In this document: positions 1-64,000 of the stretch, in pieces
How positions within the stretch are numbered: the stretch's first letter is position 1
Layout: each line of letters opens with the position of its first letter
IMG/VR virus record: IMGVR_UViG_3300034071_000380
Coordinates: 1 to 64,000 of that record
Source of the DNA: a virus
DNA length: 64,000 nucleotides
Strand: one strand, 5' to 3'
Program-made: the position numbers and the translations under genes
The notes under the pieces: model-generated
Told to the model about the DNA's origin: nothing
What the model saw: the letters and a program-made list of their open reading frames with translations, nothing else
The model's database searches: none

Positions 1-185
1 CCTTTAGATAAGCTAAAGTAGTATACCAAAATTTCTTTAGCTCGGTCAATACCAACACTGTCTATAACATCTTGCATTGCCCATTTTTCTCTAAACTTAT
101 TGATCTTGGGCATTGCTCCATACTTTTGCTTATATAAAGATTGATAAAAGCTTATTAATATGTATGGCTCTTTCTCACTTGGCAC
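1..185 (-). CDS. hypothetical phage protein, truncated by window edge (MPSEKEPYILISFYQSLYKQKYG...)
   Basis: Not in ORF track; GTG start at 185 overlaps the end of the upstream gene and the frame is open to position 1. Confidence 0.65.
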   Translation of the reverse strand, partial: MPSEKEPYILISFYQSLYKQKYGAMPKINKFREKWAMQDVIDSVGIDRAKEILVYYFSLSK

Positions 186-378
186 TCTTTAACTCTTCTT
201 CTACTTCACGAGTTTTTTGAATAAGCTTATCTTCTACAAACTTATACACACGCTCTGTTGCAAAATCAACTGTTTCTCCAAGTCGAAGGTCGTCTTCTAC
301 TCCGATACTAATTTTAATGCTTTCATAGTTGCCAAGATTTCTAGTAAACGATAGGTCTACTTTTACTTTAGTTGTCAT
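175..378 (-). CDS. small hypothetical phage protein
   Basis: ATG at 378 coupled (TAATG) to the upstream stop, with GGAG upstream; TRNLGNYESIK motif. Confidence 0.7.
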   Translation of the reverse strand: MTTKVKVDLSFTRNLGNYESIKISIGVEDDLRLGETVDFATERVYKFVEDKLIQKTREVEEELKSAK

Positions 379-860
379 TACTCCGCCTTCCATACAGGTA
401 CAAATTTTCCGTCTTCTGTCTTAGTATACAATATAATGTTGTGTTTGAGAATAGCCATCAATTCAGTTTTTGAAGGAAGTCTACCAGCATGACCTTCTTC
501 TGAAATAAATTCATGTAAATCTAATATGTCTTTTTGATTAAACATATACTTAGACCACTTGCTATCAGGATTTCCAATAGGATAAACTTTTTGTGGGGCT
601 TTTATTTTGCCCTCCAAAATATAATCTTCTATTGTAACTTTATGTTTTCCGAGGATCTCTCCGACCTGTACAGTTGTGTATGCATTTTCCATACTCTTAT
701 AAACTTGAGAGTAGGAATACATTACACGTTTTCTGTCTGGGTAACACCAAGCTATCAGTTCGTCTTTTGCCCTAGATGCTTTTAATACTTTATGTATCTT
801 ATCATTTAAGAAGAAATAGAGGAACTTCTTTTGTGCAGGGATTCTCTTTCGTCTAGCCAT
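378..860 (-). CDS. putative helix-turn-helix DNA-binding protein
   Basis: YTTVQVGEILGKHKVTIEDYILEGKI resembles a MerR/excisionase-type HTH. Confidence 0.6.
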   Translation of the reverse strand: MARRKRIPAQKKFLYFFLNDKIHKVLKASRAKDELIAWCYPDRKRVMYSYSQVYKSMENAYTTVQVGEILGKHKVTIEDYILEGKIKAPQKVYPIGNPDSKWSKYMFNQKDILDLHEFISEEGHAGRLPSKTELMAILKHNIILYTKTEDGKFVPVWKAE

Positions 861-991
861 TTTGCAAGCGCATTCGTTTCCTTATTAATCATCCATCGTT
901 TTCCACACATAACGCAGAACAGCTCCATGTGTAGCTTTTGAGAGAATACTCTATCAATGAATACTCTTCCGTCACATTTTTTACATCTCAT
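806..991 (-). CDS. small zinc-ribbon protein
   Basis: CKKC...CVMCG pairs. Confidence 0.65.
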   Translation of the reverse strand: MRCKKCDGRVFIDRVFSQKLHMELFCVMCGKRWMINKETNALAKWLDERESLHKRSSSISS

Positions 992-1794
992 TATAAACTA
1001 AACAACTTTCCATCAACCACGCATGTATAATTTGGAGATACATGAATCATTTGAACGTGTGGGTATTCTCCATTTTCAATATGTGCAATAGCAAATCCTT
1101 TTTGCCAGTCATGATGTTGAGTATATTTCATTCCTGGACCCTTTTCATCACACATATGTCCAATTTCATATCCACGTAAAGTTTCACCCAAGCCATTGTT
1201 TCTAAGTTCATATGTTACCATATGTGAAGCAATTCTGTGTGAGTGTCCTCTAATTAAAGACACCTGCATATCTTCCATATCTTTTCTAACTGCACCAGTT
1301 GCAGATACTGAAAGTCCATGGTGAACGTGAATGTCTCCAAATCGGCGGCGTGGCAGGCTATCATAATAAATATAATCGTATCCCAAAGAATCTAGACTCC
1401 ACAATGCTTCTGGGGTAACTTCATTTATATAATCAGGAAGCTTTGCGTCAACATAATTAAAAATTCTAACGTCGTGATTTCCTAATGCTGAAAACAATTG
1501 TGCGTCTGGAAGCATCTCACGAGTCTTTGCATAAAAATCTCTTGCGCCTTTTGCTTCATGCCTCATCATTGGAACAATTAAGTCACGGCTATCATCTTTG
1601 TGCAACTGCATAAATTCAGCAGAGCGTCCTTCTGTATATTTACTATAGCAAGCCTGATCATCCGTGTCTCCAAGATAATCTACCACATCTGGTTTAAACC
1701 ACTTCATAACTTTAAACCACAAAGCAATCATCTTATCGTCTTGATAAGGGAACTGCTGATCGGACGAGATCATCCATTTTAAATCATTTGACAT
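991..1794 (-). CDS. calcineurin-like metallophosphoesterase
   Basis: SD, LGD, GNHD, HHG and GHSH motifs in canonical order. Confidence 0.85.
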   Translation of the reverse strand: MSNDLKWMISSDQQFPYQDDKMIALWFKVMKWFKPDVVDYLGDTDDQACYSKYTEGRSAEFMQLHKDDSRDLIVPMMRHEAKGARDFYAKTREMLPDAQLFSALGNHDVRIFNYVDAKLPDYINEVTPEALWSLDSLGYDYIYYDSLPRRRFGDIHVHHGLSVSATGAVRKDMEDMQVSLIRGHSHRIASHMVTYELRNNGLGETLRGYEIGHMCDEKGPGMKYTQHHDWQKGFAIAHIENGEYPHVQMIHVSPNYTCVVDGKLFSL

Positions 1795-1849
1795 TAAACT
1801 ACCTTAATAATTAAAAAAGTCACGAATACGTGACTTAGATGTTACAGTA

Positions 1850-1877
1850 ATTGTAACATATGATTACTGATTGTCAA
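1850..1877 (-). promoter_or_regulatory. sigma70-type promoter for the phosphoesterase/DNA-binding operon
   Basis: TTGACA-N16-TACAAT on minus strand with TG extension; followed by hairpin AAGTCACG-N4-CGTGACTT (1817-1836). Confidence 0.65.
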
Positions 1878-1881
1878 TCTT

Positions 1882-2307
1882 TTAGCCGATATAGTTTTTA
1901 AGCTCTAGGGCAATCCAATTAATTGTATACTCTGTCTTGGTTGTTTTAGAATTGCTTGATCTGCCATAAACTCTATGATCTGCTCCGCTTTTCCCAACCC
2001 ATATTGTTAGTTGTTCCCCAGCTGGAACTGAGCTTCCTAATGACGCAACAACAATTGGGTTCACCAATGTGGTTCCGACTGGAATTGAAACTCCAGAAGT
2101 ATTTGATCCAGAGGTAAGGTTTAGTGTAACTGTTCCTACATTTCCAGTTAAAACTTTAGGATTTGATTGATCTCCAATTGTATTATTAAATAAATTATTA
2201 GAGGTTGTATATGTTGTAAGAATATCTTCTCTTAATTGATTTAATGCATTTGGATCTAATGGGGCACCCTCATTAAATGGAACGCTCTTTATTGAATTTG
2301 CTGCCAT
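1882..2307 (-). CDS. putative minor virion protein
   Basis: Beta-rich C-terminus ending INWIA, typical of phage fibre H-lectin-like ends; last gene of the tail operon. Confidence 0.5.
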   Translation of the reverse strand: MAANSIKSVPFNEGAPLDPNALNQLREDILTTYTTSNNLFNNTIGDQSNPKVLTGNVGTVTLNLTSGSNTSGVSIPVGTTLVNPIVVASLGSSVPAGEQLTIWVGKSGADHRVYGRSSNSKTTKTEYTINWIALELKNYIG

Positions 2308-2696
2308 TATAAATTTTCTCCTAATTCATGCATACTTACTTCAAAAGCGCTTACTTCTATCACCTTTGATCTATCTAAACCAAACTTATCAAATGAGTCT
2401 GGATCAACAATATGCCTCTTTTTATTTTGTGATATTAAATATATTTTACCATCTGCTATGTTCTTTATCAATGTGCCGTCTCTAAATCCTAATTTACCCG
2501 CCAGCTTAATTCCTGCCACTGCTGTCTCAGTAGCCTCAACTGTAGTAAACATCCAAGACGTGACTGCCCTGTCTGATATAAGCTTAAACCTTTTCCCATC
2601 TTTAATCCAATAGGTAGCCTTATCTGTTTTTACAGCTAAGCCAGATGGGAATTGGGTAGGACTACTTACTATCTTCTGTTGTTTCTTCTTGAACAT
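2307..2696 (-). CDS. hypothetical protein with a duplicated ~55-aa beta module
   Basis: Likely start MFKKKQ at 2696; two similar halves (GLAVKTDKATYWIKDGKRF / GTLIKNIADGKIYLISQNKKR). Confidence 0.6.
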   Translation of the reverse strand: MFKKKQQKIVSSPTQFPSGLAVKTDKATYWIKDGKRFKLISDRAVTSWMFTTVEATETAVAGIKLAGKLGFRDGTLIKNIADGKIYLISQNKKRHIVDPDSFDKFGLDRSKVIEVSAFEVSMHELGENL

Positions 2697-2817
2697 CTTT
2701 TTCCATAAGTTGAGTAAGCTCTGCCCGTAGTATTGCAATCTGAGTCTCATAGTTTGCTACAATCTCCCCAATGCGCTGCTGAAGGGCGGTAATAATTAAT
2801 TCTGCCTTTGTTGACAT
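2662..2817 (-). CDS. 51-aa coiled-coil protein (MSTKAELIITALQQRIGEIVANYETQIAILRAELTQL...)
   Basis: Read manually, below the ORF-track cutoff; fills the gap after the tail fibre gene; heptad pattern. Confidence 0.65.
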   Translation of the reverse strand: MSTKAELIITALQQRIGEIVANYETQIAILRAELTQLMEKDVQEETTEDSK

Positions 2818-2850
2818 TATTCTTCCAATCTATTAGTACTAAGGATAACA

Positions 2851-5334
2851 TTATCCTTCTAGGGCGTCAAGTCTTGTTTTCATAGATTTTATGCTTGCAT
2901 CTTGCTCTTGAATAAGCTGTAATAAAAATACAGGCAATGTTTCGTAAGCAAAGTAGTCTGGGACTCCCGTTGAATCATACTGAATTAATTCATCAAGCCC
3001 TAAATCTTGGGCTTCTTCAGCAATAAAACCGTATTGCTGAACACCTGTTTCATCATTTATGTATTTAAATTTTTTAACTGGCAAATTTAAAAGACCTTCT
3101 GAATTTATAGAGTAATTATCAATTTGTTCTTTGCGTCTACGAGTTGATGAAACGTAGCCATACGTTCCAGTTGTGCTAACACGCATTGCACGAGTAGTGC
3201 CTCCCATATCATTATTATAGGTTTGAGCAACACGAACATTTCCGCTTGATGATAAAAACTCAAACAATGAACCAGTTACTCCAAATGTAACTGATCCAGT
3301 TGCCAAAAGCCCACCTGTAATTTCTGTAGGCGCCTGTAAATAAACCCTGCTTGCAATTACATCAATAATTCCAGTTGATATGTTAGACTCCAAATATATA
3401 ACTTTATCTGAAGAAAGTTTGCCCCCAGATATTGTTAAAGTATTTCCAGCATATCCACCAGGAGATCCAGTAGATGTTAGTGAACCAGTAAATGTTCCTG
3501 TTGCAGCAGACAAAGAACCAGCAAATGATCCAGATGTTGCTGTAATTGCTCCAGATATACTTGCACCAGTTGCTATTAATTGGCCAGCAGCAGTTACTTC
3601 AAATCCACCTGAATTTAAAATTCTTCCTGTATCAAAAATTGTAAGGTTAGTTGTGGTAATTGTTCCATTGCTATTTAATGTTAAATTACCTGAAGACAAT
3701 GTTGAAGTTCCTATTGTCCAGCCAGCGATTGTGCTTGAAGATAGGCCAAGCGTAAATCTACCAGATGCGGTAGATCCACCATTTGCGCTATGATATATTC
3801 CAAGTGTGGGACTAATTATAACTGCGCTTCCAGATGAAGATCCTGCCCTAATTATTCCACTACTATCTAATTTAAATGTACCGCCAGAATTTTGTATTCC
3901 ATCTGCAGCAATTGTAATGCCACCAATTGTTCCACCCTCTGCTGTTATGGTTCCGCCAATACTTGCTCCAGTTGCAGTTAGTATTCCTCCAGTGTTAACA
4001 GAAAATTTGCCAGAAGATGTTGATATTTCTGTTGCTGTTAAAGAACCAGTTATGGTTAATCCTCCGCCAAGCGGGGCTTGAAGGACTGCGGTTGATCCAT
4101 TATAAATATACAGCCCAGCCAATATAGATGATGCTGGCACAGCAGCGCTTGATATTTCTATTCTAGAAGACCCTGCTGTTCCAGCACGAATAAATGATGT
4201 TGCGCTCAATGTTCCAGATTCAAGGTTATTTACAGATATTGTTCCAGCTGATAGCTTTGTTACATCAATTTCTCCAGCAAGAATCTTTCCTGCTGTAATT
4301 GCATTTGTTGCAATTTTATCTGCGATAATAGCGCCAGAAACAATTTTATCTGCAGTAATTGCATTAGCAATAATTTTTTGAGAAGTGACTGCATCATTTG
4401 CAATCTTAGTTTCTGTAATTGCAGAGGTTGCGATTTTAGCTTCAGTAACTGCATCGTTTACTAGTTTTGCATTTGAAATAATTGCATCTGCTAAATCTGT
4501 TCCTATTGCAGATCTTGCTCCAGATGATTGACTAGTAACGTTTGCACTAATTGCTGACTCTGCACCATTTTTATTTACAGAACTTGCATGGATATATACT
4601 GGAACATTATATCTAACATAAGTTCCATCTACTGGAACTACAATTTTATTTGAAATCTTGTTAGCGGTCATTTGACCTACTTTTATATATGTTCCTCCAG
4701 TTGCTGTTGCTGATGTTCCAGCATATATATTAATAGCTTCAAATCCAGTCCAGGCCGAACCATACGTTCCAGCCCAAGCTACTTCTATGCCTCCAAGTAT
4801 TCTTTCTGATGTAAATCCAGTCGGCGCCACGGGGGTTTGAATTTCTTCAACAATTTCTGTAACTGTGATTGTTCTTGCTGTACTAAATAAAGATTCTGTT
4901 CCGTCTACTGATATTGTTTTTAATTGAACAATGTATATTCCAGGAACTGCTGTAAATGTTTGTGTTCCAGCCTGCTTAAAAAATCCAGCAGGCTTTGTTC
5001 CGTCGCCAAATGTAGTTCCAGAAATATGTATGTTTACTCTATCAAAATTAGATGCGGCAGCAGATAAAGCATTATTCCCGCCCCATGTTACTTTGATAAA
5101 TCCTGCTCCGCCTACAACATCGCCAGACCCTAAACTAGGCTCTGAAGGTATTGTTGCAGATTGAGTAACAAATGTTTTTACTGAACTCCATGCGCCTAAT
5201 GTTCCGTTTTTATTTTTCCATCTGAATTGAAGTGGGTACGCAGTTCCTAAATCTAAATCTGTAATGCTAACTAGAAAATAATTACCATCATCTTTAGACT
5301 CTGATACATCTTTCAGTAGATCTTGATATGACAT
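2851..5334 (-). CDS. tail fibre/spike with C-terminal intramolecular chaperone (peptidase S74-like)
   Basis: FN3-like N-terminus, AITxxKI repeats, Gly/Thr-rich shaft, SSTRRRKEQI...YGFIAEE chaperone motif and terminal coiled coil. Confidence 0.8.
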   Translation of the reverse strand: MSYQDLLKDVSESKDDGNYFLVSITDLDLGTAYPLQFRWKNKNGTLGAWSSVKTFVTQSATIPSEPSLGSGDVVGGAGFIKVTWGGNNALSAAASNFDRVNIHISGTTFGDGTKPAGFFKQAGTQTFTAVPGIYIVQLKTISVDGTESLFSTARTITVTEIVEEIQTPVAPTGFTSERILGGIEVAWAGTYGSAWTGFEAINIYAGTSATATGGTYIKVGQMTANKISNKIVVPVDGTYVRYNVPVYIHASSVNKNGAESAISANVTSQSSGARSAIGTDLADAIISNAKLVNDAVTEAKIATSAITETKIANDAVTSQKIIANAITADKIVSGAIIADKIATNAITAGKILAGEIDVTKLSAGTISVNNLESGTLSATSFIRAGTAGSSRIEISSAAVPASSILAGLYIYNGSTAVLQAPLGGGLTITGSLTATEISTSSGKFSVNTGGILTATGASIGGTITAEGGTIGGITIAADGIQNSGGTFKLDSSGIIRAGSSSGSAVIISPTLGIYHSANGGSTASGRFTLGLSSSTIAGWTIGTSTLSSGNLTLNSNGTITTTNLTIFDTGRILNSGGFEVTAAGQLIATGASISGAITATSGSFAGSLSAATGTFTGSLTSTGSPGGYAGNTLTISGGKLSSDKVIYLESNISTGIIDVIASRVYLQAPTEITGGLLATGSVTFGVTGSLFEFLSSSGNVRVAQTYNNDMGGTTRAMRVSTTGTYGYVSSTRRRKEQIDNYSINSEGLLNLPVKKFKYINDETGVQQYGFIAEEAQDLGLDELIQYDSTGVPDYFAYETLPVFLLQLIQEQDASIKSMKTRLDALEG

Positions 5335-5335
5335 T

Positions 5336-6490
5336 TTAGAAATCCAAATCTAATCTATACTCTACGTCTACTGGTCTTCCAGCTAATTTTGATAATGGTA
5401 AGGCAAACACCGATCTACTAATTAATCCAAACTCTGGATCAAACGTATCCTCATCGTTTATCCTTAATCCATCTGCGCCAATAGATGTTGTTGTCGATGA
5501 ATTTGGAGTAACTATAATTCCTATTTGTGTAATATTTTTTTTATCGGGTGAATTTACTGAACCAGAAAAAATTGTACCTAGCGAAATGTCTGGGACAATC
5601 TTGTATCCTAAACCTGATTGAGGAGTAATTGTAATTTCATAATATTTAGTTGTTGTATTATAAAACCTTAGCTTTATGCTGGATAAATTTGAATCTTCTT
5701 TATAGTAAGCAAAGGATATGGAATCATTTACGCTATACCCAGAAAAATCTAACGGGTTTATATCTGAGATATATTCTCTTGCTGCCGTTCCATTTGAAGA
5801 CATTGTTAAAAGATTTCCACCAATTTTATAATTTGATGTTGACACAGTCGGATTACTTAAAGATGAATCTGCCCATAGCAGCGCATCTGAAAAATCAGAT
5901 ATATACTGACTATCAAAATTATTTACAGATGTTCTTGTTGATGGATAAATTCCAACTTCTGAAATTTCTGCTACGACATCTTGAGGAATAGTTGTTTTAT
6001 ATATTACGGAATATGTTGAAATACCCCCAGATGTTTCTATATCTGTACTGCCAAACAATACTGGCAATCTATAAAATTCAAAACCTAGTCTTGTGTCATT
6101 TTCTGTTGCCTTTTTAAAAGACCGTCCAGAAGTTGATCCAGAAACAGCTGTTCCTGTTGCAGCATTAGTTACAGTAAATTGTGTTGTGCTTCTTGAAGCA
6201 ACTGTAACATTTGTCAAATTAAAAGCTGAAGTAGATAACCCAGTAATGCTTACAACATCTCCTACGGCAAAGTAGTTATTTGCTGTGTATGTTACAGTTC
6301 CAGCTGATGCTGATGCTGCTGTAACCAAAGCTTCTTTTCTATCAATTCCAAAAGCCATATCTTTTTGTGTTGCAGTTATATTACCAGCAATAAAATTAGT
6401 CAAAAATCTTTTGCCAAACTTAGTAATAATATTGGATGAGCGGCAGATCTCCTTGCCATCTTGATAAAATACATATGTTCCTTTAATCAT
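5336..6490 (-). CDS. minor tail/baseplate protein
   Basis: Position in tail-tip operon; NIITKFGKRFL and ISEVGIY motifs. Confidence 0.6.
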   Translation of the reverse strand: MIKGTYVFYQDGKEICRSSNIITKFGKRFLTNFIAGNITATQKDMAFGIDRKEALVTAASASAGTVTYTANNYFAVGDVVSITGLSTSAFNLTNVTVASRSTTQFTVTNAATGTAVSGSTSGRSFKKATENDTRLGFEFYRLPVLFGSTDIETSGGISTYSVIYKTTIPQDVVAEISEVGIYPSTRTSVNNFDSQYISDFSDALLWADSSLSNPTVSTSNYKIGGNLLTMSSNGTAAREYISDINPLDFSGYSVNDSISFAYYKEDSNLSSIKLRFYNTTTKYYEITITPQSGLGYKIVPDISLGTIFSGSVNSPDKKNITQIGIIVTPNSSTTTSIGADGLRINDEDTFDPEFGLISRSVFALPLSKLAGRPVDVEYRLDLDF

Positions 6491-6903
6491 AGCTTTTCGG
6501 AAGGATTATAAATCCTTGCGTCTACCCCCTCAATATTTACTTTATCTTTACTTGTATTTGTTACCTTAATAACAATCTTTGCCTTTTCTACTTTAGTCAC
6601 TGGGTCATAATATTTTGTAGAACTAAATAGCTCTATGTCAGTTAAATTAGGAACGTCTGGCAAATCTCTTTCTTCTACGGCAGCTACGGCAGATGGATTT
6701 TCTATTGCTTCTCGTGTTCCTACTGATATAGGTGATCCAAATGATGCAGTTAGGTATCTACCATACTGTATTTCTGAAGATTTTGTAGTAATGATTGCAG
6801 AAGGATTAAACCAGATAGCGTCTGGATGACCCTCTGGTAAAACAATTTTAGGGTTAGAAACAATTGATTGTTCTGGAACTCTATTTGGATTTTCTGAAAC
6901 CAT
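6487..6903 (-). CDS. hypothetical tail-associated protein
   Basis: Start revised to ATG 6903, 6 nt downstream of TGGTATAAT. Confidence 0.55.
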   Translation of the reverse strand: MVSENPNRVPEQSIVSNPKIVLPEGHPDAIWFNPSAIITTKSSEIQYGRYLTASFGSPISVGTREAIENPSAVAAVEERDLPDVPNLTDIELFSSTKYYDPVTKVEKAKIVIKVTNTSKDKVNIEGVDARIYNPSEKL

Positions 6904-6927
6904 TTTTTTATTATACCATTTAGTCAA

Positions 6928-8646
6928 CTATAAAGTTCGACATGTAACAGTAGTCTCCAATCCTTGATTAAATGAGTTAGTCACGCTTGTTACAATTAAC
7001 TTTTCGGTGCCGTCAAAATCTTGGTACGGAGAAGTAACTGAAACTATATCTCCTACGTTTAACATAGGGTTTCCAAATACGGTTAAGTTTACAATCTTTC
7101 CTCTATTTACAACCTTTTCTTTAATCCATGTTGCAAGTTTTGTTACTGCATCTAATGTTTGCAGCCATCTTGATTCAAAAACAATTGGTTCTTTTGGACC
7201 GTAGGTAAAATCTTCATCAGTTATATATTCAAGTGTTCCTGAGTCTCCAATTGTATTTCCAAATAAATAAAATGAGGATCCAACTCCATCTGCCAGAGGT
7301 ATTGTGGTTGAAGAATTATTTAAAACATACGCTTCCCCGCCAAAATTAGAATACTTTTGAGAAATAATTTTTGCCAATGGGTTGGCCCCAGTTGACCACC
7401 TTACTGGAACTGATGGCCTAGAATCAAATTTAATTTCTCTTTTAACTATTTCTCTTACGGTTGTACCAAACTCTTCAAATGAGTTTAATTTTTTTGTAAC
7501 TTCGTCATCGTCAGAATAGTTTAGATATTGATAATCGCCATAAAGATTATTTAAAATATCATTTGAAAACTGCCCTTGATAAAAATTAATAGAATACTGT
7601 GAGTCTAGATATTCTTTAGATGTAATTTTTGAGGCAAATACATAATCGAACATTGCAGTTCCTTTTGTACAAATTAGGGCCACCCTGTTTGTTGGAGCCG
7701 CAGTTTTATAATCTCCAGCAGCCTTTTGCAAGCTTGCATTGTCTGATGCAGTTATCTTAAATCCATTTATGTATGCAGTTATGCTTATATTGCTTTGGTG
7801 AAACTTTACCTTTATATCAATGTTGTATGTCTTGCCGCCATAAATTCCATCTAAAGTTGTATCTAATGATTTTTGGCTAGTACTTAAATCTCTGATCCCG
7901 CCATTATAAATTTTTACAATTCTTACTGTTTTATTGTTAGAGCCAATTGATGCTGGGATAGTTTGAATTAATAAAGCGTATCCTTCTTTATGAAACTCAT
8001 CCATAAAAAACCCTATGCCAGCTCCCTGAATTGGATCTTCAAAAAGAGGAGTCATTTTTATGCTAGTTCCAAATGTAAAGTAGCCTGGCTCTGATGCATA
8101 AGAGCTTGCCAATATTGCACCAGTTCCTGGATTATATGTCCATGTATTCGCAAACGCCTGCAATGCAGAAAAATTTTTACTAACAATTGTAGACTTCTTT
8201 GCTTCTGTATTTGTTAGCTGTAAATAAGATTTACCAACTTCAAGTTTTGCTGGATTTTTGGGGTCTGCCTTTATTCCAGAATTATTAACTGCAAAAACTT
8301 CCATATAGAATTTAGGCATTTCTGTTTTATTTCCGAATGCGGAAACATTGTAGGGAGTTATTGTAAAAACATAAATTCCTCCTTCTACTAAACCAGTAAG
8401 CGTTAATGTGTGTTCTTTTAATGCTGAGTTTACAGAATAATCTGGATCTGTAATCAAGGACCCAGATAAAGCACCTGTCGCAAGGTACCTCTGTCTTGTT
8501 ACAACATATTTTGTAGCTGTCTGTTCTGCAGAAAGTCTAACTATTATTTGTACAGATGTTAAAGATACTTGCTTAATCTCTGGTCGAATTTGAAGTGTTT
8601 CTTCTTCAATTCCGTCAATTAGCAATCTGTTTGTCCAAGGTTGCAT
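6928..8646 (-). CDS. minor tail protein (tail hub C-terminal part, FN3 + lectin-like)
   Basis: Start revised to ATG 8646 (TAATG coupling); ends with GNPMLNVGDIVSV...TTVTCR, typical of tail hub proteins. Confidence 0.65.
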   Translation of the reverse strand: MQPWTNRLLIDGIEEETLQIRPEIKQVSLTSVQIIVRLSAEQTATKYVVTRQRYLATGALSGSLITDPDYSVNSALKEHTLTLTGLVEGGIYVFTITPYNVSAFGNKTEMPKFYMEVFAVNNSGIKADPKNPAKLEVGKSYLQLTNTEAKKSTIVSKNFSALQAFANTWTYNPGTGAILASSYASEPGYFTFGTSIKMTPLFEDPIQGAGIGFFMDEFHKEGYALLIQTIPASIGSNNKTVRIVKIYNGGIRDLSTSQKSLDTTLDGIYGGKTYNIDIKVKFHQSNISITAYINGFKITASDNASLQKAAGDYKTAAPTNRVALICTKGTAMFDYVFASKITSKEYLDSQYSINFYQGQFSNDILNNLYGDYQYLNYSDDDEVTKKLNSFEEFGTTVREIVKREIKFDSRPSVPVRWSTGANPLAKIISQKYSNFGGEAYVLNNSSTTIPLADGVGSSFYLFGNTIGDSGTLEYITDEDFTYGPKEPIVFESRWLQTLDAVTKLATWIKEKVVNRGKIVNLTVFGNPMLNVGDIVSVTSPYQDFDGTEKLIVTSVTNSFNQGLETTVTCRTL

Positions 8647-10883
8647 TATTCCCAGCTCACAATCCCAGTAGTCCACACATTTGTATCTATTGAACTAACT
8701 GTTGGCTTATGTGATGCTGGCGTTGTGCCGAGGGCGCCTCTTTTTTTAACACGATACTTTCCAGTAGGCTGAAAATATTTAGATTCAGATCTTGCTAAGT
8801 ATCTATACTGATTTAAATCTGTTGAAGATTCAATCCATACATTTTCTTCGTCTACGCCAACAACACCATCTTTTGGTAAGTATCTGTATTCAATAGCATC
8901 GAACTCTATTATCTCAGAGTTAATTAAAAAATATCCATCAAAATTAAATACTGATTGAAGCTCACTATATTTATCTATTGTTGATAAATCTAAAACTAAA
9001 GGAGTATCTTCTGCTGGAGTGGTTGCTAAAATTTCATTCTTTAGTCCGCCTGCTGTTAAGTATGTTTCTGAAGACTGCCACAAGGCAGCGCTTTGTCCTA
9101 CATAACTTGAATTTGTTGGAGTGCTCCATAAAACTCTGACTTGGTTTGCGGAAGGAATTTCTTTTTGAGACATAGAAATAATATTTGGAAGGTTTGATCC
9201 TGAAGCGGAATCACGAAAATTCCATGATGAAGATCTAGCTGTATCATATATATATTCTCTACTGTAAAACTGTAAAGTTCCGTTGTCATCCATAAAAGCA
9301 TTCATTTGAATATCTCTACACAGCTCTTGTATATATTCCCAAACTGTCTTGTTGCCGTCAGTCCACCAATAACTAATTACTGGAATAGATTTATCGTCTT
9401 CTTTTAAATTAAATTGATAATTAGTAAATCCAACTGAATCAAGCAGTCTTCTTATAACGGCTGTTACTGGATAAAAATCACATAGAATATCTGGAGCAAT
9501 TGTTTCCATTAATTGCTTAGCTCCATCTAAGGCAACTAAGTTTAAATTTCCATATGAATCAATTGACCAGCTATCTATAAAATATACACCCTGATATTCT
9601 TTATCATATTTATTTGGTGAAGTGCCCAAAGATCCGTCTGTATGATAAATTATAAAGTAAGGCTTTATCTCTGCATTTTTAGTTAAATAAATTAAATCTG
9701 TAGGGGATGCAGGCCAACTTTCATCTCTATTATATGGAACTATTTGTAATGCATCTTGATTATACTTTACTGCAGAAATTTGAATACTGTTTGCTGTAAC
9801 TTTTCCGATTGGCAAAATGTCCTGAGATGAGTCTGAAGATTCTTTTGTTACTGTCATGCTAACTATATCTGATGATATGTCCTTTACCCATCTAGCTGAT
9901 ATCTCAATTACTCCAATATATTTTCCCCCGCCTGCATTTGTTGCTTCAAGTCTAATTGATTTTATTGCTTGTGGAGTAGAAAAAGAATATGGCTCTGAAA
10001 TAGATGTAGAGTTCCAGTTAGTTCCGTTCCAATATCTTTCTATTCTTCCACTAGATGGAGGTGCTGTATAGGTTGTAGTTATTGCAGCTCCAGATACTGG
10101 TGTAACAGTTATTCTGTACTGTGTTGGAAGAGAATGATTTTTCTCAAACTGTATTACAATCTTATTTGCATATGCAGACTTTGTTGGCGTTGCAGTTCCA
10201 GAAGAATTAACAATTGTTGCCGTTGCTGATGCTCCAGTAACTGCTGTTCCAGTTGCTACATCTGATATTGTAAATGTTTTTTCCGTTGGTGTAGATTCAA
10301 TAATTTTGTTTGATAGATTAAATGCACTTGTTGATAATCCTGTTATTGTTACTCTATTGCCAGCAATAAAACCATGATTAGAACTTGTTTTATATACAAC
10401 CTTTTTATTTCCATCTTGAGTTGTGCCAGCCGAATATGTTTCAATTACTGTTGATGTGCTCTGTACATACTTTACAGTAATATCTGCATCTTCATCTTTT
10501 GGAGTTACCCAATACTTATATGATGTGGATAAGCCTGGATAATATACTCTTGGCTGTGTATTTGGATACTCTACTGTTCTAAATCCAGAAAAACTATTTA
10601 GCGGGGTATCAACAGAAGAAATAATATAATATTTAATTCCAGAAGAAAGAGGCCTAAATGGTTTAATTACTGAGTCTACTGGAAACAACTTTTTAAAAGG
10701 ATTTATTTGAATTGGAGATGCTGTTCCAACTCCATCTATATATTCTGAATCTGTAGATGCAGTTACAGCTGTAATATTGTTTAGCATCGTATTCATATTA
10801 TATTCAATTGTTGCGCCTACATTAATCGATATAGATGAATTTTGATAATAAACTGTTTGTAAATTTTCTGCAACTGTAGGCAC
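8646..10883 (-). CDS. minor tail protein (tail hub N-terminal part)
   Basis: Follows distal-tail gene; TVWEYIQELC...FMDDNGTLQFYSR hub-like motif. Confidence 0.65.
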   Translation of the reverse strand: MPTVAENLQTVYYQNSSISINVGATIEYNMNTMLNNITAVTASTDSEYIDGVGTASPIQINPFKKLFPVDSVIKPFRPLSSGIKYYIISSVDTPLNSFSGFRTVEYPNTQPRVYYPGLSTSYKYWVTPKDEDADITVKYVQSTSTVIETYSAGTTQDGNKKVVYKTSSNHGFIAGNRVTITGLSTSAFNLSNKIIESTPTEKTFTISDVATGTAVTGASATATIVNSSGTATPTKSAYANKIVIQFEKNHSLPTQYRITVTPVSGAAITTTYTAPPSSGRIERYWNGTNWNSTSISEPYSFSTPQAIKSIRLEATNAGGGKYIGVIEISARWVKDISSDIVSMTVTKESSDSSQDILPIGKVTANSIQISAVKYNQDALQIVPYNRDESWPASPTDLIYLTKNAEIKPYFIIYHTDGSLGTSPNKYDKEYQGVYFIDSWSIDSYGNLNLVALDGAKQLMETIAPDILCDFYPVTAVIRRLLDSVGFTNYQFNLKEDDKSIPVISYWWTDGNKTVWEYIQELCRDIQMNAFMDDNGTLQFYSREYIYDTARSSSWNFRDSASGSNLPNIISMSQKEIPSANQVRVLWSTPTNSSYVGQSAALWQSSETYLTAGGLKNEILATTPAEDTPLVLDLSTIDKYSELQSVFNFDGYFLINSEIIEFDAIEYRYLPKDGVVGVDEENVWIESSTDLNQYRYLARSESKYFQPTGKYRVKKRGALGTTPASHKPTVSSIDTNVWTTGIVSWE

Positions 10884-10884
10884 T

Positions 10885-11355
10885 TTATACCTCTTCCATT
10901 GAAATAGATATATTCCAGTGTGCTTGAATTCCTCGTTTAACTAAATTAAATGTACAGTCTGTAAATGATACAGTATGTGACTCATATCCAGAAGATACTT
11001 GGCTTGCACCGTTTTTTGCATAGTTAATTCTAATATCAAATGTGCCTTTTCCTAGTGTGCTTTCATAAAATGTTCTTAGGTCTTCCGCTCCCCAATATCC
11101 GTCCGCTGTTTCAGTTCTATATGCAGGAACCAAGTCCCATGAAATACTAAAAGATTTTTTATCAGCAATAAAAAATTTTCTTAATGTTCCGTTTGACATT
11201 CTTTGTGTTTGTTGAATTCTATTATGGCTTACTGTAAATGGACCACGATTATGATCCGTAACGGTATTCCATTTTGTTGTTCCATCTCCGCCATTTGCGG
11301 AGGCATCTACGCCGTAGACTTGAAGGAGGGCTCCCCTAGGTAAAGTAATAGCCAT
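10885..11355 (-). CDS. distal tail (Dit-like) protein
   Basis: Immediately downstream of tape measure; RMSNGTLR...FSISW...ISMEEV pattern. Confidence 0.6.
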   Translation of the reverse strand: MAITLPRGALLQVYGVDASANGGDGTTKWNTVTDHNRGPFTVSHNRIQQTQRMSNGTLRKFFIADKKSFSISWDLVPAYRTETADGYWGAEDLRTFYESTLGKGTFDIRINYAKNGASQVSSGYESHTVSFTDCTFNLVKRGIQAHWNISISMEEV

Positions 11356-14300
11356 TAGTTTCTTCTTCCCACTCCACTCATTGCTGCTCTCATTACATTC
11401 TTTTGATCAAGCATGTCTACAACCATTGAAGCAATCATTCTTTCATCTTGTCCTGGTTGTGCATTAACAACAAATCCACCAACATCATAGTGATGAACTG
11501 CTCCACCCTTATTATATCCTGGAATTTGATTTTTGCCAAGAGACACTGTGTTTGTAGGAATGTTATATTTAGGTCCAGCTAGTCCGCCCATTGCATAAGA
11601 TGGAACGCTCATATTAGAATAATTAGATGGATTTGCATATCCTCCACTTGCAAATTTAGGAATTTGTATTTTTCCATTGTTAATAAATCCCCCGCCTGCT
11701 GCTTCTTCCACATTTTTTAGCTGTTCTTTAATATTAGAAATTATTGACATAAAGTCTTTTTCAGATAAAGCTCCTCTAGCGTATAGACTTACAGCTGATT
11801 TTTGAGCTGCTAAAAGATCTTTTTCATCTGCATAAGTTTTTCCACTTGTATATTTGCCAAAACGTGTAAACATTAAAAGTGCACCTAAAGCTTTTTGCGT
11901 ATCACTTATTCCAACACCCACAGCTCCCGTTTGAGCTCTTTGTGCATTTAAAATATATTCAAATGGATTATATCCTGAGCCATGAGCTAACATGTCTATG
12001 TCGCTAGCATTATGTCCGCCATCAAATCTGACTCCAAGATTTGCAGCCATTTCTGCTATCTCTTCTTGATTTAAAGAACTAAATTCTCCCCTAACGGCAT
12101 ATCTGTATTTTTCATCTATTCCAATTTGTTTCTTTGCTTTATCTATTGCTAGTATTTGTAAAATTCTTGAAACGCTTACATGCTCATCAGACTCATAATT
12201 GCTTCGTGCTGGCATATAAAATTCTTCTGAGCTACTGCCTCTCATGGTGTCTTCTGTACGTGCTATAGGCCTTAAATTACCATTTTCGTTAACTGCTTGT
12301 AATATTTGAGCAAGCTCTGCTTGAGAATATTTTTCTTTATCTAAATAAAATACTTCCTTTGCTAAAAGATCTTCTGCAATTATTGGAGGTGCTTCTCCAG
12401 GTTTATATAAATTAAGTTCTTTTAATTTTGCTATATAAGCAGATTCTTCAAGGGGAAAGCCTGAGCTTAGCTCTCCTTCTTTTTTACTGTAATGAAAAGG
12501 CTTTCCAAATCTTTGCAAGAAAAAGGTATCTACTGAATGAAACTGTTCTGGCTTTCCATTATATTTCATTAAATTAGAAAGTGTGCTTACTATAAACGGT
12601 TTATTTGGCTTCCATTCACCCTGCATATGTGACTGAACTGCGTCATAAATTCCAAAGTGTCTCGATGTTCTAGCTGCGGCTAATTCTTCGGGGGTGCCGA
12701 CAGTTCCTTCAGGAAGTCCTTTTGGACCAAAAAATCTAGAAAGTATGTGGGTTGCTGCATCTTTTTCAAAAAGATCTCCACTGCCATCTGTTGATGGGAA
12801 ATCGTCATTAAATATTCTTATCATAGGAATATCTCTTGGTGTTAAAGGAGTGTAAGAAGGTTCCCAACCTCTTGCCTTTAATTCTGCAATTTCAGCTTTA
12901 GTTAAAGGCTTTTCTCCACGTATACCATGCAAGCCGCCTCTTGGGCCACCTTGTCGTGCAATATTGGCAGCTACCGCTTCTTGTTGTAGTCTGACAGTTT
13001 CTATATATTCCTGAACCATTTTTGTAAGTAGTGGTGAAATTGCTTTTGTTTTAGTTTTAATAGCAACAGCATCTTTTGTATTGCCACGCATTGCAGAAAT
13101 TAATTGTGCAAGCCCTGCTGGATCTAGTGACTCTGAAAGCTCTGGCCTTCTAAGGCCAAAAAGATGTGGGGATGCTAAATCTTGTGGATCAACATTTTTT
13201 AAATTTATGCTACCTGATGCTAGCATATTCATTAAAAATTCTTTTACATCTTTATCGCCCCATTGGTATCCTGAATTCATTTTATCTAATAAGCTTTTAG
13301 CTTTTTTGTGGTTTGGATCTTTTTTCAAAATATAAGATAGGATTCCTTCTGGTGTTGTAGGAATAATATCAGTTACTTGATGGCTTGCTAATAATGAGCT
13401 TAAATTTTCAGTAAGACCTTGAAAAACAACTGCGTCATTTCCAAAAGCGTTTCCTGAATACACTGGTACATTTTTTCCTTCATGAATTACAAATGGCGGG
13501 TAAACATTATTTGGCTTAAAATCATCTGCAGACATTTTTATTTGTGGCTTTTGAATCATTGAAGATATTTTGTTTTCAGCAAATGGTCTTGCTGCGCCGA
13601 TCATTGCTGCAGTTATAGCATTAGATGTAAACTGTGGAACTGCTGATGTTGCATACGGTATAGAACCCTTTGGAAGAAGAGAGCCTAATCCAGGAAGTCC
13701 TTTTGATAATCCATATCCTTCAGCTAGTCCTCTTATCGAAGCGTTTCCAGCTGCCGCTGGCAATAAGAATGAACCAAAATCTAATCCAACTTGTGCAGCA
13801 ATTTCTGGAATTACAGATGTAACTCCTTGTTGTTTTATTTTTTCTTGTTGTGATTTTAATCCTTCTATATTTGTAGAAGCAATTGGGTTTGTACCAGTAA
13901 ACGCTGCTTGTACTCTGTCTAAAGATAATATTGCTGGAAATAAAAAGTTGTCATAAATCTTTTGAGCAACAGATTTTGGAGCTTTATAATTACTTGCCAT
14001 GTGTCCAGCAGGCAAACGTCTGCGACCTGATCTTCTACCTGATGAAGATTCCATTTTTTGTTTTAGGGCAGCTGATACAGAGCCCATTGATGACATTCCC
14101 ATTGCATGTGGGGCACTTGAATGAGTGTGTCCTACTGGACCACCAGCATGGAACATAAGTCGGCTTGGTCCATAATCAGACAAAGGATTTATGACTCTTC
14201 CGCCGCCTGCAAACATCAATGGACCTAGTCCGTAGGCACCGCTTCCAATGCCTCCCATAGAGGCTCCAGAGCCTGCCAGACGCATAGGATCTCTATCTAC

Positions 14301-17300
14301 ACCCATTCCTGGGCTTGTAAATGGTTTGCGTGGCTGCTCAGCCATCTGATGCATGTAATCTGAGTGTTGTGGAACATTTCCACTAAATTTAAGTCCTGGA
14401 ATTTCTGTTCCGCCCCATATATCCATACCTGGACTACGTGGCCCAATAAACCTAGAAAGCTCTCCCCAATATTGTCCAAAAGGATTTCCTATAGGCTTTC
14501 CAGATCTTGAATAAGGAACACCTGGTTTCTTTTGTCTTGGTACAGTTAAAGGTCCATTTATCCAATTTCCAGAATCAGTCAATGAGTTTACAACTTTTCC
14601 ACCTTGTGCAAACTTCTTTATATTAACCTTTGTGCCTGCAAAAATTCTTGATCCACCCATATATTTTGGATCATTTAGCTGTGGATTCATTTCCATTAAT
14701 TGCTTGACGCTAATTCCATACTTTGCAGCAATTGCAGATAATGTATCTCCTCTGCCTACTGTGTATCTATCATTTTCATAATCTGACTTAGCATCATCTG
14801 CGCTGTAATATTCTGGTGTGCCATATCCATATTTAATAGTATCTACTGGCTTATATGAAGGTCTTCCAAATCCTACAATTGGAGCATTCTTCATATTGTA
14901 TTGTCTTACTTTTGCAAGTACTCCGCCGCCGCTTCTTTGACTTCCAGAACCAGATGTATTTCCTTCTATAGTTGAAACTGCATTCTTGCTTAAAACTTTT
15001 CTTACTAGTCCTACGTGAGAGATTCTATTGACGCCGTCTCCTGGGAAATCCATAAAGGCTAGATCTCCACGAAGTGGACTCATTGTTGTCCACTTGCCGC
15101 TCTTCCTAAATGATTGAGCTCCACCAGGAGTCCATATCATGCTTGCTAAATCTACTCCAGATTTTTTTGCCGCCCAATTTATAAATGCACCACACCATGC
15201 AATAAATCTAGTTTTTAAATCATAAGCTTTTTGTGCAAAGCTTCCAAATATTGTGTCGTTGCCTCTTCCTTCTTTATAACCCAACATAGACTCTGCTGTT
15301 TTAATCATTGAGTCTGCTGTGCCCATTTTAGTTACCTTGCCGCCATTAGCAAATCTGCCAGCGTTTAGGTTATCAAGAAAATCTGGACCAAGGTTTCTGC
15401 TTGCCTTCTCAACTGAAGAGGCTTTAATTACATATTCACCATCTGAAAGATATGCTGGGATAGAGTCAGATGTTGAAGTGCCTGGACCCATTACGTCCCC
15501 GCCTGGAGCGTAGTGTTTTACAGCCCCACCTTGTGCAAAAGTAAAGTTACTTCCTGGGTTGTCGTATCCTGGGTTATACCATCTTCCAACAAGTTTATTA
15601 TTTTTTAAAACATCGCCATTCTTTTTATATAAATATCCACCCTGATTTAAATCTTTAATTGGCCCCAACATTTCTAAACTTTGTCCGCCTCCATATGTTG
15701 GATGCACAAATGATTGATTTGATCCAGCAGGTCCACCTACTGGAACTGGCATAACACGAGCTTGCTCTCTTGTGTACTTAACTCCAGTTGAACGATTTTG
15801 AAATCCTCCAGTAGCGGGGTCAAAAGATAATCTAGCTCCTGATGTTGGCGTAGGAGTTCCAGACAGTATTTTCTTTAGTAATCCCAAAACTTCTGTATCT
15901 GATGTTTTAAGTTCTCCCTTTTCGTTGTAAATTGCTTTACCAAATGCTGACTTAGCTATTTCCTCTATGCCACTTGGATTTGGAACAAATCTGCTTCCTA
16001 CATAGCTACCGCCTCCACCAGATAGAGATCTTGCTATGTCTTTATATCCAGCTTTTTCTAAATCAGATATAAGCAGATTAAGTCTATCTTTCTCTGTTGG
16101 ACTTAATTCACCATCTGTTGCAGAAGTTGTTAGTGCAAGGAGCTCTGTGAGCAACGAGCTAAGATTTTCAACTTTTGCGTTTGCTGCATCAGCTGTCTTT
16201 TTTGCTGAATCTACTTTATTCTGAAGTCCATCAATTCTTGCATTAAGTGCATCAATTAATGATTGCTCTGCTGCAATATCTTGTTCAGCTTTTAAATCAA
16301 TTGCTCTCTTTGCTAAAGTAACTTGCTGAGATCCAACTAACTGTTGAATTGCAATTTGTGCTTGTGCTGCACCAGACATATCTCCAGCAGCTAATTTGTC
16401 TTGATACTCAAGCTGCTTTGCTTTAATTCTAAGATTAATATCTTCATCTGCATTTTCTTCATCTAAAGCTTTCTTTCTTGCGTCCGCTTCTTCTTTTATT
16501 TTTTGAATCTTTTTATTATGTAATTCAATTTCTTTACGAAGAGCCTTAGCTGAAAGTTCTGCGTTTTGAATAATTTGTTCTGCATTTGTTTTTGAAACCT
16601 TTGCCATATCTTTTACAATTTGTGAATATGGACCAGATTTTAATGCTTCTCTTTGTTTTTCAATTATTATAGAAAGAGCTTCAGCGGCTGCTGGCCCCAT
16701 ATTTACAAAATCTAAAGCTATTCCAGATGTAGAAAGTCTAACTTTTGCCATAATGCTTGCTAAAGTATCTGTTGTGTTTAGAAGCCTATTCATCTCCGCA
16801 TTTTGCTTTACTATAGCATTGACACCCTCAATTCCAATTGCTACATTTCCACTAGATGTTGCCTTTATCTGCTTTAATATTTCCTGATAAGATTCTGAAG
16901 AAGTTATAAGTTTGCCATTTTTATCTTTTGTATTCTCAATTGAATCTGCTAAATTATTATAAGCATTTAATGCGGTATCCAAGGACTTGCTTAGCTGGTC
17001 TGTATTTCCATTTTTAATTACATTATTAAATGTTTCCAGGGTAGACTTTGCAGCAGAAGCTTTATCTGTAATAGTTCCAAAACCTTTATCTCCTAATACT
17101 GACAAAGCCTGGGCTGATTTATTTGAAATTGAAATTAATGCATATATTAATTCATTTGCATTTTCTACAGACATCCCGCTTGATACAAACATGGCTTTTA
17201 GTTGAGTTGCTTTCTGTGCCAACTCTTGCTCAGATGCTACATTTAGCATTTTAAGTTCTGTTGGTAACTGTTCCTTAGCTTGCTTTTTTAGTTCATCAAA

Positions 17301-20300
17301 TTCTTTTACAGTTATATCTATTCCTTGACCAGGAGCTTTTGTTGTAGTATATTTAAATGCTGCCGCCGCTGCATTTCTTAATTCAATTTCCTTTTTGTTT
17401 TTTTCTATAGATGAAGTTAAAGTTTTATAGTTAAGATTTAGCTTTTTTACAGTTTCTTCTTCTAGGCCAAAAGCGGAGTCAATTATTCTTCGTCTCTCAT
17501 TAATTTTGTCATTAATGGTTTTTATTGCAACTCCTACACCAAGTAAGACAGCTATTAATTTGACTGGCCCAGGCATTTTTGTAAAAAGTTGAAATGCTTT
17601 TGTTAATAAAGTTGTTTGAGTTCTTGCTGTTCCTGCAGCCTTAGACATAAGGAACATGTCTGTTGCCATTTGACCAACCATGTATCCGCCCATTTGCCCA
17701 ATACCGCCAAACATTCTGCCGCCAACTTGACTTAATCCAAATCCAGCAGCCTGCCCTAGAAGCATTGACTTCATGTATCCAGATGCTCCAATTCTTGGCT
17801 GAACAATTCTTTGTTCGTTTTCTTCCGCAAAGTATTGAACTCCAGGAACTACCCCGCCCTTTGAGAATCCAGGAATAATTCCACCAGACATTTTTGGAAC
17901 AAATATTTCTGGGCCATTCTCTCCAACCAAATATGGTCTACCACCAGTAACTGGTCCTCCGCCTGCACGAGCACCATCAACAACTGTCTCTAATTGTATC
18001 TTGCCATCTCCTGCATTAACAATTCTAAACTTACCACCAAAGATTGATTCTTGTTCTGACCTTGAATTATGTCCAGCTACCTTTTGTCCAAATGGCGCTG
18101 AGAATCTTGCATCTGGGAAAATATCTGATGCTGGAACAACATTTCTATTTCTTACAATTGCTTCTAACAGAATAGCTTTTTGGTCTCCTGGAGCAGAATG
18201 GCCAGGGGCAAACAAACTTGCTACATCTCTATTTTGGCTCCACGATGAGCGGCGCATTATAAATTCTCTTCCAATTAAAGGAGTATAGTCTCCAGTTAAT
18301 TTTGCCTGAGATATTAAATCCAATATATCTGCTGGCAACGGATTTGATTTATTATTCTTTAAAAATATTCCTCTGTATAGTCTTCCAGTATATTTTCTTG
18401 ATAAAGTTTTTACTGCTTCTGTAGCGCCTGGAGTTTGCAAAATGCCATAGTTTCCAGCCATGTATTGACGCAATATGTATCTGCCACGATCCTCTAAATT
18501 ACCAATTGGGAACTGAGGAAGCACTGCTTGTCTTGCAAATCTGTCGTCACGATATAAAATTTCACGAGTCCACTCAGGCTCATTTTGCATATTTTTTGGA
18601 ACCATTGTTGTTCCAATTTGTAATGGCCCATGAAGTGGATCTTGGTTTCCTAGTGTATATTGATATCCTGGTTTTCTGAACTGCATTTGTGGCTTCCACT
18701 TTGCAGTTAATTTATCAAGCTTTGACTTAGATAAAGACTTTACTATTCTTCCAACCATGTTGGTTCCAAAGTTTTGTATGATCCCGCCCATATTTTTTCT
18801 TTGTATTCTAGCTACTTTATTTTCTTTTAGGGCAACATAATCTCGTTCGTATAATGCGGTTGGATTATATTGAGTTAAAACTCTTTCTATTTCTGGAATT
18901 ACATCTTTTGTAAAAGTAAACTCTGCGCCAAGCTCTGGTCTATCTCCTATAGTTGGAAGTTGATCTACTGAGACACCACGTCTTTGTGCTTCGTTTTCAA
19001 ATCTTGTTCTTATTGCTGAATCTATTGCTTCTTCAGCTTCATCCCATTGAGAAAGAGGAATTTTTGCAGCTCTTAATTGATTTCTATATTTGTTTACTCC
19101 TGCTACCTTAACAAGGTCTCTTCTTAAAAAGTCGGATGGTCTAAGGTTATTTTGGTTTGCTGATAAATTAGTTGCCGCTGTATAATCTACAATATAGTTG
19201 CTTACTAATACTTTTCCATCTCCTAGTTTTTTACTTACTGTAAGATGCGTACCATGTCTTGGCTCTGCATATGGAAGTGCATCTAGTCCATTTTCTACAA
19301 ACCTTGAATTTAATTCGCTAACATTTTTTGACTGTAATGTTCTTGATGTTTGAGAATGAAGTGCTGGATCTTTTTTAGACCTAGTTAATTTATCTGTAAA
19401 GTTTTTAGCTACATCTAAATATTTTTGTTTTAATACAGGATCTGGAATATCACCAATTTGAGAAATAAATCCTCTAGCATCTGCCCCTCTTGCTTTTATG
19501 CCATGAACAGTTTCTACTACATCTCTATTTCTAGTTGTAGAAAGACCTTTAACAATTCTATTAGGCATCATTCTGCCAAAGAATTGCATACCGTCTATCA
19601 TTCCGCCTTTATTTCTATTTTGAATTGGAACTATTACCGCTTTACCTTTATTGTATAGATGAAGTCCTTCTGGGTCACGAGCTGTTTGTTCTTTAGTTAC
19701 AACAAATTCTCCTGGAGTAAGCATTGCTGGAACGGTATCTGTATTTCCCTGACCAGGTACAAATCTACCTTGTTCGGTAGTAAATACTTGTCCACCCATA
19801 TTTAATCTTCTTGGTCTAGTTGTTTCTGTTGAATATGGTGCGCCAAATGTTTTAACTCTCAGTGCTTCAGCAATTCTTGTAATAAGACCTCTGTTTCTTG
19901 GTCTTGTAAGTTCTTTCATATTTGATTTTCCAGTTACTGGATCAAATGCTGGTTGATCTACAATTGGCAACTGTGTTAAATTAATTGTTCTTCCTTGTGC
20001 AGTAGCAACTCCTGTTGCTGCCTGCCCCATCATTGCTTCAATCTGTTGGTTTAATGCAATAACTCTTGCTCTTGCTTGTTCAACAGTTATCTTAGATGCT
20101 TGAAGATCTGCAACTATTTGTGCTGATTCTGATGCGGCAAGTGATGTTAATCTTGACATTTCTGGAAGAAGCGCTTGATATGAATCTGATAATGATGTAG
20201 TTATTAGTCCAGTTGCTGCAACTTCTCTCTTTAATAATGCTATTTCTTCTTTTGATTGCATTGCTAATGCACCAGTCATTGCATGCCACTTAGCAGCTTC

Positions 20301-22511
20301 TTCTGCAACAATTCCTGTTGAAACTCCACGTACCGAGCTGACTCCCTCTATCTTTGGCAGGTCGCCAGACATATACATTTGTGGGTTATTGCTTATTTTT
20401 TGATTAACTAATGGTGCTCCTGGAACAATGCCAAATATTGTTTGTGCAGCTTTTTGTTCTGGTGTCATCTGGCTTACTGGATTTGGATGAGAAAAAGATC
20501 TAGTATCTCTATCGCTTACAAGTGGGTGGCTTGGAACAACTTCTCTTGCACCAGCAATAATTGTTTGCCCAGCAATTGTTGATATTGTTGGTTGTGATGA
20601 AATTGTAGCTGATCCTGCTTTTGTTTGTAATTGAGTTAATTGATCATTTACATAGCTAAGCGCTTCTCCAAGTGCCATAGCTGCTTTAGCATCATTATAA
20701 AATGTTTGCTCTACTAAGTTTCCAGCTTTTTGTGCTGCTAAAATTTCTGGTGTTAATAAACGCCATCCTTCGCCGCCTTTGAAAAATGCTCTAAGATGAG
20801 CGGCGCCCTTAACAACATATCCTAAGAAGTTTGCAAGCACACCAGTTAACATAATAAGTGGTCCAGCCAGTGCTGTGAATCCAGCAAATAGACTCATTAA
20901 AGTTTTTACTGGTCCAGGTAGTTTATTTGCAAAATTTACAATCTTGTCAAGAACATTTATTAAAAATGTTCCAACATTTAAGAACTGCTCTCCTACTCCA
21001 GCCAAGTCTGCTTTTAGTTGCTCTAATGCTCTACGGAATCTACCAGAAGCAGATTCAGTAATTTGTGCTAATTCTCGTCCAGCTACACTTGCTAAGTCAC
21101 CTGCGCTTGCATTCATTAAATCTAAAACTTGTAAAGTCTGGCTACCCTGTCTACCTAGGTTATCAAAAAGGGCTGATAGTCTAGCAAATTGGAACTTACC
21201 AAAAAGTTGTTCAATTGCTTTTGTTTTGCTAAGAGGATCAAGTCTGTCTAAAGCTTTTTGCAAATCTAAAATAGTGGCAGTTAGGTTTCCAGCGTTACTT
21301 GTAACGATTTGTCCCAAATCAATGCCAAGACCCATGAACATTTCTTTTGCAACTTTAGTAGGATTGATAAGTGAAGCTAGGGATGATTTAATTGCATTTG
21401 CGCCTTCTGATGCATTAATTCCTCCTTCTTTCATTGCAGTTAAATATAAAGCAAGATCTTCTATATCTCCACCCAAAGATTTAATTACTGGTCCCGCCTT
21501 TGGAATAGCTTCTACTAAATCATTAAGAGTTGTTGAAGTTTGGTTTTCAACAGCGTTGAGGAAGTTAATAGACTCTGCTAACTCTTGAGTATTTTGATTA
21601 AAAGCTGTTTGAATTGCAAGAGTGGCCTTCATTGCTTCTTGTCTATCTACTTCACCAAGAACTGAAAGTCTAGTAGTTTCTCTTACTGAGTTAAGGAGCT
21701 CTGCTCCTTCTTTTCCAGTTGCAGCTATATCTGCAGATAAGGCTATAGTTTCTTTATAAGATGCGCCATACTGTGCTGCTAATTCTTTTGCTGTTGCAGC
21801 AACTTCTTTTCTTACTGTAGCTAGCTCTGCTGCAGAGCTTCCTGCTATTCCGCCATAAACTTTTGTTAAACGAACTAACTGCTCGTCTGCTTCTCTAAAT
21901 GCATCTGCTGCTGCTTTACCAAATGCTGCAATTGGAACTGTTAAACCAACTGTTAGCTGTCTACCTGCCCACTGTGTATTTTTACCCCAGTTAATTAATT
22001 GAACTCCGCCATCTTGAATAACCTTATTAAAGATTTGCATTTCTTGCTTAAGCAGAGCTGCTTTGTTTTTAGTTTCGTCTAAACCTCTTGGTATATTAAC
22101 ATTGAATTGCATAAGCCCCTCGGCATTTCTACCGAGAGGCTGAATGATTGCATTCTGTAAAGCTACTTGCTGTCTAGCAAGATCTCTAATTAATCCGCCA
22201 GAAGTTCTACTGTGCTGTTGCCAGACACCGTAATACTCTCTTAACTTTAATCTACCCTGATCTAAATTTTTTCCAAATTTATCAACATCAGCTGTTAAAT
22301 TAACAAAGTGTGTAGAGAATTGTCCAGTACTTCTTAAAGTACTTGCAAAGCCCTGCTGTATCTTTGTTGCATTTAAAGCTAACGCTTTATCTGTGTTAGT
22401 TAAAGTTTGCTTTAATTGAGATAACTGAAGATTAACCTTATTAACATTTGAAATAAGATCTGAAAAGTCTGCACTAGCAACTATATTGGTGACTACATTT
22501 TCGCTAGCCAT
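11355..22511 (-). CDS. giant tape measure protein with embedded ADP-ribosyltransferase, CHAP and LysM domains
   Basis: Follows tail chaperones; N-terminal TP901-like tape-measure core; LYRG/SSWS/SEQE ART motifs; AWCGAF/HVGLV/IEGNT CHAP motifs; YTVGRGDTLSAIAAKYG LysM. Confidence 0.92.
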   Translation of the reverse strand: MASENVVTNIVASADFSDLISNVNKVNLQLSQLKQTLTNTDKALALNATKIQQGFASTLRSTGQFSTHFVNLTADVDKFGKNLDQGRLKLREYYGVWQQHSRTSGGLIRDLARQQVALQNAIIQPLGRNAEGLMQFNVNIPRGLDETKNKAALLKQEMQIFNKVIQDGGVQLINWGKNTQWAGRQLTVGLTVPIAAFGKAAADAFREADEQLVRLTKVYGGIAGSSAAELATVRKEVAATAKELAAQYGASYKETIALSADIAATGKEGAELLNSVRETTRLSVLGEVDRQEAMKATLAIQTAFNQNTQELAESINFLNAVENQTSTTLNDLVEAIPKAGPVIKSLGGDIEDLALYLTAMKEGGINASEGANAIKSSLASLINPTKVAKEMFMGLGIDLGQIVTSNAGNLTATILDLQKALDRLDPLSKTKAIEQLFGKFQFARLSALFDNLGRQGSQTLQVLDLMNASAGDLASVAGRELAQITESASGRFRRALEQLKADLAGVGEQFLNVGTFLINVLDKIVNFANKLPGPVKTLMSLFAGFTALAGPLIMLTGVLANFLGYVVKGAAHLRAFFKGGEGWRLLTPEILAAQKAGNLVEQTFYNDAKAAMALGEALSYVNDQLTQLQTKAGSATISSQPTISTIAGQTIIAGAREVVPSHPLVSDRDTRSFSHPNPVSQMTPEQKAAQTIFGIVPGAPLVNQKISNNPQMYMSGDLPKIEGVSSVRGVSTGIVAEEAAKWHAMTGALAMQSKEEIALLKREVAATGLITTSLSDSYQALLPEMSRLTSLAASESAQIVADLQASKITVEQARARVIALNQQIEAMMGQAATGVATAQGRTINLTQLPIVDQPAFDPVTGKSNMKELTRPRNRGLITRIAEALRVKTFGAPYSTETTRPRRLNMGGQVFTTEQGRFVPGQGNTDTVPAMLTPGEFVVTKEQTARDPEGLHLYNKGKAVIVPIQNRNKGGMIDGMQFFGRMMPNRIVKGLSTTRNRDVVETVHGIKARGADARGFISQIGDIPDPVLKQKYLDVAKNFTDKLTRSKKDPALHSQTSRTLQSKNVSELNSRFVENGLDALPYAEPRHGTHLTVSKKLGDGKVLVSNYIVDYTAATNLSANQNNLRPSDFLRRDLVKVAGVNKYRNQLRAAKIPLSQWDEAEEAIDSAIRTRFENEAQRRGVSVDQLPTIGDRPELGAEFTFTKDVIPEIERVLTQYNPTALYERDYVALKENKVARIQRKNMGGIIQNFGTNMVGRIVKSLSKSKLDKLTAKWKPQMQFRKPGYQYTLGNQDPLHGPLQIGTTMVPKNMQNEPEWTREILYRDDRFARQAVLPQFPIGNLEDRGRYILRQYMAGNYGILQTPGATEAVKTLSRKYTGRLYRGIFLKNNKSNPLPADILDLISQAKLTGDYTPLIGREFIMRRSSWSQNRDVASLFAPGHSAPGDQKAILLEAIVRNRNVVPASDIFPDARFSAPFGQKVAGHNSRSEQESIFGGKFRIVNAGDGKIQLETVVDGARAGGGPVTGGRPYLVGENGPEIFVPKMSGGIIPGFSKGGVVPGVQYFAEENEQRIVQPRIGASGYMKSMLLGQAAGFGLSQVGGRMFGGIGQMGGYMVGQMATDMFLMSKAAGTARTQTTLLTKAFQLFTKMPGPVKLIAVLLGVGVAIKTINDKINERRRIIDSAFGLEEETVKKLNLNYKTLTSSIEKNKKEIELRNAAAAAFKYTTTKAPGQGIDITVKEFDELKKQAKEQLPTELKMLNVASEQELAQKATQLKAMFVSSGMSVENANELIYALISISNKSAQALSVLGDKGFGTITDKASAAKSTLETFNNVIKNGNTDQLSKSLDTALNAYNNLADSIENTKDKNGKLITSSESYQEILKQIKATSSGNVAIGIEGVNAIVKQNAEMNRLLNTTDTLASIMAKVRLSTSGIALDFVNMGPAAAEALSIIIEKQREALKSGPYSQIVKDMAKVSKTNAEQIIQNAELSAKALRKEIELHNKKIQKIKEEADARKKALDEENADEDINLRIKAKQLEYQDKLAAGDMSGAAQAQIAIQQLVGSQQVTLAKRAIDLKAEQDIAAEQSLIDALNARIDGLQNKVDSAKKTADAANAKVENLSSLLTELLALTTSATDGELSPTEKDRLNLLISDLEKAGYKDIARSLSGGGGSYVGSRFVPNPSGIEEIAKSAFGKAIYNEKGELKTSDTEVLGLLKKILSGTPTPTSGARLSFDPATGGFQNRSTGVKYTREQARVMPVPVGGPAGSNQSFVHPTYGGGQSLEMLGPIKDLNQGGYLYKKNGDVLKNNKLVGRWYNPGYDNPGSNFTFAQGGAVKHYAPGGDVMGPGTSTSDSIPAYLSDGEYVIKASSVEKASRNLGPDFLDNLNAGRFANGGKVTKMGTADSMIKTAESMLGYKEGRGNDTIFGSFAQKAYDLKTRFIAWCGAFINWAAKKSGVDLASMIWTPGGAQSFRKSGKWTTMSPLRGDLAFMDFPGDGVNRISHVGLVRKVLSKNAVSTIEGNTSGSGSQRSGGGVLAKVRQYNMKNAPIVGFGRPSYKPVDTIKYGYGTPEYYSADDAKSDYENDRYTVGRGDTLSAIAAKYGISVKQLMEMNPQLNDPKYMGGSRIFAGTKVNIKKFAQGGKVVNSLTDSGNWINGPLTVPRQKKPGVPYSRSGKPIGNPFGQYWGELSRFIGPRSPGMDIWGGTEIPGLKFSGNVPQHSDYMHQMAEQPRKPFTSPGMGVDRDPMRLAGSGASMGGIGSGAYGLGPLMFAGGGRVINPLSDYGPSRLMFHAGGPVGHTHSSAPHAMGMSSMGSVSAALKQKMESSSGRRSGRRRLPAGHMASNYKAPKSVAQKIYDNFLFPAILSLDRVQAAFTGTNPIASTNIEGLKSQQEKIKQQGVTSVIPEIAAQVGLDFGSFLLPAAAGNASIRGLAEGYGLSKGLPGLGSLLPKGSIPYATSAVPQFTSNAITAAMIGAARPFAENKISSMIQKPQIKMSADDFKPNNVYPPFVIHEGKNVPVYSGNAFGNDAVVFQGLTENLSSLLASHQVTDIIPTTPEGILSYILKKDPNHKKAKSLLDKMNSGYQWGDKDVKEFLMNMLASGSINLKNVDPQDLASPHLFGLRRPELSESLDPAGLAQLISAMRGNTKDAVAIKTKTKAISPLLTKMVQEYIETVRLQQEAVAANIARQGGPRGGLHGIRGEKPLTKAEIAELKARGWEPSYTPLTPRDIPMIRIFNDDFPSTDGSGDLFEKDAATHILSRFFGPKGLPEGTVGTPEELAAARTSRHFGIYDAVQSHMQGEWKPNKPFIVSTLSNLMKYNGKPEQFHSVDTFFLQRFGKPFHYSKKEGELSSGFPLEESAYIAKLKELNLYKPGEAPPIIAEDLLAKEVFYLDKEKYSQAELAQILQAVNENGNLRPIARTEDTMRGSSSEEFYMPARSNYESDEHVSVSRILQILAIDKAKKQIGIDEKYRYAVRGEFSSLNQEEIAEMAANLGVRFDGGHNASDIDMLAHGSGYNPFEYILNAQRAQTGAVGVGISDTQKALGALLMFTRFGKYTSGKTYADEKDLLAAQKSAVSLYARGALSEKDFMSIISNIKEQLKNVEEAAGGGFINNGKIQIPKFASGGYANPSNYSNMSVPSYAMGGLAGPKYNIPTNTVSLGKNQIPGYNKGGAVHHYDVGGFVVNAQPGQDERMIASMVVDMLDQKNVMRAAMSGVGRRN

Positions 22512-22521
22512 TTTTTAGATG

Positions 22522-22893
22522 TTACCCCTTTTCATATCCTAATCCCGCTCCGATTCCAAATCCTGCCTGGGCTGCAAGTGGTCCTTGTAGTGAAACAACA
22601 TCGTTTGCACCTGCATTTATTCCCAAGGCTCTTCTTTGTATATCTTCAAAGGTTGGACCTTCTTGTTCTTCTTCATCTTGACCTAAATCAATTCCTTGAA
22701 TAGATGCTAAGAATCTTCTTTTCTCTGATTCAGTTTTTTGCATTGACTTTAAAGTCTGAATGAGTTCTGGCATTGATAAGTTATCTTCTAGCTCGTCGTA
22801 ATTCTTCCAATGACCTAAAAGAAAAACTTCTCCCAATAAAGCGGCAAGATCTAGTTCTGACCAGCCAGAACCGCTGCCGCTAGAAGGTTTGGG
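22522..22893 (-). CDS. tail assembly chaperone, frameshifted C-terminal extension (gpGT-like)
   Basis: The -1 frame is open from the slippery site CCCAAAC into the 22522..22836 ORF. Confidence 0.8.
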   Translation of the reverse strand, partial: PKPSSGSGSGWSELDLAALLGEVFLLGHWKNYDELEDNLSMPELIQTLKSMQKTESEKRRFLASIQGIDLGQDEEEQEGPTFEDIQRRALGINAGANDVVSLQGPLAAQAGFGIGAGLGYEKG

Positions 22894-23183
22894 TCATCCA
22901 TCTTAATTCCTCCGCATACTTCAAGAATGCGGTTGATTGTTGGAACATCCAATGCGTCTTCTAGTGCATCTCTATCTTTTACTAGATCTGGCAATTGCTT
23001 TTCTAATGCTACTGCACATGCATCAATGAGAATTGTAAGCGTCTCATCTTCTGATGTAACTTCTGCTGTCTTCTGAATTGCTGCCATGAACTTTCTAAGT
23101 TCTTTAATTGTCAAAGGCTTTAACTTTACCTTAGCCCCGTTTTGTAGTTCAATTTCTTCTACGTCGTAGATTGTAGTTGCCAA
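22851..23183 (-). CDS. tail assembly chaperone (gpG-like)
   Basis: Between major tail and tape measure genes; AGGAGG before a TTG start. Confidence 0.85.
   Translation of the reverse strand: MATTIYDVEEIELQNGAKVKLKPLTIKELRKFMAAIQKTAEVTSEDETLTILIDACAVALEKQLPDLVKDRDALEDALDVPTINRILEVCGGIKMDDPNLLAAAVLAGQN
22887..22893 (-). other. programmed -1 ribosomal frameshift slippery site C CCA AAC
   Basis: XXXYYYZ heptamer in the correct phase (GAC CCA AAC). Confidence 0.85.
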
Positions 23184-23240
23184 TTTATCCTCCTAGGATT
23201 GTCTTAATTATTATAACAAAACACTCTTACTAATACAAGC

Positions 23241-23268
23241 AGAAACCCCCAATTTCTTGGGGGTATCT
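23241..23268 (-). terminator. intrinsic terminator after major tail gene
   Basis: Inverted repeat ACCCCCAA/TTGGGGGT followed by a T-rich tract on the minus strand. Confidence 0.65.
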
Positions 23269-23289
23269 GAATTAAATAATTAAATTTAA

Positions 23290-24021
23290 TTATGCATAAA
23301 CACGGTCAATAATCTTACCGTATTCTTGGCCAGCATATGTCGCATCTCCTGATGGGAGAAGACGGAATGTTACTGGGAATGTTGTTGGTGTGTTACGAGC
23401 TAGAGAGAACTGTGACTGCTGTACTGAAAGAACACGACGTGCATAATATACACGCTCATTCTTTCCGTAGCTAGTATTGTTGTAATCTGGAGCTGGTCCA
23501 ACTGCAATTAGCTGGCGCTCAACTGGTGCAGATTGCAAAGCTCCTGCTGCCAAACCTAGAACCTGTGGTGTTGTATCTGTTGGCTCTGCTGTTGTTAGAG
23601 TATCATCTCCGTCAAAAGCTGCGGCATTTACTCCACCTTCAGTAATTCCAGCTGTTCCTCCTGGCTGACCAAACACAACGAGAATATTCTCAAGTGTTCC
23701 TTCTGCCATTTCTGTTGCTAGCATAACTTCCATTGACTCCTTGAACAGCTTAGCTGAATCTAGAAGCTGGTCTACTGTTACGTTACCATATGTTGGGTTA
23801 TAAGTAATCTGAAGACCGTTATTTGTGTATCCAACGTTGCGCCACTTTGTAGTTGCCGCATTAAGTGTAGTTGTATATGATTGGGATGAGTTAAACTCTA
23901 CCTTAGCACTACCCTTTGTTGGATCAAGATTTGAATCGCCATCGAATGCTGCTTGGTTGATGAACAACGGTGAAGCACCTACGATAATGTTCTTGGCTGA
24001 ATTGTATGTATCTCTTGCCAT
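23290..24021 (-). CDS. major tail (tube) protein
   Basis: NIIVGA...VGYTNNGLQITYNP...VDQLLD tube-protein pattern; strong RBS; position. Confidence 0.85.
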   Translation of the reverse strand: MARDTYNSAKNIIVGASPLFINQAAFDGDSNLDPTKGSAKVEFNSSQSYTTTLNAATTKWRNVGYTNNGLQITYNPTYGNVTVDQLLDSAKLFKESMEVMLATEMAEGTLENILVVFGQPGGTAGITEGGVNAAAFDGDDTLTTAEPTDTTPQVLGLAAGALQSAPVERQLIAVGPAPDYNNTSYGKNERVYYARRVLSVQQSQFSLARNTPTTFPVTFRLLPSGDATYAGQEYGKIIDRVYA

Positions 24022-24127
24022 TTATTTCTTACCTCCTGTTTTTTCAAAAAATCTAATAAATCTGTCAAGCTGGCTAGGCTTCTTTCCTCTTGGTATAATA
24101 ATAAGCCTTTTTGGGTAAAAAGGCAAA

Positions 24128-24637
24128 CTATATAAACCGCCCGTTTGAATCAGACAAACGGGAATATTTAATTTCTAGGACTATGTCTGTAGACAAAAAT
24201 CCTTGTAGCTCTTCTGAGGGAGCCGCTGGAGAGATGTCAGCAATAAATATGCTATAGAATTGAAACTTATCTGACAGATTTGTCCAGTTATTTACATCTC
24301 TTGCAGACTCATCTACCCTTCTAAATAAGTCAGTCATAAAATTTCTAATCTCATTGATGTCATTAATATCTGTGGAATATATGGTAAACAATACTTGCTC
24401 ACAGCATATAGCCCATAGGTCTTCATATGACATTCCTATCTTGTCATAGACTATGTGCTTCTTTCCGCTCAAAAAATGATTTAATTCTGGAGATTGTTGG
24501 ACGGGAATAATAGGTACTATTTCATCCCCTATACTATCGCTATAATAATCAGATGCAGTAAATATATCAGCATCCTTTAATTTCTGCCACAAGTACTTAC
24601 GCAATTCAAGCATTGCATCTACTCTATAATTAACCAT
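24128..24637 (-). CDS. putative tail terminator
   Basis: Position just upstream of major tail gene; size. Confidence 0.55.
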   Translation of the reverse strand: MVNYRVDAMLELRKYLWQKLKDADIFTASDYYSDSIGDEIVPIIPVQQSPELNHFLSGKKHIVYDKIGMSYEDLWAICCEQVLFTIYSTDINDINEIRNFMTDLFRRVDESARDVNNWTNLSDKFQFYSIFIADISPAAPSEELQGFLSTDIVLEIKYSRLSDSNGRFI

Positions 24638-25419
24638 TAGCCCATACCTCCAAATGCTGAACTTAGTGCAAAGTCTGCTTGTGATCTAACAGAGTTTGGA
24701 GAAAATGAATATCTAACTCTTCTAATATCTGATGGTAATCCAAGTGCTTTGCTTATTGAACTATTAAATAATCTTTGAAACCCCGATCTTTTAATAGATT
24801 GATTAACCAAGTCTCCTGTAAAGAAATATTTATATGCTACTTTAAAAGAGTCTTTTACTCTAACGCCTCCAGGCTTGCTAACGGTCACTGAGGCCCCTTT
24901 AGGCATAAAGACGGTATCACCACCAACTTCGAATACAATGCGCTCAGATGACCTTGGAGCAATTACTACGGGTACTCCAGATTCCATCACGGAAGCTTTA
25001 TTTGCAAATACATGTGTATGCTTGCCTTTTTTAGTTGGGACCATTGATTTAGATAATTTAAAATTATATGTTAATTGAAATGACAATCCATCCTGTGGTA
25101 ACTTATTTAATTCAAAAAGTCTAGCTTCTTTGTCTCCAGCCTTTTTCCATTCATAAACATGGTGTAATGCTAGGGGTGTCGTTCTTGCTTTTGCATCAAT
25201 ATATTCACCAAAATCTTTTTCTATTTGATTAAATATAACTGTGCTAAATTTATTTTGAAAATTCTTGTTTGATGTCAATTTAGACATTACGGTAGCTTTA
25301 TAATAAACCGCTGCCGATATTTGAGCAACCAAGCTATCCTTTAAATGTTTATTTCTTGTTCCCATCATAAGGGGTTCAAGTCCGCTTGCTGCCGCTACTA
25401 ATGCTGTACTAGAGTCCAA
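24637..25419 (-). CDS. putative neck/tail completion protein
   Basis: Position in neck module; basic protein with LHHVYEW motif. Confidence 0.5.
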   Translation of the reverse strand: MDSSTALVAAASGLEPLMMGTRNKHLKDSLVAQISAAVYYKATVMSKLTSNKNFQNKFSTVIFNQIEKDFGEYIDAKARTTPLALHHVYEWKKAGDKEARLFELNKLPQDGLSFQLTYNFKLSKSMVPTKKGKHTHVFANKASVMESGVPVVIAPRSSERIVFEVGGDTVFMPKGASVTVSKPGGVRVKDSFKVAYKYFFTGDLVNQSIKRSGFQRLFNSSISKALGLPSDIRRVRYSFSPNSVRSQADFALSSAFGGMG

Positions 25420-25837
25420 TTTGTTGGTTCTCCGATCTTTTCGTCGTAGAGTTATATCCTAGGACTCTACCGAATGGATCTGTAAGCGGAGTGGTTCCTA
25501 CAACCTCAAATACCGTTGGTGTATCTGTTGGAAAATTTAATTCTGTCCAAATACAGTTACCTTGTGAGTCACGGATATTTGTAATCTTTTCTCTAAGGGT
25601 AAGCTTTTCTGAAGTTCTTATTTGAACCACCTGATCGTTTACATATTTGTTACTAAATATTTGAGTGTCACTGCTTCTTGTAGTTGCAGAATTACTTACA
25701 ATTCCTTTGGCATGGCAGTCTAAAGTTTTATAATAAACCCACTCTTTTACAATTGATCCAGTCTCTATATCTTGAGCATCAAATTGTTTGTAAACGTCTA
25801 GTTTCATAGACAAGACGGAGTCTATGATGCCGTTCAT
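25409..25837 (-). CDS. putative head closure (stopper) protein
   Basis: Position after adaptor; beta-rich, SPP1 gp16-like size. Confidence 0.55.
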   Translation of the reverse strand: MNGIIDSVLSMKLDVYKQFDAQDIETGSIVKEWVYYKTLDCHAKGIVSNSATTRSSDTQIFSNKYVNDQVVQIRTSEKLTLREKITNIRDSQGNCIWTELNFPTDTPTVFEVVGTTPLTDPFGRVLGYNSTTKRSENQQIGL

Positions 25838-26830
25838 TTATATAAGCACCATAGAAGTAATAATATATGGATTAAGCAATTGGTCTGCAAATTGATTTCC
25901 AGTACCAGAATAAGCCTGTCCAGTATATTCAAACTTCCAGTCAAATGTCTGAACGTTCTTCAAATACTTCTGTCTCCACAAAATATCCTTTGAGAAATAA
26001 TCTTTCATAAGTTCTTTTGCAGCCATTTGAACATTGTCTGGAACTTCATTCCAACCATATCTTCCATAAACACGATATCTGGTGTGCTTGTTAAATGCCT
26101 CACCATTATATGTGTCATTAATTGTTGGTGGAACCATTCCATTTGCAATATACACAGTATTGTCTAAAAGGTTTGTTCTATCAATTCTAATTCCGAATCC
26201 GCTTTCAGTAACCTGTGGAGTATATAGCCAATTATTTACAACTGGACTTACTGTATTATCTACAAGAAGAATGTCGTTGCCGTATAGTTTTTGAATAGAA
26301 TCAATTTTATATGGAAGGGCCAATATGTCTGAGTCCATTCCATATGCAATTTCTACATCATCGTATAGGAAAAAATCTTGCCCTGTGTAATCTTCAATTA
26401 CTTTACGAGCATACTTTTCCGCCTGCTGAATTTGATAATAGGTTTTGTAATTTGGATCGCTTGAATCTACCCCAATATTTAGCTCATCTATTGCTTCATA
26501 AATGTTTGTATATGGAGTTACAACATTTGCATATGTAGTGCCAGTTGCTGAGCTACCACCTACCTGATATTCCCATACTAGCTTAAATTTTCTTTGTCTT
26601 TGAGCATATGATAAAGGAATAACAACTTGATAGTTTCCATAGTCTACTTCAATTTTTGTTGAAGTAAGCGTTGTTAAAACAGTAGTTGGAGATATTGCTG
26701 GAGAGATTGTAACATCTTCAGTAATGTCATATAGCTTTACTGTAGGTGCTGAGTCTGCATCTAATACTTCTCCCTGCCAAAAGATTTTGTGCTTTAGTGG
26801 TGAATTAGTATTTAAATATATCTCTGCCAT
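25838..26830 (-). CDS. head-tail adaptor protein
   Basis: AEKYARKVIEDYTGQDF...YGWNEVPDNVQMAA...DQLLNPY connector pattern. Confidence 0.7.
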   Translation of the reverse strand: MAEIYLNTNSPLKHKIFWQGEVLDADSAPTVKLYDITEDVTISPAISPTTVLTTLTSTKIEVDYGNYQVVIPLSYAQRQRKFKLVWEYQVGGSSATGTTYANVVTPYTNIYEAIDELNIGVDSSDPNYKTYYQIQQAEKYARKVIEDYTGQDFFLYDDVEIAYGMDSDILALPYKIDSIQKLYGNDILLVDNTVSPVVNNWLYTPQVTESGFGIRIDRTNLLDNTVYIANGMVPPTINDTYNGEAFNKHTRYRVYGRYGWNEVPDNVQMAAKELMKDYFSKDILWRQKYLKNVQTFDWKFEYTGQAYSGTGNQFADQLLNPYIITSMVLI

Positions 26831-26845
26831 TATTAACGGTTAAGC

Positions 26846-27241
26846 TCAGCCGTAGAAGTCTTGAACTTCCTTTGGTGTCGCTGGGCGGAACCCCTCCTCT
26901 TTATCAAAAATTGCTTGCGCTTTATCTTTATGCATTGCTACAAAAGGATGCTCTTTGGTGAATGTAAATCCCAGAATATCGTATCTGAAGTTGTTTCTTG
27001 TCATTCTTACCAAAACCGTGTCTTCTGCAAGATCCTGCTTTGGGTTAAACTTTGGAAGGATTTCGATCTCTTCTTTTTCATCTTCAATCTTTTTAATTGT
27101 TTGTTCATATACTGCCCAAGTTACGCCTTCTTCTGTAAGAGCGGCAATAATATCATTTTTGTTTTTTAGGCTATTTGTATCAACTGCAAAGTCCTCTGCA
27201 ATTTTCTTTAGCTCTGCTACCTTTAATGTGTCAAACGACAT
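26846..27241 (-). CDS. Rho-N/HeH-like small protein downstream of capsid
   Basis: LKVAELKKIA...KNDIIAAL helix-extension-helix motif; AAGGAG RBS. Confidence 0.6.
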   Translation of the reverse strand: MSFDTLKVAELKKIAEDFAVDTNSLKNKNDIIAALTEEGVTWAVYEQTIKKIEDEKEEIEILPKFNPKQDLAEDTVLVRMTRNNFRYDILGFTFTKEHPFVAMHKDKAQAIFDKEEGFRPATPKEVQDFYG

Positions 27242-27294
27242 GTAATCTCCTTAGTCTAGGTGTTTTAATTATAGCATTACTAAATTAAAATGAA

Positions 27295-27321
27295 AAGCCC
27301 CCAAAATTAATTGGGGGCCTT
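27295..27321 (-). terminator. intrinsic terminator after major capsid gene
   Basis: GCCCCCAA-loop-TTGGGGGC inverted repeat followed by TTTT on the minus strand. Confidence 0.75.
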
Positions 27322-27342
27322 TCTTGCGGATTTAATCCTAAA

Positions 27343-28392
27343 TTATGAAGCAACCTTAACGTTCTTCACAACTACCCAAGCATCTGCTTGTTCGATCTGG
27401 ACGCCAACACGAGTATACATTGTGTACTCAATTGAGTCCTTACGTGGCCAGAAGAAGCGGTAAACAGTTACATCACGCTTGATACCAATAACAACGTTAT
27501 TTGGGAATGTCAAGTGGATATCTCCGTGGTTACCTGTCTCTCCTGAATAGTCGCCGTCCTGTGCTTCGTTTAGAAGTGGAACTTCAACAATTGGAATACC
27601 AAATGCATAAGGCGCTACGTAACCTGCTGGTCCTGAGACTGGCTGTACATCTCCACGAATAATGCTTGAAGCAATATCCTGTGGGATTGTCTGGTTAGTA
27701 CCGATGCTGTTTGCAAATAGGAAATCTTGGATTAGGTTTGAACCTACCAAGAAGCGAAGGTCTGCACGACGCTGCTTGTACTTACGTGGGAGAGCCTTTA
27801 GCGCAGAGTTAAATGCTGCACGTGTAATTGCTCCTCCACCGTTGTCTACAACGTGACCGTTTGCCTTTGCCTTCTTTACAACGCCGTCAAATGACTTGTA
27901 CAGTGCATCTCCTGTAAGGGATACGTTTCCATTGAGGACTACGTCTTCAATATCGTTACCTGCCTGTGTTGCCATCATACGTGCAATGTGATCTTCTAGA
28001 TCTGGACCCTCAATATTGTCTTCTAGAGACTCTGTTGATAGTTCCCAATCTAGACGAAGCTTCTTTGTTGTCAAAGAAATCTTTGAGAAAGATACTGCTG
28101 AGTTTGCTGCTGTATCGTCTGCTTCGGTTGCAAGCTTCATTAGCTTCTCGCCTACTGACATACGGTCAATCTCTGTTGTATCTGCCTTCATGCGGACTGT
28201 ACGTGCGACCTTACCAATTACGGTTGCGTCGAACATATAGTCTAGAAAACGAGCTGATTGCTCTGGGTTTAGTAGACCGCCTTCACCTTCAGAACCAACG
28301 TGTACACCAGTTGTCGCTACTGCGGCACCAGTCATGTTGGTTGTGACGTGAGTATTAGCTGCTACTGACTTTTCTAATAGTTCATTACTCAT
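27343..28392 (-). CDS. major capsid protein (HK97 fold)
   Basis: GGLLNPEQSARF, ELSTESLEDNIEG, FGIPIVEVP motifs; downstream of protease and portal. Confidence 0.92.
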   Translation of the reverse strand: MSNELLEKSVAANTHVTTNMTGAAVATTGVHVGSEGEGGLLNPEQSARFLDYMFDATVIGKVARTVRMKADTTEIDRMSVGEKLMKLATEADDTAANSAVSFSKISLTTKKLRLDWELSTESLEDNIEGPDLEDHIARMMATQAGNDIEDVVLNGNVSLTGDALYKSFDGVVKKAKANGHVVDNGGGAITRAAFNSALKALPRKYKQRRADLRFLVGSNLIQDFLFANSIGTNQTIPQDIASSIIRGDVQPVSGPAGYVAPYAFGIPIVEVPLLNEAQDGDYSGETGNHGDIHLTFPNNVVIGIKRDVTVYRFFWPRKDSIEYTMYTRVGVQIEQADAWVVVKNVKVAS

Positions 28393-28413
28393 TATATTTT
28401 CACCTACCTTTGT

Positions 28414-29727
28414 TTATCTAATTAATTCTTGTACGGAACCGAGGAAAGAACCGTTCCATTTTGACTTCTTTATTGTAGTTACTTCCTGAGACCCGCCAAG
28501 GTCTGAGGACTTCTTAATTGCAGTCTCACCTTCTACTGCATCGACACGCTTCTGTACGCCATCAATCGTGTTTCTGATATCTGATACTGTCTTTGACAAT
28601 GTATCGTATTGCTCTGCCAACTCTGTAATTCTGGAATCAACGCTCTTGCTGAAAGATTCAACTGTTTCTGTAACAGTCTTAACCTGTGCAGCATTTGCAT
28701 CTGTTGCCTTACTTAGAGTTTCTGAGAAAAAGCCTTTTAGATCGCCTAACATCTTTGCAAAATCAGGTTCATCAACCTCAACTTCTGATACGTCGGCTGC
28801 TTTTTCCAGAGTTTCGGCAGAAGCGTCTGCTACTGCATCTTCTGCAGGAGCTTCTTCAACAGCTGGTGTTTCTTCAACAACAGGTGCTGTCTCTTCAACA
28901 ATAGTCTCTTCAACTACTGTGGTTTCTGTATTTTCTGACACTTCATTACCTCCTTCTGCGTTTGCCTGTTTTGCAATTGTTTGTGTTTCAGGCAACGTGG
29001 ATCTTGACTTGTATAAATCAAGAATTCTATCTATTTCTTTTGCTTTGTTAACATCACTTGATTCTACCCAACCAATTAAGGTTGCAGGCTTTCCTGATAT
29101 TGGTGAATCAAATTCTTTTTCTGTTGACACAAAGACTGAATCGCTTTCTTCGCAATAAAAAATATTCTCTGTTACGACATCTGCCGCCATGCCCTTAAAA
29201 ATCATTTTTCCATTCATCTTCTCAATTGACAAGATGTTGCATAGTTCATTTGCTGGTGAATCAACAATTGAAAGTTCAACTAGCTCATAGTCTTTAATGA
29301 AACGAACTGTTTCTCCATTTGCCTTGTTGACTTCATTGTCTGATTCTAGAATCTTTCCGCCAATTGAAAAACCTGCAAGTGTTCCATCTAGAACTTTCTC
29401 CCAGGTATCCTGTGCGCCTTTTGAAATGTAAGATGTTACATAAACTCCATTGTAAAATTCTTTTGATGCGGGATCATAATAGGTCTCTGGCTTAAATGAT
29501 ACAACCTTGCCAACTGCAATTGGCTGATGCATTTCACGAAGATTCCCACGGAATCTTTCAAATGCTTTCATGCTAGCTTCTGCTGTAACTACATCGCCAG
29601 TCTGATCAACGTTATCTAGTGTTGCAAATCCTGATACTGTTCTCTTCTCACGATTTACTTTTGTAAATGGAACTGCCAGATGGAGGTTATTTCCATTTGA
29701 AGACCAGTTAGATTTTTCAATGTTCAT
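28414..29727 (-). CDS. prohead protease with acidic scaffold-like C-terminus
   Basis: REMH, GFSIGG, ELSIVDSPAN (HK97-type protease); start revised to MNIEK. Confidence 0.88.
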   Translation of the reverse strand: MNIEKSNWSSNGNNLHLAVPFTKVNREKRTVSGFATLDNVDQTGDVVTAEASMKAFERFRGNLREMHQPIAVGKVVSFKPETYYDPASKEFYNGVYVTSYISKGAQDTWEKVLDGTLAGFSIGGKILESDNEVNKANGETVRFIKDYELVELSIVDSPANELCNILSIEKMNGKMIFKGMAADVVTENIFYCEESDSVFVSTEKEFDSPISGKPATLIGWVESSDVNKAKEIDRILDLYKSRSTLPETQTIAKQANAEGGNEVSENTETTVVEETIVEETAPVVEETPAVEEAPAEDAVADASAETLEKAADVSEVEVDEPDFAKMLGDLKGFFSETLSKATDANAAQVKTVTETVESFSKSVDSRITELAEQYDTLSKTVSDIRNTIDGVQKRVDAVEGETAIKKSSDLGGSQEVTTIKKSKWNGSFLGSVQELIR

Positions 29728-29780
29728 ATGCTTAATTTTATCTATTTGTAGATAAAAAGGCAAATAGTGGTTGAGTAGAT

Positions 29781-31370
29781 TTATTCAACCGTTCTTCCGT
29801 CTCCTTGAGCATTTCTGCCTTCTCCTGAAATATCTGGAGAATTGGCTTGTCTTTCTTGCTCTCTTCGACGGGTGTTATTTGCCTGGCTTCTAATTTCAGC
29901 TTGTTGCTGTGGCTTTAATTCAACCATATCATCGCCACCATCCAAAGGTATCATTCCTCTTCTAATTCTAACTTCATTAGGAGTAATTACCTGCATTCTT
30001 AAATATCTCTCATCAATCTTAGATTGAGTATCCTCATCTGTAAGAGTTAATTCATTAAATTTAAGAGAAAGCGCATCTGTCTTTTCTTCAATAATTCTAT
30101 TTAATTTCTTCTCTAATGTCATTTGTGATGGACGGCAAACTTGCTCTTTAAATGTTTTATCTGCATCTCTTGCAACCGCCAAATTAACACCTTCTGGAGT
30201 TCCAATTTTATTAATTGGTACACGATGGGCCAGTAGAATTTCATCTCTATTTGCTTTACGATATACGTTAAATGATGACTCTTGTGCCCCCGCCTCAATA
30301 GGCTCCATTTTAAATTCAACCTTTGAATCTGGCGAATCTGCTGGAAGCGGAATATAAAGAGATCTATGGTTTTTGCCTCTAAGCCCAACCTGAAAAAACT
30401 CAAGAAGCTTGCGTTCTGACTCTGGAGAAAGCTTTGCGCCCTTTACGGTAATAATATATCTTGGGACTGCCTTGTTTTCAAAGTAGTCTAGGTTATACTT
30501 TCCAGCAAACTCATTTCCAGCCAAAGCATTTTGTGCCGCAATAATATCTGGGATGCCGTAGTAGTTATTCATCGGAGTATACTTCTTTAAATGAATAATT
30601 TCATTTGGTCGATCCTCTTGACCAGCAATTGGATTTTCTGTTTCCATGTCTCCAAAATTGCGGAAGAATACAGCCTTGCCATAAAGCAATTGAATAAATC
30701 CGTCACGCAATCTACGAACACGCATTGTCTTTGCTGGGATATGACCAATATATCCAATGTTGCCTGCTGTTGTGCGGCTAATTTCAATATAGCCATTACC
30801 TGTTGCTTCTAAATCTGTGTATGCCTTGATAAGAGTTTGCGTAAAAGTGTCTTCATCATTTGTTGAGTCAAGCCATAGTTGTAAATCTTGCTTTAACTTA
30901 TTAAGCTTTCTGCGTGCCCGTTCTAATTGTTTTGGATCCTCAATTGAATCAAATGCATCGTTTGTCTTTTTAGTTTCTGTAAAGTCATAGCCAAGTCCAA
31001 CAATGTTTGCTACCTTTGCATTTATTGCTGCATAGTTATATGTTGAAATTTCATAAATCTTAGAAAGGTATTCTAAATTATATGGTGGTTCAATAAGATC
31101 AAATAGGGCATATCCAGTGATTGCCTGTGCTAATAAATTCTGTTGTGTTCCAGTATCTTCTCTACCAGTAAATGACTTAGATAATTCTCTGCTCATCTTA
31201 CGACGAAATGCTGGGCTTAGCCCAGATACTTTTTTAAGGGAGTCTTCCTGCATCATAAATGGATCTGATGGATCCATCTCTGGATCCTTCTTTAGTCTAA
31301 ACAAATCCGATGCAGAAGAAATCTCAATTCTGCTTGTTGATTCTGAATCGCTATCTTGTACAAACTCCAT
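29781..31370 (-). CDS. portal protein
   Basis: TGNGYIEI, EIIHLK, YYGIP, ILLAHRVP, ITPNEVR portal motifs. Confidence 0.92.
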   Translation of the reverse strand: MEFVQDSDSESTSRIEISSASDLFRLKKDPEMDPSDPFMMQEDSLKKVSGLSPAFRRKMSRELSKSFTGREDTGTQQNLLAQAITGYALFDLIEPPYNLEYLSKIYEISTYNYAAINAKVANIVGLGYDFTETKKTNDAFDSIEDPKQLERARRKLNKLKQDLQLWLDSTNDEDTFTQTLIKAYTDLEATGNGYIEISRTTAGNIGYIGHIPAKTMRVRRLRDGFIQLLYGKAVFFRNFGDMETENPIAGQEDRPNEIIHLKKYTPMNNYYGIPDIIAAQNALAGNEFAGKYNLDYFENKAVPRYIITVKGAKLSPESERKLLEFFQVGLRGKNHRSLYIPLPADSPDSKVEFKMEPIEAGAQESSFNVYRKANRDEILLAHRVPINKIGTPEGVNLAVARDADKTFKEQVCRPSQMTLEKKLNRIIEEKTDALSLKFNELTLTDEDTQSKIDERYLRMQVITPNEVRIRRGMIPLDGGDDMVELKPQQQAEIRSQANNTRRREQERQANSPDISGEGRNAQGDGRTVE

Positions 31371-31380
31371 TGCCGTCTCC

Positions 31381-31722
31381 TTATTTAGGAAGAATTAACT
31401 TCTTCATTTCGTCTTTATGGTTTCCAACATCTAAAGGATCTGGAATTAGTCCCCACTCAAGTCTTTTTTGCTGATACTCAAATTCTTCATCATCAATTTT
31501 TCTGCGTCCTGAAAGGAATTTTGGTTGTCCCTCATAGATACCATAAGAGCCAACTTCATTTACAAGGGCTTCAATCTTTGACTTATTGCCTTTCATGGAT
31601 GTGACTGACAAGAAATTTCCTTCGTCGTCTCCGACCCATCTGCCATCTGGCATTTCCCAAACATAAATACCAAGTCTGGTTTCTTCATCCATGACCTGTG
31701 TGTTAATCTTATTGATATCCAT
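31381..31722 (-). CDS. hypothetical protein upstream of portal
   Basis: Clean ORF with upstream TGGTAAAAT. Confidence 0.65.
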   Translation of the reverse strand: MDINKINTQVMDEETRLGIYVWEMPDGRWVGDDEGNFLSVTSMKGNKSKIEALVNEVGSYGIYEGQPKFLSGRRKIDDEEFEYQQKRLEWGLIPDPLDVGNHKDEMKKLILPK

Positions 31723-31784
31723 AGAGTTTTATTTTACCATTCTTTGCTGTCAAAGTCCAGCTTTTTGTCATAGAAGATGACAAA

Positions 31785-33665
31785 TTATACGTTTTGGATT
31801 ACAACCCAGTCATTGTCATAGTACTCTACTGAGCTTTCTGTCAGGGTAATTGACGCATTTGAGCTGTCATCTATTACAGAAGTGCTTCCAAGTATATAAA
31901 GGTTATAGTGTTCTAATGCTTGCGTTGAAGTAAATTGTGCTTGATATAAGGCTAAGTTTTGGAATAATGCAGGGATTGCTCCAGATGAAGAATGTGAAAA
32001 TTTTATTTGCCCACTAACTGCGTCTGTAAAAACAATTACAACATGGTGTAACTCGCCTAATTTAAATACATCTAAAACGCTTGTCTGTGATGTCTTATTT
32101 ACGCCATTTATATAAATAGCAGCTATATTGGTCTTGCTTATAGTTCCGCCGCCCGACCATGAATAGTTTGAGGCAGCATAAGATCCACTAGATGCTGTTG
32201 ATATCAACCCACTGACTGTCAATGCATATGGGGTATAAAAAAATTCTAAAGTGTTTACATCAGATTGTGTAGTTAAATAGAACCCAGAATCTTGTACCGT
32301 CTTAATTCCATTTCTGGCATCTTTAGATAAAATTGGATATTTATTATTTCCAGTAGTTATCTCATATTCTGAGACGCCTGCTACATTATCTAATGTTGTC
32401 ATATATGACCCAGAATTATTTGAATAAAAAATTTGATCATTATAAAAGGACATTGCAAGGCTGTATAGCTTTGGAACATATTTACTAGCATCTGTGGAAT
32501 CAAAAGTTATCTTTATAAAGAATGTTCTTTGTGTTGAAAAGTCATTAAGAACAAACCCTGGAATTGCCCCGCCGTTTATACATTCAACATATGTAGACCC
32601 ATCTAAAGATACTTCAACTGTAATGCCATTGTCTCCGTCCCAATCAATTTTTGAAGAATCAACTGTAAGGGCTGCTGGAATTGAAATTATATCTTCTATA
32701 TATGTGCTAGAAGATACTGCTGATTCTGTTTGAACAAGGGAAATTGAATTATCATTTTGATTAAAATAAAGATCTTCATTCATTATATCTGGCCAAGACC
32801 TGTTGGCTGGGTAAGAATAAAAGTATTCAGTTGCTATTGAATTATCATAAACTTCAAACAGCTGTCCAGACTCAGGTGTAACTATTTGAATTGGAAGTAT
32901 CCCAGAGGCTTGATTATAGTGTGAATTTATTTGAGCATTAGAAAGAGCATATCTATATACAGCCACACTATTTATCAAAAAATGATCATTTGCATTTAAC
33001 GTTGGTCCGCTTTTTAAAGACAAAGAAGTATTTTGAAACGGAGAGGAAGTTAATTCTTTTGTCTTTTGCAGTACTGAATTAATATAAATAGATGCAGAAG
33101 AAACTGAGTATGTGCACACGATATGCAAAACCTTATTTAAATACGGAACGGTACAAAATATTTCCTCGTTATCCATTTTAAATACTATATTGCCTTTATC
33201 ATAAAATAAACCAACATTATTTGACAAGTCTCCAAATATTGGAGTTATGTTAGTTGTTGTAAATTTTGGATAAACCCATGCCTCAACTGTAAAATCGTTA
33301 TCAGATGAAGACAGTGTTGCAAATTGACTGGTTGTTTGAGTAGCAGTGTAATCTTTTGTTATTGAATACTCAATTGAGTTTAAATTTGTTATCTTTGTTG
33401 CTCTTGAATTTCCTACAACTACAGGAAGAATTCCTATCTCTGGATCCCCGCCATAAATAGCATCATTTTCGCATCCTGAATGATCATATGCAATATCTCC
33501 ATATATGCTTGCATATGATGTAATTAAGGGGTCATCTAAAATTTCTTGATACGTAGCATATGAATTTTCAATAGCTGTATAGTTTGCAATATCAACCGTA
33601 GTCAAATCATCCAAAGGGTAGTAACCGATTGGATAGTCTGACAAAATTGTTGATCTATATGACAT
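31785..33665 (-). CDS. LamG/concanavalin A-like lectin domain virion protein
   Basis: PIGYYPLDD, FTVEAWV, HIVCTY, VAVYRYALS...HY motifs. Confidence 0.75.
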   Translation of the reverse strand: MSYRSTILSDYPIGYYPLDDLTTVDIANYTAIENSYATYQEILDDPLITSYASIYGDIAYDHSGCENDAIYGGDPEIGILPVVVGNSRATKITNLNSIEYSITKDYTATQTTSQFATLSSSDNDFTVEAWVYPKFTTTNITPIFGDLSNNVGLFYDKGNIVFKMDNEEIFCTVPYLNKVLHIVCTYSVSSASIYINSVLQKTKELTSSPFQNTSLSLKSGPTLNANDHFLINSVAVYRYALSNAQINSHYNQASGILPIQIVTPESGQLFEVYDNSIATEYFYSYPANRSWPDIMNEDLYFNQNDNSISLVQTESAVSSSTYIEDIISIPAALTVDSSKIDWDGDNGITVEVSLDGSTYVECINGGAIPGFVLNDFSTQRTFFIKITFDSTDASKYVPKLYSLAMSFYNDQIFYSNNSGSYMTTLDNVAGVSEYEITTGNNKYPILSKDARNGIKTVQDSGFYLTTQSDVNTLEFFYTPYALTVSGLISTASSGSYAASNYSWSGGGTISKTNIAAIYINGVNKTSQTSVLDVFKLGELHHVVIVFTDAVSGQIKFSHSSSGAIPALFQNLALYQAQFTSTQALEHYNLYILGSTSVIDDSSNASITLTESSVEYYDNDWVVIQNV

Positions 33666-33675
33666 CTATTCCTAA

Positions 33676-33873
33676 TTATAATGCTTGTATTTGTTCTTCA
33701 AATCCTGCAATTTGTAAATCTAAAAATGCAATGTGATCTGCACTTGGATTTGTTTTTGCAAGCTCTGCTTCTTTTTGTAACTCAAATGAATACATTTGAT
33801 ACTCAAAATTACGAATTGTTGCAATTCTAATTTGAGCTTTTTCATCGTCCGTTAGGACTGTATATGTTGCCAT
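33676..33873 (-). CDS. small hypothetical protein (possible fibre chaperone)
   Basis: ORF with GGGAG RBS directly after an Ig-like gene. Confidence 0.6.
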   Translation of the reverse strand: MATYTVLTDDEKAQIRIATIRNFEYQMYSFELQKEAELAKTNPSADHIAFLDLQIAGFEEQIQAL

Positions 33874-33885
33874 TTTATTCTCCCT

Positions 33886-34842
33886 TTACCATGTTATATT
33901 ATCTACTTGTCCTGGTGTTATTGTACTTGCTGTTCCACCAATACTTGTTGAGCCAGTTACCCCAGTTCCTTCTGCACCAGAAGAATTTCTAGATCTTACG
34001 TTTACAGAAAAAGATGAGGTTGTAGGCCATTGAATAGTACCAGCAGAGTAACTATATGAAGTAGATGCAGTATTTCCAACGTAAGAACTATTTATATAAA
34101 TATCATATGATGTTGCATTTGTTCCAGCGGTCCAGGATATGGATAGCGTTGTTGTATTATACATAGCCAGAACACCTGCGTATAATGTTCTTGGCCCAGA
34201 ATTTGATCCTTTTGTAATTGTTACAGTTGTTGGTGATGTTGGAAAAGGATTAGAAACAACATCTCTACTATCTGAAGTTAAAACATTGTATTTTGTAATT
34301 AATCCACTTCCAGTTGTAAATACAAATGACGCTGTTGTTCCGCCAGAATACGTAGTGGTTGCAGATCCTGGCTGTCCAGGTGTTGGGGTTCCATTAGATA
34401 AAATTAAATTAGATGGTGCGCCAGGAGTTGCAGCAACAACTGTTATAGAATTACTGCTTGTTACTGTTGTTGTGCCTCTATTGTTTGTTGATGTAACTTT
34501 ACAAGCAATTGCATTTCCTATATCTGCAACCAATGTTGAATATGTGGAAGATGTGGCTCCAGATATATTAGATCCACCTCTTGTCCATTGATATGTATAT
34601 TCTCCTAAAAATGCATCATTTGTATTCCAAGTGCCAGTTGTAGAAGTTAAAGTTTGCCCTTGTGTGCTTGATCCAGATATTGTTGGAGCTGCTGTATTTA
34701 ATGGATATTCTGGATAAAATTGCGACCATGAAGATCCGTTATATATCCAGCCTTTTTTAGCATTAGACCATACAGAGCCATTATAAAATTTTAAACTTTT
34801 TTGAGCATTCCATGAAGAGCCATCATATATTTTTATAGTCAT
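33886..34842 (-). CDS. Ig-like/FN3 virion decoration or fibre protein
   Basis: Repeated Y[DN]GSxW N-terminus; APTISG...TLTSTTGTW...YTYQW Ig module. Confidence 0.7.
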   Translation of the reverse strand: MTIKIYDGSSWNAQKSLKFYNGSVWSNAKKGWIYNGSSWSQFYPEYPLNTAAPTISGSSTQGQTLTSTTGTWNTNDAFLGEYTYQWTRGGSNISGATSSTYSTLVADIGNAIACKVTSTNNRGTTTVTSSNSITVVAATPGAPSNLILSNGTPTPGQPGSATTTYSGGTTASFVFTTGSGLITKYNVLTSDSRDVVSNPFPTSPTTVTITKGSNSGPRTLYAGVLAMYNTTTLSISWTAGTNATSYDIYINSSYVGNTASTSYSYSAGTIQWPTTSSFSVNVRSRNSSGAEGTGVTGSTSIGGTASTITPGQVDNITW

Positions 34843-34850
34843 GTTGGCTC

Positions 34851-35831
34851 CTAGTAGTGAATATAAATGTCGCCTGCGGCTGTTCCAGTTGGATTTGTTC
34901 CACTGGTATTGTAAAAAACTTTATTTGCAGATGTTATCATTCCGTTTGTATAGGCATTTGAATTAGTTGCGCCGATTGTACCTTGTGAGCCAGTTGTTCC
35001 TTGTGCTCCAGTTGTACCTTGTGTGCCAGATGTACCTTGGGTTCCAGTAGCCCCTTGTGCTCCAGTTTCACCTTGTGCTCCAGTAGTTCCCTGAGTACCA
35101 AGAGTTCCTTGCGTTCCAGTTTCACCTTGTGCTCCAGTAGTTCCCTGTGCTCCAGTTGCACCTTGTGCTCCAATTGTACCTTGTGTGCCAGAGGTTCCTT
35201 GCGTTCCAGTTGCACCTTGTGCTCCAGTAGTTCCTTGTGCTCCAGTTGCACCTTGTGCTCCAGTAGCACCTTGTTCTCCTTGAATTGGCCCAACATTTGT
35301 CCAAGCAGAACCTGTCCAAACATATAAATCACCAGAAATTGTATAAGCGTCTCCAAGTGTTCCTGTTGGGTGTGCGGATTGCAGGTCTCCTAATGTTGCA
35401 TACGTTCCTAAAATATCAACACCAGTTCCAGCAACTCCTTGTGTGCCAACGGCTCCTTGCGTACCAAGAGTTCCTTGCGTTCCAGTTTCACCTTGTGCTC
35501 CAGTAGTTCCCTGAGTACCAAGAGTTCCTTGCGTTCCAGTTGCACCTTGTGCTCCAGTAGTTCCCTGTGCTCCAGTTGCACCTTGTGCTCCAGTTGTTCC
35601 TTGCGTACCTTGCGTACCAAGAGTTCCTTGAGTTCCAGTTGCACCTTGTGCTCCAGTAGTTCCCTGTGCTCCAGTTGTTCCTTGTGTACCTTGTGCGCCT
35701 ATAGTTCCTTGCGCTCCAGGGTTCGCAGTTAAATAAGTATCAATATTTTGTGCAAGTAGCTGAATGTCCGCAGGAATGTCTGGCGGATCTGAATAAGCGG
35801 GAAAACTAAAACCCTTTGATGTTGAGCCCAT
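34851..35831 (-). CDS. collagen-like fibre protein
   Basis: Two long (G-X-Y)n tracts of GAQ/GTQ/GTT around a LYVWTGSAWTNVG knuckle. Confidence 0.85.
   Translation of the reverse strand: MGSTSKGFSFPAYSDPPDIPADIQLLAQNIDTYLTANPGAQGTIGAQGTQGTTGAQGTTGAQGATGTQGTLGTQGTQGTTGAQGATGAQGTTGAQGATGTQGTLGTQGTTGAQGETGTQGTLGTQGAVGTQGVAGTGVDILGTYATLGDLQSAHPTGTLGDAYTISGDLYVWTGSAWTNVGPIQGEQGATGAQGATGAQGTTGAQGATGTQGTSGTQGTIGAQGATGAQGTTGAQGETGTQGTLGTQGTTGAQGETGAQGATGTQGTSGTQGTTGAQGTTGSQGTIGATNSNAYTNGMITSANKVFYNTSGTNPTGTAAGDIYIHY
34975..35718. repeat. 9/18-bp periodic collagen-coding repeats with longer exact duplications
   Basis: e.g. CCTTGTGCTCCAGTAGTTCCCTGAGTACCAAGAGTTCCTTGCGTTCCAGTT at 35071 and 35491. Confidence 0.85.
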
Positions 35832-35864
35832 TTTAAAATTATACCACCTTAAATGTTATAATAG

Positions 35865-36608
35865 TCATGGCTTATTAAGCTCCTCAGTGCTTCCTTTATG
35901 AATTGAGCTATTGGCTGCGGCTTCTAGTAAAAGCTTGACTGGCCTATATGAATTTGGCTTAATTGTATAGGTATTAAACTTAATTTGATTGTCTTCTTGC
36001 TTCATTCGAAAATTAAATACATACCAATCAATAGGGGCTGTTATTCCCATAGACTCTATATTTTCTATAGCCTTTTTAGCCCCCGACCTATTTACCACAT
36101 ATGTGGCACATGACCATTGCTGATAAGATCGGCAGGTAAGGCTATCATTATTAAAAGAATGTTTCATTTCATTATAAGCAAATAAGGAGTCATCTGGTAC
36201 AAACGGAGAAAAGAACTCCCAATCTTCTGGCAACTCCACTAGATATGAATTCAATATATATGCAAAATTTTTACTAAGAACAATATCGTCTTCAAACAAA
36301 ATAAGTATATCTTTGTCTGTTTCTAGAAAGTTTTTATATGCAATATAGTTGCTTGCCCATACACCAATTACTCCAGAGCTAGGTGGAAATGTTTCTCCTG
36401 GTTGGCAATAATCTTCTACAGTATTTACCTTAAATTTAGGTGTATCGGTTAAAAATTGATTTACTTTTTCTACTGTATTCAAGTATATTGTGGGTGAGGT
36501 TAATCTTGGTATTCCCGCCATTTCACTTAAAACATTGTCATAAGACTGATTTCTAAATTTATTTCCGCTGTCTGTATGAAATATTTCAAAGCATGAGTTT
36601 GCTAACAT
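35865..36608 (-). CDS. glycosyltransferase, GT25-like
   Basis: GVIGVWASNY...ILILFEDD...YVVNRSGAKK...PIDW matches the GT25 pattern. Confidence 0.75.
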   Translation of the reverse strand: MLANSCFEIFHTDSGNKFRNQSYDNVLSEMAGIPRLTSPTIYLNTVEKVNQFLTDTPKFKVNTVEDYCQPGETFPPSSGVIGVWASNYIAYKNFLETDKDILILFEDDIVLSKNFAYILNSYLVELPEDWEFFSPFVPDDSLFAYNEMKHSFNNDSLTCRSYQQWSCATYVVNRSGAKKAIENIESMGITAPIDWYVFNFRMKQEDNQIKFNTYTIKPNSYRPVKLLLEAAANSSIHKGSTEELNKP

Positions 36609-37132
36609 TTCTTAATCCACATTTGATATCCAGACTCTATGACTGTGTACTGATCCTTACATACCTCTAGGAAGCCGTCAACGCCTCTCTTAGGTTCTAA
36701 GAAGCGGTTGCCGTTATAGTTCCATAGGTAATCATCAAAAGCCATTACACCGCCTGATTCAAGCAACCTAAATGCATTTAATCCATCTAATGATGTCTGT
36801 AATGCTGTATGATCTCCATCAATGTATATAAAATTAAACTGTGATTTATTTGAAGCAAAGTACTCGTCGCTTGTCATTTTGTATTTATAAATACGAGTAT
36901 CATTAAACCTAGAGTCATAATAACTTTCTACTGAATTAAAGTCTAATGATTCATGAGCAATTTCTTCGCTTCCGCCCCATGTATCTACATCATGCAAATA
37001 TTCTAATTCTCTATTATTTAAAAGCCATTCTGTAGCATCTCCCGTATATGTGCCAATTTGCAAAGCACGAAGTGGCTCATTTGGCACATGACGGAAATAC
37101 TTTTCTACATCTTTAAACCAATTAGGAAACAT
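36602..37132 (-). CDS. class I SAM-dependent methyltransferase (Methyltransf_24-like)
   Basis: LQIGTYTG, FIYIDGDH, GGVMAFDDY motifs. Confidence 0.85.
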   Translation of the reverse strand: MFPNWFKDVEKYFRHVPNEPLRALQIGTYTGDATEWLLNNRELEYLHDVDTWGGSEEIAHESLDFNSVESYYDSRFNDTRIYKYKMTSDEYFASNKSQFNFIYIDGDHTALQTSLDGLNAFRLLESGGVMAFDDYLWNYNGNRFLEPKRGVDGFLEVCKDQYTVIESGYQMWIKKC

Positions 37133-37133
37133 A

Positions 37134-37694
37134 TTAGTACAACTTCAAATTATTAAGGCATCCAGTAACATATTCTGGAGCCATTTTATGATCATCTAAT
37201 AAATGCTGGAATAGAGACTTGCTCTCTTCTTTTTTGCCAAGCCACCATCCTGCCACCGCTTTTTCAAACATCAGGCAGTATGCGCCATTATAATCTACAT
37301 ATCCTGGAAGCGGTTGATGAAATGTATGTGTGGCATACAACAATCCCATTTCAGCAAATGTGTAGCAGTCTTGATACATCTTATTACGCTCATTAATTCT
37401 TGATAGCAGGAAGTATGCCTCTGGTCTATTTGGTAAGTAGGCTATAGCCTGCATAATATTATTATGGACAGTCTTATTTCTATCGCCCTGATGTGTCCAG
37501 CATATAGCCATTCTAAGTAATGATGTGTAGGTAATTAGTGGGTGAGTCTTGTATCCAAACTCTGCTGCTCTTAAATAAAATCCAGCTGCTGAAGCATATT
37601 GTTGCTGTGCATCGTAGGCTTGTGCTAGATCAAAATTAATCTGAACATCAGATGGGTTTGAGGCCAGCGCTATTGTTAATTCTCTAATTGCCAT
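37134..37694 (-). CDS. TPR-repeat protein
   Basis: Helical TPR pattern (AIAYLPNRPEAYFLLS); start revised to MAIREL. Confidence 0.7.
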   Translation of the reverse strand: MAIRELTIALASNPSDVQINFDLAQAYDAQQQYASAAGFYLRAAEFGYKTHPLITYTSLLRMAICWTHQGDRNKTVHNNIMQAIAYLPNRPEAYFLLSRINERNKMYQDCYTFAEMGLLYATHTFHQPLPGYVDYNGAYCLMFEKAVAGWWLGKKEESKSLFQHLLDDHKMAPEYVTGCLNNLKLY

Positions 37695-38688
37695 ATGCCA
37701 TTGCCTCCGTAATAATTTCATTTACAACATTTGACGGAACTTCTAATATAAATGCTGCATTGTCTTGAATGCCAAAGCTTAGTAATAAGTTGTCATTTTT
37801 AATTGCAGCACCAACACAAAATTCAATCGGTGTATCAAGAAATGCAAACGATTTGCTTAGCCCAACAAAGTTAAAATCTTTATCCCATACAATAACCCTA
37901 TGTCTATAAATTGAGTCTTTTTGTTTAAGATAATTCTTCCATAGTTTTACTTCATGGGTAACTGTAATATAATACTCTCCCCATTTAATAACATTGGTTC
38001 CGCCTCTTTGATCAATTGGGGCAGCAGGAGTAGATTTAACAACAACTTGTTCACATTCTGGTTTATCTGGATTAGCCTTTACAATCTCTGTAGGCATTGC
38101 CCATTTAACAAAGTGATACGGCTGATCTAATATAGGCATCCAGTTTTTCTCACAATATGATGTTGCCTCATCAATTGGAGCTGGGATTCTTACACGCTGT
38201 ATTTCTGTTGCAGTCCAGTTTTCTTTATCTAATTCAATCTTAGAGTATTCCATTCGGCCTTGCCCGTTTGGAGTTGTATCACGGCGAACACCAATAAGAT
38301 AGTAGTCTCCACCCCATTGTGTAATTCTACAATCTTCTTCGCCAACAAACTCCCAAATTGGCGGTACATCAAATTTAGAATAATCTACTTTAGTATAATT
38401 AATTATATTTAATTTATTATCTAAGCGACATAAATAATTAGTTGTTACAAGTCTCTGATCTTTTTCAGGATGTAAGTATGATAATGGTCCCCAAGGACTG
38501 AAGAAGTTTTGATCTTTTTCTGAATGATAAAGCGTATAATTAACTCTGCGAATATTTACTAAAATATCTCCGTCATCATCAATAAAGATAGATGGATTCA
38601 TTAATCCCATTCCGTCTGAAACTTCGGCTGGAATAATAAGGGGAACTAAATTTCCCCCACTATCTATTGATCTTTGTACTAGATTCAT
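37684..38688 (-). CDS. five-bladed beta-propeller glycoside hydrolase/phosphorylase-like protein (GH130/GH43-like)
   Basis: MNPSIF, GEEDCRI, EKNWMP, RGGT, IEFCVG, SFGIQD motifs. Confidence 0.7.
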   Translation of the reverse strand: MNLVQRSIDSGGNLVPLIIPAEVSDGMGLMNPSIFIDDDGDILVNIRRVNYTLYHSEKDQNFFSPWGPLSYLHPEKDQRLVTTNYLCRLDNKLNIINYTKVDYSKFDVPPIWEFVGEEDCRITQWGGDYYLIGVRRDTTPNGQGRMEYSKIELDKENWTATEIQRVRIPAPIDEATSYCEKNWMPILDQPYHFVKWAMPTEIVKANPDKPECEQVVVKSTPAAPIDQRGGTNVIKWGEYYITVTHEVKLWKNYLKQKDSIYRHRVIVWDKDFNFVGLSKSFAFLDTPIEFCVGAAIKNDNLLLSFGIQDNAAFILEVPSNVVNEIITEAMAYGN

Positions 38689-38743
38689 AGTACCTATTCT
38701 ACTATTTAAAACAATTATTGTAAATGTTTATTAATTAAATTTA

Positions 38744-39304
38744 TTATGCAATTATTTCATTATAAATTAAGTATATTTGTTCTAAATCAGCAGCAAACTC
38801 TGTTGTTATTTGTGAATGTAGTTCTGTATTATCTTGTGTATTAAATCCAGGTACAGCATGTGTTCTACCATCAGATATTAAACTATTAGTTACATCCAAA
38901 TCATTTACTTGAAGCGGTTCCCCTAATTGTGGAAATTTTTGATAGAACTTATTAAGTACAGAATTTATATCAGTACACATTTCGTCAAACCTAGAGATAA
39001 AAATATTTTCTTTATTATTTTTAATATCTTCTAAATATGTTTTAACATATTTAACGTGTTGATTTTTTTGCTCAGTGTTGTTTTCTATTTTAAAAAATGA
39101 AAAAACAGAACTAAGTGTATCTACTGGATCTCTTAAAGAAATTGCTATTCCAGAATAAATTGTTAAATCTTTTATAAGTCCGACCCCAAAATGTGGCGCA
39201 GGGTCGTCTGAAGTAATAACTGCATTTGGATAAGCAATTTTTAAAGAGTGGTGTAAAAAATTAGATCCTGTTCTAAAATAACCATCAGAGTATATTAGCG
39301 TCAT
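38744..39304 (-). CDS. sulfotransferase-like protein
   Basis: GYFRTGSNFL (5'-PSB-like) and LRDPVDTLSS (3'-PB-like); ATGA-coupled start at 39304. Confidence 0.7.
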   Translation of the reverse strand: MTLIYSDGYFRTGSNFLHHSLKIAYPNAVITSDDPAPHFGVGLIKDLTIYSGIAISLRDPVDTLSSVFSFFKIENNTEQKNQHVKYVKTYLEDIKNNKENIFISRFDEMCTDINSVLNKFYQKFPQLGEPLQVNDLDVTNSLISDGRTHAVPGFNTQDNTELHSQITTEFAADLEQIYLIYNEIIA

Positions 39305-39471
39305 TCTACTTCCCTCCATGATAAAGATTCTTCATGCCAATAGTAAGTCTTTCCGTCTACTGGTAAAGCAACTGGTGAATCCCAATATTTACCTCCAAGA
39401 CCGTTGTCTTTTAAAACCCAAGACTCATGTGGTTTTGGTAAAGACTCATCAAATTCGTGATTAACCGACAT
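39301..39471 (-). CDS. 56-aa Trp/Pro-motif protein (MSVNHEFDESLPKPHESWVL...YWDSPVALP...YYWHEESLSWREVE)
   Basis: Read manually; paralogous to 43845..44201 and 47308..47616. Confidence 0.75.
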   Translation of the reverse strand: MSVNHEFDESLPKPHESWVLKDNGLGGKYWDSPVALPVDGKTYYWHEESLSWREVE

Positions 39472-41461
39472 ATTTTAAGATCACCACCCCATTACCACCG
39501 CTTGCACCAGGTGTATTTTGTGAATTTGAATTAATAATACTTACCCATCCACAACCTCCTCCGCCTCCAGTACCAGTACCATTCGCTCCTGCACCAGGCA
39601 ATGTAAAAGGTCTAAAGTTATCGACACGGGAATCTCCAGCAGAGCCAGATGCCCCGCCCAATCCGTCACCTGATGTGTATGGAGAATAAGGATTTGCTCC
39701 TCCACCACCTGCTGCGTATTTACTTCCAAAATATGTTACCGCCCCGCCTGGTACTCCATAGTAAGCATTACTTACAGTGTTTCCAGTTGAGTTTGGAGAT
39801 GCATTTAATGCACCACCTCCTCCACCAGCGTTATTTCCTTGTGCGTTAGATCCAGCTTTTCCTTGTCCAGATGTTCCTGATCCTCCTAAGTGTCTATTAG
39901 TATTAATACTATTATTTGAAACTGTCGCACCTCCGCCACCTGAACCAAATCCACTATTTGCAGTTACTCTAGCATTTGCAGTACTATTTGCTCCTCTTTC
40001 TCCTCCAAGGGCTGTTAAGTTTGCAAATACTGAAGAGTTTCCGCTAGTATCGCCTCCTCCTCCATTGCCAACTGTTACTGCGTAGTTAGTATTTGGGCTA
40101 ATTGAAAGGGCAGCAGAGTACTGTACTCCACCTGCGCCTCCACCGCCGCCGCCAAATTCACCAGAGAGATTAGATCCTCCAAAACCTCCGCCGCCGCCGC
40201 CGCCAACAAGTAGAACCTCAACATTTGATACTCCTGGGTTTGTAAAAGTGCCACTGGAATTAAATGTTGTTGTTAATGTAGTTGGAGCTGTAACTGCAGA
40301 AGATGCAGAGCTTGCTGCAGATGTTCCTTGTGCAGAGGTAGAGGTTACGGTAAATGTATAGCTAGTCCCACCAGTTAAACCTGAAACAACAATAGGTGAA
40401 GAAGATCCTGTTGCAGTAATTGAACCTGGGCTAGATGTTACGGTATAAGATGTTGGAGTATATCCAGTTGTTGGTGCTGTAAATGCAACAGAAATAGATC
40501 CAACTGTTGAAGTTTTTGTTCCTGCAACTGATGTTGGAGCAACGGGAACTGTTTGTCTTGCCATTGTAAATGCTCTGTCTACAAAGTTGCCACCAGAGTC
40601 AGTAGCTCTAATAGTAAATGATCCAGGAGAGGCAGAGCTAGAAGTTCCAGAAATTACTCCAGTTGAAGAGTTTAATGTCATTGAACTTGGAAGAGATCCA
40701 GACGCAATTGAGTATGTTATTGAAGAACCTCCGTCAGCATCTGTTGCTGACAAGGTTGTTGAGTATGCTAAATTTACAAAAAACGTTGGTAGAGTAGAAG
40801 ATGTGACCCAAACTGGAGCTGCTCCAACTGTTGCTGAATTTATTAACTTATGAGCATTTGATGATGTTGGTGGAGCAATTCCAGGATTTGTTGCAGTAAT
40901 TGTATAAGGAGAAAATGTAGTTGGCATATCGTCTGGTCTTGTAACAGTTAAAGATGTAGAAGATGTTCTAGTAACAGATTTTGCATTTCTAGCAACTGAA
41001 TCTGATCCAGTAAATGTTACTTCAACATCAGTAGCAAAATTTTGGCCCGTTAAAACAGTTGTGTTATTTATATTTGGAAGAGAAGCAGTACCTGTTGATA
41101 TTAATCTTGCGGCTGCTGCAACATTTGTTGCTATATCGCTAGTATTAAAAACATATAAAAATTGAAATACTAAAATATCATTATTTGTAGCTCCATAAAT
41201 AACAACTTTATTAAAAGATTTAGATGCAACAATAGTGGTTGATGCGGTTGTTGCATTTGCATAACCTGCGCTTGTTCCATCTTCATTAATAAGATAAACG
41301 TCTAGTGTTGCATCTGAAAGTGAAGATGTGCATATGTAGCTACCTGCTGGAAAAGTTGTTGTTAATGAAACATTTGTATAGCCAGAAGCTCCTACATTGA
41401 TATTAAAATCATTTGTTGCTGCTCCGCCGCCTCCAGATAAACTTGTATAACTTAATGCCAT
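39461..41461 (-). CDS. Gly-rich fibre/receptor-binding-like protein with Ig and FN3 domains
   Basis: He_PIG-like Ig, FN3, VEVLLVGGGGGG...GGNGVVILKY terminal domain; TAATG-coupled start. Confidence 0.7.
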   Translation of the reverse strand: MALSYTSLSGGGGAATNDFNINVGASGYTNVSLTTTFPAGSYICTSSLSDATLDVYLINEDGTSAGYANATTASTTIVASKSFNKVVIYGATNNDILVFQFLYVFNTSDIATNVAAAARLISTGTASLPNINNTTVLTGQNFATDVEVTFTGSDSVARNAKSVTRTSSTSLTVTRPDDMPTTFSPYTITATNPGIAPPTSSNAHKLINSATVGAAPVWVTSSTLPTFFVNLAYSTTLSATDADGGSSITYSIASGSLPSSMTLNSSTGVISGTSSSASPGSFTIRATDSGGNFVDRAFTMARQTVPVAPTSVAGTKTSTVGSISVAFTAPTTGYTPTSYTVTSSPGSITATGSSSPIVVSGLTGGTSYTFTVTSTSAQGTSAASSASSAVTAPTTLTTTFNSSGTFTNPGVSNVEVLLVGGGGGGGFGGSNLSGEFGGGGGGAGGVQYSAALSISPNTNYAVTVGNGGGGDTSGNSSVFANLTALGGERGANSTANARVTANSGFGSGGGGATVSNNSINTNRHLGGSGTSGQGKAGSNAQGNNAGGGGGALNASPNSTGNTVSNAYYGVPGGAVTYFGSKYAAGGGGANPYSPYTSGDGLGGASGSAGDSRVDNFRPFTLPGAGANGTGTGGGGGCGWVSIINSNSQNTPGASGGNGVVILKYVG

Positions 41462-41967
41462 TATCCTACTCTCCATCCATAAGTTGATCCAGTATAAATT
41501 AAAACAACTGCTGCATTATTTGCATCAATTTCTAAATCTTGAACTGAACCATTTATTTTATTTGAATTTGAACTTACTGTAATTTTATTTGTTGCTGCCT
41601 CCCCAGTTACATCAAATATATGAATTTCATCTCCCAAAGCAGGTGAGGCTGGAAGAGTTAATGTTCTAACAGCAGAAGTATTAACCATATAATTAATATT
41701 TTTAGCTATTGTTATATTTGAAGAAACTGAAACTGCTGTCCATAATGGAACAATTGAAGCTAAAGATGTTGGAGCATATGTTGTTCCGCCAGATGAATAT
41801 AAAAATTCTCCAGAACTAGGAGATGTTGTTGTTCCTGTTCCGCCGTATTGTGTTGCTAAATTTGTATGAGAATCAACTAAATGATCAGTAGATAATAAAA
41901 CTCCACTAGCATTGCTTAGTCCAGCTATAGTAAGCTTATTCTTTACTTTAAAATCTTTATCTGACAA
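41461..41967 (-). CDS. fibre adaptor-like protein (KDFKVK family)
   Basis: DKDFKVKN N-terminus; TLTLPASP..GDEI..FD...YTGSTYGW domain. Confidence 0.65.
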   Translation of the reverse strand: MSDKDFKVKNKLTIAGLSNASGVLLSTDHLVDSHTNLATQYGGTGTTTSPSSGEFLYSSGGTTYAPTSLASIVPLWTAVSVSSNITIAKNINYMVNTSAVRTLTLPASPALGDEIHIFDVTGEAATNKITVSSNSNKINGSVQDLEIDANNAAVVLIYTGSTYGWRVG

Positions 41968-42027
41968 GTCGGTTCACTATCCCCTTATTGATATAGGATA
42001 ATTATAGCATAATGGGATTATTAGGCT

Positions 42028-42327
42028 TTAAAATGCTGTATCTGGCTCTTTTTTAGATGTTATTATAACAGCCTTTGTTCCGTCCCAACGTACACGACCT
42101 TTACATCCAACATTAAACTTTTTAACTTCGCCTTCATAGGAAATTTGATCATGCATGTATCCATGAATTTCAAATCCGCTTGCGAGAAGTTCCACACCAT
42201 TTATATAAACTCTCCAGACCAAAGGATTATCTTTTTCTGCTTTAGTATTAAAACGTAGAATAATATCATCATATGGGCGAAGCCATCTGTCTTTAGCAAT
42301 TTTTAAAACATAGCTTAATTTACTCAT
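42028..42327 (-). CDS. hypothetical protein
   Basis: ATGA-coupled to the APS kinase fusion gene. Confidence 0.6.
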   Translation of the reverse strand: MSKLSYVLKIAKDRWLRPYDDIILRFNTKAEKDNPLVWRVYINGVELLASGFEIHGYMHDQISYEGEVKKFNVGCKGRVRWDGTKAVIITSKKEPDTAF

Positions 42328-43082
42328 ATACCCATTTCCTTGCGTTTTTGCGTTGCAGAAATAGCATGAATATCTGCACCTAAATCTACTTGTTCAATCT
42401 TATATCCTACGTCTCTTCCATATACAATATTTGTAATATTAGGCAGTCTTAGTACTAATGCACCATCCATAAAGTCATCCTTAGCAATATACTCTTTTAC
42501 CTGATCAAATGTTAACGGGTCTTTAGGACTTGTGTTATATGTATTACGTACTCCAAGAAGAACTTGTTCTGTTCTGTTTCCCGCCTCTTTATATAATGCG
42601 TGATGGCCTTCATGCCATGGCTGATATCTTCCAAGCATTAGTGTTGTTGGAGCGGACCAATCATGAAGATTAAACTTTTCAATTATATATGAAGCTTTAC
42701 CTTCGGTATCTAAGTTATGACTAATAAAAGATGCATCAAATTCTGTAGGACGCTCAAACATTTTATTTGTATCTTCAAAGCGTCCCTCTGCTAATGTATC
42801 CATAAATATCAAAATGTTTGGTTTGCCAAATGCTGCACGAGTTAGGCTTGTTGGGCAAATAAAATCTACAATTACTGTATGCCCTTGCCCATCTAGCATA
42901 CGTGCAATTTCACCCAATCTACGTGCATGCTCAATTCTATCTTCAATTGTAAATCCAAGATCTGAATTAATTGTTGCACGAACATAGTCTGCATTTAAAT
43001 GAATAGCGTTAATACGTTCTTTAAGGGCGGTAGCAAGGGTCGTCTTACCACTTCCTGGAAGTCCCATAATCTGTATAATCAT
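42324..43082 (-). CDS. cysC: adenylylsulfate kinase fused to an HxGH nucleotidyltransferase domain
   Basis: GLPGSGKTT, ADYVR...DLGFTIEDR (APS kinase); GRYQPWHEGH, YGRD, ISAT..R in the C-terminal half. Confidence 0.8.
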   Translation of the reverse strand: MIIQIMGLPGSGKTTLATALKERINAIHLNADYVRATINSDLGFTIEDRIEHARRLGEIARMLDGQGHTVIVDFICPTSLTRAAFGKPNILIFMDTLAEGRFEDTNKMFERPTEFDASFISHNLDTEGKASYIIEKFNLHDWSAPTTLMLGRYQPWHEGHHALYKEAGNRTEQVLLGVRNTYNTSPKDPLTFDQVKEYIAKDDFMDGALVLRLPNITNIVYGRDVGYKIEQVDLGADIHAISATQKRKEMGI

Positions 43083-43807
43083 TAACGATATTCCTTTGTT
43101 TGTCTATATTGAACTTTATATGAATCAAAAAATCTAGTTCTAAGCCTTGTTGTTATTTTATTTGTTTCGACAAGGTCTTCTTGTTTTCCAATAGACATCT
43201 GCCAATCTTCTCTTAAAAATGGAATTGCTTGAGCTATTGGAGTTCCAGCTGGGATAAGGCCTTCAAAATTTATATCGTTTAGTACAAACGGAAAATTAAC
43301 TGCAGCAGAGTATGTATCGGTATCTACAATTCCTGGCAAAATTGTGAAAGATGATTCTCTATGAAATGGTTGTGTAAATAAAACTGAATACCCAGGTGGA
43401 GTTTTGATTGCCCATGGATTTATCCATTTTGGATAGGAAACTTCATGCCCATTTCTATTCGGATGATTTGGTGCTTGTTCTACTGGATGAAATTCAATTA
43501 AACTAAAATTTGCCCATTCATACCATGGTTTTTTGCCTAAAGAATTTTCATTTTCGTCAAATATTTCTCTTTGTGAAACATATACATCTGCTGGAGTTTT
43601 AATAATATATCCTGCATTAATTACATCAAATACTGGCATACAACGTTTAATTGTTCCTGTTGTATTGCCATTTCCTGATGGCTTTTTTTCTCCGCCCATA
43701 TATGACTCTAAATCTTTATACCAAGAAGGTATGTTTTTTGAAGCGGGTTCTGGAGGAAATATCTCTTCAATCCCCATCATATTTGTAAAAGTAATTATTT
43801 GATTCAT
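43082..43807 (-). CDS. phage protein of unknown function (possible dUTPase-like beta-clip fold)
   Basis: TIKRCMPVFD...GY...NPWAIKTPPGYS...PGIVDTD...GTPIAQAIPF pattern. Confidence 0.55.
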   Translation of the reverse strand: MNQIITFTNMMGIEEIFPPEPASKNIPSWYKDLESYMGGEKKPSGNGNTTGTIKRCMPVFDVINAGYIIKTPADVYVSQREIFDENENSLGKKPWYEWANFSLIEFHPVEQAPNHPNRNGHEVSYPKWINPWAIKTPPGYSVLFTQPFHRESSFTILPGIVDTDTYSAAVNFPFVLNDINFEGLIPAGTPIAQAIPFLREDWQMSIGKQEDLVETNKITTRLRTRFFDSYKVQYRQTKEYR

Positions 43808-43844
43808 ATATAAAGTTTACTATATGTTGGTAAAATTGTAAAGA

Positions 43845-44201
43845 CTACTCATCTGTAGGAGGGGTACTTTGTTCTATTTCTACCCAATTAACTATATCTT
43901 CATTCCATATCCAATTTGAAGAATCTGGTTTAGCAATAGGCGGAACCCATTCATTTAGATCCTCATCAAATACCCATGAAGGGTGTGGAGATGGAAGAAG
44001 AAATCTGTTTCCATTCCAAAATGCAACCCCTATAGAGGCAAGCTCTTTTTCAAAATCCATAGGGTAAGCATTTGCACAAGAAAAATCTATTTTTAGCCTA
44101 TCTATAGTTGTAGAGTCATTTTCTTTAACTACAAAAACATGTTGCAAAACATTATTTTCATCTACAAATCCATATCTAACATCTTTTAAGTTTTCAGACA
44201 T
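43845..44201 (-). CDS. Trp/Pro-motif small protein (putative fibre chaperone)
   Basis: PSPHPSWVFDEDLNEWVPPIAKP...WIWNEDIVNW. Confidence 0.6.
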   Translation of the reverse strand: MSENLKDVRYGFVDENNVLQHVFVVKENDSTTIDRLKIDFSCANAYPMDFEKELASIGVAFWNGNRFLLPSPHPSWVFDEDLNEWVPPIAKPDSSNWIWNEDIVNWVEIEQSTPPTDE

Positions 44202-44778
44202 TGCTTTTCTCCATCTTTTCTTTTATTTTACTATATATTTCTATAGCTTCTTGAGTTTCATTTAATTTTAAAAAATCTTCTTTTATTTTTAAATCTGGTA
44301 GATACTCACTTCTTTTGTTAAAAAACATTTTTTTATTTCTTTCCATATATTCATTAATTAAATCTAAATCAGCAGTATTTGTTTTTTTTATTTTAAATTT
44401 TTTTGAAATTAGATTAGAAATGTAATCTAAGTTTTTTGTAAAAATATCAAAATCTAGACATAGAATATTATCAAAGTTTTCATAAACATAATTCATGTAT
44501 CTTGTATAAAATTTTATATCTAAATCAATGTTTACGCCTGCATCTTTTCTATTTAAAAATTTTTTAAATTCATAAAATGAAGCAATAGTATCTATCGGGT
44601 TACGTATTGGTACTATAATGTTATTTTTTTGTTCAACCTGTTTAGATAAATATATTACAGAATGCTCATGTAAAGACATACACTTTACATCTTTATACAT
44701 ACTTTCTATGCAGGTCTCTAGAAATGTATTTCCAGTTCTAAAAAATCCAGCAATGACTATGTTAGACTGATCTTCCAT
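44194..44778 (-). CDS. sulfotransferase-like protein
   Basis: GFFRTGNTFL (5'-PSB-like) and IRNPIDTIASFY (3'-PB-like). Confidence 0.7.
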   Translation of the reverse strand: MEDQSNIVIAGFFRTGNTFLETCIESMYKDVKCMSLHEHSVIYLSKQVEQKNNIIVPIRNPIDTIASFYEFKKFLNRKDAGVNIDLDIKFYTRYMNYVYENFDNILCLDFDIFTKNLDYISNLISKKFKIKKTNTADLDLINEYMERNKKMFFNKRSEYLPDLKIKEDFLKLNETQEAIEIYSKIKEKMEKSNV

Positions 44779-46795
44779 AGACCCTTATAAATCCATCTCC
44801 GCCGTTTCCACCACTGCCTGAAGAATATCCAGTATGTGGGGTATTGCTAGCACCTCCACCGCCGCCACCGCCAGCACCAGCAGTATTTGCTGCTGATCCT
44901 GAATTTCCGTGACCACCGCCTGAATCAAAACCTCCGTATCCATATGGATTTTGGTTGGTACTTGAGCCATTTCCAGAGCCTCCTGAGCCGCCTCCTGGGG
45001 TTCCACCAGCTCCGCCATTACCACCAGCAGCGGATCCATCAAATCCATTTGTTCCTCCGCCTCCGCCGCCGCCGCCAGAACCAGACATTGCAAGAACTGG
45101 AATGTTTGCAACAGAAAGATCAATACTAAGTGCTGAGTTGGTTCCAGCGGTTCCAGTCTGTCCTGGCTTTCCGCCACTACCACCTGAACCACCAGTTTGT
45201 CCAACTCTAGTTATTGCTCCATTAACATTTGAAGTTGCTGTTGGCTGGTTATTCGCTGGCATAGTTGTTGTAGCTAAATTTCCAAATGCTGTTGTTGATC
45301 CAACAGTAACATCGTAAGTTGTTGTTGGGGTTACAACAGTATCTTTAAATCCAAAACCTGCTGCTGAGCTTCCTCCTTTTCTACCAGAATTAGCCATAAA
45401 TGAAGTTCCACCTCCTGCTTGACCAGAACCAATTCCAACAATTGCAAGCCTTGTAATTCCAGTTGGAACTGTAAATGTTCCAGATGAATTGTAAGTTTGC
45501 AATAATTCATATTGAGATGTGCTTGTTGCAGAATTTGAAGCAGAAGATGCAGAAGATGATCCATTTGCATTAGCTGCTGTTACTGTAAAGGTATATGGGG
45601 TTCCTACTGTAAGACCAGATACTGTAATAGGCGATGTGCCTGTTCCAGTTACTGATCCTGGAGATGAGGTCGCTGTATATGTAACAGATTTTCCGCCTGT
45701 TGCGCCTGCTGTAAACGCAACTGAAATTTTTCCATTAAATGCATCTGTAGCTGTTCCAATTGTAGGAGCTTGAGGAACTGTTGTTGCTGTAATGCTACTA
45801 GTTGCTGAAGAAGATAGAGAGTTGCCAGTAGCGTTTGTGGCGGTTGCAGTAAATGTATACGATGTGTTTGACTGTAGTCCAGCCACTGTAATTGGAGAAG
45901 AAGATCCAGTTCCAGTAAATCCACCTGGAGAAGAAGTTACTGTGTATCCAGTAATTTCGGATCCTCCAGTTTGGCCAGCTGTAAATGTGACTGATGCTGC
46001 TCCGTTATTAAATGCACGAGATGTTCCAACATCTGTAGCTGTTCCAATTGTAGGAGCTTGTGGAAGTGTAGCAGCTGTTATTGAGCTTGATGCTGATGAA
46101 CTTGATGTTGTTCCATTTGCATTTGTTGCTGTGACTGTAAATGTATATCCTGTTCCAGCTGTTAATCCAGAAACGGTTAATGGCGAAGAAGCGCCAGTTT
46201 GAGTAAATGATCCAGGAGATGATGTTACTGTATATGTAGTAGATTTTCCACCAGTAGCGTTTGGAGTAAATGATACTGTTGCTTCTGGTGCAGATCCATA
46301 TGCTATGTTTGAAACAAGTGCCGCTGAAACTGAACTTGGAAGGTCTGGTATTGTTGTTGCTGTAATTGCTGACGAAGGCGCAGATGCAAGTGAGTTTCCA
46401 TATGCGTTTGTTGCAGTTACTGTAAATGTGTATGCTGTATTAGACTGTAGACCCTCTACAACAACTGGTGAAGACACTCCAGTTGCAGTATATCCTCCTG
46501 GTGATGATACGACTGTATATCCAGTAATAAATCCACCAGATGTTGGTGCTGAAAAAGATACTGATGCTGCTCCATTGTTAAATGCACGAGATGTTCCAAC
46601 ATCTGTGGCTGAAACATTTGTAGGTGAACCTGGAATTGCTCCTAATGTTACCCATCCAGAAGAAGTATAAATTTCTTGTGCTCCTAATGTTCCATTATAA
46701 TAAAAGTCTCCAATTGATGCAGGATCTGGTCTATTTGCTGTTGTTCCTTTTGGAATGCTTGATCCACCCAATAAGTCTGATCTTTTTAATACCAT
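44762..46795 (-). CDS. Gly-rich fibre/receptor-binding-like protein with four FN3 repeats
   Basis: 4x YT.TSSPG...SP.TV.GL...YTFT.TA repeats; terminal GGDGFIRVY; TAATG-coupled start. Confidence 0.75.
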   Translation of the reverse strand: MVLKRSDLLGGSSIPKGTTANRPDPASIGDFYYNGTLGAQEIYTSSGWVTLGAIPGSPTNVSATDVGTSRAFNNGAASVSFSAPTSGGFITGYTVVSSPGGYTATGVSSPVVVEGLQSNTAYTFTVTATNAYGNSLASAPSSAITATTIPDLPSSVSAALVSNIAYGSAPEATVSFTPNATGGKSTTYTVTSSPGSFTQTGASSPLTVSGLTAGTGYTFTVTATNANGTTSSSSASSSITAATLPQAPTIGTATDVGTSRAFNNGAASVTFTAGQTGGSEITGYTVTSSPGGFTGTGSSSPITVAGLQSNTSYTFTATATNATGNSLSSSATSSITATTVPQAPTIGTATDAFNGKISVAFTAGATGGKSVTYTATSSPGSVTGTGTSPITVSGLTVGTPYTFTVTAANANGSSSASSASNSATSTSQYELLQTYNSSGTFTVPTGITRLAIVGIGSGQAGGGTSFMANSGRKGGSSAAGFGFKDTVVTPTTTYDVTVGSTTAFGNLATTTMPANNQPTATSNVNGAITRVGQTGGSGGSGGKPGQTGTAGTNSALSIDLSVANIPVLAMSGSGGGGGGGGTNGFDGSAAGGNGGAGGTPGGGSGGSGNGSSTNQNPYGYGGFDSGGGHGNSGSAANTAGAGGGGGGGASNTPHTGYSSGSGGNGGDGFIRVYGRSV

Positions 46796-47280
46796 TAAAT
46801 TACACTCCATCCATATCCAGAACCTGTATAAACAACAGACACTACATCATAATTTATATCTATTTCTAAGTCTTGAACTGTTCCATTAATTTTGTTGCTA
46901 TTTGAAGCTACTGTGATTTTATTAGTTGCCGCCGATCCAATTATATCAAATATTTGTATCTCGTCCCCATTTGAGGGGGAGGCAGGAAGAGTAAGAGTTC
47001 TTACAGAACTAGTATCTACTAAATATCTTTTATTTACCTCTAAAGTAACATTAGAGGAAACAGAAGTTGTAGTCATTTGAACAAATGAGGGTGTAGGAAG
47101 AGATGACCAAGATGTATTGGTTCCATCTGATTTTAAATATTGTCCATTTGCTGAAGATTGAACTGGCAATAAAGCATTTAGGGAATTAGTAGCAGAAGTT
47201 TGTCCTGTTCCGCCCTCTGTAATAGGAAGCGGGGTACCAAGATCAAGCCCTGACTTTACTTTAAAATCTTTATCTGCCAT
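46795..47280 (-). CDS. fibre adaptor-like protein (KDFKVK family)
   Basis: Paralogue of 41461..41967. Confidence 0.65.
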   Translation of the reverse strand: MADKDFKVKSGLDLGTPLPITEGGTGQTSATNSLNALLPVQSSANGQYLKSDGTNTSWSSLPTPSFVQMTTTSVSSNVTLEVNKRYLVDTSSVRTLTLPASPSNGDEIQIFDIIGSAATNKITVASNSNKINGTVQDLEIDINYDVVSVVYTGSGYGWSVI

Positions 47281-47307
47281 TAGTACACCTCCCTATTTTT
47301 TAGTAAA

Positions 47308-47616
47308 TTACAATATAATCCAGTTTTGATTTTCCTCAGACCACTCATATGAAGACTCGGTTTGCGGTTCAGGAATTGGGGCTTCCCATTTGTGAAATTC
47401 TGTATTCCAGGACCAAGAATCAAATGGCTTAGTAACAAATAGTGCTTCTGAAGTTTCTGGAAGATAATATTCTCCATCTTCGTGAACTTTATATGAAAAA
47501 CCACCAAGGTGCTCTTTAAATATATTTAGAAGTTCAGTATTGTCTTTATCTTCTTCATTTATTAAGATAGTTGTTATTGCTTTACCGTCTTTATCAAATA
47601 CTGTTAAGTCTTTCAT
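47308..47616 (-). CDS. Trp/Pro-motif small protein (putative fibre chaperone)
   Basis: KPFDSWSWNTEFHKWEAPIPEP...YEWSEENQNW; ATGA-coupled start. Confidence 0.6.
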   Translation of the reverse strand: MKDLTVFDKDGKAITTILINEEDKDNTELLNIFKEHLGGFSYKVHEDGEYYLPETSEALFVTKPFDSWSWNTEFHKWEAPIPEPQTESSYEWSEENQNWIIL

Positions 47617-48689
47617 GATCCAGCACTCCATTTCAATACTACAACTGCACCGTTTCCACCAGATCCAGACTGTCTGTTATTCTGTGATGAAGCACATCCA
47701 CCACCGCCACATCCTGGTCCTCCACTGCTACCACTATTTCCACCACCATCATTAAATCCATTACCAACTCCACCACCAGCGCCTCCTGCACTTAATCCAG
47801 GAAGTCCAGATCCGCCAGCACCACCTGTTCTGCCATCATTGCTAGCGCTCCAGTTTACTGCTCCACCGCCACCACCAAGATATCCAGGATATGCTGGAGA
47901 ATAAATTGTTGAAGGAATAGTGTATGTTCCACCAGAACCGCCAGAGTTGGCGCCAGAATTCATGGCATTGTTACCCTTACCACCGTTTGCAGCTCCAGAA
48001 CCACCCAAACCATTATTAGTATTGTTTGATCCACCAACTTGTCCACCAGTACCTCCATTAGCACTTAAAACATTACCAAACGTAGTTGCTCCACCAGTAC
48101 CACCGCTAGAATTTGATCCACCGAGTTGTGAAACTCCACCAGAACCTACAGTGATAACATAATTTCCAGCAGTAGTAATTGGTGTATTTGTAAGTGCTGC
48201 AAAACCACTGCCTCCACCGCCACCGCCACCGCTTGCTCCTGGTCCACCTCCGCCACCAGCACCGATTGCTATACAATGCATAGATTCTCCAGCACCTAAT
48301 GTTATTGTTGTACTAGACGTATATGCTGTTAAAGTTCCAATAGATTGCGTTGAATATGAACCAAGTGGCAAAATTGAAAAAACTACATTTGATGTGCTGG
48401 CACGAAACTGAAGTCTTGTAGCATTTGACGGAACAGACAACTGAACTGTGCCGCTTGATGTTTGTCCACTTGTTACAAAAGATCCATCAGATGCATAAAA
48501 TGCTACATAAGTAATTACAGAAGTAGCACAGTTTATAAGGTATGACCCAGCAGGGGCAGTATATGAAACATATGATGGTGTTGTTTGAGCAGTATAATAT
48601 CTTGGTGTTGATGATGGTATTTGAGCAACAACTGCTGTTGCTATTGTTTCCGCTGAAGGCGGTTGAAAACTTGATAAATTAATTGGCAT
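47613..48689 (-). CDS. Gly-rich fibre/receptor-binding-like protein
   Basis: CIAIGAGGGGG...GGNGAVVVLKW terminal domain; TAATG-coupled start. Confidence 0.7.
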   Translation of the reverse strand: MPINLSSFQPPSAETIATAVVAQIPSSTPRYYTAQTTPSYVSYTAPAGSYLINCATSVITYVAFYASDGSFVTSGQTSSGTVQLSVPSNATRLQFRASTSNVVFSILPLGSYSTQSIGTLTAYTSSTTITLGAGESMHCIAIGAGGGGGPGASGGGGGGGSGFAALTNTPITTAGNYVITVGSGGVSQLGGSNSSGGTGGATTFGNVLSANGGTGGQVGGSNNTNNGLGGSGAANGGKGNNAMNSGANSGGSGGTYTIPSTIYSPAYPGYLGGGGGAVNWSASNDGRTGGAGGSGLPGLSAGGAGGGVGNGFNDGGGNSGSSGGPGCGGGGCASSQNNRQSGSGGNGAVVVLKWSAGS

Positions 48690-49201
48690 TAAAACATTCT
48701 CCATCCATATGTTGCATCTGTATATACAAAATAAACTACTCCGCCATTAACATCTATTATAGCATTATCTGCTATTCCGTTAATTAAATTTGAATTTCTT
48801 AAAATTGTAATATTGTTTGTTGCCGCCAAATTTTTTGCATCAAATATTTGAATTTCTGCTCCAGCTGTAGGTGAAGCAGGCAAAGTTAGTGATCTTGCTG
48901 CTGTTGTATCTACCAAATATCTTGTTCCAGCAACTAATGTAATATCTGAATTAATTGAAGAATTTATAAAAGATGCTGGGCCTGTTTCTCCAATTGTACC
49001 TTGTGTTCCAGTTGTTCCTTGAGCACCAGTTGTACCTTGAGCTCCAGTAGTTCCCTGTAGGCCCGTAGAGCCCTGTGTACCAGTTGCTCCTTGTGTACCA
49101 GCGGTTCCTTGTGTACCAATGGTTCCTTGTGCACCAACAGTTGAGGCGGTGCCAACAGTCTGCCAAGCACTTCCATCCCATACTTTAATTAATTTAGCCA
49201 T
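48689..49201 (-). CDS. fibre adaptor-like protein with short collagen segment
   Basis: GAQ/GTQ repeats followed by the same LTLPASP...YGW domain as 41461 and 46795. Confidence 0.7.
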
Positions 49202-49425
49202 TAGTTACCACCCAACAATAATTGTGCTTCTTCTTCTGTGATGCCAAGTTTGGTTAGAAGCGCGGCTTTATCGGCTGCTTTACGAGTTGCTTCGGCTTGC
49301 TCTGCTAACAATTTATCTTCAATTTGTTTCGTGTCTGTTTCCCATTGTTTTAATTCGTCAGCAGACATTTCACGTTCAATTTCTAAACCTGTCGCAGCAT
49401 CTAATTCTTTAACTAATAGTTCCAT
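49201..49425 (-). CDS. small helical protein (EREM motif; putative chaperone)
   Basis: Start revised to MELLVK (TAATG); [10 protein letters not shown]...[12 protein letters not shown]. Confidence 0.6.
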
Positions 49426-50342
49426 TAACTTACTCCATATACTGAGAATGTTCCACCTGACCAATTTGTGCCAGGAATTAAAGCAGTAACGCTAGAAATC
49501 GCACTTGAACCTATGTAAGTTCCAGTCGTCTGTGTAGTTAAAACTTCATTTCCGCTATTCATTGAATAGGCACTTCCTTCTAAATATCTTGGAGAAGTGC
49601 TTGCGTAGTTGTAGATATTAAGCACCAAGTTAAGATTTTTTCCAGCAGTAACAGACGTAAGTGTGCGAGTTCGAATTTCCAATGAAGTTGCATTTACACT
49701 ATCGTTTCTAAAAAAGGCGTAACTATTTGTTGCTTCGGTTTGTCCATAAAGTGTTTTATTGTTGTAGTTAGAACCTGTATCGCCACTAAATCTTAAAGCC
49801 ATTGGATAGTCGGAAGATACGCTATATGCTCTTTCGATTAAAATCATTAGATGTTTGTAAGTGCTTGGAATTGAACTTATCGTTACTGACGCACCACTTA
49901 AACTGGAACTACCAATCAAAGTCATTCCGCCACTTGAAACCGTTGTCCACTCTGGCGCAGTTGCGCCTGAATTGACTGCCAAAACTTGACCAGCCGTTCC
50001 AATGCCTAAACGTGCAGGTGTTGAACTACTTGATGAGTAGATCGTGTCACCTGTTGTGGTCATTGGGTTGGTCATACCCGCCGCTGCAGGTGTTGCCCAA
50101 GTAGGAACTCCTGCTGAAACTTTTAATATCTGGTCTGTACTTCCAATTCCGAGTCTAGCTGGGGTATTAGCAGATGATGCATATATAATATCGCCTGTAG
50201 TTGTAGTAAGTGTTTTTTGAACATATTCAGTATGTGGATTAGAAGCGGCGGAATGATTAGAAACAGCAGTAGCTACTTCAACATCTGTCCCCAAAACTGA
50301 AGATGCTGTTAATATACTTGCTAAATCTCTAACTCTAGACAT
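49425..50342 (-). CDS. fibre-like virion protein
   Basis: Two TTTGD.IY.SS..TPARLGIG repeats; GMTLI...SSIPSTYKHL beta-sandwich tip. Confidence 0.7.
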   Translation of the reverse strand: MSRVRDLASILTASSVLGTDVEVATAVSNHSAASNPHTEYVQKTLTTTTGDIIYASSANTPARLGIGSTDQILKVSAGVPTWATPAAAGMTNPMTTTGDTIYSSSSSTPARLGIGTAGQVLAVNSGATAPEWTTVSSGGMTLIGSSSLSGASVTISSIPSTYKHLMILIERAYSVSSDYPMALRFSGDTGSNYNNKTLYGQTEATNSYAFFRNDSVNATSLEIRTRTLTSVTAGKNLNLVLNIYNYASTSPRYLEGSAYSMNSGNEVLTTQTTGTYIGSSAISSVTALIPGTNWSGGTFSVYGVS

Positions 50343-50406
50343 TTATTCTCCTTATAACTAATATTTAATTATTTAAAAAACTAAACTATCATATACTTTA
50401 ACAATT

Positions 50407-50526
50407 TTAGTCATCAGTTGATTCCTCTAAATCAAGAAGATATTGAGCATATTCTTCGTCATTCATCTCACGAACAATCTCTTCTTGAGTTTGGCAATTA
50501 ATAATTACTACATTAGGTCTTGTCAT
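50407..50526 (-). CDS. 39-aa protein (MTRPNVVIINCQTQEEIVREMNDEEYAQYL...)
   Basis: Read manually; TAATG-coupled; similar to the N-terminus of 49201..49425. Confidence 0.6.
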   Translation of the reverse strand: MTRPNVVIINCQTQEEIVREMNDEEYAQYLLDLEESTDD

Positions 50527-51092
50527 TAGTTTGCTCCATAAAGTGCTAGTCCGCCAGCAGTACCACCGTAACCAGTCGAATTAAGAGTTAAGGTTAATGA
50601 TGTTATCTCGCTAGTATTTTTCCAAGTTCCCCAGTTTTCAGTTTGATGTTCGCCTTGTGAAGAATTTATATAAGAACCATGTGACGCAATGCTCTTGTAT
50701 GGAAGAGATGTATTTACGTCAAAAATATCAACCCAACCACCTGGATGTGTATAACCATTAGTTGGGCTATAGTAAGAAAGATAAAAGGCATCAGAATTAG
50801 TATATGAAGTTATTGCAAAACTACTACCGCCACTAAGAATTCCTTTTTGCATATGTGTATAACCACTGTTAGACGAATTAAATGTTACTTTAATATTGCT
50901 GCCACCTTGATATTCTCTAACTAAAAGCCTTAGATATCTGTAACCAGAAATAGAACTAAATGTGACGGTAGCACCTGTTGACGTGCTAGAGGTTATAAGT
51001 TCCCAGCTAGGTTCACCAGAAGACCAGCCTGCTGATGTTCCATCTGCTACTGAAATACCAGATGAAGGAGCAGGAAATACTGCAATACCCAT
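50526..51092 (-). CDS. fibre-tip-like beta-sandwich protein
   Basis: WELI...VTFSSISGYRYLRL...ITSLTL...LYG, paralogous to the tip of 49425..50342. Confidence 0.6.
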   Translation of the reverse strand: MGIAVFPAPSSGISVADGTSAGWSSGEPSWELITSSTSTGATVTFSSISGYRYLRLLVREYQGGSNIKVTFNSSNSGYTHMQKGILSGGSSFAITSYTNSDAFYLSYYSPTNGYTHPGGWVDIFDVNTSLPYKSIASHGSYINSSQGEHQTENWGTWKNTSEITSLTLTLNSTGYGGTAGGLALYGAN

Positions 51093-51093
51093 A

Positions 51094-51399
51094 TTATGAT
51101 ACCTCCATACCTGAAATGTGAAAGTTAACAGATGTTGCAGATGCTCCACCAGTAATAGTATTTGTAGTAGCAAGTACTTGCTTTAGATCAATATATGCCG
51201 TTGAGTTTGCTGCAATAGCTGCAGTTGTATGAATTGCAGTACCTGCTAAAGCAAGTGTGAATGTCTGAGCAGAGCCAGATGTATTAGTAACAGCAATGTT
51301 GGTTACAACTGTTGTTGTAGAAGACGGTACTGTATATAATGTTGTTGCTGTATTTGTTGTTGCTGCTCCCCTGAACAGTGCTTTTGCTGTATTTGGCAT
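51094..51399 (-). CDS. small beta-sandwich virion protein
   Basis: TLYTVPS...VTNIAVTN...ISGMEV pattern. Confidence 0.6.
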   Translation of the reverse strand: MPNTAKALFRGAATTNTATTLYTVPSSTTTVVTNIAVTNTSGSAQTFTLALAGTAIHTTAAIAANSTAYIDLKQVLATTNTITGGASATSVNFHISGMEVS

Positions 51400-52172
51400 T
51401 AGTAGGCTCCCATTATATTTGCTATTTCTATATCATTAACTCTTGTAATTGTAGCATATGTTGATGCTGCAGTTGAAGATGTTAGATAAGATGATAAATC
51501 AATTGTGGCCCAAGATGAGATTGTGCCATTTGTTGTTAAATACTTGCCGCTATTCCCAGTCTGGGAAGGAACGGCAACCAAAATTGCTGAGTTAATTTCT
51601 GCTTGTGTATATGTATTTACTGAATTTAAATTAGTTACTGTTACTACTTCTACTATATCATTAACCGCCGCCCCAGATGCTAGTGTAATTGTATTTGAAT
51701 TAGAAGTTGTATAGTCGGAGGTGCGAAGTAAAAGCATTCCATTAAAAAATACCTGCTCATATCCATCTATAAATGAAACGTCAGTAGTAAATACTGTTTG
51801 TGCTGCAGTAGCAGTAAATGCTTGTCTGCGAATAATATTTGTGTCAAATGCTACATCTGTAGAATCAGAGTCAATCCATACTTGTCCAGTTACTGGAGAA
51901 GTTGGTTCTGATGTTTGATAAGCTGTAGATAAAACTTGATTCCATTGTGTAGTTGTACCATTTGTTTGTAGGTAGTAATTTGTGTTATTTGTTTGAAGGG
52001 GTAGCAAGGCATTTAAAGCGTTTCCAGCAGTTGTCTGTCCTGTTCCACCCTCTGAAATTGAAAGGGTAGCAGAAGAGCTTATAACGCCAGATGAATCAGT
52101 TTTTACAATTCCCGCTGTAGATAGTGCGGGAATAACTAATCCATTCTTTACCTTAAAGTCTTTATTAGACAT
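51399..52172 (-). CDS. fibre/baseplate-like protein (KDFKVK family N-terminus)
   Basis: SNKDFKVKNGL; FTATAAQTVF...VFFNG...DYT module. Confidence 0.6.
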   Translation of the reverse strand: MSNKDFKVKNGLVIPALSTAGIVKTDSSGVISSSATLSISEGGTGQTTAGNALNALLPLQTNNTNYYLQTNGTTTQWNQVLSTAYQTSEPTSPVTGQVWIDSDSTDVAFDTNIIRRQAFTATAAQTVFTTDVSFIDGYEQVFFNGMLLLRTSDYTTSNSNTITLASGAAVNDIVEVVTVTNLNSVNTYTQAEINSAILVAVPSQTGNSGKYLTTNGTISSWATIDLSSYLTSSTAASTYATITRVNDIEIANIMGAY

Positions 52173-52182
52173 TAATTACCCC

Positions 52183-54000
52183 TTAAAGTACTACTTTGCT
52201 GAATTTAACCGTTACGTTATTTGTTGCTGCATCTGTTACAGTTACCTGCAATACTGCATTTGTTGAAGATACTGCTGCTGAAACAACTACTCCTGCAATT
52301 GTTCCACCCGTTTCTGTAATTGCAAACTCTGTCATATCTACAGATGTTCCATCTGTTTGAACAAGGACCTTAGATGTTCTTGTTTTATTATTTGTAGCCT
52401 GCTTTAATGAAACCATATATTCAATTGATGTAAATGCTGACAATGCTGTGGTATCTACAGTTTCTATTGTATTTCCAGTAACAGTGTCTGTTCCAGTTAC
52501 AATTGGTACTACTAATGTTCCCCATGAAGCAGATGTTCCATCTGTTGTTAGGTACTTACCTGAATTTCCTGATTGAGAAGGAAGACTGATTGGTGCTGCC
52601 GCCCACTCAACTCCATTAGTTGCAGATGAGTTTGCTGTAAGCAAATAACCGTTTGTACCAACGGCAAGCTTGGCGGGAGTATTATCAGCTGAAGCAACTA
52701 AAATATCTCCCTTTGTGTCAAATAATGACTCATCTACCTTGCCGTCTAATTGTGTTTGAATTGCTGAAGTTACACCGTCTACATAATTTAGCTCTGTTGT
52801 AGACAAAGTTGCACCGTCAAGAATATTTAATTCTGTTGAAGTTGATGTAAGATCTACGTTTTCATTAACCTTTGGCAGAGTCAAAGTCTTATTTGTAAGA
52901 GTTTCTGCAGTATCCTTTAATAGTGTACCATTTAAATATAATGACTTTCCTGAAGCAAGATTGATATGCTCTGATGAAGTCCATGCGTCTGTGGCATCAA
53001 CCCAATTGAAAGTTTTATCTGTTGCTCCCTTTAGAGTTATTCCGCCGCCATCTGCTGTAGCATCTGATGGGGTAGCTACTGATCCTAGTTCAATATTTTT
53101 ATCATCAACAGATATTGTTGTTGAATTTAATGTTGTAGTAGTTCCATTAACTGTTAGGTCTCCAGAAAGCGTTAAGCTTGTTCCAGAAACGGCTCCTGTA
53201 AATGTTGCTCCAGATAATGAAGCCTTATTATCAATCTGTGTTTGAATTGCTGAAGTAACTCCATCTACATAATTTAATTCTGTTGTAGATAAAGTTGCGC
53301 CGTCTAGAATGTTTAATTCTGTAGATGTTGCTAATAGCTCTACGTTTTCATTAATTTTAGGAGATGTGAGAGTCTTGTTTGTTAAAGTATCTGTTGTTGC
53401 TTTTCCAACAAGTGTGTCTGTTGCATCTGGTAATGTTACTGTACGATCTTCTGTAGGCTCTCCTGCTACAAGTGTAGTCTCATATGAATCTGCAACTGCG
53501 CCTTCAAATACGATGCTTGCATCAGATAAATATAATCCAGAAATTGTTGGGCTTGTTAAGGTCTTATTTGTTAGTGTATTTGTTGAATCTGCCAATACTA
53601 CTGTACCAGTAGCATCTGGGAATGTAATTGTTCTATCTGCTGTTGGATCTGTAAATACTACAGTTGTTTCATTTGTATTATCTGTTGTACCCTCTACAAT
53701 GAATCCTGGACCTAGAATTAATGCATTTCCAGAATTATCCATTTGGACAAGTCCGCCTTTTACGTTAATATCTTCTGATAGTACATAATCTCCAAGAGCT
53801 GATGTAAGACCTGCTGGGGTTACGTTTACATAGGATGAAATACTATTCCATGCTGTTCCAACAGTTGGGGCATTTACTGCAGGACCAAGCTTAAATTTAC
53901 CTGTATCTATTTCAATACCCATTTCACCTGGATATAGTAGTGGATTATTTGTTGTCCAGTTACTTGCGGTGTCTCTTCTTAATTGAATTCTAATTGCCAT
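52183..54000 (-). CDS. fibre protein with Mtd_N/hyaluronidase-like N-terminus
   Basis: IQLRRDTASNW...GEMGIEIDTGKFKLG; TLTNKTLT repeats; duplicated STELNILDG...VTSAIQTQ block. Confidence 0.75.
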   Translation of the reverse strand: MAIRIQLRRDTASNWTTNNPLLYPGEMGIEIDTGKFKLGPAVNAPTVGTAWNSISSYVNVTPAGLTSALGDYVLSEDINVKGGLVQMDNSGNALILGPGFIVEGTTDNTNETTVVFTDPTADRTITFPDATGTVVLADSTNTLTNKTLTSPTISGLYLSDASIVFEGAVADSYETTLVAGEPTEDRTVTLPDATDTLVGKATTDTLTNKTLTSPKINENVELLATSTELNILDGATLSTTELNYVDGVTSAIQTQIDNKASLSGATFTGAVSGTSLTLSGDLTVNGTTTTLNSTTISVDDKNIELGSVATPSDATADGGGITLKGATDKTFNWVDATDAWTSSEHINLASGKSLYLNGTLLKDTAETLTNKTLTLPKVNENVDLTSTSTELNILDGATLSTTELNYVDGVTSAIQTQLDGKVDESLFDTKGDILVASADNTPAKLAVGTNGYLLTANSSATNGVEWAAAPISLPSQSGNSGKYLTTDGTSASWGTLVVPIVTGTDTVTGNTIETVDTTALSAFTSIEYMVSLKQATNNKTRTSKVLVQTDGTSVDMTEFAITETGGTIAGVVVSAAVSSTNAVLQVTVTDAATNNVTVKFSKVVL

Positions 54001-54001
54001 T

Positions 54002-54301
54002 TTATGCTGTTCCCCCATCTATTGAATCATTAAATACTGTTGTTGCTCCCCCGCCATTTATTGAAACTACATAATCAGTATTTTCTGCGTAATTTCCATA
54101 ATCAACGGTTCTAATTCCTCCATCTGTGTAGTGTGTATGGTCCAAAATTGCTTTTGGACCAGCCACATCATACCAAATTTCTCCGTTATACGCCTTAATA
54201 GTTCTTTCTTCTGTATTATAATACATTTGTCCAGTTATTGGATTAGATGGCGCTGTTGCCATATTAACCAATACTATCGGAGTTAAGAACTTTTTGGCCA
54301 T
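54002..54301 (-). CDS. small virion protein
   Basis: APSNPITGQMYYNT motif shared with the N-terminus of 54304..57117. Confidence 0.6.
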   Translation of the reverse strand: MAKKFLTPIVLVNMATAPSNPITGQMYYNTEERTIKAYNGEIWYDVAGPKAILDHTHYTDGGIRTVDYGNYAENTDYVVSINGGGATTVFNDSIDGGTA

Positions 54302-54303
54302 GT

Positions 54304-57117
54304 TTATGCCTGTACTACTACTCTGTATGTTTCTCCTGAAACAGGAGCTACTGCAAATCCGATAGTTACTGCAGTTGTTGTAATTCTTGTAATATCTGTC
54401 TCAACTTTAGCACCTGTACTTACTTCATACACAGAAACTTGAATATCTAATGTATCAAGACCGTGTGTGATTGCAAATTCTGTTGCGCTAAATGGATTTG
54501 TTGGTGTGATAGTAGTTGCATACTTGCGTACTACAACTGCTGTATTAATTGCTACATCATCAGCATTTACTGTAATACCTGTTCCAGCGCCAACATTAAA
54601 TGTTGTTCCAGATTGTGTAAGACCAGAACCTGCTGTAAATGCTCCAGCTCCTGAGAACTGTGTAAATGTTAATGCTGTTGTGCCTAATGTTATTGCATCA
54701 TCTGTTGTAAGAACCCAGCCTGTGTTTCCATTTACTGTACCTTCTGATACAAATGTAAACATTCCTGCTGTAACTTCTGCACTTATATTTGCATCTTCTG
54801 CACGATCTGGTGCTCCAGATTCCTTTACAACGTAGATACCATTTTCAGAAGCAGTTGCTTGATTCTTAACAAGCACACGGTTACCAGTAACAAGAGTTAC
54901 TCCGTCAAGAGTATCCCCATTTTCAAGTGCTGAAGCTAATGTTACTGATTCAGTAGTTGCTACACGAACTGATGCCTTAACATCTAATCCACTTGCAGTT
55001 GCATCTACATAAGCCTTTGTTGCAATTGTTGTTGTATCAACTGTTAGTTCGCCGCCACCTGAAAGTGATAGACCTGAACCAACGCTTAGGATTCCAGCGT
55101 TAGAGCCTTGTGTTCCTTGAGCACCAACAGTTCCTTGGGCTCCAGTGGTTCCTTGTGTACCTTCAGTTCCCTGAGTACCAACAGTACCTTGTGTACCATC
55201 AGTTCCTTGAGTTCCTTGTGAACCTACTGTACCCTGAACGCCTGTCTCTCCTTGAGTACCTTGCGCTCCAAGTGTTCCTTGAACACCTTGAGTGCCTTGT
55301 GCTCCAGTGGTTCCTTGTGTACCTTCAGTTCCTTGAGTTCCTTGTGTACCTTCAGCACCCTGGGCGCCTAAAGTTCCCTGAGTTCCTTGTGTACCTTCAG
55401 TTCCTTGAACACCCTGAGCTCCAAGAGTACCTTGTGTACCTTGGGCACCAACGTCACCAGTTCGGGCAAAAGTTAGTAGGACATCGTCTTCGTCTGTGAA
55501 TGAACCAGAACCAGAAAGGTATGTAATATCAATGTCAAAGTAAGTAGCATTATCAACCATTGAGTTGATTGCGTACATAGCAAACACTGAACTGTTTGAC
55601 TTAAGCGAAATCTTTACATGACCCTTAATTGTTGATGTAGAATCATCAATTGTTTGTAGGTATTGATGTATGTCTGTTGATGCAGAGTTGATATCATCAA
55701 TTGCAAGATGTGTTGCAGAAGATGGGGCAGCGTTAAGGCGAATGTATGTATTGCCTGGGTCTGCCATGGTTGTAGAATCATCGTAGTTGTACTCAAATGT
55801 AACACCACCGAATGAACCTTCAAGACCTTGTGCGCCTTGTGTACCATCTGTTCCTTGGGTTCCCTGTGCACCAGTAGTTCCTTGAGCACCTAGAGTGCCT
55901 TGTGTACCTTGTGCACCTTCTGTACCCTGTGTACCTTGAGAACCAACAGTTCCCTGTGTACCTTGAGAACCAACGGATCCTTGAACTCCTTGTGTACCAT
56001 CTGTACCCTGAGTTCCTTGTGAACCAACTGAACCTTGTGTACCCTCTGTTCCTTGTGAACCTACTGTACCTTGGGCACCAAGGGTTCCCTGAGTACCCTG
56101 CGTTCCTTCGGTTCCTTGAACGCCCTGAGCTCCAAGAGTACCTTGAGTTCCTTGTGCGCCAACATCACCTGTACGAGCAAATGTAAATAGTACTGCTTCT
56201 CCATCGGTAAATGTTCCATTGCCAGATACGTAAGCAACGTCTACGTCAAACCAATTTGGTGCTGAGTCTGTAAGACCAGAAATTGTGTAGAGTGCGAAGA
56301 CAGATGCATCAAACTTCTTGGATACTTTTACGTGACCCTTGATAGTTGATGTTGAGTCATCAATTGTTTGTAAAAAGTTAGAAATGTCGTAGTTGCCATC
56401 GGATGGATTATCATCTAGTGCGATGTGTGTAACTAAAGTTAAATTTGCATTATTTAGACGAGCATTATTATCGCCTGGGTCTGACATTGTTGTGTTATTA
56501 GAATAATTGTATCCAACTGTAATACCGCCGAATGAACCTTCAGCTCCTTGAGTACCTTGAATTCCATCAAGACCTTGTGCGCCCTGTGTACCTTGAGTAC
56601 CTTGCGCTCCTAATGTTCCTTGTGTGCCTTGTGAACCTTCTGTTCCCTGTGTGCCCTGTGAACCAACTGTACCTTGTACTCCGTTAGAACCATCTAAACC
56701 TTGAGCACCAGCTGTTCCCTGAGAACCAACAGTTCCTTGTGCGCCTTCTGCACCTTGTGCACCAACTGTACCTTGTGTTCCGTTAGAGCCATCTAAGCCT
56801 TGAGCACCATCAGTTCCCTGAGAACCAACAGTTCCCTGTGAACCGACTGCACCTTGTGCGCCGACTGTACCTTGTGCGCCTACTGTACCTTGTGCGCCTT
56901 CTGTACCTTGTGCGCCAAGAGTGCCTTGTGTACCTTGTGCGCCTGTGCTAGTGTTTATCCATGCACTACCGTTCCATGAACGTAAATATCCAAGTACTGT
57001 ATCAAAATAGATTTGACCAACAACTGGTGATGCTGGTGCTGTTGATAAATTTTGAATTCTGGCATTCTGTAACTCATTTTTATTGAGGTCAATGCCTACT
57101 ACAAATTTTCTTGCCAT
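54304..57117 (-). CDS. long collagen-like fibre protein
   Basis: Three GAQ/GTQ collagen tracts, two duplicated globular inserts, ASVRVATT...RVLVKNQ...NGIYV domain. Confidence 0.85.
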   Translation of the reverse strand: MARKFVVGIDLNKNELQNARIQNLSTAPASPVVGQIYFDTVLGYLRSWNGSAWINTSTGAQGTQGTLGAQGTEGAQGTVGAQGTVGAQGAVGSQGTVGSQGTDGAQGLDGSNGTQGTVGAQGAEGAQGTVGSQGTAGAQGLDGSNGVQGTVGSQGTQGTEGSQGTQGTLGAQGTQGTQGAQGLDGIQGTQGAEGSFGGITVGYNYSNNTTMSDPGDNNARLNNANLTLVTHIALDDNPSDGNYDISNFLQTIDDSTSTIKGHVKVSKKFDASVFALYTISGLTDSAPNWFDVDVAYVSGNGTFTDGEAVLFTFARTGDVGAQGTQGTLGAQGVQGTEGTQGTQGTLGAQGTVGSQGTEGTQGSVGSQGTQGTDGTQGVQGSVGSQGTQGTVGSQGTQGTEGAQGTQGTLGAQGTTGAQGTQGTDGTQGAQGLEGSFGGVTFEYNYDDSTTMADPGNTYIRLNAAPSSATHLAIDDINSASTDIHQYLQTIDDSTSTIKGHVKISLKSNSSVFAMYAINSMVDNATYFDIDITYLSGSGSFTDEDDVLLTFARTGDVGAQGTQGTLGAQGVQGTEGTQGTQGTLGAQGAEGTQGTQGTEGTQGTTGAQGTQGVQGTLGAQGTQGETGVQGTVGSQGTQGTDGTQGTVGTQGTEGTQGTTGAQGTVGAQGTQGSNAGILSVGSGLSLSGGGELTVDTTTIATKAYVDATASGLDVKASVRVATTESVTLASALENGDTLDGVTLVTGNRVLVKNQATASENGIYVVKESGAPDRAEDANISAEVTAGMFTFVSEGTVNGNTGWVLTTDDAITLGTTALTFTQFSGAGAFTAGSGLTQSGTTFNVGAGTGITVNADDVAINTAVVVRKYATTITPTNPFSATEFAITHGLDTLDIQVSVYEVSTGAKVETDITRITTTAVTIGFAVAPVSGETYRVVVQA

Positions 57118-57129
57118 TTTTTTTTCTCC

Positions 57130-57585
57130 TTATGACAGGTAAGCTGTCCCTCCGAATGGTTGAGCCATCGTAAGTGTTATTTGGTTAAGACTATTATAGT
57201 CTATTCCTGTTTCTAATATATTTCCTGCACTATCCTTAATTGTTACATTAGGATAGAAACCTAAATTGTGTGCTATTACCTTTGAATAAACTTCACTTAC
57301 TGGGCCTGTTACGGACCCAATTTCCCATGTTACTGTGTGTGCGTAATTTCCAGCAGCTGCTGCACCCAAAGTAACTGTCTGTGCGCCGACCCATGTTGAA
57401 TCTGATAGCTTTGGGCCATAAAATATTTTTGATACTGTGTCGTAGTAATAATCGTCTTGTAGTCCAAGGTTGTTTGCTGGTGCCCCAGATCCATTTAATA
57501 TTGTTTTTCCTCTTGCACCTTGTGGGCCAGGGACTGTTACTGTAACTTGATTTCTAGATGATAAAGATGTTACTATGTTTGTCAT
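57130..57585 (-). CDS. virion structural protein
   Basis: GPQGARG, HNLGFYPNVT, GTAYLS motifs. Confidence 0.6.
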   Translation of the reverse strand: MTNIVTSLSSRNQVTVTVPGPQGARGKTILNGSGAPANNLGLQDDYYYDTVSKIFYGPKLSDSTWVGAQTVTLGAAAAGNYAHTVTWEIGSVTGPVSEVYSKVIAHNLGFYPNVTIKDSAGNILETGIDYNSLNQITLTMAQPFGGTAYLS

Positions 57586-57932
57586 TATATTGTCACCGAC
57601 CTTGATAACGTCATAAATCCTTCAAGTATTTTAACCTTATTGGTATTGGAATCAGTAAGCATAATGTCGTATGAGGATTTTGGAAAAAACAATTTATTTG
57701 TTTGGGTAGGTGTCATTCTAATTGTGAGCTGGCCGTTGGTAGGATCAATCGTTATTCCGCCACTTGGTGAAGTTAATGTAAAAGCTAACTTGCTTCCACC
57801 TTTTGCATCACGAACCTGCATTTTAGCAGAGGCTCCAGTAAGATCTATGGCTTCGCCTTCTGGATCTTTGTATTCAACGATAAATGAGAAAGTAGCATTT
57901 TGATCTACTTCCCAATTTTTTTGTCCTGCCAT
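57585..57932 (-). CDS. fibre-anchoring beta-sandwich protein (LtfC/p132-like)
   Basis: VDQNATF...IDLTGASAKMQVR...YDI...ILEG pattern; first gene of the fibre array. Confidence 0.65.
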   Translation of the reverse strand: MAGQKNWEVDQNATFSFIVEYKDPEGEAIDLTGASAKMQVRDAKGGSKLAFTLTSPSGGITIDPTNGQLTIRMTPTQTNKLFFPKSSYDIMLTDSNTNKVKILEGFMTLSRSVTI

Positions 57933-57957
57933 TTACTAGTACTCCTAAATAGGAAAA

Positions 57958-57983
57958 CTCCTATGCTTATTTTAGCATAGGAG
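57958..57983 (-). terminator. hairpin terminator overlapping an extended -10 element
   Basis: CTCCTATGCT-N6-AGCATAGGAG perfect stem followed by TTTT; contains TGCTAAAAT. Confidence 0.65.
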
Positions 57984-58002
57984 CAATCCTAATCGTGTTT
58001 AA

Positions 58003-58230
58003 TTACTTTGTTGACTTAAAGCCAAATTCTTTGTTACTTGGGCTAAGAGCCTTTAAAATTACTGGAGCAACGGCGGCAACGCCACCCATTAGCAAATCTC
58101 TTGGATTTGTATTTCCAGTCATGTACAAAGCAATTGCTGCTGAAAGAAATGCTCGTGCATATGTTCCTAGCGCTGCTAAAATTTCCTCTGTCATTGTAAC
58201 CTTTCCGTCCTTATTTAGATCTCTGTTCAT
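58003..58230 (-). CDS. holin-like membrane protein with N-terminal EF-hand-like loop
   Basis: Two hydrophobic segments, basic C-terminus; DLNKDGKVTMTE. Confidence 0.6.
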   Translation of the reverse strand: MNRDLNKDGKVTMTEEILAALGTYARAFLSAAIALYMTGNTNPRDLLMGGVAAVAPVILKALSPSNKEFGFKSTK

Positions 58231-58302
58231 TTGATCATCTCCAATTTTGGGCGTTGTGCCCAGAATTTTGAGGGCATCTCCCCCAATACTATTATTCTAC
58301 CA

Positions 58303-60237
58303 TTAAGCTGAAATATCTACAATCTCACAATTTCCATCAGAGGTGCAAGCTAGGGTCTGTGTTCCACTAGTTCCATCCTCTGTCTCATAGAAAGACAAAT
58401 CTTCCCAACGAATGCTTTTGGGCATTTTGCCAAGCAGGTCTAGGTACTCTTCTTTTGTAACTTCCTGGTATGGAGCCTGCTTATAACTGTGATCTGAATG
58501 AGGCAGGAATGAAATACCTGATACTTCATCAAAATGCTTATATACCCAAGCACCTACTTCCATCCACTCATCTTCTTTTACTGAAACAGTAATAGATGGC
58601 TTATGTTCACACCATGCACGCTGATATACAAGCCAAATATTTAAATGTTCGATAGCTGTTAAATCATTTCTAACAATTGCACCTTCTGGTGCTTTTACTG
58701 GAAATGAAAATACGTATGTATCGTTTGGCTTCATTACATCATCTTCTACTGGAATTCCGACTTCCTTTAAAAATGTAGAAATGGGATCTCCCTTTGAACC
58801 ACGGACTGTTCTAATATAATATGGAGAATGCCAAGCATGCATACCAGAGGAAACTCCTACTAACTGAGACACTGTTCCAGATGGTTTTACGCATGTAATA
58901 GCTGCAGATTCTTGAATGCCAATCTTGTCTGCTTCATCTTTGTTTTTTTGTCTTGCTGTTTCTCTGAGTGTCATTAGAAATGCTTCTAGTGAAACTAAGT
59001 CATCTTTTCCTGACATAAATTTATGCCCAAATTGTCCAGTTAAAGACACGCCAAGTAGTCGTTCTTCCTCTGTGTTATCTTTCCAAATTTTACGAAGATA
59101 CTTAAAGTCTGTAAGAGTTGATTGCCATGTTCCAAGAATAGTGGCTAATTCTACTTTACGTTGAATATCTTTCTTTGTATCGTTTTCACGTAATACGACT
59201 TCTGAAAGATTACAAAACTGATAAGGACGGAGAATAATTTCCGAACATGGGTTTGTTCCATAGTGTATGTCTGCATCTCTTCTTCCAAATTTTGCAGCTT
59301 GTGCTTGTGCAGCTGCAACGTTGTAAATACCACGCTCTCCTGATTTTGAATCATATAGCGACTTCCATTCTGCAATAAATTGCTCCATATCTGGCTTACG
59401 AGAATAAGCAACAGAGTTGTTTGAAAGAGCACGTTGAGAATTATTCTCCCACCAGTTTCCTGACTTTGCTTGTGCCATTTCGATATCATTAATATTTGAA
59501 AGAGAAATCATAGCTGATCTACGAACTCCGCCAACAACAACAATCTCGCCGATCTTGCACATAATGTCATGTGCCTCAATTGGCTTAAGTTGGCGTCCTG
59601 ATGCTGACTTAAACTTTGCAATTGTAAAATCAAAAAGATTGATTAGAGGTTGTGGTCCAGATGAGCGTCCACCCATTGTCTTAAGACGAGCACCAGCTGG
59701 ACGAAGTTTGCTTACATCAACTGCTGGAATCTGTCCTGACCAAAGTAAAGCAAGTAACTCACGATATGCTTTTGCCCAACCTTGCTTTGAGTCTTCAACT
59801 GTAATTACTGTAGATGACTTTTCAAATGATTCTGGGACGGCAGGAAGTTTATTAACGTACTTGTATTCAACAGAAAATCCAACACCTGTTCCACACATAA
59901 GAATATACATAGTCTCATCAAATGATCTTGGTGAGTCAACTGGGACAAATGAGCAGTTGTAGCCTGCTACATGATCTCTATCTAATGCTGCACCAGCAGT
60001 CATTACAGATCTCATTGACGGCATTACGTTTCTGTTAAAAACTGCATCTTTAACTTCTTCTACAATTTTTTTATCTGGAACATAGTTGTGCTCTTTTAAA
60101 AGGTGGCCCATCATAAAATCAAAATATCGATCTACTGTTTCTCCCCATGTTTCTCTACGATTTTCTTCAGGCATCCATCTTGCATAGCGAGATAATGCAA
60201 TAAAGTTTTCATATGGGTTTTCGATAGTTCTTGACAT
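58303..60237 (-). CDS. nrdJ: class II (adenosylcobalamin-dependent) ribonucleotide reductase
   Basis: NCSF, GTGVGFSV, GGVRRSAMI, TNPCSEI, FCNLSEV, CVKPSGTVS, C-terminal Cys pair; no beta-subunit gene nearby. Confidence 0.92.
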   Translation of the reverse strand: MSRTIENPYENFIALSRYARWMPEENRRETWGETVDRYFDFMMGHLLKEHNYVPDKKIVEEVKDAVFNRNVMPSMRSVMTAGAALDRDHVAGYNCSFVPVDSPRSFDETMYILMCGTGVGFSVEYKYVNKLPAVPESFEKSSTVITVEDSKQGWAKAYRELLALLWSGQIPAVDVSKLRPAGARLKTMGGRSSGPQPLINLFDFTIAKFKSASGRQLKPIEAHDIMCKIGEIVVVGGVRRSAMISLSNINDIEMAQAKSGNWWENNSQRALSNNSVAYSRKPDMEQFIAEWKSLYDSKSGERGIYNVAAAQAQAAKFGRRDADIHYGTNPCSEIILRPYQFCNLSEVVLRENDTKKDIQRKVELATILGTWQSTLTDFKYLRKIWKDNTEEERLLGVSLTGQFGHKFMSGKDDLVSLEAFLMTLRETARQKNKDEADKIGIQESAAITCVKPSGTVSQLVGVSSGMHAWHSPYYIRTVRGSKGDPISTFLKEVGIPVEDDVMKPNDTYVFSFPVKAPEGAIVRNDLTAIEHLNIWLVYQRAWCEHKPSITVSVKEDEWMEVGAWVYKHFDEVSGISFLPHSDHSYKQAPYQEVTKEEYLDLLGKMPKSIRWEDLSFYETEDGTSGTQTLACTSDGNCEIVDISA

Positions 60238-60327
60238 TTTTTGGTTACACCTTTTCTTCCGCCTTACGGATTGATTAAATTTGAATGAGGTCTAAGTGTA
60301 TCAAACTTTATTTTAGTGGGGAAGGGG

Positions 60328-61314
60328 TTAAGAAAATTTTTTAAAGATATGATCAAAAGCCTTATTAGTCAACTGATCCCAATTATATTCTTCATGAATC
60401 TTGGTTGACTGAGCATAATAATAACCAGAGTATGCTTTAAAGTTTAAAGATACATCTCTCATAAGTTGAGCTAGATGTCTTTGGTTTGGCTCAAAAACTT
60501 TTCCATCATGAAATGGCCATGGTGAATCAACAAGATCTGATTTTAATTTGAGGGGACCGATATAGTTATCATAATGAGCCCAATCATAAGTTGAAATAAC
60601 TGGCATACCTGTAGCAAGTGCTTGTAGTGGAATAAATCCAAAACCTTCTCCATAAGTTGGATAAATTAAAACATCATGTTCGTGATACAGATTAACCAAT
60701 TGCTCTTCGCTATATTTTTCTGTAATTATATTAATATTATTATATATAGCATCTGGTAAACCAACTATATTCTTATCTATAAAGTTATTATAAATTCTAG
60801 TAGTATTATGTTCATATGCTTTTATAGTTAAAGAATACTTATGATTGTTTCCATAAAGAGATGTAAATGTATCAACTACCATTTGTCCTGCTTTTCTTGG
60901 AGCAGGCTCTCCAATATGCAAAAACTTTATTACGCCATCATCTTTTCTTTTTCTAGGAGACCATATAGGATCAATTCCATGCGGATAAACTTTTACATTT
61001 GTTATTCCATTTTTTTCAAAAACTTCTTTACACCAATTAGATGTTGTCCACACCTCATCACATTCCGCCATAACTGGTTGCCACTGTTTTGGAATTTCTG
61101 TTGATTCCCATGGAGTATAACTAATTTGATATTGATTTTTATTAAGTTGAAAATAAACTGGTTGAGAAAAATTTAATTGTACAGGAGCATTGGGATTATT
61201 AATTTCTACATTATGTCCTAATCTTCTTAAGGATTCCATGATTTTAAAACTTGCATGACCATAGCCATTAAGTATTTTAAGATTAGGTGACGGGGTTGAG
61301 AAAGATATATTCAC
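60328..61314 (-). CDS. GT-B glycosyltransferase (GT4-like)
   Basis: NGYGHA, PWEST, RKAG, GEGFGFIPLQALATGMP; probable GTG start at 61314. Confidence 0.85.
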   Translation of the reverse strand: MNISFSTPSPNLKILNGYGHASFKIMESLRRLGHNVEINNPNAPVQLNFSQPVYFQLNKNQYQISYTPWESTEIPKQWQPVMAECDEVWTTSNWCKEVFEKNGITNVKVYPHGIDPIWSPRKRKDDGVIKFLHIGEPAPRKAGQMVVDTFTSLYGNNHKYSLTIKAYEHNTTRIYNNFIDKNIVGLPDAIYNNINIITEKYSEEQLVNLYHEHDVLIYPTYGEGFGFIPLQALATGMPVISTYDWAHYDNYIGPLKLKSDLVDSPWPFHDGKVFEPNQRHLAQLMRDVSLNFKAYSGYYYAQSTKIHEEYNWDQLTNKAFDHIFKKFS

Positions 61315-61335
61315 AATAATTCCTAGTTGACTGAC

Positions 61336-61365
61336 TTGACAGTAACTTACTGACAATGTTAAGAT
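61336..61365 (+). promoter_or_regulatory. promoter at the strand switch
   Basis: TTGACA-N18-TAAGAT with TG extension upstream of an AGGAGG RBS; an oppositely oriented TATAAT overlaps at 61364-61369. Confidence 0.55.
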
Positions 61366-61392
61366 TATAGTTCGTTATCTCTAAAGGAGGAA

Positions 61393-61953
61393 ATGCCAAT
61401 GGAGAATATAAAACAAAAGCTGAGCGATTTTGCTCACAGTACGACTGTAATAGTAATGATAACATTGTTTCTATTTACAAACAATACCGTGATCCCCGCT
61501 CAAGCTTTGAAAATAGAAATACCAAAGACAGAAGTACAACTTAAGCAAGAAACCTTAGAGAAGTACAGCAATACTGTTTACAAGCCTTCGGAAATGCTTT
61601 CAGACATTGAATTGAAAGAACTACTGGCAGCAGTAGGTTTTGAAGGAAAAGCCCTTAGAACGGCTTGGGCCATTGCAAAGACGGAGTCCAACGGACGCCC
61701 CCTAGCATATAATGGCAACAGGAATACTGGAGACAGTTCCTATGGAATTTTTCAGATCAACATGTTGGGAAACCTTGGTGTTGCTCGTAAAGAAAAATTT
61801 GACCTGAGATCAAATGTACTATTATTTGATCCAGTAATAAACGCAGAGATAACGTACTATATGACCAAGGGCGGTATAAATTGGTCAGCTTGGAAGGGTT
61901 TAACCCCAAGAGCAAAGGAATTTTATTCGAAATTCCCAACTACTCAGAAGTAG
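61393..61953 (+). CDS. secreted lysozyme-like/lytic transglycosylase
   Basis: AWAIAKTESNG...SYGIFQIN...WSAW; signal-peptide-like N-terminus ending AQA; start may be 61399. Confidence 0.85.
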   Translation: MPMENIKQKLSDFAHSTTVIVMITLFLFTNNTVIPAQALKIEIPKTEVQLKQETLEKYSNTVYKPSEMLSDIELKELLAAVGFEGKALRTAWAIAKTESNGRPLAYNGNRNTGDSSYGIFQINMLGNLGVARKEKFDLRSNVLLFDPVINAEITYYMTKGGINWSAWKGLTPRAKEFYSKFPTTQK

Positions 61954-61959
61954 GAGAAA

Positions 61960-62184
61960 ATGCGTAAGATACAGTATGTATCTAAATACATAGCACTTTC
62001 TGAAGAAGGCCTTGTACCTAGATTGGCATGTCCACTAGATCAAGGCTTTCTTCTTCCTAATCAAAACGATCAGGATGAAGTATACTTATATTGCCTTTCC
62101 TGTCAATACAAAAAATTTATAGGATTTGGTTTTTACGATGAAATTATTAAAGCGGTAAAGAAAGCTGATAAAAATGTCATGTGA
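61960..62184 (+). CDS. small zinc-ribbon-like protein
   Basis: CPLD...CLSC; AGGAG RBS. Confidence 0.65.
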   Translation: MRKIQYVSKYIALSEEGLVPRLACPLDQGFLLPNQNDQDEVYLYCLSCQYKKFIGFGFYDEIIKAVKKADKNVM

Positions 62185-62281
62185 AAAAGATTGTCAGTGT
62201 AATAGCACCCCAATTATTCCTATTGATAATATGGGGCGGGAAAAATTTTGGGAAGACCTAGGTAGACCAGATGGAAAATGA
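62174..62281 (+). CDS. 35-aa hypothetical peptide (MSCEKDCQCN...MGREKFWEDLGRPDGK)
   Basis: Read manually; overlaps both neighbours and fills the gap exactly. Confidence 0.5.
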   Translation: MSCEKDCQCNSTPIIPIDNMGREKFWEDLGRPDGK

Positions 62282-62483
62282 ACAAAGATCCTCAGATTTA
62301 GAAGACAACCTACCAATGGTCAACTATATTATGCTTCATCGCATATATGACCTACTAACAATTATTGCAAACAAACTAGTTGGACCAGAGGATACATCTA
62401 AGATGGTTTCATATCATGAGGAAGGGTACCTTCTTGGACCTGCCCCATCATACTCTGCTCCAGATGAAGAAACTTTATTCTAA
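62271..62483 (+). CDS. hypothetical protein
   Basis: Clean ORF in plus-strand operon. Confidence 0.65.
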   Translation: MENEQRSSDLEDNLPMVNYIMLHRIYDLLTIIANKLVGPEDTSKMVSYHEEGYLLGPAPSYSAPDEETLF

Positions 62484-62489
62484 AAACAG

Positions 62490-62518
62490 TTGACTTAGAA
62501 TAAAAGCTATTTTACAAT
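62490..62518 (+). promoter_or_regulatory. sigma70-type promoter
   Basis: TTGACT-N17-TACAAT. Confidence 0.7.
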
Positions 62519-62523
62519 TGAAT

Positions 62524-62618
62524 TGTGCGTAGTTGTAGCATCCCACATGTTCCTACGTACATATATCGCAAGATATGAGAACCCAATCGGATCCGCCTCT
62601 GGTTGGGTTTCTTGCTTT
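62524..62618 (+). ncRNA. candidate ~95-nt three-hairpin small RNA
   Basis: Begins 5 nt after the -10 box; 9-bp stem, GCAA-tetraloop stem, 12-bp terminator-like stem; no RBS. Confidence 0.5.
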
Positions 62619-62820
62619 ATATACATAAAATATAGGACAATACGGTCATATAGTGCAATTAGTGCGAAAAAAGTGCTTCGGCGAGAGAAGAACCCATTTT
62701 TATCTTTACAACATTTGCTAGAATATGGCATAAAAATGCCCTGAGAGGGTTTTAAAGCCCTAACAAGGTTATTTGGTGGTATCCACCTATCCTACCCTTA
62801 AAAGGGCGGGAGATAAAAAG

Positions 62821-63012
62821 TTATCCCTTTTCACCATTATATAAAGCAACATAATTAACAAGATTAACTGTTCTATTTGTACCATAGCCACCAGATTTTT
62901 CTAATTGGTCCAAAGCTGTTGGTTTATCCTTAGCAAGGGATTGTACTAACATTTCGACTTTATATGTGTAACAAGAGGAATTTTCTGTTGTTCCCACTTT
63001 TTTTGTAGCCAT
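62821..63012 (-). CDS. hypothetical protein
   Basis: 63-aa ORF with AGGGAAG RBS-like sequence. Confidence 0.5.
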   Translation of the reverse strand: MATKKVGTTENSSCYTYKVEMLVQSLAKDKPTALDQLEKSGGYGTNRTVNLVNYVALYNGEKG

Positions 63013-63360
63013 TGTATTACTTCCCTATTATTCTAGTTGACTAGGATTTTAGTCTTATATAATGTTAATATAATATTATTTTTAATGTTTCATCTGGAAA
63101 TTAGATTTTTAGCAAACCCCCCCTACCCCCCTTTTTTTAACTTAAAGGAAAGTAGAGAAAGTTCACAAAGATCATATGCAATACATCTGGCATATTGAGT
63201 TCTTAGTGTAACCCCCGAAACCTTTCCAATTGTAACATGGGACATTTTTGTAGGTCAAGCTTTTTTAGATTTTACAAAATGTTAATAGGATTTTATCTTG
63301 TATGATACATACATTAGAAATGTCCGTTTTGTCTGTATAGTGCTCCCATAAATGGCTATT

Positions 63361-63376
63361 TGTGACCCTTATCACA
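63361..63376. promoter_or_regulatory. CRP/GlxR-like binding site
   Basis: Exact TGTGA-N6-TCACA. Confidence 0.5.
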
Positions 63377-63420
63377 TACCTTTTTTTAGAAATGTCCTTA
63401 ATGTCCGAATTTGGACTTGC

Positions 63421-63446
63421 AATTTGTCAGTGCCTTAGTATAGTCT
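63421..63446 (+). promoter_or_regulatory. early-type promoter motif, copy 1
   Basis: AATTTGTCA-N11-TAGTCT upstream of an AAAGGAG RBS. Confidence 0.5.
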
Positions 63447-63493
63447 TAATACATAAGGTTAAGAAAGGTTCTTAACAGAAAGGAGTTAGATAA

Positions 63494-63676
63494 ATGACTA
63501 ACTCAATTTTTGCGAAAGTTGCTAAATCAAGCGACTTTCCTGCAGGTTTAATGAATACCTGCCAATGCGGACAGGTTGTTTTAGCCCCCGCTACAATTCA
63601 CGACATTTGCCTACCAAATGGCACTTGCCTACATACCGCTTGCGGTAGAGACATTTGGGGAAACCCAATCGCCTAA
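63494..63676 (+). CDS. small Cys/His-rich hypothetical protein
   Basis: Strong RBS; CQCG...H...C...HTACG. Confidence 0.65.
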   Translation: MTNSIFAKVAKSSDFPAGLMNTCQCGQVVLAPATIHDICLPNGTCLHTACGRDIWGNPIA

Positions 63677-63690
63677 CGGCGTGTCTCCCC

Positions 63691-63716
63691 AATTTGTCAC
63701 CGCTATCCGCTACAAT
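63691..63716 (+). promoter_or_regulatory. early-type promoter motif, copy 2
   Basis: AATTTGTCA-N11-TACAAT upstream of a GAAAGG RBS. Confidence 0.5.
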
Positions 63717-63750
63717 TCCTACTATAACTACTAACGAAAGGTCATAACAA

Positions 63751-63894
63751 ATGACACTAGATGAATACAGAGAATACCAGCAAGCCCAGTACGCTAAACA
63801 GCGTGAGGCTAATAAGGCTAAGATAAATGCTATGTTCTCTACTACTAACCGCCCTCTAACTAATGACTACCTACTAGCGAAAGAAGAAAACTAA
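63751..63894 (+). CDS. 47-aa hypothetical protein (MTLDEYREYQQAQYAKQREANKAK...)
   Basis: Read manually; GAAAGG RBS. Confidence 0.6.
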   Translation: MTLDEYREYQQAQYAKQREANKAKINAMFSTTNRPLTNDYLLAKEEN

Positions 63895-64000
63895 TGACTA
63901 TCACTTACTCAATTTGGCAAGGCTCTAAACTAATCTCTGTGAACAATGTTGCACATGAGGTCAAGGCTATTGACCACCTAATCAATTCACTAAACGATAG
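63894..64000 (+). CDS. hypothetical protein, truncated by window edge (MTITYSIWQGSKLISV...)
   Basis: TAATG-coupled start; frame open to the end of the window. Confidence 0.55.
   Translation, partial: MTITYSIWQGSKLISVNNVAHEVKAIDHLINSLND

Follow-up and report, generated by a model that had tools for sequence, protein, structure and literature searches.

Exchangeable modules at recurrent Gly-Gly joints in a giant tape measure protein from an uncultured siphovirus

Our analysis of a viral DNA stretch of 64,000 nucleotides (positions 1 to 64,000 of the IMG/VR record IMGVR_UViG_3300034071_000380; hereafter the window) revealed a tape measure protein (TMP) of 3,718 aa in which, judging from the sequence, every module is linked to the next by the same general element, a short [F/Y/R]-[A/N]-x-G-G-x-[V/I] peptide. 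The best explanation of the whole, to which we assign a probability of roughly 0.6, is a modular TMP whose Gly-Gly joints would be cut during maturation and whose modules would be delivered as cargo.

The reading frame is real, as argued by homologues of near-equal length such as P0002 (3,720 aa, 92% identity over 100%). By its matches to PF10145 (97.3 bits versus a cut-off of 33.2; Pfam E 1.5e-27), TIGR01760 (99.4 bits versus a cut-off of 28.8; E 2.1e-28) and PHROG TMP families (down to 4e-123), the product is a TP901-type tape measure protein. The gene is preceded on its 5′ side by ORFs of 110 and 104 aa with chaperone-like PHROG matches (phrog_344) and followed on its 3′ side by minor tail proteins (phrog_10359, phrog_9983), a gene order that agrees with that of phage Yaboi. 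The TMP belongs to an uncultured siphovirus of roughly 115-120 kb genome size, a distant relative of the Streptomyces Stanwilliamsviridae, and its host is probably an actinobacterium. A megablast search with the TMP gene gave no match among cultured phages. The features of the protein are collected in Table 1.

Table 1. Features of the TMP and their positions in the window. Residues were converted to nucleotides as nt = 22511-3*(aa-1); the slash marks the register of the T5 cut.
Feature	Residues (aa)	Window (nt)	Strand	Remarks
Whole TMP ORF (P0001)	1-3718	11355..22511	(-)	3,718 aa, uninterrupted
M0, conserved tape-measure core	1-903	19803..22511	(-)	60-99% identity in at least 118 family proteins
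Cassette 1, lambda gpH-type	904-968	19608..19802	(-)	LNMGGQV ... DTVPAMLTPGEFV ... RNKGGMI
M15, variable slot A (273 aa)	969-1241	18789..19607	(-)	swapped for unrelated modules in relatives
M2, R-S-E type ADP-ribosyltransferase-like	1242-1515	17967..18788	(-)	fold and catalytic motif
Cassette 2, T5 pb2-type	1516-1570	17802..17966	(-)	R/AGGGPV ... YLVGENGPEIFVP ... FSKGGVV
M1, second helical core	1571-2324	15540..17801	(-)	in 118/120 family proteins
Cassette 3	2325-2393	15333..15539	(-)	FAQGGAV, YAPGGDV, DSIPAYLSDGEYV, FANGGKV
CHAP peptidase and LysM	~2394-2560 (CHAP), ~2561-2634 (LysM)	14610..15332	(-)	PF05257 1.2e-5, PF01476 5.2e-12
M4, Gly/Pro-rich	2635-2766	14214..14609	(-)	opens with FAQGGKV; in 18 neighbour contexts
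Junction 4	2767-2793	14133..14213	(-)	FAGGGRV ... FHAGGPV; left breakpoint versus L004
M10, swappable block (about 811-817 aa)	2794-3604	11700..14132	(-)	unrelated sequence instead in P0004-P0006
C-terminal tail	3605-3718	11358..11699	(-)	five GG motifs (3607, 3623, 3642, 3669, 3678) and conserved end

The fixed backbone consists of two helical cores that bear membrane segments, M0 and M1, and the conserved C-terminal tail. M0 contains a PhageMin_Tail domain (aa 240-438) and a transmembrane-like segment by hydropathy (aa 537-571); M1, which is highly divergent among family proteins (25-98% identity), contains MPGPVK and a second such segment (aa 1645-1668). Judging from T5, JBD30 and Douge, the C-terminal extremity is expected to lie in the hub. 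Homology to relatives stops at aa 908-909, within cassette 1, in many comparisons, 64 homology ends fall at the end of cassette 3 (aa 2391-2395), and homology restarts in the tail at FASGG (aa 3620) or YAMGG (aa 3639). Cassette 2 has PHROG TMP C-terminal matches and a weak match to gp18 of PDB entry 9occ, and cassette 3 aligns with lambda gpH 733-790 and, among PDB sequences, is matched by two copies in Douge gp16 (E 2e-9) and by JBD30 gp46 (E 4e-5). No Pfam family was found at E <= 10 over any junction cassette, M15, M4 or the ADP-ribosyltransferase (ART) module.

The pattern [FYR]-[AN]-x-G-G-x-[VI] is present in 16 copies in the TMP. About 15 had been listed in a preliminary description made from the sequence of the window, and all 15 were found within about 10 nt of where it had placed them, with their GG at aa 906, 969, 1242, 1518, 1552, 2328, 2337, 2390, 2637, 2770, 2790, 3607, 3623, 3642 and 3669; the additional copy, YDVGGFV, has its GG at aa 3678. 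Two longer patterns proposed there were also recovered, namely the extension GG..Q[FNY]F[GA]..RIV in three copies (aa 969, 1242 and 1552) and the cassette D[TS][VI]PAxL[TS]xGE[FY]V in two (aa 925, nt 19739; aa 2349, nt 15467). In 2,000 shuffles, 0.46 +/- 0.67 copies of [FY]xxGGx[VIA] were expected (maximum 4) compared to the 11 observed, and 0.87 copies of [ANS]xGGx[VI] compared to 13. The strict motif thus defined lies ~24-fold above same-composition shuffles, and GG dipeptides overall are enriched only modestly (48 versus 34 expected). When 2,348 distinct GG contexts from 120 family proteins were tallied without supervision, the same consensus as in the TMP emerged, with F (x3.7), Y (x3.6) and R (x2.5) at position -3 of GG, a preference for A/N at position -2, and V (x5.3) and I (x3.0) two residues past GG. 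Within the family, the number of motifs correlates with protein length (r = 0.72), and the G+P fraction reaches 0.2-0.3 at the junction regions. Since a looser GG expression also matches within domains, as with RSGGGVL in the CHAP region (aa 2529) and at core positions aa 105 and 347, not every GG marks a junction. The codons vary among the 16 copies and share no common nucleotide repeat, so that the motif is kept as a peptide and not as a DNA repeat; in keeping with this, self-BLAST of the protein gave no internal repeats, the copies being too short and too divergent. Internal translation starts at the Met residues beside GG were considered and rejected, as, by eye, neither ATG (aa 905, aa 1241) is preceded by a Shine-Dalgarno-like sequence.

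By alignment, one motif type of the TMP is homologous to the mapped cleavage site of T5 pb2. This protein is matured to pb2* and pb2C by a cut after R1127 (Linares et al. 2023, PMC10038345), three residues before GG, and T5 R1127/AEGG...GEHGTEVVTP aligns with R1515/AGGG...GENGPEIFVP of the TMP (aa 1508-1541), with T5 NSFVPR/AEGGMMYPGVSYQMGEHGTEVVTP aligned to cassette 2. In an alignment of 40 sequences (A1) reaching down to 38% identity, neither R1515 nor the GG residues vary, and R-[AE]-x-GG upstream of GExGPE is the commonest form at that site, in ~70 of 103 family instances. Like the TMP, pb2 has hydrophobic channel-forming segments; it is processed during tail assembly, and its freed C-terminal piece is kept in the tail, expelled first and acts on the wall (PMC10038345). 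However, pb2 has one site and one C-terminal piece of 92 aa, whereas in the TMP there are 16 motifs, and the modules between them, the ART included, add up to ~1,900 aa. Lambda gpH is likewise converted to gpH* and gpHC by a cut in a Gly-rich region just upstream of its cassette, releasing a fragment of ~14 kDa (PMC12617516). The notion that FAxGG and DxxPAxLxxGE occur near TMP C-termini holds for gpH, which reads FATGG(733)...PAGIVHRGEFV...YATGGYV; its cassette aligns with cassettes 1 and 3, PF09718 matches just upstream of it, and a cut at F733 would yield a computed 12.5-12.7 kDa. In contrast to the TMP with its several cassettes and enzymes, gpH carries a single cassette and no embedded enzyme. 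T5 provides the only mapped tape measure cleavage site, that of gpH being unmapped (PMC10038345, PMC12617516), and cleavage of the present TMP is inferred by extrapolation from these two phages. In the TMP and the adjacent tail genes, no protease was recognised except the CHAP domain of the TMP itself; the only one found outside them is the prohead S78 enzyme. A single protease specificity would not obviously suit all copies, since most joints have an aromatic residue at -3 and the T5-like one a basic residue.

Comparison with 119 homologues confirmed that the motifs stand at the borders of unrelated modules, which relatives gain, lose and swap there. In the breakpoint alignment proposed in the preliminary description, 45% of 420 homology ends lay within 5 aa of a motif compared to 4.6% expected, a statistic which indicates that conserved joints flank variable modules and not by which mechanism, since BLAST ends fall at conserved islands by construction. 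The locus L004 provides a clean cassette replacement: it is 97.4% identical to the window at the DNA level up to aa 2786 (window position 14157), continues with ~2.5 kb of unrelated sequence, and resumes identity (95.9%) at aa 3620 on through the downstream genes. Two islands of high DNA identity lie in backbones with a core of about 70-76% identity, namely the CHAP-LysM-M4 island (aa 2328/2336-2770, 85-87%; core about 70%) and the M10 island (aa 2785-3692, 92.5%), and their ends are 0-5 aa from motifs. M10 is 92% identical in L009-L011/L015, compared to only 69.5% for their ART, and identities are discordant module by module across the family. When the 120 family proteins were cut at the motif, the resulting census comprised 85 module clusters in many combinations, with nine neighbour contexts for M10, 18 for M4 and eight for M11, which also occurs in tandem. 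Family proteins have up to about ten modules, drawn from at least 85 clusters, most of them without a Pfam family; most members lack CHAP, yet retain the motifs. At the same junction, each module carries its own motif variant (ANGGLA in P0004 versus HAGGPV in P0001). Of the earlier idea that the motifs are recombination joints, the exchange of modules at the motifs stands, whereas a role of DNA homology is not supported, since the codons differ and there is no nucleotide repeat. One protein of 1,027 aa (P0245; core, cassette and tail) was considered as a minimal complete form and rejected: its core is 99% identical to loci with a TMP of 2,160 aa, and the one contig that carries it reflects a recent deletion or else a misassembly.

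The modules themselves include a putative enzyme of toxin type. M2 is supported, by its predicted fold and motifs only, as a divergent R-S-E (cholera/C3/VIP2-like) ART. Its catalytic Arg, S-x-S and E-x-E motifs are represented by R1380, S1423 and E1486/E1488 (module positions R138, S181 and E244/E246), none of which varies among 40 sequences with identities as low as 38%. The top Foldseek matches of its AF2 model (mean pLDDT 77.5) are all ARTs (Vis, Certhrax, C3/C3bot, HopU1 and CDTa; E 6e-5, probability 1.0), with TM-scores of just 0.3-0.45. There was no Pfam match at E <= 10 and no PDB sequence match at E <= 1. Both the Foldseek result and the invariant R/S/ExE bear out the ART first suggested from the sequence, and the CHAP-LysM module suggested with it is matched by Pfam in both domains and by PHROG endolysin families at 5e-20. 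The M15 slot is occupied in relatives by M5, M6, M13, M16, M19+M20, M38 and others. M10 was predicted with low confidence over its first ~210 aa and high confidence over its last ~600 aa (mean pLDDT 73.8). Its best Foldseek E value was 0.5, VIA-align matched only the terminal helical hairpin (Z about 7), and ESM Atlas gave scores of 0.76 or less only; since the model exceeds 400 aa, these fold searches are no proof of a new fold. A subdomain at aa 3279-3410 is found in 58 representative proteins; it has no Pfam family, and Pfam searches of ten proteins sharing it gave nothing useful. The ART core and the last ~600 aa of M10 are modelled with confidence, the latter with no match to a known fold; at the ends that carry the motif, pLDDT stays below 50 in both models.

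We propose that the joints are flexible, exposed linkers which would be cut in tail maturation, at least at the R/A-x-GG site, with the cut placed as in T5, following the residue at position -3 of GG. The resulting pieces would remain in the tail lumen and exit before the DNA at infection; CHAP-LysM would open the wall, the hydrophobic cores would make a channel, and the ART and other modules would act on the host. If each module needs a functional joint on its flanks, those in-frame exchanges whose ends lie at joints would survive selection, which would account for the mosaic without a DNA-level recombination signal. By alignment, the GG peptide is often also part of a larger cassette carried before the C-terminus, as in lambda gpH, T5 pb2, JBD30 gp46 and Douge gp16. 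More tentatively, and with considerable doubt, the motif might be a general processing signal of siphovirus TMPs, including the lambda gpH site, that has been multiplied in this family to give a true polyprotein: at least six pieces would be cut in the tail, the ART and other enzymes would be injected free before the DNA, and the cargo would be swapped cassette by cassette.

A possible, though clearly less probable, alternative to cutting is that the joints are structural and stay intact. Here, the cassettes would be small hooks or strands; these would dock the TMP to the hub, to the distal tail protein, to the tube wall or to the tail chaperones, or would trimerise the chain at intervals, and the modules would stay covalently linked and be threaded out as one chain. 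[quoted passage not shown] Moreover, the tail lengths of Douge and JBD30 follow the entire TMP at about 0.155-0.16 nm per residue, suggesting that embedded segments can be ruler rather than folded cargo; if this ratio applies, the 3,718 aa predict a tail of ~580 nm. However, a single docking element would be enough for the hub, yet there are 16 copies whose number grows with the modules, the T5 peptide bond adjoining the homologous GG is demonstrably cut (PMC10038345), and the motif-bearing ends are of low confidence and unstructured in both models.

Two further explanations treat the motif as having no function of its own. It is improbable that the motifs are neutral recombination scars or hotspots, kept only through imported flanking TMP ends. 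That each imported module brings its own variant would agree with this, and the cassettes look like ordinary TMP C-terminal ends which serial end-to-end fusions could leave behind; on the other hand, the consensus is held in lambda, T5, JBD30, Douge, Yaboi and the present family despite unrelated surroundings, the differing codons offer no DNA homology to drive exchange, and R1515 and its GG have stayed invariant. Still less credible is a mere by-product of Gly-rich, low-complexity linkers without sequence requirement: the G+P content of the junctions and the overall excess of GG dipeptides would fit, but the specific flanks (F/Y/R at -3, A/N at -2, V/I two past GG) and the far stronger enrichment of the full motif would not. 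Cut joints and delivered cargo remain our preferred reading.

Cutting of tape measures has long been known in lambda and T5. A short peptide that is common to the mapped site of T5, the Gly-rich cleavage region of lambda and the borders between modules in over 1,000 giant tape measures offers a concrete and mutable candidate for the processing signal. The family moreover suggests the tail lumen as a candidate cargo bay, on a scale without earlier description in phages: ~85 module types in 120 proteins, most without a known family, in addition to an ART of toxin type. Should the modules be delivered, they would form an extensive, so far unexploited collection of proteins for host takeover or anti-defence. 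How a chain of 3,718 residues relates to tail length is a structural question raised by this architecture, of which we found no description in the literature on ART-bearing, modular-cargo or polyvalent-protein tape measures.

Polymorphic toxins and the phage ‘polyvalent proteins’ described by the Aravind group combine a conserved delivery part with variable enzymatic modules including ARTs and peptidases. The analogy to polymorphic toxins drawn in the preliminary description applies to the conserved core and variable modules; however, where those toxins have a variable C-terminal tip and an adjacent immunity gene, the variable modules of the TMP are internal, its extreme C-terminal tail is conserved, and the next gene encodes a tail protein rather than an immunity candidate. 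The resemblance is functional only. Actinobacterial Sle1-type effectors related to TMPs are also built on a TMP-derived platform with exchangeable domains, packaged in a tail-like particle and delivered, but here the particle is a contractile injection system rather than a phage, and the functional domain is at the C-terminus; the abstract of that report describes no GG joints (Nagakubo et al. 2026, PMC13277306). Tal of TP901-1/Tuc2009, a lysin-bearing tail-tip protein, is cut at the Gly-rich NGGGNSGGGD just ahead of its catalytic domain, and Gly-to-Arg changes stop the cutting; in contrast to the TMP, it is a tail-associated lysin, and its one site has another motif (PMC11409707). Among the closest cultured matches is the TMP of the Streptomyces phage Yaboi (Stanwilliamsviridae; 2,093 aa, 34% core identity), in which a GG/GEF cassette is followed by a transglycosylase and M23 and then another GG motif, the same design in a smaller form. 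In gp16 of mycobacteriophage Douge, the two cassette copies lie about 400 aa apart. TM4-type motifs represent a further case of actinophage tape measures with embedded lysin domains. Whereas actinophage TMPs of the Yaboi/Douge type carry one or two wall hydrolases, the present family adds an ART and many modules.

Comparison of the tape measure protein (TMP) with its homologues revealed that its recurring Gly-Gly (GG) motifs are conserved as a peptide and delimit independently exchanged modules. All 15 copies listed in the preliminary description were located where stated, together with a 16th at aa 3678. The Q[FNY]F[GA]..RIV extension that it reported is present three times and the DxxPAxLxxGE[FY]V cassette twice. 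The strict form [FY]xxGGx[VIA] occurs 11 times in TMP, versus 0.46 expected from composition-preserving shuffles. An unsupervised tally of all GG contexts past aa 880 in 120 family proteins, which presupposed no motif, returned F/Y/R at position -3, A/N at -2 and V/I two residues past the GG. The Gly codons and their flanking codons vary among the 16 copies and self-BLAST found no internal repeat in TMP, so that conservation acts on the peptide and not on the DNA.

A whole-length search (E <= 0.001) matched 1,289 proteins of 2,044-6,507 aa, most of which share only the first ~900 aa (55-80% identity) and are divergent beyond. As supposed in the preliminary description, module breakpoints in aligned homologues coincide with the GG motifs, both as ends of BLAST HSPs and as junctions in the DNA. 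When HSPs from 119 homologues were projected onto TMP, 45% of the 420 internal ends lay no more than 5 aa from any of the 16 motifs versus 4.6% expected, with hot spots at aa 909, 954-993, 1240, 1514, 2391-2395, 2771-2818 and 3596-3639. Since HSP ends by construction favour conserved islands, DNA-level comparisons were added. The window and the related locus L004 (IMGVR_UViG_3300032308_001420) share 97.4% DNA identity across 9.8 kb, up to aa 2786, followed by ~2.5 kb of unrelated sequence and by 95.9% identity that starts at aa 3620 and extends across the downstream genes. The left junction lies directly ahead of FHAGGPV (window) or ANGGLA (L004), and homology returns exactly at FASGGYA/FARGGYV. 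Module M10 (aa 2785-3692) forms a 92.5% DNA-identity island in another locus, L009, where the DNA of the putative ADP-ribosyltransferase (ART) module is 74% identical and core homology stops at aa 908. The block of CHAP peptidase, LysM domain and module M4 (aa 2328/2336 to 2767/2770) forms a second island, with 85-87% DNA identity, in loci whose core is ~70% identical. The ends of both islands and of the core homology each lie 0-5 aa from a motif. The CHAP-LysM-M4 block may have spread recently, because it is so similar between otherwise diverged backbones. G+C content is 0.414 at window positions 14001-16000 versus 0.35-0.36 on either side, a rise overlapping the Gly/Pro-rich third cassette, CHAP-LysM and M4; this may reflect recent spread or merely GGN/CCN codons.

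Cutting 120 proteins at the GG motif and keeping segments of at least 70 aa yielded 701 segments in 85 clusters (M-numbers). The backbone order is M0 - cassette - [slot A] - ART (M2) or M9 - cassette - M1 - cassette - [CHAP-LysM-M4] - [slot B] - tail, the slots being variable module positions. M10 was found in 9 neighbour contexts, M4 in 18 and M11, which also occurs in tandem, in 8. Per-module identities between TMP and one homologue (P0007) are discordant: core 78%, M15 21%, ART 69%, M1 25%, CHAP 87%, M10 92% and tail 50%. Longer proteins carry more motifs (r = 0.72). In a 1,027-aa protein known from a single contig (P0245), the C-terminal tail follows immediately on the conserved core and cassette 1, and the core is 99% identical to that of loci with a 2,160-aa TMP (L042, L051); the protein represents either a natural loss of all internal modules at a joint or an assembly artefact.

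Features of the tape measure gene, its product and neighbouring genes
Feature	Residues (aa)	Window position	Strand	Remarks
TMP		11355..22511	-	single ORF, 3,718 aa
First core (M0)	1-903	19803-22511		
Type 1 cassettes	898-975; 2320-2400			FAxGG ... D/E-x-h-P-A-x-h-x-x-GE[FY]V ... FAxGG
ART module (M2)	1242-1515			
Type 2 cassette	1515-1541			R-A-x-GG ... Y-x-V-GE-x-G-P-E-x-x-x-P
M1	1571-2324	15540-17801		
M10 subdomain	3279-3410	12283-12675		RxSxHFT...D...SH...DTWW; R, H, D, Y near-invariant
Two small ORFs directly upstream of TMP		22522-22836; 22851-23183	-	phrog_10504/phrog_344 and phrog_10474 matches
Opposite-strand ORFs within TMP gene		13570-13956; 20875-21588	+	128 and 237 aa
Tail-fibre-like protein		2851-5334	-	827 aa; C-terminal Peptidase_S74 intramolecular chaperone domain, E 1.6e-5

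Two earlier domain assignments held up. CHAP-LysM gave straightforward Pfam and PHROG matches. The ART module has no sequence match in Pfam or PDB; its AF2 model (mean pLDDT 77.5, core >85) retrieved exclusively R-S-E ARTs as top Foldseek matches (Vis, Certhrax, C3, HopU1, CDTa; E 6e-5, probability 1.0), and across 40 sequences, with identity as low as 38%, the catalytic R, S (in RRSSWS) and ExE do not vary. Both results support its prediction as an ART. M1 looks like a second ruler or channel unit, and a tandem fusion of two tape-measure units is suggested as the origin of the backbone, because the 'L/M-PGPVK + hydrophobic helix' feature, located at aa 530-571 in the first core, recurs in M1 at aa 1645-1668. 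Between relatives M1 is 25-35% identical versus 68-78% for the first core. In M10, the first ~210 aa are poorly modelled and aa ~3007-3604 reach a pLDDT around 90; neither Foldseek nor VIA-align, both weak searches at this model size, returned a fold match. The M10 subdomain, which has no Pfam family, is shared by 58 representative proteins, 159-3,900 aa long. Many of these are TMP-sized, and in them the subdomain often lies close to the C-terminus; it may be an enzyme. The motif-bearing ends of the ART and M10 models (pLDDT <50 in both) behave as linkers between folded units.

The cassettes relate the joints, as we term GG motifs between modules, to known processing regions. Lambda gpH 733-790 (FATGG...PAGIVHRGEFV...YATGGYV) aligns with both type 1 cassettes, in line with the described occurrence of FAxGG and DxxPAxLxxGE near TMP C-termini. 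Among solved entries, the type 1 cassette also matches JBD30 gp46 (residues 1016-1054, E 4e-5) and, in two copies, mycobacteriophage Douge gp16 (961-1011 and 1408-1461, E 2e-9). No Pfam model covers it; PF09718 of lambda is located just upstream. Lambda gpH is cut in a Gly-rich region directly upstream of the cassette, freeing a ~14 kDa fragment (PMC12617516); a hypothetical cut at F733 would give a computed 12.5-12.7 kDa. The type 2 cassette aligns with T5 pb2 at NSFVPR followed by AEGGMMYPGVSYQMGEHGTEVVTP, the cleavage point lying between the two and mapped by mass spectrometry after R1127 (PMC10038345). The counterpart R1515 is invariant across a 40-sequence alignment, and R-[AE]-x-GG prevails at this site family-wide. 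Judged by sequence, the type 2 joint is a homologue of a TMP cleavage site that has been mapped by experiment. The C-terminal pb2 piece of T5 is hub-bound in the tail, exits first and presumably digests the wall (PMC10038345).

By analogy, some or all joints would be processed as the tail matures, and the pieces would be carried in the tail lumen and exit ahead of the DNA, with the wall as the target of CHAP-LysM and the cell as that of ART and the other modules. We give processing at one or more joints a probability of about 0.35-0.45 and regard behaviour as a full polyprotein as somewhat less likely. The main rival is that cassettes and joints serve as structural docking or anchoring elements without cleavage, and an anchoring role has been put forward speculatively for the JBD30 cassette (PMC11445458). 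Docking and cleavage are compatible, because the equivalent region of T5 undergoes cleavage and also serves as an anchor, with the C-terminus that pb2* gains being held in the opened hub (PMC10038345). Residue -3 is aromatic at most joints and Arg at the T5-like joint, a mix that would count against one protease for all joints, and profile searches of TMP and the tail genes recognised no tail-associated protease. The Peptidase_S74 chaperone at the end of the fibre-like protein marks this as a self-cleaving fibre, unconnected with TMP processing. In Douge (tube 269.6 nm, TMP 1,699 aa) and JBD30 (tail 180 nm, TMP 1,158 aa), each residue of the whole TMP corresponds to about 0.155-0.16 nm of tail length, a ratio by which the tail of this phage would measure ~580 nm.

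The window stems from a 78.7-kb IMG/VR virus contig, estimated to be 66% complete (CheckV), and its TMP is of the TP901 type (PF10145, 97 bits; TIGR01760, 99 bits; PHROG TMP families down to 4e-123). Chaperone-like ORFs and an Ig-domain tail protein lie 5′ of the gene and minor tail proteins 3′; farther upstream is a head module with portal, S78 prohead protease and major capsid protein. The two small upstream ORFs hold the place of the tail assembly chaperone pair, whose counterpart in phage Yaboi is annotated as joined through programmed frameshift. The opposite-strand ORFs are in all likelihood artefacts of a long, composition-biased ORF. The nearest cultured relatives by TMP core are 131-kb Streptomyces phages of the Stanwilliamsviridae; Yaboi has an identical gene order, 34% core identity and a TMP of 2,093 aa. 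'Actinobacteria' or 'Micrococcales' appears in the MAG names of some fragments in the protein collection, and the host is likely an actinobacterium.

Wall hydrolases embedded in TMPs and C-terminal TMP processing are already known. The lysin-bearing tail protein Tal of TP901-1 is processed at a Gly-rich site (PMC11409707), and TMP-derived exchangeable effectors have recently been described for actinobacterial contractile injection systems (PMC13277306). Literature searches on modular cargo TMPs and on ART in TMPs found no published description of the present architecture. It goes beyond the known cases in the multiplication of a junction peptide within one TMP, in the scale and combinatorial diversity of its modules, in the presence of a predicted ART inside a TMP, and in the apparent link between its joints and the processing regions of both T5 and lambda.

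Follow-up and report, generated by a model that had tools for sequence, protein, structure and literature searches.

Among the closest described systems are phage ADP-ribosyltransferases (ARTs) that travel in the virion and tape measure proteins that act at entry. Particles of T4 bring along Alt, which ADP-ribosylates RNA polymerase (PMC5512222). Like the MuF-VIP2/polyvalent ART fusions, Alt is virion-carried, and for these enzymes entry into the host together with the DNA is either known or supposed (PMC5512222, PMC7302621). Tape measures occur nowhere (0 occurrences) in the survey of polyvalent proteins (PMC5512222). The tape measure pb2 of T5 fills the tail tube and is cleaved, and its hydrophobic segments form a channel; its muralytic part (pb2C) is expelled into the periplasm, possibly after refolding (PMC10038345). 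Our literature search found no description of an ART inside a tape measure and no paper with both ART and tape measure in its title or abstract, and those papers naming both that were read treat them as separate genes. Here we describe a predicted R-S-ExE ART module within a giant tape measure protein. The window analysed comprises 64,000 nucleotides (positions 1 to 64,000 of IMG/VR record IMGVR_UViG_3300034071_000380), and its source is an uncultured lake phage with a probably actinobacterial host.

Results

The module lies in gene P0001 (11355..22511, minus strand), a single unbroken reading frame of 3,718 aa. The preliminary description had called its product a tape measure protein, and Pfam, NCBIfam, PHROGs and gene order all identify it as such. 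PF10145 (PhageMin_Tail) matched residues 240-438 (E = 1.5e-27; 97 bits against a cut-off of 33), TIGR01760 (tape_meas_TP901) matched residues 192-548 (E = 2e-28; 99 bits against a cut-off of 29), and residues 14-1105 matched PHROG tape measure families, the best being PHROG 10030 (E = 4e-123). The gene is located downstream of the portal, prohead protease and capsid genes, in the minus-strand order portal, protease/scaffold, capsid, six genes, two small ORFs (110 and 104 aa) and tape measure, and is followed by genes of 156, 745 and 582 aa. Its closest cultured relatives are the annotated tape measures of ~131-kb Streptomyces phages (34-36% identity, E = 1e-87 to 1e-89); a megablast search with the whole tape measure gene gave no match. 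Cell-wall modules were identified farther along the protein, at 14619..15200 (minus strand), with a CHAP domain at residues 2438-2518 (PF05257, E = 1.2e-5), a LysM domain at residues 2583-2631 (PF01476, E = 5e-12) and matches to PHROG endolysin families (E = 5e-20). In the tape measure core, the first hydrophobic stretch comprises residues 537-570 (20802..20903, minus strand; Kyte-Doolittle mean up to 1.92), and a segment resembling a membrane span covers residues 1645-1670 (17502..17579, minus strand; 19-residue Kyte-Doolittle mean up to 1.79). A stretch rich in Gly and Met precedes the latter.

Three ART motifs had been placed in this protein by the preliminary description, and all were recovered to within a few bases inside the one intact ORF. 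Read from the sequence, these are YTGRLYRGI (residues 1374-1382, 18366-18392), RRSSWSQNRDVASLFA (residues 1420-1435, 18207-18254) and SEQESIFGGKFRIV (residues 1485-1498, 18018-18059), all on the minus strand. The arginine, R1380 (18372..18374, minus strand), belongs to L-Y-R-G on strand beta-1 (model strand 129-140). S1423-W1424-S1425 (18237..18245, minus strand) forms the S-x-S motif that ends strand beta-2 (model strand 173-182, followed by helix 185-189), and E1486-Q1487-E1488 (18048..18056, minus strand) forms the ExE motif that opens strand beta-5 (model loop 222-244, then strand 245-258). The R, S and E motifs stand in canonical order, with 43 residues from R to S and 65 from S to the second E, the latter distance being ~50 in homologues without two family-specific loops. 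R1380, S1423, E1486 and E1488 were invariant in all 42 homologues, at a core identity as low as 27%. Because these four catalytic residues are among only 27 invariant columns in the 273 of the 42-homologue alignment, the motifs go beyond chance. Position 1425 is S in 38 of the 42 sequences and T in the other four, and the Arg motif reads L-[YFH]-R-G across the set. The dN/dS of the module was 0.16-0.28 in comparison with seven relatives, and the module is under purifying selection. A plus-strand ORF at 18001-18288 (95 aa) was rejected as a gene, since it runs antisense within this conserved coding region under purifying selection.

The unit common to all 42 homologues comprises residues 1244-1516 (273 residues; 17964..18782, minus strand). 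The limits first proposed for the domain, ~1245-1515, hold for this unit, and the AF2 model and structure matches narrow the catalytic domain itself to residues ~1337-1513 (17973..18503, minus strand). The preceding ~93 residues (1244-1336; 18504..18782, minus strand) are an additional, very conserved part that carries N-x-D-P-L-H-G-x-L-x-I-G at residues 1289-1300, in which N1289, D1291, H1294, G1295 and G1300 are invariant in the 42 sequences. AF2 confidence was below 50 over most of this N-terminal part (model residues 1-14 and 29-58). The NxDPLHG motif, the best conserved of the module, always lies 122-152 residues upstream of RRSSWS and is absent from tape measures lacking the ART; it was considered as a general joint element and rejected, since it is found only together with the ART.

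The fold was examined with an AF2 model built on 22 sequences (mean pLDDT 72). Across residues 1337-1513 the pLDDT was mostly 76-92 per 10-residue block, with two blocks lower (65 and 72), and the split-sheet ART fold is present in the model. Comparison by VIA-align revealed that the best 23 of 48,161 PDB representatives were all ART-fold chains (Z = 9.3-6.0), with 100-164 residues aligned at an rmsd of mostly 2.9-5.2 Å and model residues 94-268 covered in most. Beyond these 23, the matches had Z scores of 4.7 or less and were of the diphtheria, pertussis and Tpt1 type folds; the nucleic-acid-modifying ARTs Scabin and DarT scored 3.7 and 2.5. Foldseek against the PDB, a check proposed at the outset, likewise returned ARTs as its best matches, with probability 1.00 for Vis, Certhrax, HopU1, Tre1, C3bot, C2-I and CDTa (best E = 3.4e-5, Vis toxin) and modest TM-scores of 0.3-0.46. 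BFVD returned 38 matches with E ≤ 1e-3; named phage ARTs were frequent among these and included ModB, Alt-like proteins, mycobacteriophage VIP2 and MuF/portal (head-morphogenesis) fusions. The best PDB and viral matches were all R-S-E ARTs (Vis, Certhrax, C3, VIP2, iota-like, Tre1, HopU1 and SpvB), and the language-model neighbours of the module carried PF03496, Mod_ADP_RT, DRAT and ART. The neighbouring module (residues 971-1237), folded in the same manner as a control (pLDDT 80), had no structural match, and searches of it by Pfam, atlas, Foldseek and VIA-align returned nothing. Taken together, AF2, Foldseek, VIA-align and BFVD support the R-S-ExE ART prediction made earlier from the letters of the DNA, placing the fold in residues ~1337-1513 and the motif residues on the canonical strands. 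From these canonical strands and the whole-domain alignment to NAD-bound Vis and C3, we infer that R, S and E would lie in one NAD+ cleft.

Sequence models did not recognise the domain. No match was obtained with the module in Pfam at E ≤ 10, PF03496 (ADPrib_exo_Tox) included, and Pfam searches of 22 relatives individually, at E ≤ 10 too, yielded no ART family. Six-frame searches of the genome found no match to PF03496 and none to DUF4765, for which the controls were silent too, so that the DUF4765 result carries no information. There was no ART match for the module in PHROGs, no match in the PDB by phmmer or with two family profiles, no similarity between the family profile and T4 Alt by hhalign (probability 0.2), and no match by tblastn of the module against 50,697 cultured phage records. 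Because Pfam, the PDB profile searches and the comparison with T4 Alt all fail to recognise the domain, the family is sequence-divergent, and its kinship to known ARTs rests on fold and motifs, not on any sequence model.

To define its distribution, homologues of the module were collected from 1.84 billion representatives. The 42 found were all long tape-measure-like proteins or contig-end fragments; most carry the module at residues ~1200-1600 and none is free-standing, so the family has been seen so far only within giant tape measures. Among 63 close relatives, defined as tape measures with N-termini at least 61% identical, the module was present in 13 and missing from 50, and it is therefore optional at this level. 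The 50 ART-less relatives have the same neighbour genes around the tape measure, and the contents of the corresponding slot gave no Pfam match.

The GG motifs noted before as bracketing the module were confirmed as K-N-M-G-G (residues 1239-1243) and A-G-G-G (residues 1516-1519). The upstream joint, R-K-N-M-G-G (residues 1238-1243; 18783..18800, minus strand), is a similarity edge, at which similarity to relatives with a different preceding module restarts exactly, and N-x-G-G is conserved there in most homologues. Neighbouring modules are swapped exactly at such N-x-G-G joints. The downstream joint reads G-G-G-P-V-T-G-G-R-P-Y-L-V-G-E-N-G-P-E-I-F-V-P (residues 1517-1539; 17895..17963, minus strand); PHROG tape measure profiles match residues 1488-1548, spanning it, and similarity to ART-less tape measures picks up again at the hydrophobic segment 1645-1670. 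No Macro or ADP-ribosylglycohydrolase family that might indicate a partner gene was detected in the 78.7-kb record, and no co-directional ORF specific to ART-bearing loci was found within 10 kb.

Discussion

We favour, with moderate confidence, the reading that residues ~1337-1513 form a catalytically competent R-S-ExE (C3/VIP2-like) mono-ART, delivered by the tape measure to ADP-ribosylate a host protein. Along with its tail contents, the phage would probably deliver to the cell an enzyme made in advance that modifies the host; we infer its activity, its cytoplasmic delivery, its liberation from the tape measure, its specificity for arginine and its target. As a segment of the tape measure, the module would be packed in the tail lumen, probably incompletely folded; the tail tube has no room for three folded copies of a 30-kDa domain next to one another, and we therefore assume that the copies are unfolded or staggered. 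When the tail opens, the module would be expelled with the tape measure, the CHAP and LysM modules would act on the wall and the hydrophobic segments would enter the membrane. The ART module may then enter the cytoplasm, either together with the DNA or before it, and refold. NAD+ is cytoplasmic, and the refolded enzyme would use that of the host to modify a host protein by ADP-ribosylation. The ExE motif makes arginine the most likely acceptor, and the modification may help takeover or blunt defence.

It is barely credible that the motifs resemble those of ARTs by chance and that a shallow alignment has misled the fold assignment. The model was built on 22 sequences, with a mean pLDDT of 72 and TM-scores of 0.3-0.46, but the first 23 VIA-align rows, which are independent of Foldseek, and the top Foldseek PDB and BFVD rows are ART folds or named ARTs; the language-model neighbour search likewise indicates ART families, and the control module matches nothing. 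The ART fold might also persist in a module with a structural or plug function and no enzymatic role, which would be consistent with the failure of every curated sequence model to detect the domain. Inactive ART relatives normally lose their catalytic residues, however, and here all four are retained in every homologue, although identity elsewhere in the domain falls to 27%, which makes this explanation very improbable.

Two further explanations grant the module activity and differ in its substrate or its timing. The fold and catalytic residues indicate only NAD+ binding and activation, and the extra invariant N-terminal part could confer an unusual specificity, so that an active NAD-using enzyme might serve as an NADase, link NAD-capped RNA to protein in the manner of T4 ModB, or have a nucleic acid, a small molecule or a defence signal as its substrate. 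We regard a substrate other than host protein arginine as rather unlikely: the best structural matches are protein-modifying (C3/VIP2/iota/Vis/Tre1/HopU1, Z = 8-9, compared with 3.7 for Scabin and 2.5 for DarT), and in this family the ExE motif is typical of arginine-specific protein ARTs. The enzyme might instead act late in the producing cell, where its substrates could be, for example, structural proteins of the phage, or proteins of the host before lysis. Its site in the tape measure would then serve expression or assembly only, and the next host would not receive it. The tape measure is made in NAD-containing cytoplasm, where the module could already act, and no gene for immunity, a macrodomain or an ARH was found with it. 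Against this, the module is a central part of a protein that the tail encloses and releases at infection (PMC10038345), it is exchanged as a cassette next to the wall-degrading CHAP and LysM modules, which must act at entry, and its embedding in 42 of 42 homologues, with none free-standing, is hard to explain if virion carriage is irrelevant. Late action is accordingly an explanation to which we give little weight.

A broader reading, which we put forward tentatively and consider doubtful as a whole, is that the tape measure is a programmable effector-injection platform with exchangeable cassettes and a self-releasing ART that acts before phage gene expression. Folded cargo cassettes would sit between short N/A-x-G-G joints and be traded among phages by recombination at these joints. 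The invariant N-x-D-P-L-H-G would be the release or activation element of the ART, and may be an Asp-Pro self-cleavage site; the ART, refolded in the cytoplasm after expulsion, would ADP-ribosylate a central actinobacterial protein, such as RNA polymerase or a division or defence protein.

To our knowledge, all activities known to be embedded in tape measures act on peptidoglycan outside the membrane. Head-packaged ARTs (T4 Alt and MuF-VIP2 fusions) are already known; an NAD-dependent, toxin-type enzyme in a tape measure would join the capsid enzymes (T4 Alt, MuF fusions) with the wall modules of tape measures. If host protein ADP-ribosylation by the delivered module is correct, a portion of the tape measure must enter and function in the cytoplasm, and the tail would be a second route for pre-made effectors. 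Cytoplasmic entry of tape measure parts is still debated for siphoviruses. The optional distribution of the cassette (13 of 63 relatives) provides natural pairs with and without the enzyme in which its benefit to the phage could be tested. As the family is invisible to current sequence profiles, such cargo is systematically overlooked when phages are annotated.

Compared with the C3/VIP2-like R-S-E mono-ARTs (C3bot/C3stau, VIP2, the iota-like CPILE-a, C2-I, CDTa, Certhrax, Vis, SpvB, HopU1, the T6SS effector Tre1 and a Listeria ART-ARH toxin), the module is alike in its predicted fold over ~129-145 residues (Z = 8.2-9.3) and in the placement of Arg on beta-1, S-x-S at the end of beta-2 and ExE at beta-5 after a long loop. 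It differs in having no detectable sequence similarity to them and in its extra NxDPLHG N-terminal part. In addition, these ARTs are secreted toxins or T3SS/T6SS effectors, whereas the module lies in the middle of a tape measure with no immunity partner nearby. T4 Alt and the MuF-VIP2 fusions have a fold class in common with the module, according to the BFVD matches. They belong to the capsid (Alt) or to MuF or portal fusions, in contrast to a module of the tail tape measure, and Alt is a separate internal capsid protein, whereas the module lies inside the tape measure ORF, as in 42 of 42 homologues. A further parallel is T5 pb2 (pb2* and pb2C), a tape measure that likewise combines catalytic modules with hydrophobic segments and is expelled from the tube (PMC10038345). 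The activity embedded in pb2 is directed at peptidoglycan, whereas an NAD-dependent module would need the cytoplasm, and the protein described here is far larger (3,718 aa) and contains several swappable modules.

Genome context and carrier gene

The source virus record (78,686 bp, G+C ~37%, completeness estimated at 66% by CheckV) contains a giant gene, a single ORF of 3,718 aa without interruption (window 11355-22511, minus strand). The preliminary description had named a tape measure as the carrier of the candidate enzyme, and family matches together with gene order bore this out. PhageMin_Tail (Pfam) matched residues 240-438 (E = 1.5e-27), TIGR01760 tape_meas_TP901 (NCBIfam) matched residues 192-548 (E = 2e-28), and residues 14-1105 were covered by nine tape measure families in PHROGs (best E = 4e-123), all on the minus strand. 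On the coding strand, genes for the portal (29781-31370), an S78 prohead protease/scaffold (28414-29763) and the capsid (27343-28392) lie upstream, and the capsid gene is followed by several tail genes, two small ORFs and then directly by the giant gene. The carrier is thus a tape measure protein. The closest cultured matches to its first 900 residues came from Streptomyces phages of ~131 kb, in which the matching proteins are annotated as tape measures (34-36% identity, E ~1e-87 to 1e-89), a kinship that agrees with an actinobacterial host. Pfam also identified CHAP (residues 2438-2518) and LysM (residues 2583-2631) domains, both on the minus strand, and two segments of the protein are clearly hydrophobic (residues 537-570 and 1645-1670).

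Several neighboring features were recorded. Just upstream of the portal, where a large terminase might be expected, a 626-aa protein (31785-33665, minus) carries a Laminin_G_3/concanavalin-like domain (E = 2e-13). The N-terminal half of a 252-aa protein (42324-43082, minus) matches APS kinase (PF01583, E = 7e-17), and its C-terminal tail weakly resembles cytidylyltransferases (sub-threshold, E = 0.004); the protein shows no clear link to NAD synthesis. An 827-aa protein (2851-5334, minus), present in this phage only among the loci compared, ends in a Peptidase_S74 intramolecular chaperone domain (E = 1.6e-5) of the type usual in tail fibers and spikes.

A predicted ADP-ribosyltransferase fold within the tape measure

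The preliminary description had proposed an R-S-E type ADP-ribosyltransferase (ART) at window 17970-18780; the module spans residues 1244-1516 (window 17964-18782). No sequence method matched this module to a known ART family. Searches with the module and 22 relatives against Pfam at E ≤ 10, with the module against PDB sequences (phmmer and a family profile) and against PHROGs found no known family; PF03496 had no match in the six-frame genome, and hhalign of the module family against T4 Alt gave a probability of 0.2. The modeled fold and the motif residues did support an R-S-E ART. An AF2 model of the module aligned with 21 relatives had a mean pLDDT of 72, with 10-residue blocks mostly at 76-92 from module residue 94 on. 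Foldseek comparison of this model with the PDB, a check the preliminary description had suggested, ranked R-S-E ARTs first at a probability of ~1.00 (Vis toxin, E = 3.4e-5), and the other leading matches were Certhrax, HopU1, the T6SS toxin Tre1, C3bot, C2-I and CDTa.

The same fold was recovered by VIA-align, which is independent of Foldseek, in a library of 48,161 representatives. Rows 1-23 were all ART-fold chains (Z 9.3 to 6.0), after which Z dropped to ≤4.7 for diphtheria, pertussis, Tpt1 and DarT types. The 18 rows with Z ≥ 7.3 aligned 129-145 residues at an rmsd of 2.9-4.4 Å and included a Listeria ART-ARH toxin, CPILE-a, Vis, Certhrax, C3stau2, C3bot2, Tre1, VIP2, C2-I, HopU1, SpvB, ExoS, an Rhs toxin, ART2.2, XopAI, C3larvin and the SidE family. 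In the viral library BFVD, 38 matches were obtained at E ≤ 1e-3; none was named a tape measure, and many bore phage ART names, such as ModB, an Alt-like enzyme, a VIP2 from a mycobacteriophage, and ARTs fused to head-morphogenesis (MuF), portal or minor capsid proteins. Language-model neighbors, which serve as leads only, fell in clusters with ADPrib_exo_Tox, Mod_ADP_RT, DRAT and ART (scores 0.83-0.90). As a control, the neighboring module (residues 971-1237) was folded likewise (pLDDT 80) and gave no match (Foldseek E > 1, best Z 4.3). On the predicted structure, the ART fold assignment taken alone is near certain, and the module is an ART by modeled fold, not by sequence.

Catalytic residues and conservation

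The three motifs of the preliminary description were all confirmed at the positions it gave: YTGRLYRGI at residues 1374-1382 (window 18366-18392), RRSSWSQNRDVASLFA at 1420-1435 (18207-18254) and SEQESIFGGKFRIV at 1485-1498 (18018-18059). In the model (module numbering), strand 129-140 contains R137 (R1380), and helix 151-163 is followed by strand 173-182 with S180 (S1423) at its end. Helix 185-189, strand 203-216 and a long loop (222-244) precede strand 245-258, which begins at E245 (E1488), two residues after E1486, and is followed by strand 261-266. This order of strands, helices, R, S and ExE is the canonical R-S-E ART layout, and the ExE motif accompanies arginine-specific protein ARTs (iota, C2, VIP2, Alt). 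From the model we infer that the side chains of R1380, S1423, E1486 and E1488 line one cleft.

Among 1.84 billion cluster representatives, 42 homologues were identified, all at E < 1e-10. Core identity extended down to 27% (median 44%) and only 27/273 columns were invariant; R1380, S1423, E1486 and E1488 were all among them, and residue 1425 was S or T throughout. Compared with seven relatives, the module had a dN/dS of 0.16-0.28. Conservation and purifying selection on this coding strand make it most likely that a 95-aa ORF read antisense to it (18001-18288, plus) is spurious.

The catalytic domain is preceded by residues 1244-1336, the first ~93 aa of the module, which lie outside most structural alignments and were modeled with poor confidence. 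This part holds the most conserved stretch of the module, Q-Y-T-L-G-N-Q-D-P-L-H-G-P-L-Q-I-G, and N1289, D1291, H1294, G1295 and G1300 were invariant in the 42 sequences. The motif N-x-D-P-L-H-G-x-L-x-I-G (residues 1289-1300, window ~18612-18647, minus), poorly predicted by AF2, was invariably located 122-152 residues upstream of RRSSWS. It was never found in ART-less tape measures, and is therefore part of the ART cassette, not of the joints. Possible roles are a putative Asp-Pro self-cleavage site, a binding motif or a lid over the NAD cleft.

Distribution and modularity

All 42 homologues were long tape-measure-like proteins or contig-end fragments, with the module mostly at residues ~1200-1600; no free-standing form was found among them. 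Scanning IMG/VR with the first 900 residues yielded 80 loci (61-99% identity), 63 with enough sequence to judge; ART was present in 13 of these and absent from 50. ART-less tape measures were mostly ~2,100 aa, and relatives with 75-82% N-terminal identity carried ~330 unrelated residues in place of ~1041-1654, similarity restarting at the hydrophobic segment (1645-1670). ART-plus and ART-minus phages had the same flanking tail genes, no gene specific to ART-plus loci was found nearby, and no Macro or ARH family was found in the 78,686-bp record.

As the preliminary description had noted, G-G motifs bracket the ART stretch (K-N-M-G-G, 1239-1243; A-G-G-G, 1516-1519). Among ART-bearing relatives, break points fell exactly at ...N-K-G-G-M-I (966-972), R-K-N-M-G-G (1238-1243) and ...A-N-G-G-K-V (2393), which supports the reading of G-G motifs as putative module joints. 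The module preceding ART varies among ART-bearing relatives. In this phage it is a second joint-bounded module (residues 971-1237, window 18801-19601, minus) directly upstream of ART, without a match in PDB, Pfam or the atlas; close relatives carry unrelated sequence there, with breaks exactly at the G-G joints. Variability extends to other modules: residues 1000-1240 were common to ~5/41 homologues and CHAP/LysM to ~4/41. Residues ~2800-3600 (window ~11700-14100, minus), ~800 aa without a detectable family and common to 1-2/41, may contain further cargo modules. A repeat, G-x-G-x-[ST]-D-[ST]-[VI]-P-A-x-L-[ST]-x-G-E-[FY]-V-[VI], occurs at residues ~920-940 and ~2344-2364 (window ~19690-19795 and ~15420-15500, minus), and R-P-Y-L-V-G-E-N-G-P-E-I-F-V-P at 1525-1539 (17895-17963, minus); each comes after a G-G joint.

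Proposed action and comparison with known systems

Phage T5 is a precedent for tape measure action at infection: its tape measure pb2 occupies the tail tube and undergoes cleavage, the muralytic part is ejected into the periplasm, possibly after refolding, and the hydrophobic segments make up the channel (PMC10038345). T4 Alt exemplifies a pre-made ART acting at the start of infection (PMC5512222; also T4 record note). By analogy with T5, the wall would here be the target of the C-terminal half of the tape measure (CHAP, LysM), and segment 1645-1670 would insert into the membrane. The ART module would reach the cytoplasm and, once refolded, use NAD+. The module lies just upstream of this segment, on the opposite side from the wall modules, a topology that argues weakly for cytoplasmic entry; a Gly/Met-rich stretch (1577-1623) may contribute extra membrane spans or none. 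We lean slightly towards the full chain, in which the ART would be active, delivered and directed at a protein target.

Among papers in the searched library that mention both, tape measure and ADP-ribosyltransferase did not occur together in a title or abstract, and in those consulted the two were separate genes. In a survey of phage polyvalent proteins, ART is a hub domain that occurs in fusions with MuF and further anchors; tape measures are not mentioned there (PMC5512222). Virion-delivered ARTs are an already known kind, and enzyme-bearing tape measures are likewise known; the combination of ART and tape measure, a chemistry that requires the cytoplasm, and the sequence family are new.

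Follow-up and report, generated by a model that had tools for sequence, protein, structure and literature searches.

A phage-encoded fusion of an APS-kinase-like domain and a minimal NMNAT-lineage nucleotidyltransferase as a likely compact PAPS synthase

Two enzyme types, Sat and CysDN, are at present credited with sulfate activation, and metabolic reconstructions in which both are missing score the organism as unable to use sulfate. Sat (PF01747) comprises a catalytic domain of ~210 aa with the HxGH alpha/beta nucleotidyltransferase fold, bearing HxxH, GRD and SxTxxR elements in that order, and an N-terminal PUA-like beta-barrel. CysDN and CysNC couple sulfate activation to a P-loop protein, often fused to CysC, and CysD itself is a PP-loop ATP pyrophosphatase (PF01507) of unrelated fold. 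Animal PAPS synthases (PAPSS1/2) join kinase and nucleotidyltransferase, in that order, in one chain of about 620 aa. The HxGH and ISxTxxR motifs are common to the whole HxGH nucleotidyltransferase superfamily and recur as GRFQPxHxGH and SGTxxR in NadM and archaeal NMNAT (MJ0541, 1f9a). The phage protein described here shares the domain order of PAPSS1/2, and the same two-step chemistry is proposed for it, but it is only 252 aa long; its kinase lid is shortened, and its nucleotidyltransferase of about 110 aa, termed miniNT, does not belong to PF01747 and is devoid of the PUA-like part. As in CysDN and CysNC, sulfate activation would be coupled to a P-loop protein, although no GTPase is present in the fusion.

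The window, i.e., the whole stretch of DNA analyzed, comprises positions 1 to 64,000 of a 78.7-kb phage record (IMG/VR, IMGVR_UViG_3300034071_000380), in which almost every listed gene of at least 90 aa that is not overlapped by a longer one is encoded on the minus strand. Its portal protein shares about 57% identity with the portal proteins of Streptomyces phages of ~130 kb, a likeness that makes an actinobacterial host likely. In the ORF list, the fusion gene occupies 42324..43082 on the minus strand (252 aa, stop codon included), and the protein is matched over its full length by phrog_10255, labeled “kinase”, in PHROGs. An APS-kinase-like N-terminal domain (aa 1–139; 42666..43082, minus strand) precedes miniNT (aa 140–252; 42327..42665, minus strand), a minimal HxGH nucleotidyltransferase and proposed sulfate adenylyltransferase whose start precedes the first core strand by ~10 residues. 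All three motifs named in the preliminary description of this DNA were found in place in the ORF translation, namely GRYQPWHEGH, the HxGH nucleotide-binding motif (aa 151–160; 42603..42632, minus strand), IVYGRD (aa 219–224; 42411–42428, minus strand), which runs into the family-specific GRD motif YGRDVGY (aa 221–227; 42402..42422, minus strand), and ISATQKR, the superfamily ISxTxxR motif (aa 241–247; 42342..42362, minus strand). The AF2 model of the whole fusion (mean pLDDT 95.4) is a single body with a pTM of 0.87, compatible with tight coupling of kinase and miniNT.

The N-terminal domain has the APS-kinase fold, with a P-loop and the D/R/F/R substrate motif. Pfam APS_kinase (PF01583) matched aa 2–84 with an E-value of 7.4e-17 (62.2 bits; cut-off 21.1), the match spanning only profile positions 4–91 of 152 and the lid being shortened, and the CysC equivalog TIGR00455 gave 62.7 bits, under its cut-off of 138.7. 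In a Foldseek search of the PDB with the full model, every entry listed at ranks 1–50 was an APS kinase or a PAPS synthase (TM by target 0.6–0.78), and the PAPSS1 kinase domain 2ofw was among the best structural matches of the kinase (E 8.6e-10). The P-loop, read from the sequence, is GLPGSGKT (aa 7–14; 43041..43064, minus strand), and the signature stretch LNADYVR...DLGF...EDRIEHARR (aa 29–55; 42918..42998, minus strand) aligns to LDGDxxR...GF...R..H..R of solved APS kinases. In an alignment of 43 divergent fusion proteins (33–47% identity), G7, G12 and K13 of the P-loop were nearly invariant, as were D32, R35, F44 and R49.

With miniNT alone as query, 880 cluster representatives were retrieved at E≤0.001, as stand-alone proteins of 110–130 aa and as kinase fusions in either order, a distribution that marks miniNT as an evolutionary unit in its own right. 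Across the 43 fusions, G151, R152, Q154, H157, H160, G222, R223, G226 and R247 were invariant and Y221, V225 and Y227 were present in at least 90%, and G-R-D-x-G within YGRDVGY is conserved across the miniNT family. The C-terminal domain is thus real and recurrent, rather than a chance arrangement of motifs. Both phage domains are close homologs of the bacterial genes described below: the phage miniNT shares 48% identity with that of a bacterial cysI–cysH operon and 46% with a further bacterial miniNT, and the phage kinase domain is 47% identical to its bacterial counterpart. The AF2 model of miniNT (pLDDT 94.8) is a small HxGH nucleotidyltransferase core with only short helices past the third strand. 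A weak PF01747 match of one family member (P0127; E 1.1e-3) was discounted, this protein having an internal duplication, and two proteins joining miniNT to fragments of chorismate synthase or dehydroquinate synthase (P0195, P0222) were left out of account, since these gene calls may be chimeric.

The preliminary description had proposed that the domain may be a stripped-down ATP sulfurylase and had flagged NMNAT likeness as the main rival; profile comparisons speak against the former origin and bear out the latter resemblance. The window protein had no PF01747 match in Pfam at E≤1, and hhalign of the miniNT alignment against nine aligned Sat sequences, taken from canonical Sat genes adjoining cysC, returned a probability of 3.3% over 23 columns around HxGH only. 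Against the PDB, the miniNT profile matched the M. jannaschii NMNAT (1f9a) with an E-value of 7e-14 and 2qjt with 2e-12. ATP sulfurylase was absent among the best 60 of 72 matches at E≤10, and the archaeal PPAT-like chain 3do8 (E 0.005) was the sole sequence match among these best 60 to extend across most of miniNT. GRYQPWHEGH aligns to the corresponding stretch of 1f9a and ISATQKR to its YSGTEIR, with the first three beta-alpha units shared. Profile positions 82–92 correspond to 1f9a residues 75–110, residues 76–109 of the chain being skipped; miniNT is thereby devoid of ~25 internal residues after strand 3, as well as of the C-terminal ~33 residues. In NMNAT the skipped segment carries NMN-contacting residues, and by this alignment miniNT has lost the large-acceptor elements of NMNAT. 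YGRDVGY, present in miniNT but not in NadM or archaeal NMNAT, falls outside the HMMER-aligned part of 1f9a. Scores with the NMNAT family models were low for the window protein (NF002243, 24.8 bits with a cut-off of 127; TIGR01527, 18.7 bits with a cut-off of 181.2) and for a bacterial stand-alone miniNT (33.6 and 31.7 bits, also under the cut-offs).

The likeness to Sat is confined to the fold and to the order of HxGH, GRD and SxTxxR, with no significant sequence or profile similarity. Between the canonical Sat motif FQTRNPxH[RI][AG]H and LGRYQPWHEGH of the window, only the P and HxxH coincide, and the Sat loop IVGRDHAG occupies a place analogous to that of YGRDVGY by motif order, the two having been compared by sequence alone. 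In Sat, sulfate is contacted by the residues of QxRNP and by the His-Ala pair in GRDHAG, which miniNT lacks, having GRxQP and YGRDVGY in their stead. Among the motifs invoked in the preliminary description, only the GRD element is unusual for an NMNAT-like sequence, ISxTxxR and HxGH not being specific to Sat. Foldseek with the miniNT model returned nothing at E≤0.001, with no ATP sulfurylase among ranks 1–50 listed, and the top fold matches by both Foldseek and VIA-align were NMNATs. VIA-align Z scores were 9.4 for NMNAT, 9.3 for PPAT and 8.3 for Thermus thermophilus ATP sulfurylase (1v47; 109 of 113 residues aligned, rmsd 2.9). Sat structures thus come within ~1 Z unit of NMNAT and PPAT, and fold ranking cannot decide function. 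By these profile matches, miniNT is an NMNAT-lineage domain and is not homologous to Sat beyond the superfamily level; it appears to have been re-purposed from the NMNAT lineage.

The genomic partners of miniNT, in contrast, are those of Sat (CysC, CysH, AprA and sulfotransferases), and the domain never occurred with NAD genes in the contexts examined. In two proteins (P0125 and P0254), a full APS-kinase domain (E about 1e-60) lies C-terminal to miniNT. A miniNT–CysC fusion on a bacterial chromosome (L004:8001-8933), with glutamate synthase, a POT transporter and an RTX protein as neighbors, scored 246.8 bits with TIGR00455, above the cut-off of 138.7. In one order of small alphaproteobacterial genomes (the order of G343; 11 genomes of 0.6–1.2 Mb), miniNT was found in 10 of 11, in the gene order cysH, a membrane protein of 90–97 aa, a trimmed kinase and miniNT, adjoining rne. 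This cysH-to-miniNT arrangement was present at nine of the ten loci (60–94% identity), the tenth ending at a contig end, and in each of the 11 genomes the gene immediately upstream of cysH encodes a sulfite reductase of ~570 aa. The operon CysH scored 253.8 bits with the equivalog NF002537 (cut-off 154) and is the sole PF01507 match in each genome, so CysD was found in none of the 11; Sat was found in one. These assemblies, like all bacterial genomes surveyed here, are incomplete, with completeness unstated, which bears on the absences of Sat and CysD. Sulfate adenylylation is the sole assimilation step lacking a recognized gene in this order, and the kinase and miniNT are the sole enzymes of the operon lacking an assigned role.

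A second order (that of G001; 25 genomes) yielded no Sat in any genome and neither CysD nor CysH, the PF01507 matches being weak and limited to ~80–90 N-terminal profile positions in ORFs of ~310–430 aa. A miniNT–CysC fusion was present in four of the 25. Strong sulfotransferases were found in three of these four genomes and in three of the 21 others (one-sided Fisher p about 0.03, relatedness not controlled), and in G001 and G021 they share a contig with the fusion, at a distance of 7–19 kb. In a class-wide sample of 401 genomes, 11 carried a true miniNT, scoring 144–176 bits over the full length, and NadM-like genes formed a separate class at no more than 55 bits; Sat was missing from 10 of these 11. 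Five of the eight fusion-carrying genomes class-wide were without both Sat and CysD, and three possessed CysD and CysH (G264, an unpublished genome, G421 and G268). A further genome (G412) has separate kinase and miniNT genes and an AprA of 994 bits, with Sat and CysD not found.

Profile searches of the phage record likewise found no Sat, CysD or CysH. Within 4 kb of the fusion are two genes of sulfotransferase fold, candidate users of PAPS: gene 1 at 44194..44778 (minus strand; 194 aa), assigned from Pfam and the Atlas, and its paralogue gene 2 at 38744..39319 (minus strand; 191 aa), also matched by the A2 profile. Gene 1 matched Pfam Sulfotransfer_1 weakly (E 1.1e-3) and Atlas sulfotransferase clusters with a structure TM of 0.73 and feature scores of 0.95–0.97; gene 2 matched gene 1 by BLASTP at an E-value of 2e-11 (23% identity), and both share the motifs G[FY]FRTG and R[ND]PxDT. 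A profile search of the PDB with an alignment of five sulfotransferase-like sequences returned chance-level matches only, so that the assignment draws on the weak Pfam match, the motifs and the Atlas. Both genes lie inside tail-fibre cassettes, adjoining Gly-rich fibre proteins. In the four closest relatives (90–92% identity), a sulfotransferase-like ORF directly abuts the fusion. Such an ORF was found within the 10-kb flanks in nine of 80 close relatives, the other 71 being without one, and tblastn found no sulfotransferase-like gene at any of 80 distant loci; tight linkage of fusion and sulfotransferase as a general phage rule was accordingly rejected. In most close relatives, the fusion sits among early-type genes; labels read from their sequences include a small Cys-rich protein, what looks like a nuclease and possibly a small heat-shock protein. 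At 75 of the 80 distant viral loci, miniNT is fused to or adjoins an APS-kinase domain, and homologs of the small membrane protein encoded between cysH and the kinase in the bacterial operon occur within 5 kb of the fusion at 14 of 80 close phage loci.

Taken with its context, the fusion is likely a minimal PAPS synthase whose sulfurylase module belongs to a new family. In the proposed mechanism, miniNT would transfer AMP from ATP to sulfate, yielding APS and PPi, and the fused, trimmed kinase would phosphorylate the 3'-OH of APS to give PAPS, a conversion expected to pull the unfavorable first step forward. PAPS would most likely pass to the two sulfotransferase-fold enzymes encoded among the tail-fibre genes; candidate acceptors for sulfation in the phage are fibre glycans, fibre proteins and the host envelope. 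The 252-aa bifunctional PAPS synthase of the preliminary description therefore keeps its function as a prediction well supported by genomic context, i.e., by the fusions, operons, pathway holes and sulfotransferase-fold neighbors. Several points weigh against it: homology to Sat ends at the superfamily level, with QxRNP and the GRDHAG His-Ala missing and NMNATs as the closest matches; the trimmed kinase lies under the CysC equivalog cut-off; 71 of 80 close relatives have no sulfotransferase-like gene of this type within 10 kb; and three fusion-bearing bacteria possess CysD and CysH.

Three other readings account for parts of these data. In an unlikely one, the acceptor that miniNT adenylylates or cytidylylates is a small molecule other than sulfate, possibly another oxyanion, a phosphoramidate-type precursor (following the logic of Campylobacter Cj1415/Cj1416) or 4'-phosphopantetheine, and the kinase 3'-phosphorylates the product to a PAPS-like donor of something other than sulfate. 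PPAT fold matches as good as those of NMNAT (Z 9.3), the extended match to 3do8 among the best 60 of 72, and the rarity of sulfotransferase genes near the fusion in related phages all favor such an acceptor, and work on Cj1415 reportedly indicates that APS-kinase homologs can phosphorylate other nucleoside diphospho-compounds. However, it leaves unexplained the conserved sulfite reductase–CysH operon, the fusion to an equivalog-passing CysC and the repeated absence of Sat and CysD beside users of APS, and miniNT, having shed ~25 internal residues of NMNAT along with its C-terminal subdomain, has little left with which to bind a large acceptor.

It is even less probable that miniNT is a working NMN/NaMN adenylyltransferase, fused to the kinase for NAD(P) salvage or for replenishment of NAD during infection, as the best profile matches (1f9a and 2qjt), the GR[FY]QPxHxGH signature and the top fold matches would suggest. 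The scores fall far under the NMNAT cut-offs (24.8 bits versus 127), true miniNTs and NadM-like genes separate cleanly by score, the 1f9a segment that is skipped (residues 76–109, with the last ~33 also unaligned) carries NMN-contacting residues, and sulfur-nucleotide enzymes, never NAD genes, were the partners in every conserved association found. Fungal ATP sulfurylase carries an allosteric kinase-like domain, and by comparison miniNT might be a nucleotide-binding module attached to the kinase, non-catalytic or regulatory in role, with APS supplied by host enzymes. Its unusually small size is consistent with such a role, as is the kinase–orf99 fusion of phiRSL1, which has no miniNT within 5 kb and indicates that the kinase can exist without miniNT. 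This too is a quite improbable explanation, given that H157, H160, R152, R223 and R247 are invariant across fusions of 33–47% identity, that miniNT is also a separate gene in operons, and that the operon-bearing bacteria have no other known source of APS.

With fair probability, miniNT represents a third and previously unrecognized class of ATP sulfurylase, about 110 aa in size and derived from an NMNAT-like ancestor. The pathway and the logic of the fusion are known; the family proposed for the first step would be new, and a literature search of incomplete coverage returned no account of this domain as a sulfurylase. The cysI–cysH–kinase–miniNT operon would then complete assimilatory sulfate reduction in streamlined marine Alphaproteobacteria, calls of sulfate use would change for some abundant streamlined marine bacteria, and in another lineage miniNT would supply PAPS to sulfotransferases. 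In SAR11-like genomes, miniNT may fill the place of the Sat that AprAB would need as a partner; SAR11 genomes have been tabulated with cysC but an incomplete pathway (PMC5069961, Table 3). Abundant phage “cysC” auxiliary genes would be complete PAPS synthases, the viral cysC auxiliary gene being tabulated as not validated in a 2025 review (PMC12713726). Among PAPS-regenerating modules for enzymatic sulfation, the fusion would also be the smallest known, and for this phage the reading suggests sulfation of the virion or host envelope, tied to the fibre cassettes.

The gene downstream of the fusion, orf99 (42028..42327, minus strand; 99 aa), has a start that overlaps the fusion stop. Its product had no match in Pfam, PHROGs or the Atlas, and a complex prediction of fusion and orf99 gave a score of 0.00, counting neither for nor against an interaction. 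A gene of this family lies downstream of the fusion at 10 of the 80 distant phage loci and at 11 of the 80 close ones; phiRSL1 ORF238 joins it to the kinase, and a protein of 357 aa (L092:7749-8822) joins it to kinase and miniNT. By these arrangements, orf99 is likely a functional partner of the fusion.

Immediately upstream of the kinase-miniNT fusion gene, and overlapping it at the start and stop codons, lies a minus-strand gene (window 43082-43807) for a 241-aa protein of phrog_7084, a family with no annotated function. This protein gave no match in Pfam, and a homologue is carried by 8 of the 80 related loci. The orf99 gene (window 42028-42327, minus strand) encodes a 99-aa domain of a family without assignment, with the invariant residues RFNT...WR...K.N..C.G. 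The orf99 domain occurs free, fused to the kinase (phiRSL1 ORF238, L003:4989-5684, where the kinase is trimmed), or within a triple fusion, orf99-kinase-miniNT (L092:7749-8822). No miniNT was detected within 5 kb of the phiRSL1 kinase-orf99 gene. At this phiRSL1 locus (L003, 166139-176486), three genes annotated as glucosyltransferases adjoin the kinase-orf99 gene, which also lies beside two sugar nucleotidyltransferase genes.

In the bacterial operon, cysH and the kinase gene are separated by a gene for a 70-97-aa membrane protein with the motif KTI[ST]W...FY.HER.W (L270:696-989; L223:10781-11008; L196:10781-11008). Of 80 related phage loci, 14 have a homologue of this protein no more than 5 kb from the fusion. 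A membrane domain (DUF4118) is joined to kinase plus miniNT in protein P0145. In two further proteins, P0195 and P0222, an N-terminal miniNT domain is joined to partial chorismate synthase and 3-dehydroquinate synthase sequences; these proteins represent either chimeric gene calls or genuine fusions to shikimate-pathway enzymes. In a 1.3-Mb genome with AprA (L272; G412:C2:447906-451262), the kinase and miniNT genes are adjoined by a Rieske oxygenase gene, whose best match was GbcA-like and under the cut-off, and by a further ORF of ~280 aa, which on our reading may be oxygenase-like.

Three minus-strand window genes encode Gly-rich fibre-tip proteins (39461-41476, with Pfam Gly_rich_2 plus Ig/FN3 domains; 44762-46810; 47613-48704). 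Because, in the region listed, an adaptor-like gene precedes each and a small Trp/Pro-rich protein follows two of the three, these genes and their neighbors look like repeated fibre cassettes. Also placed among fibre genes is a glycosyltransferase-like gene (window 35865-36608, minus strand; phrog_16010, E 8e-16), adjoined by three more small enzyme-sized ORFs (window 36602-38688). The structural region contains a single minus-strand ORF of 3718 aa (window 11355-22511).
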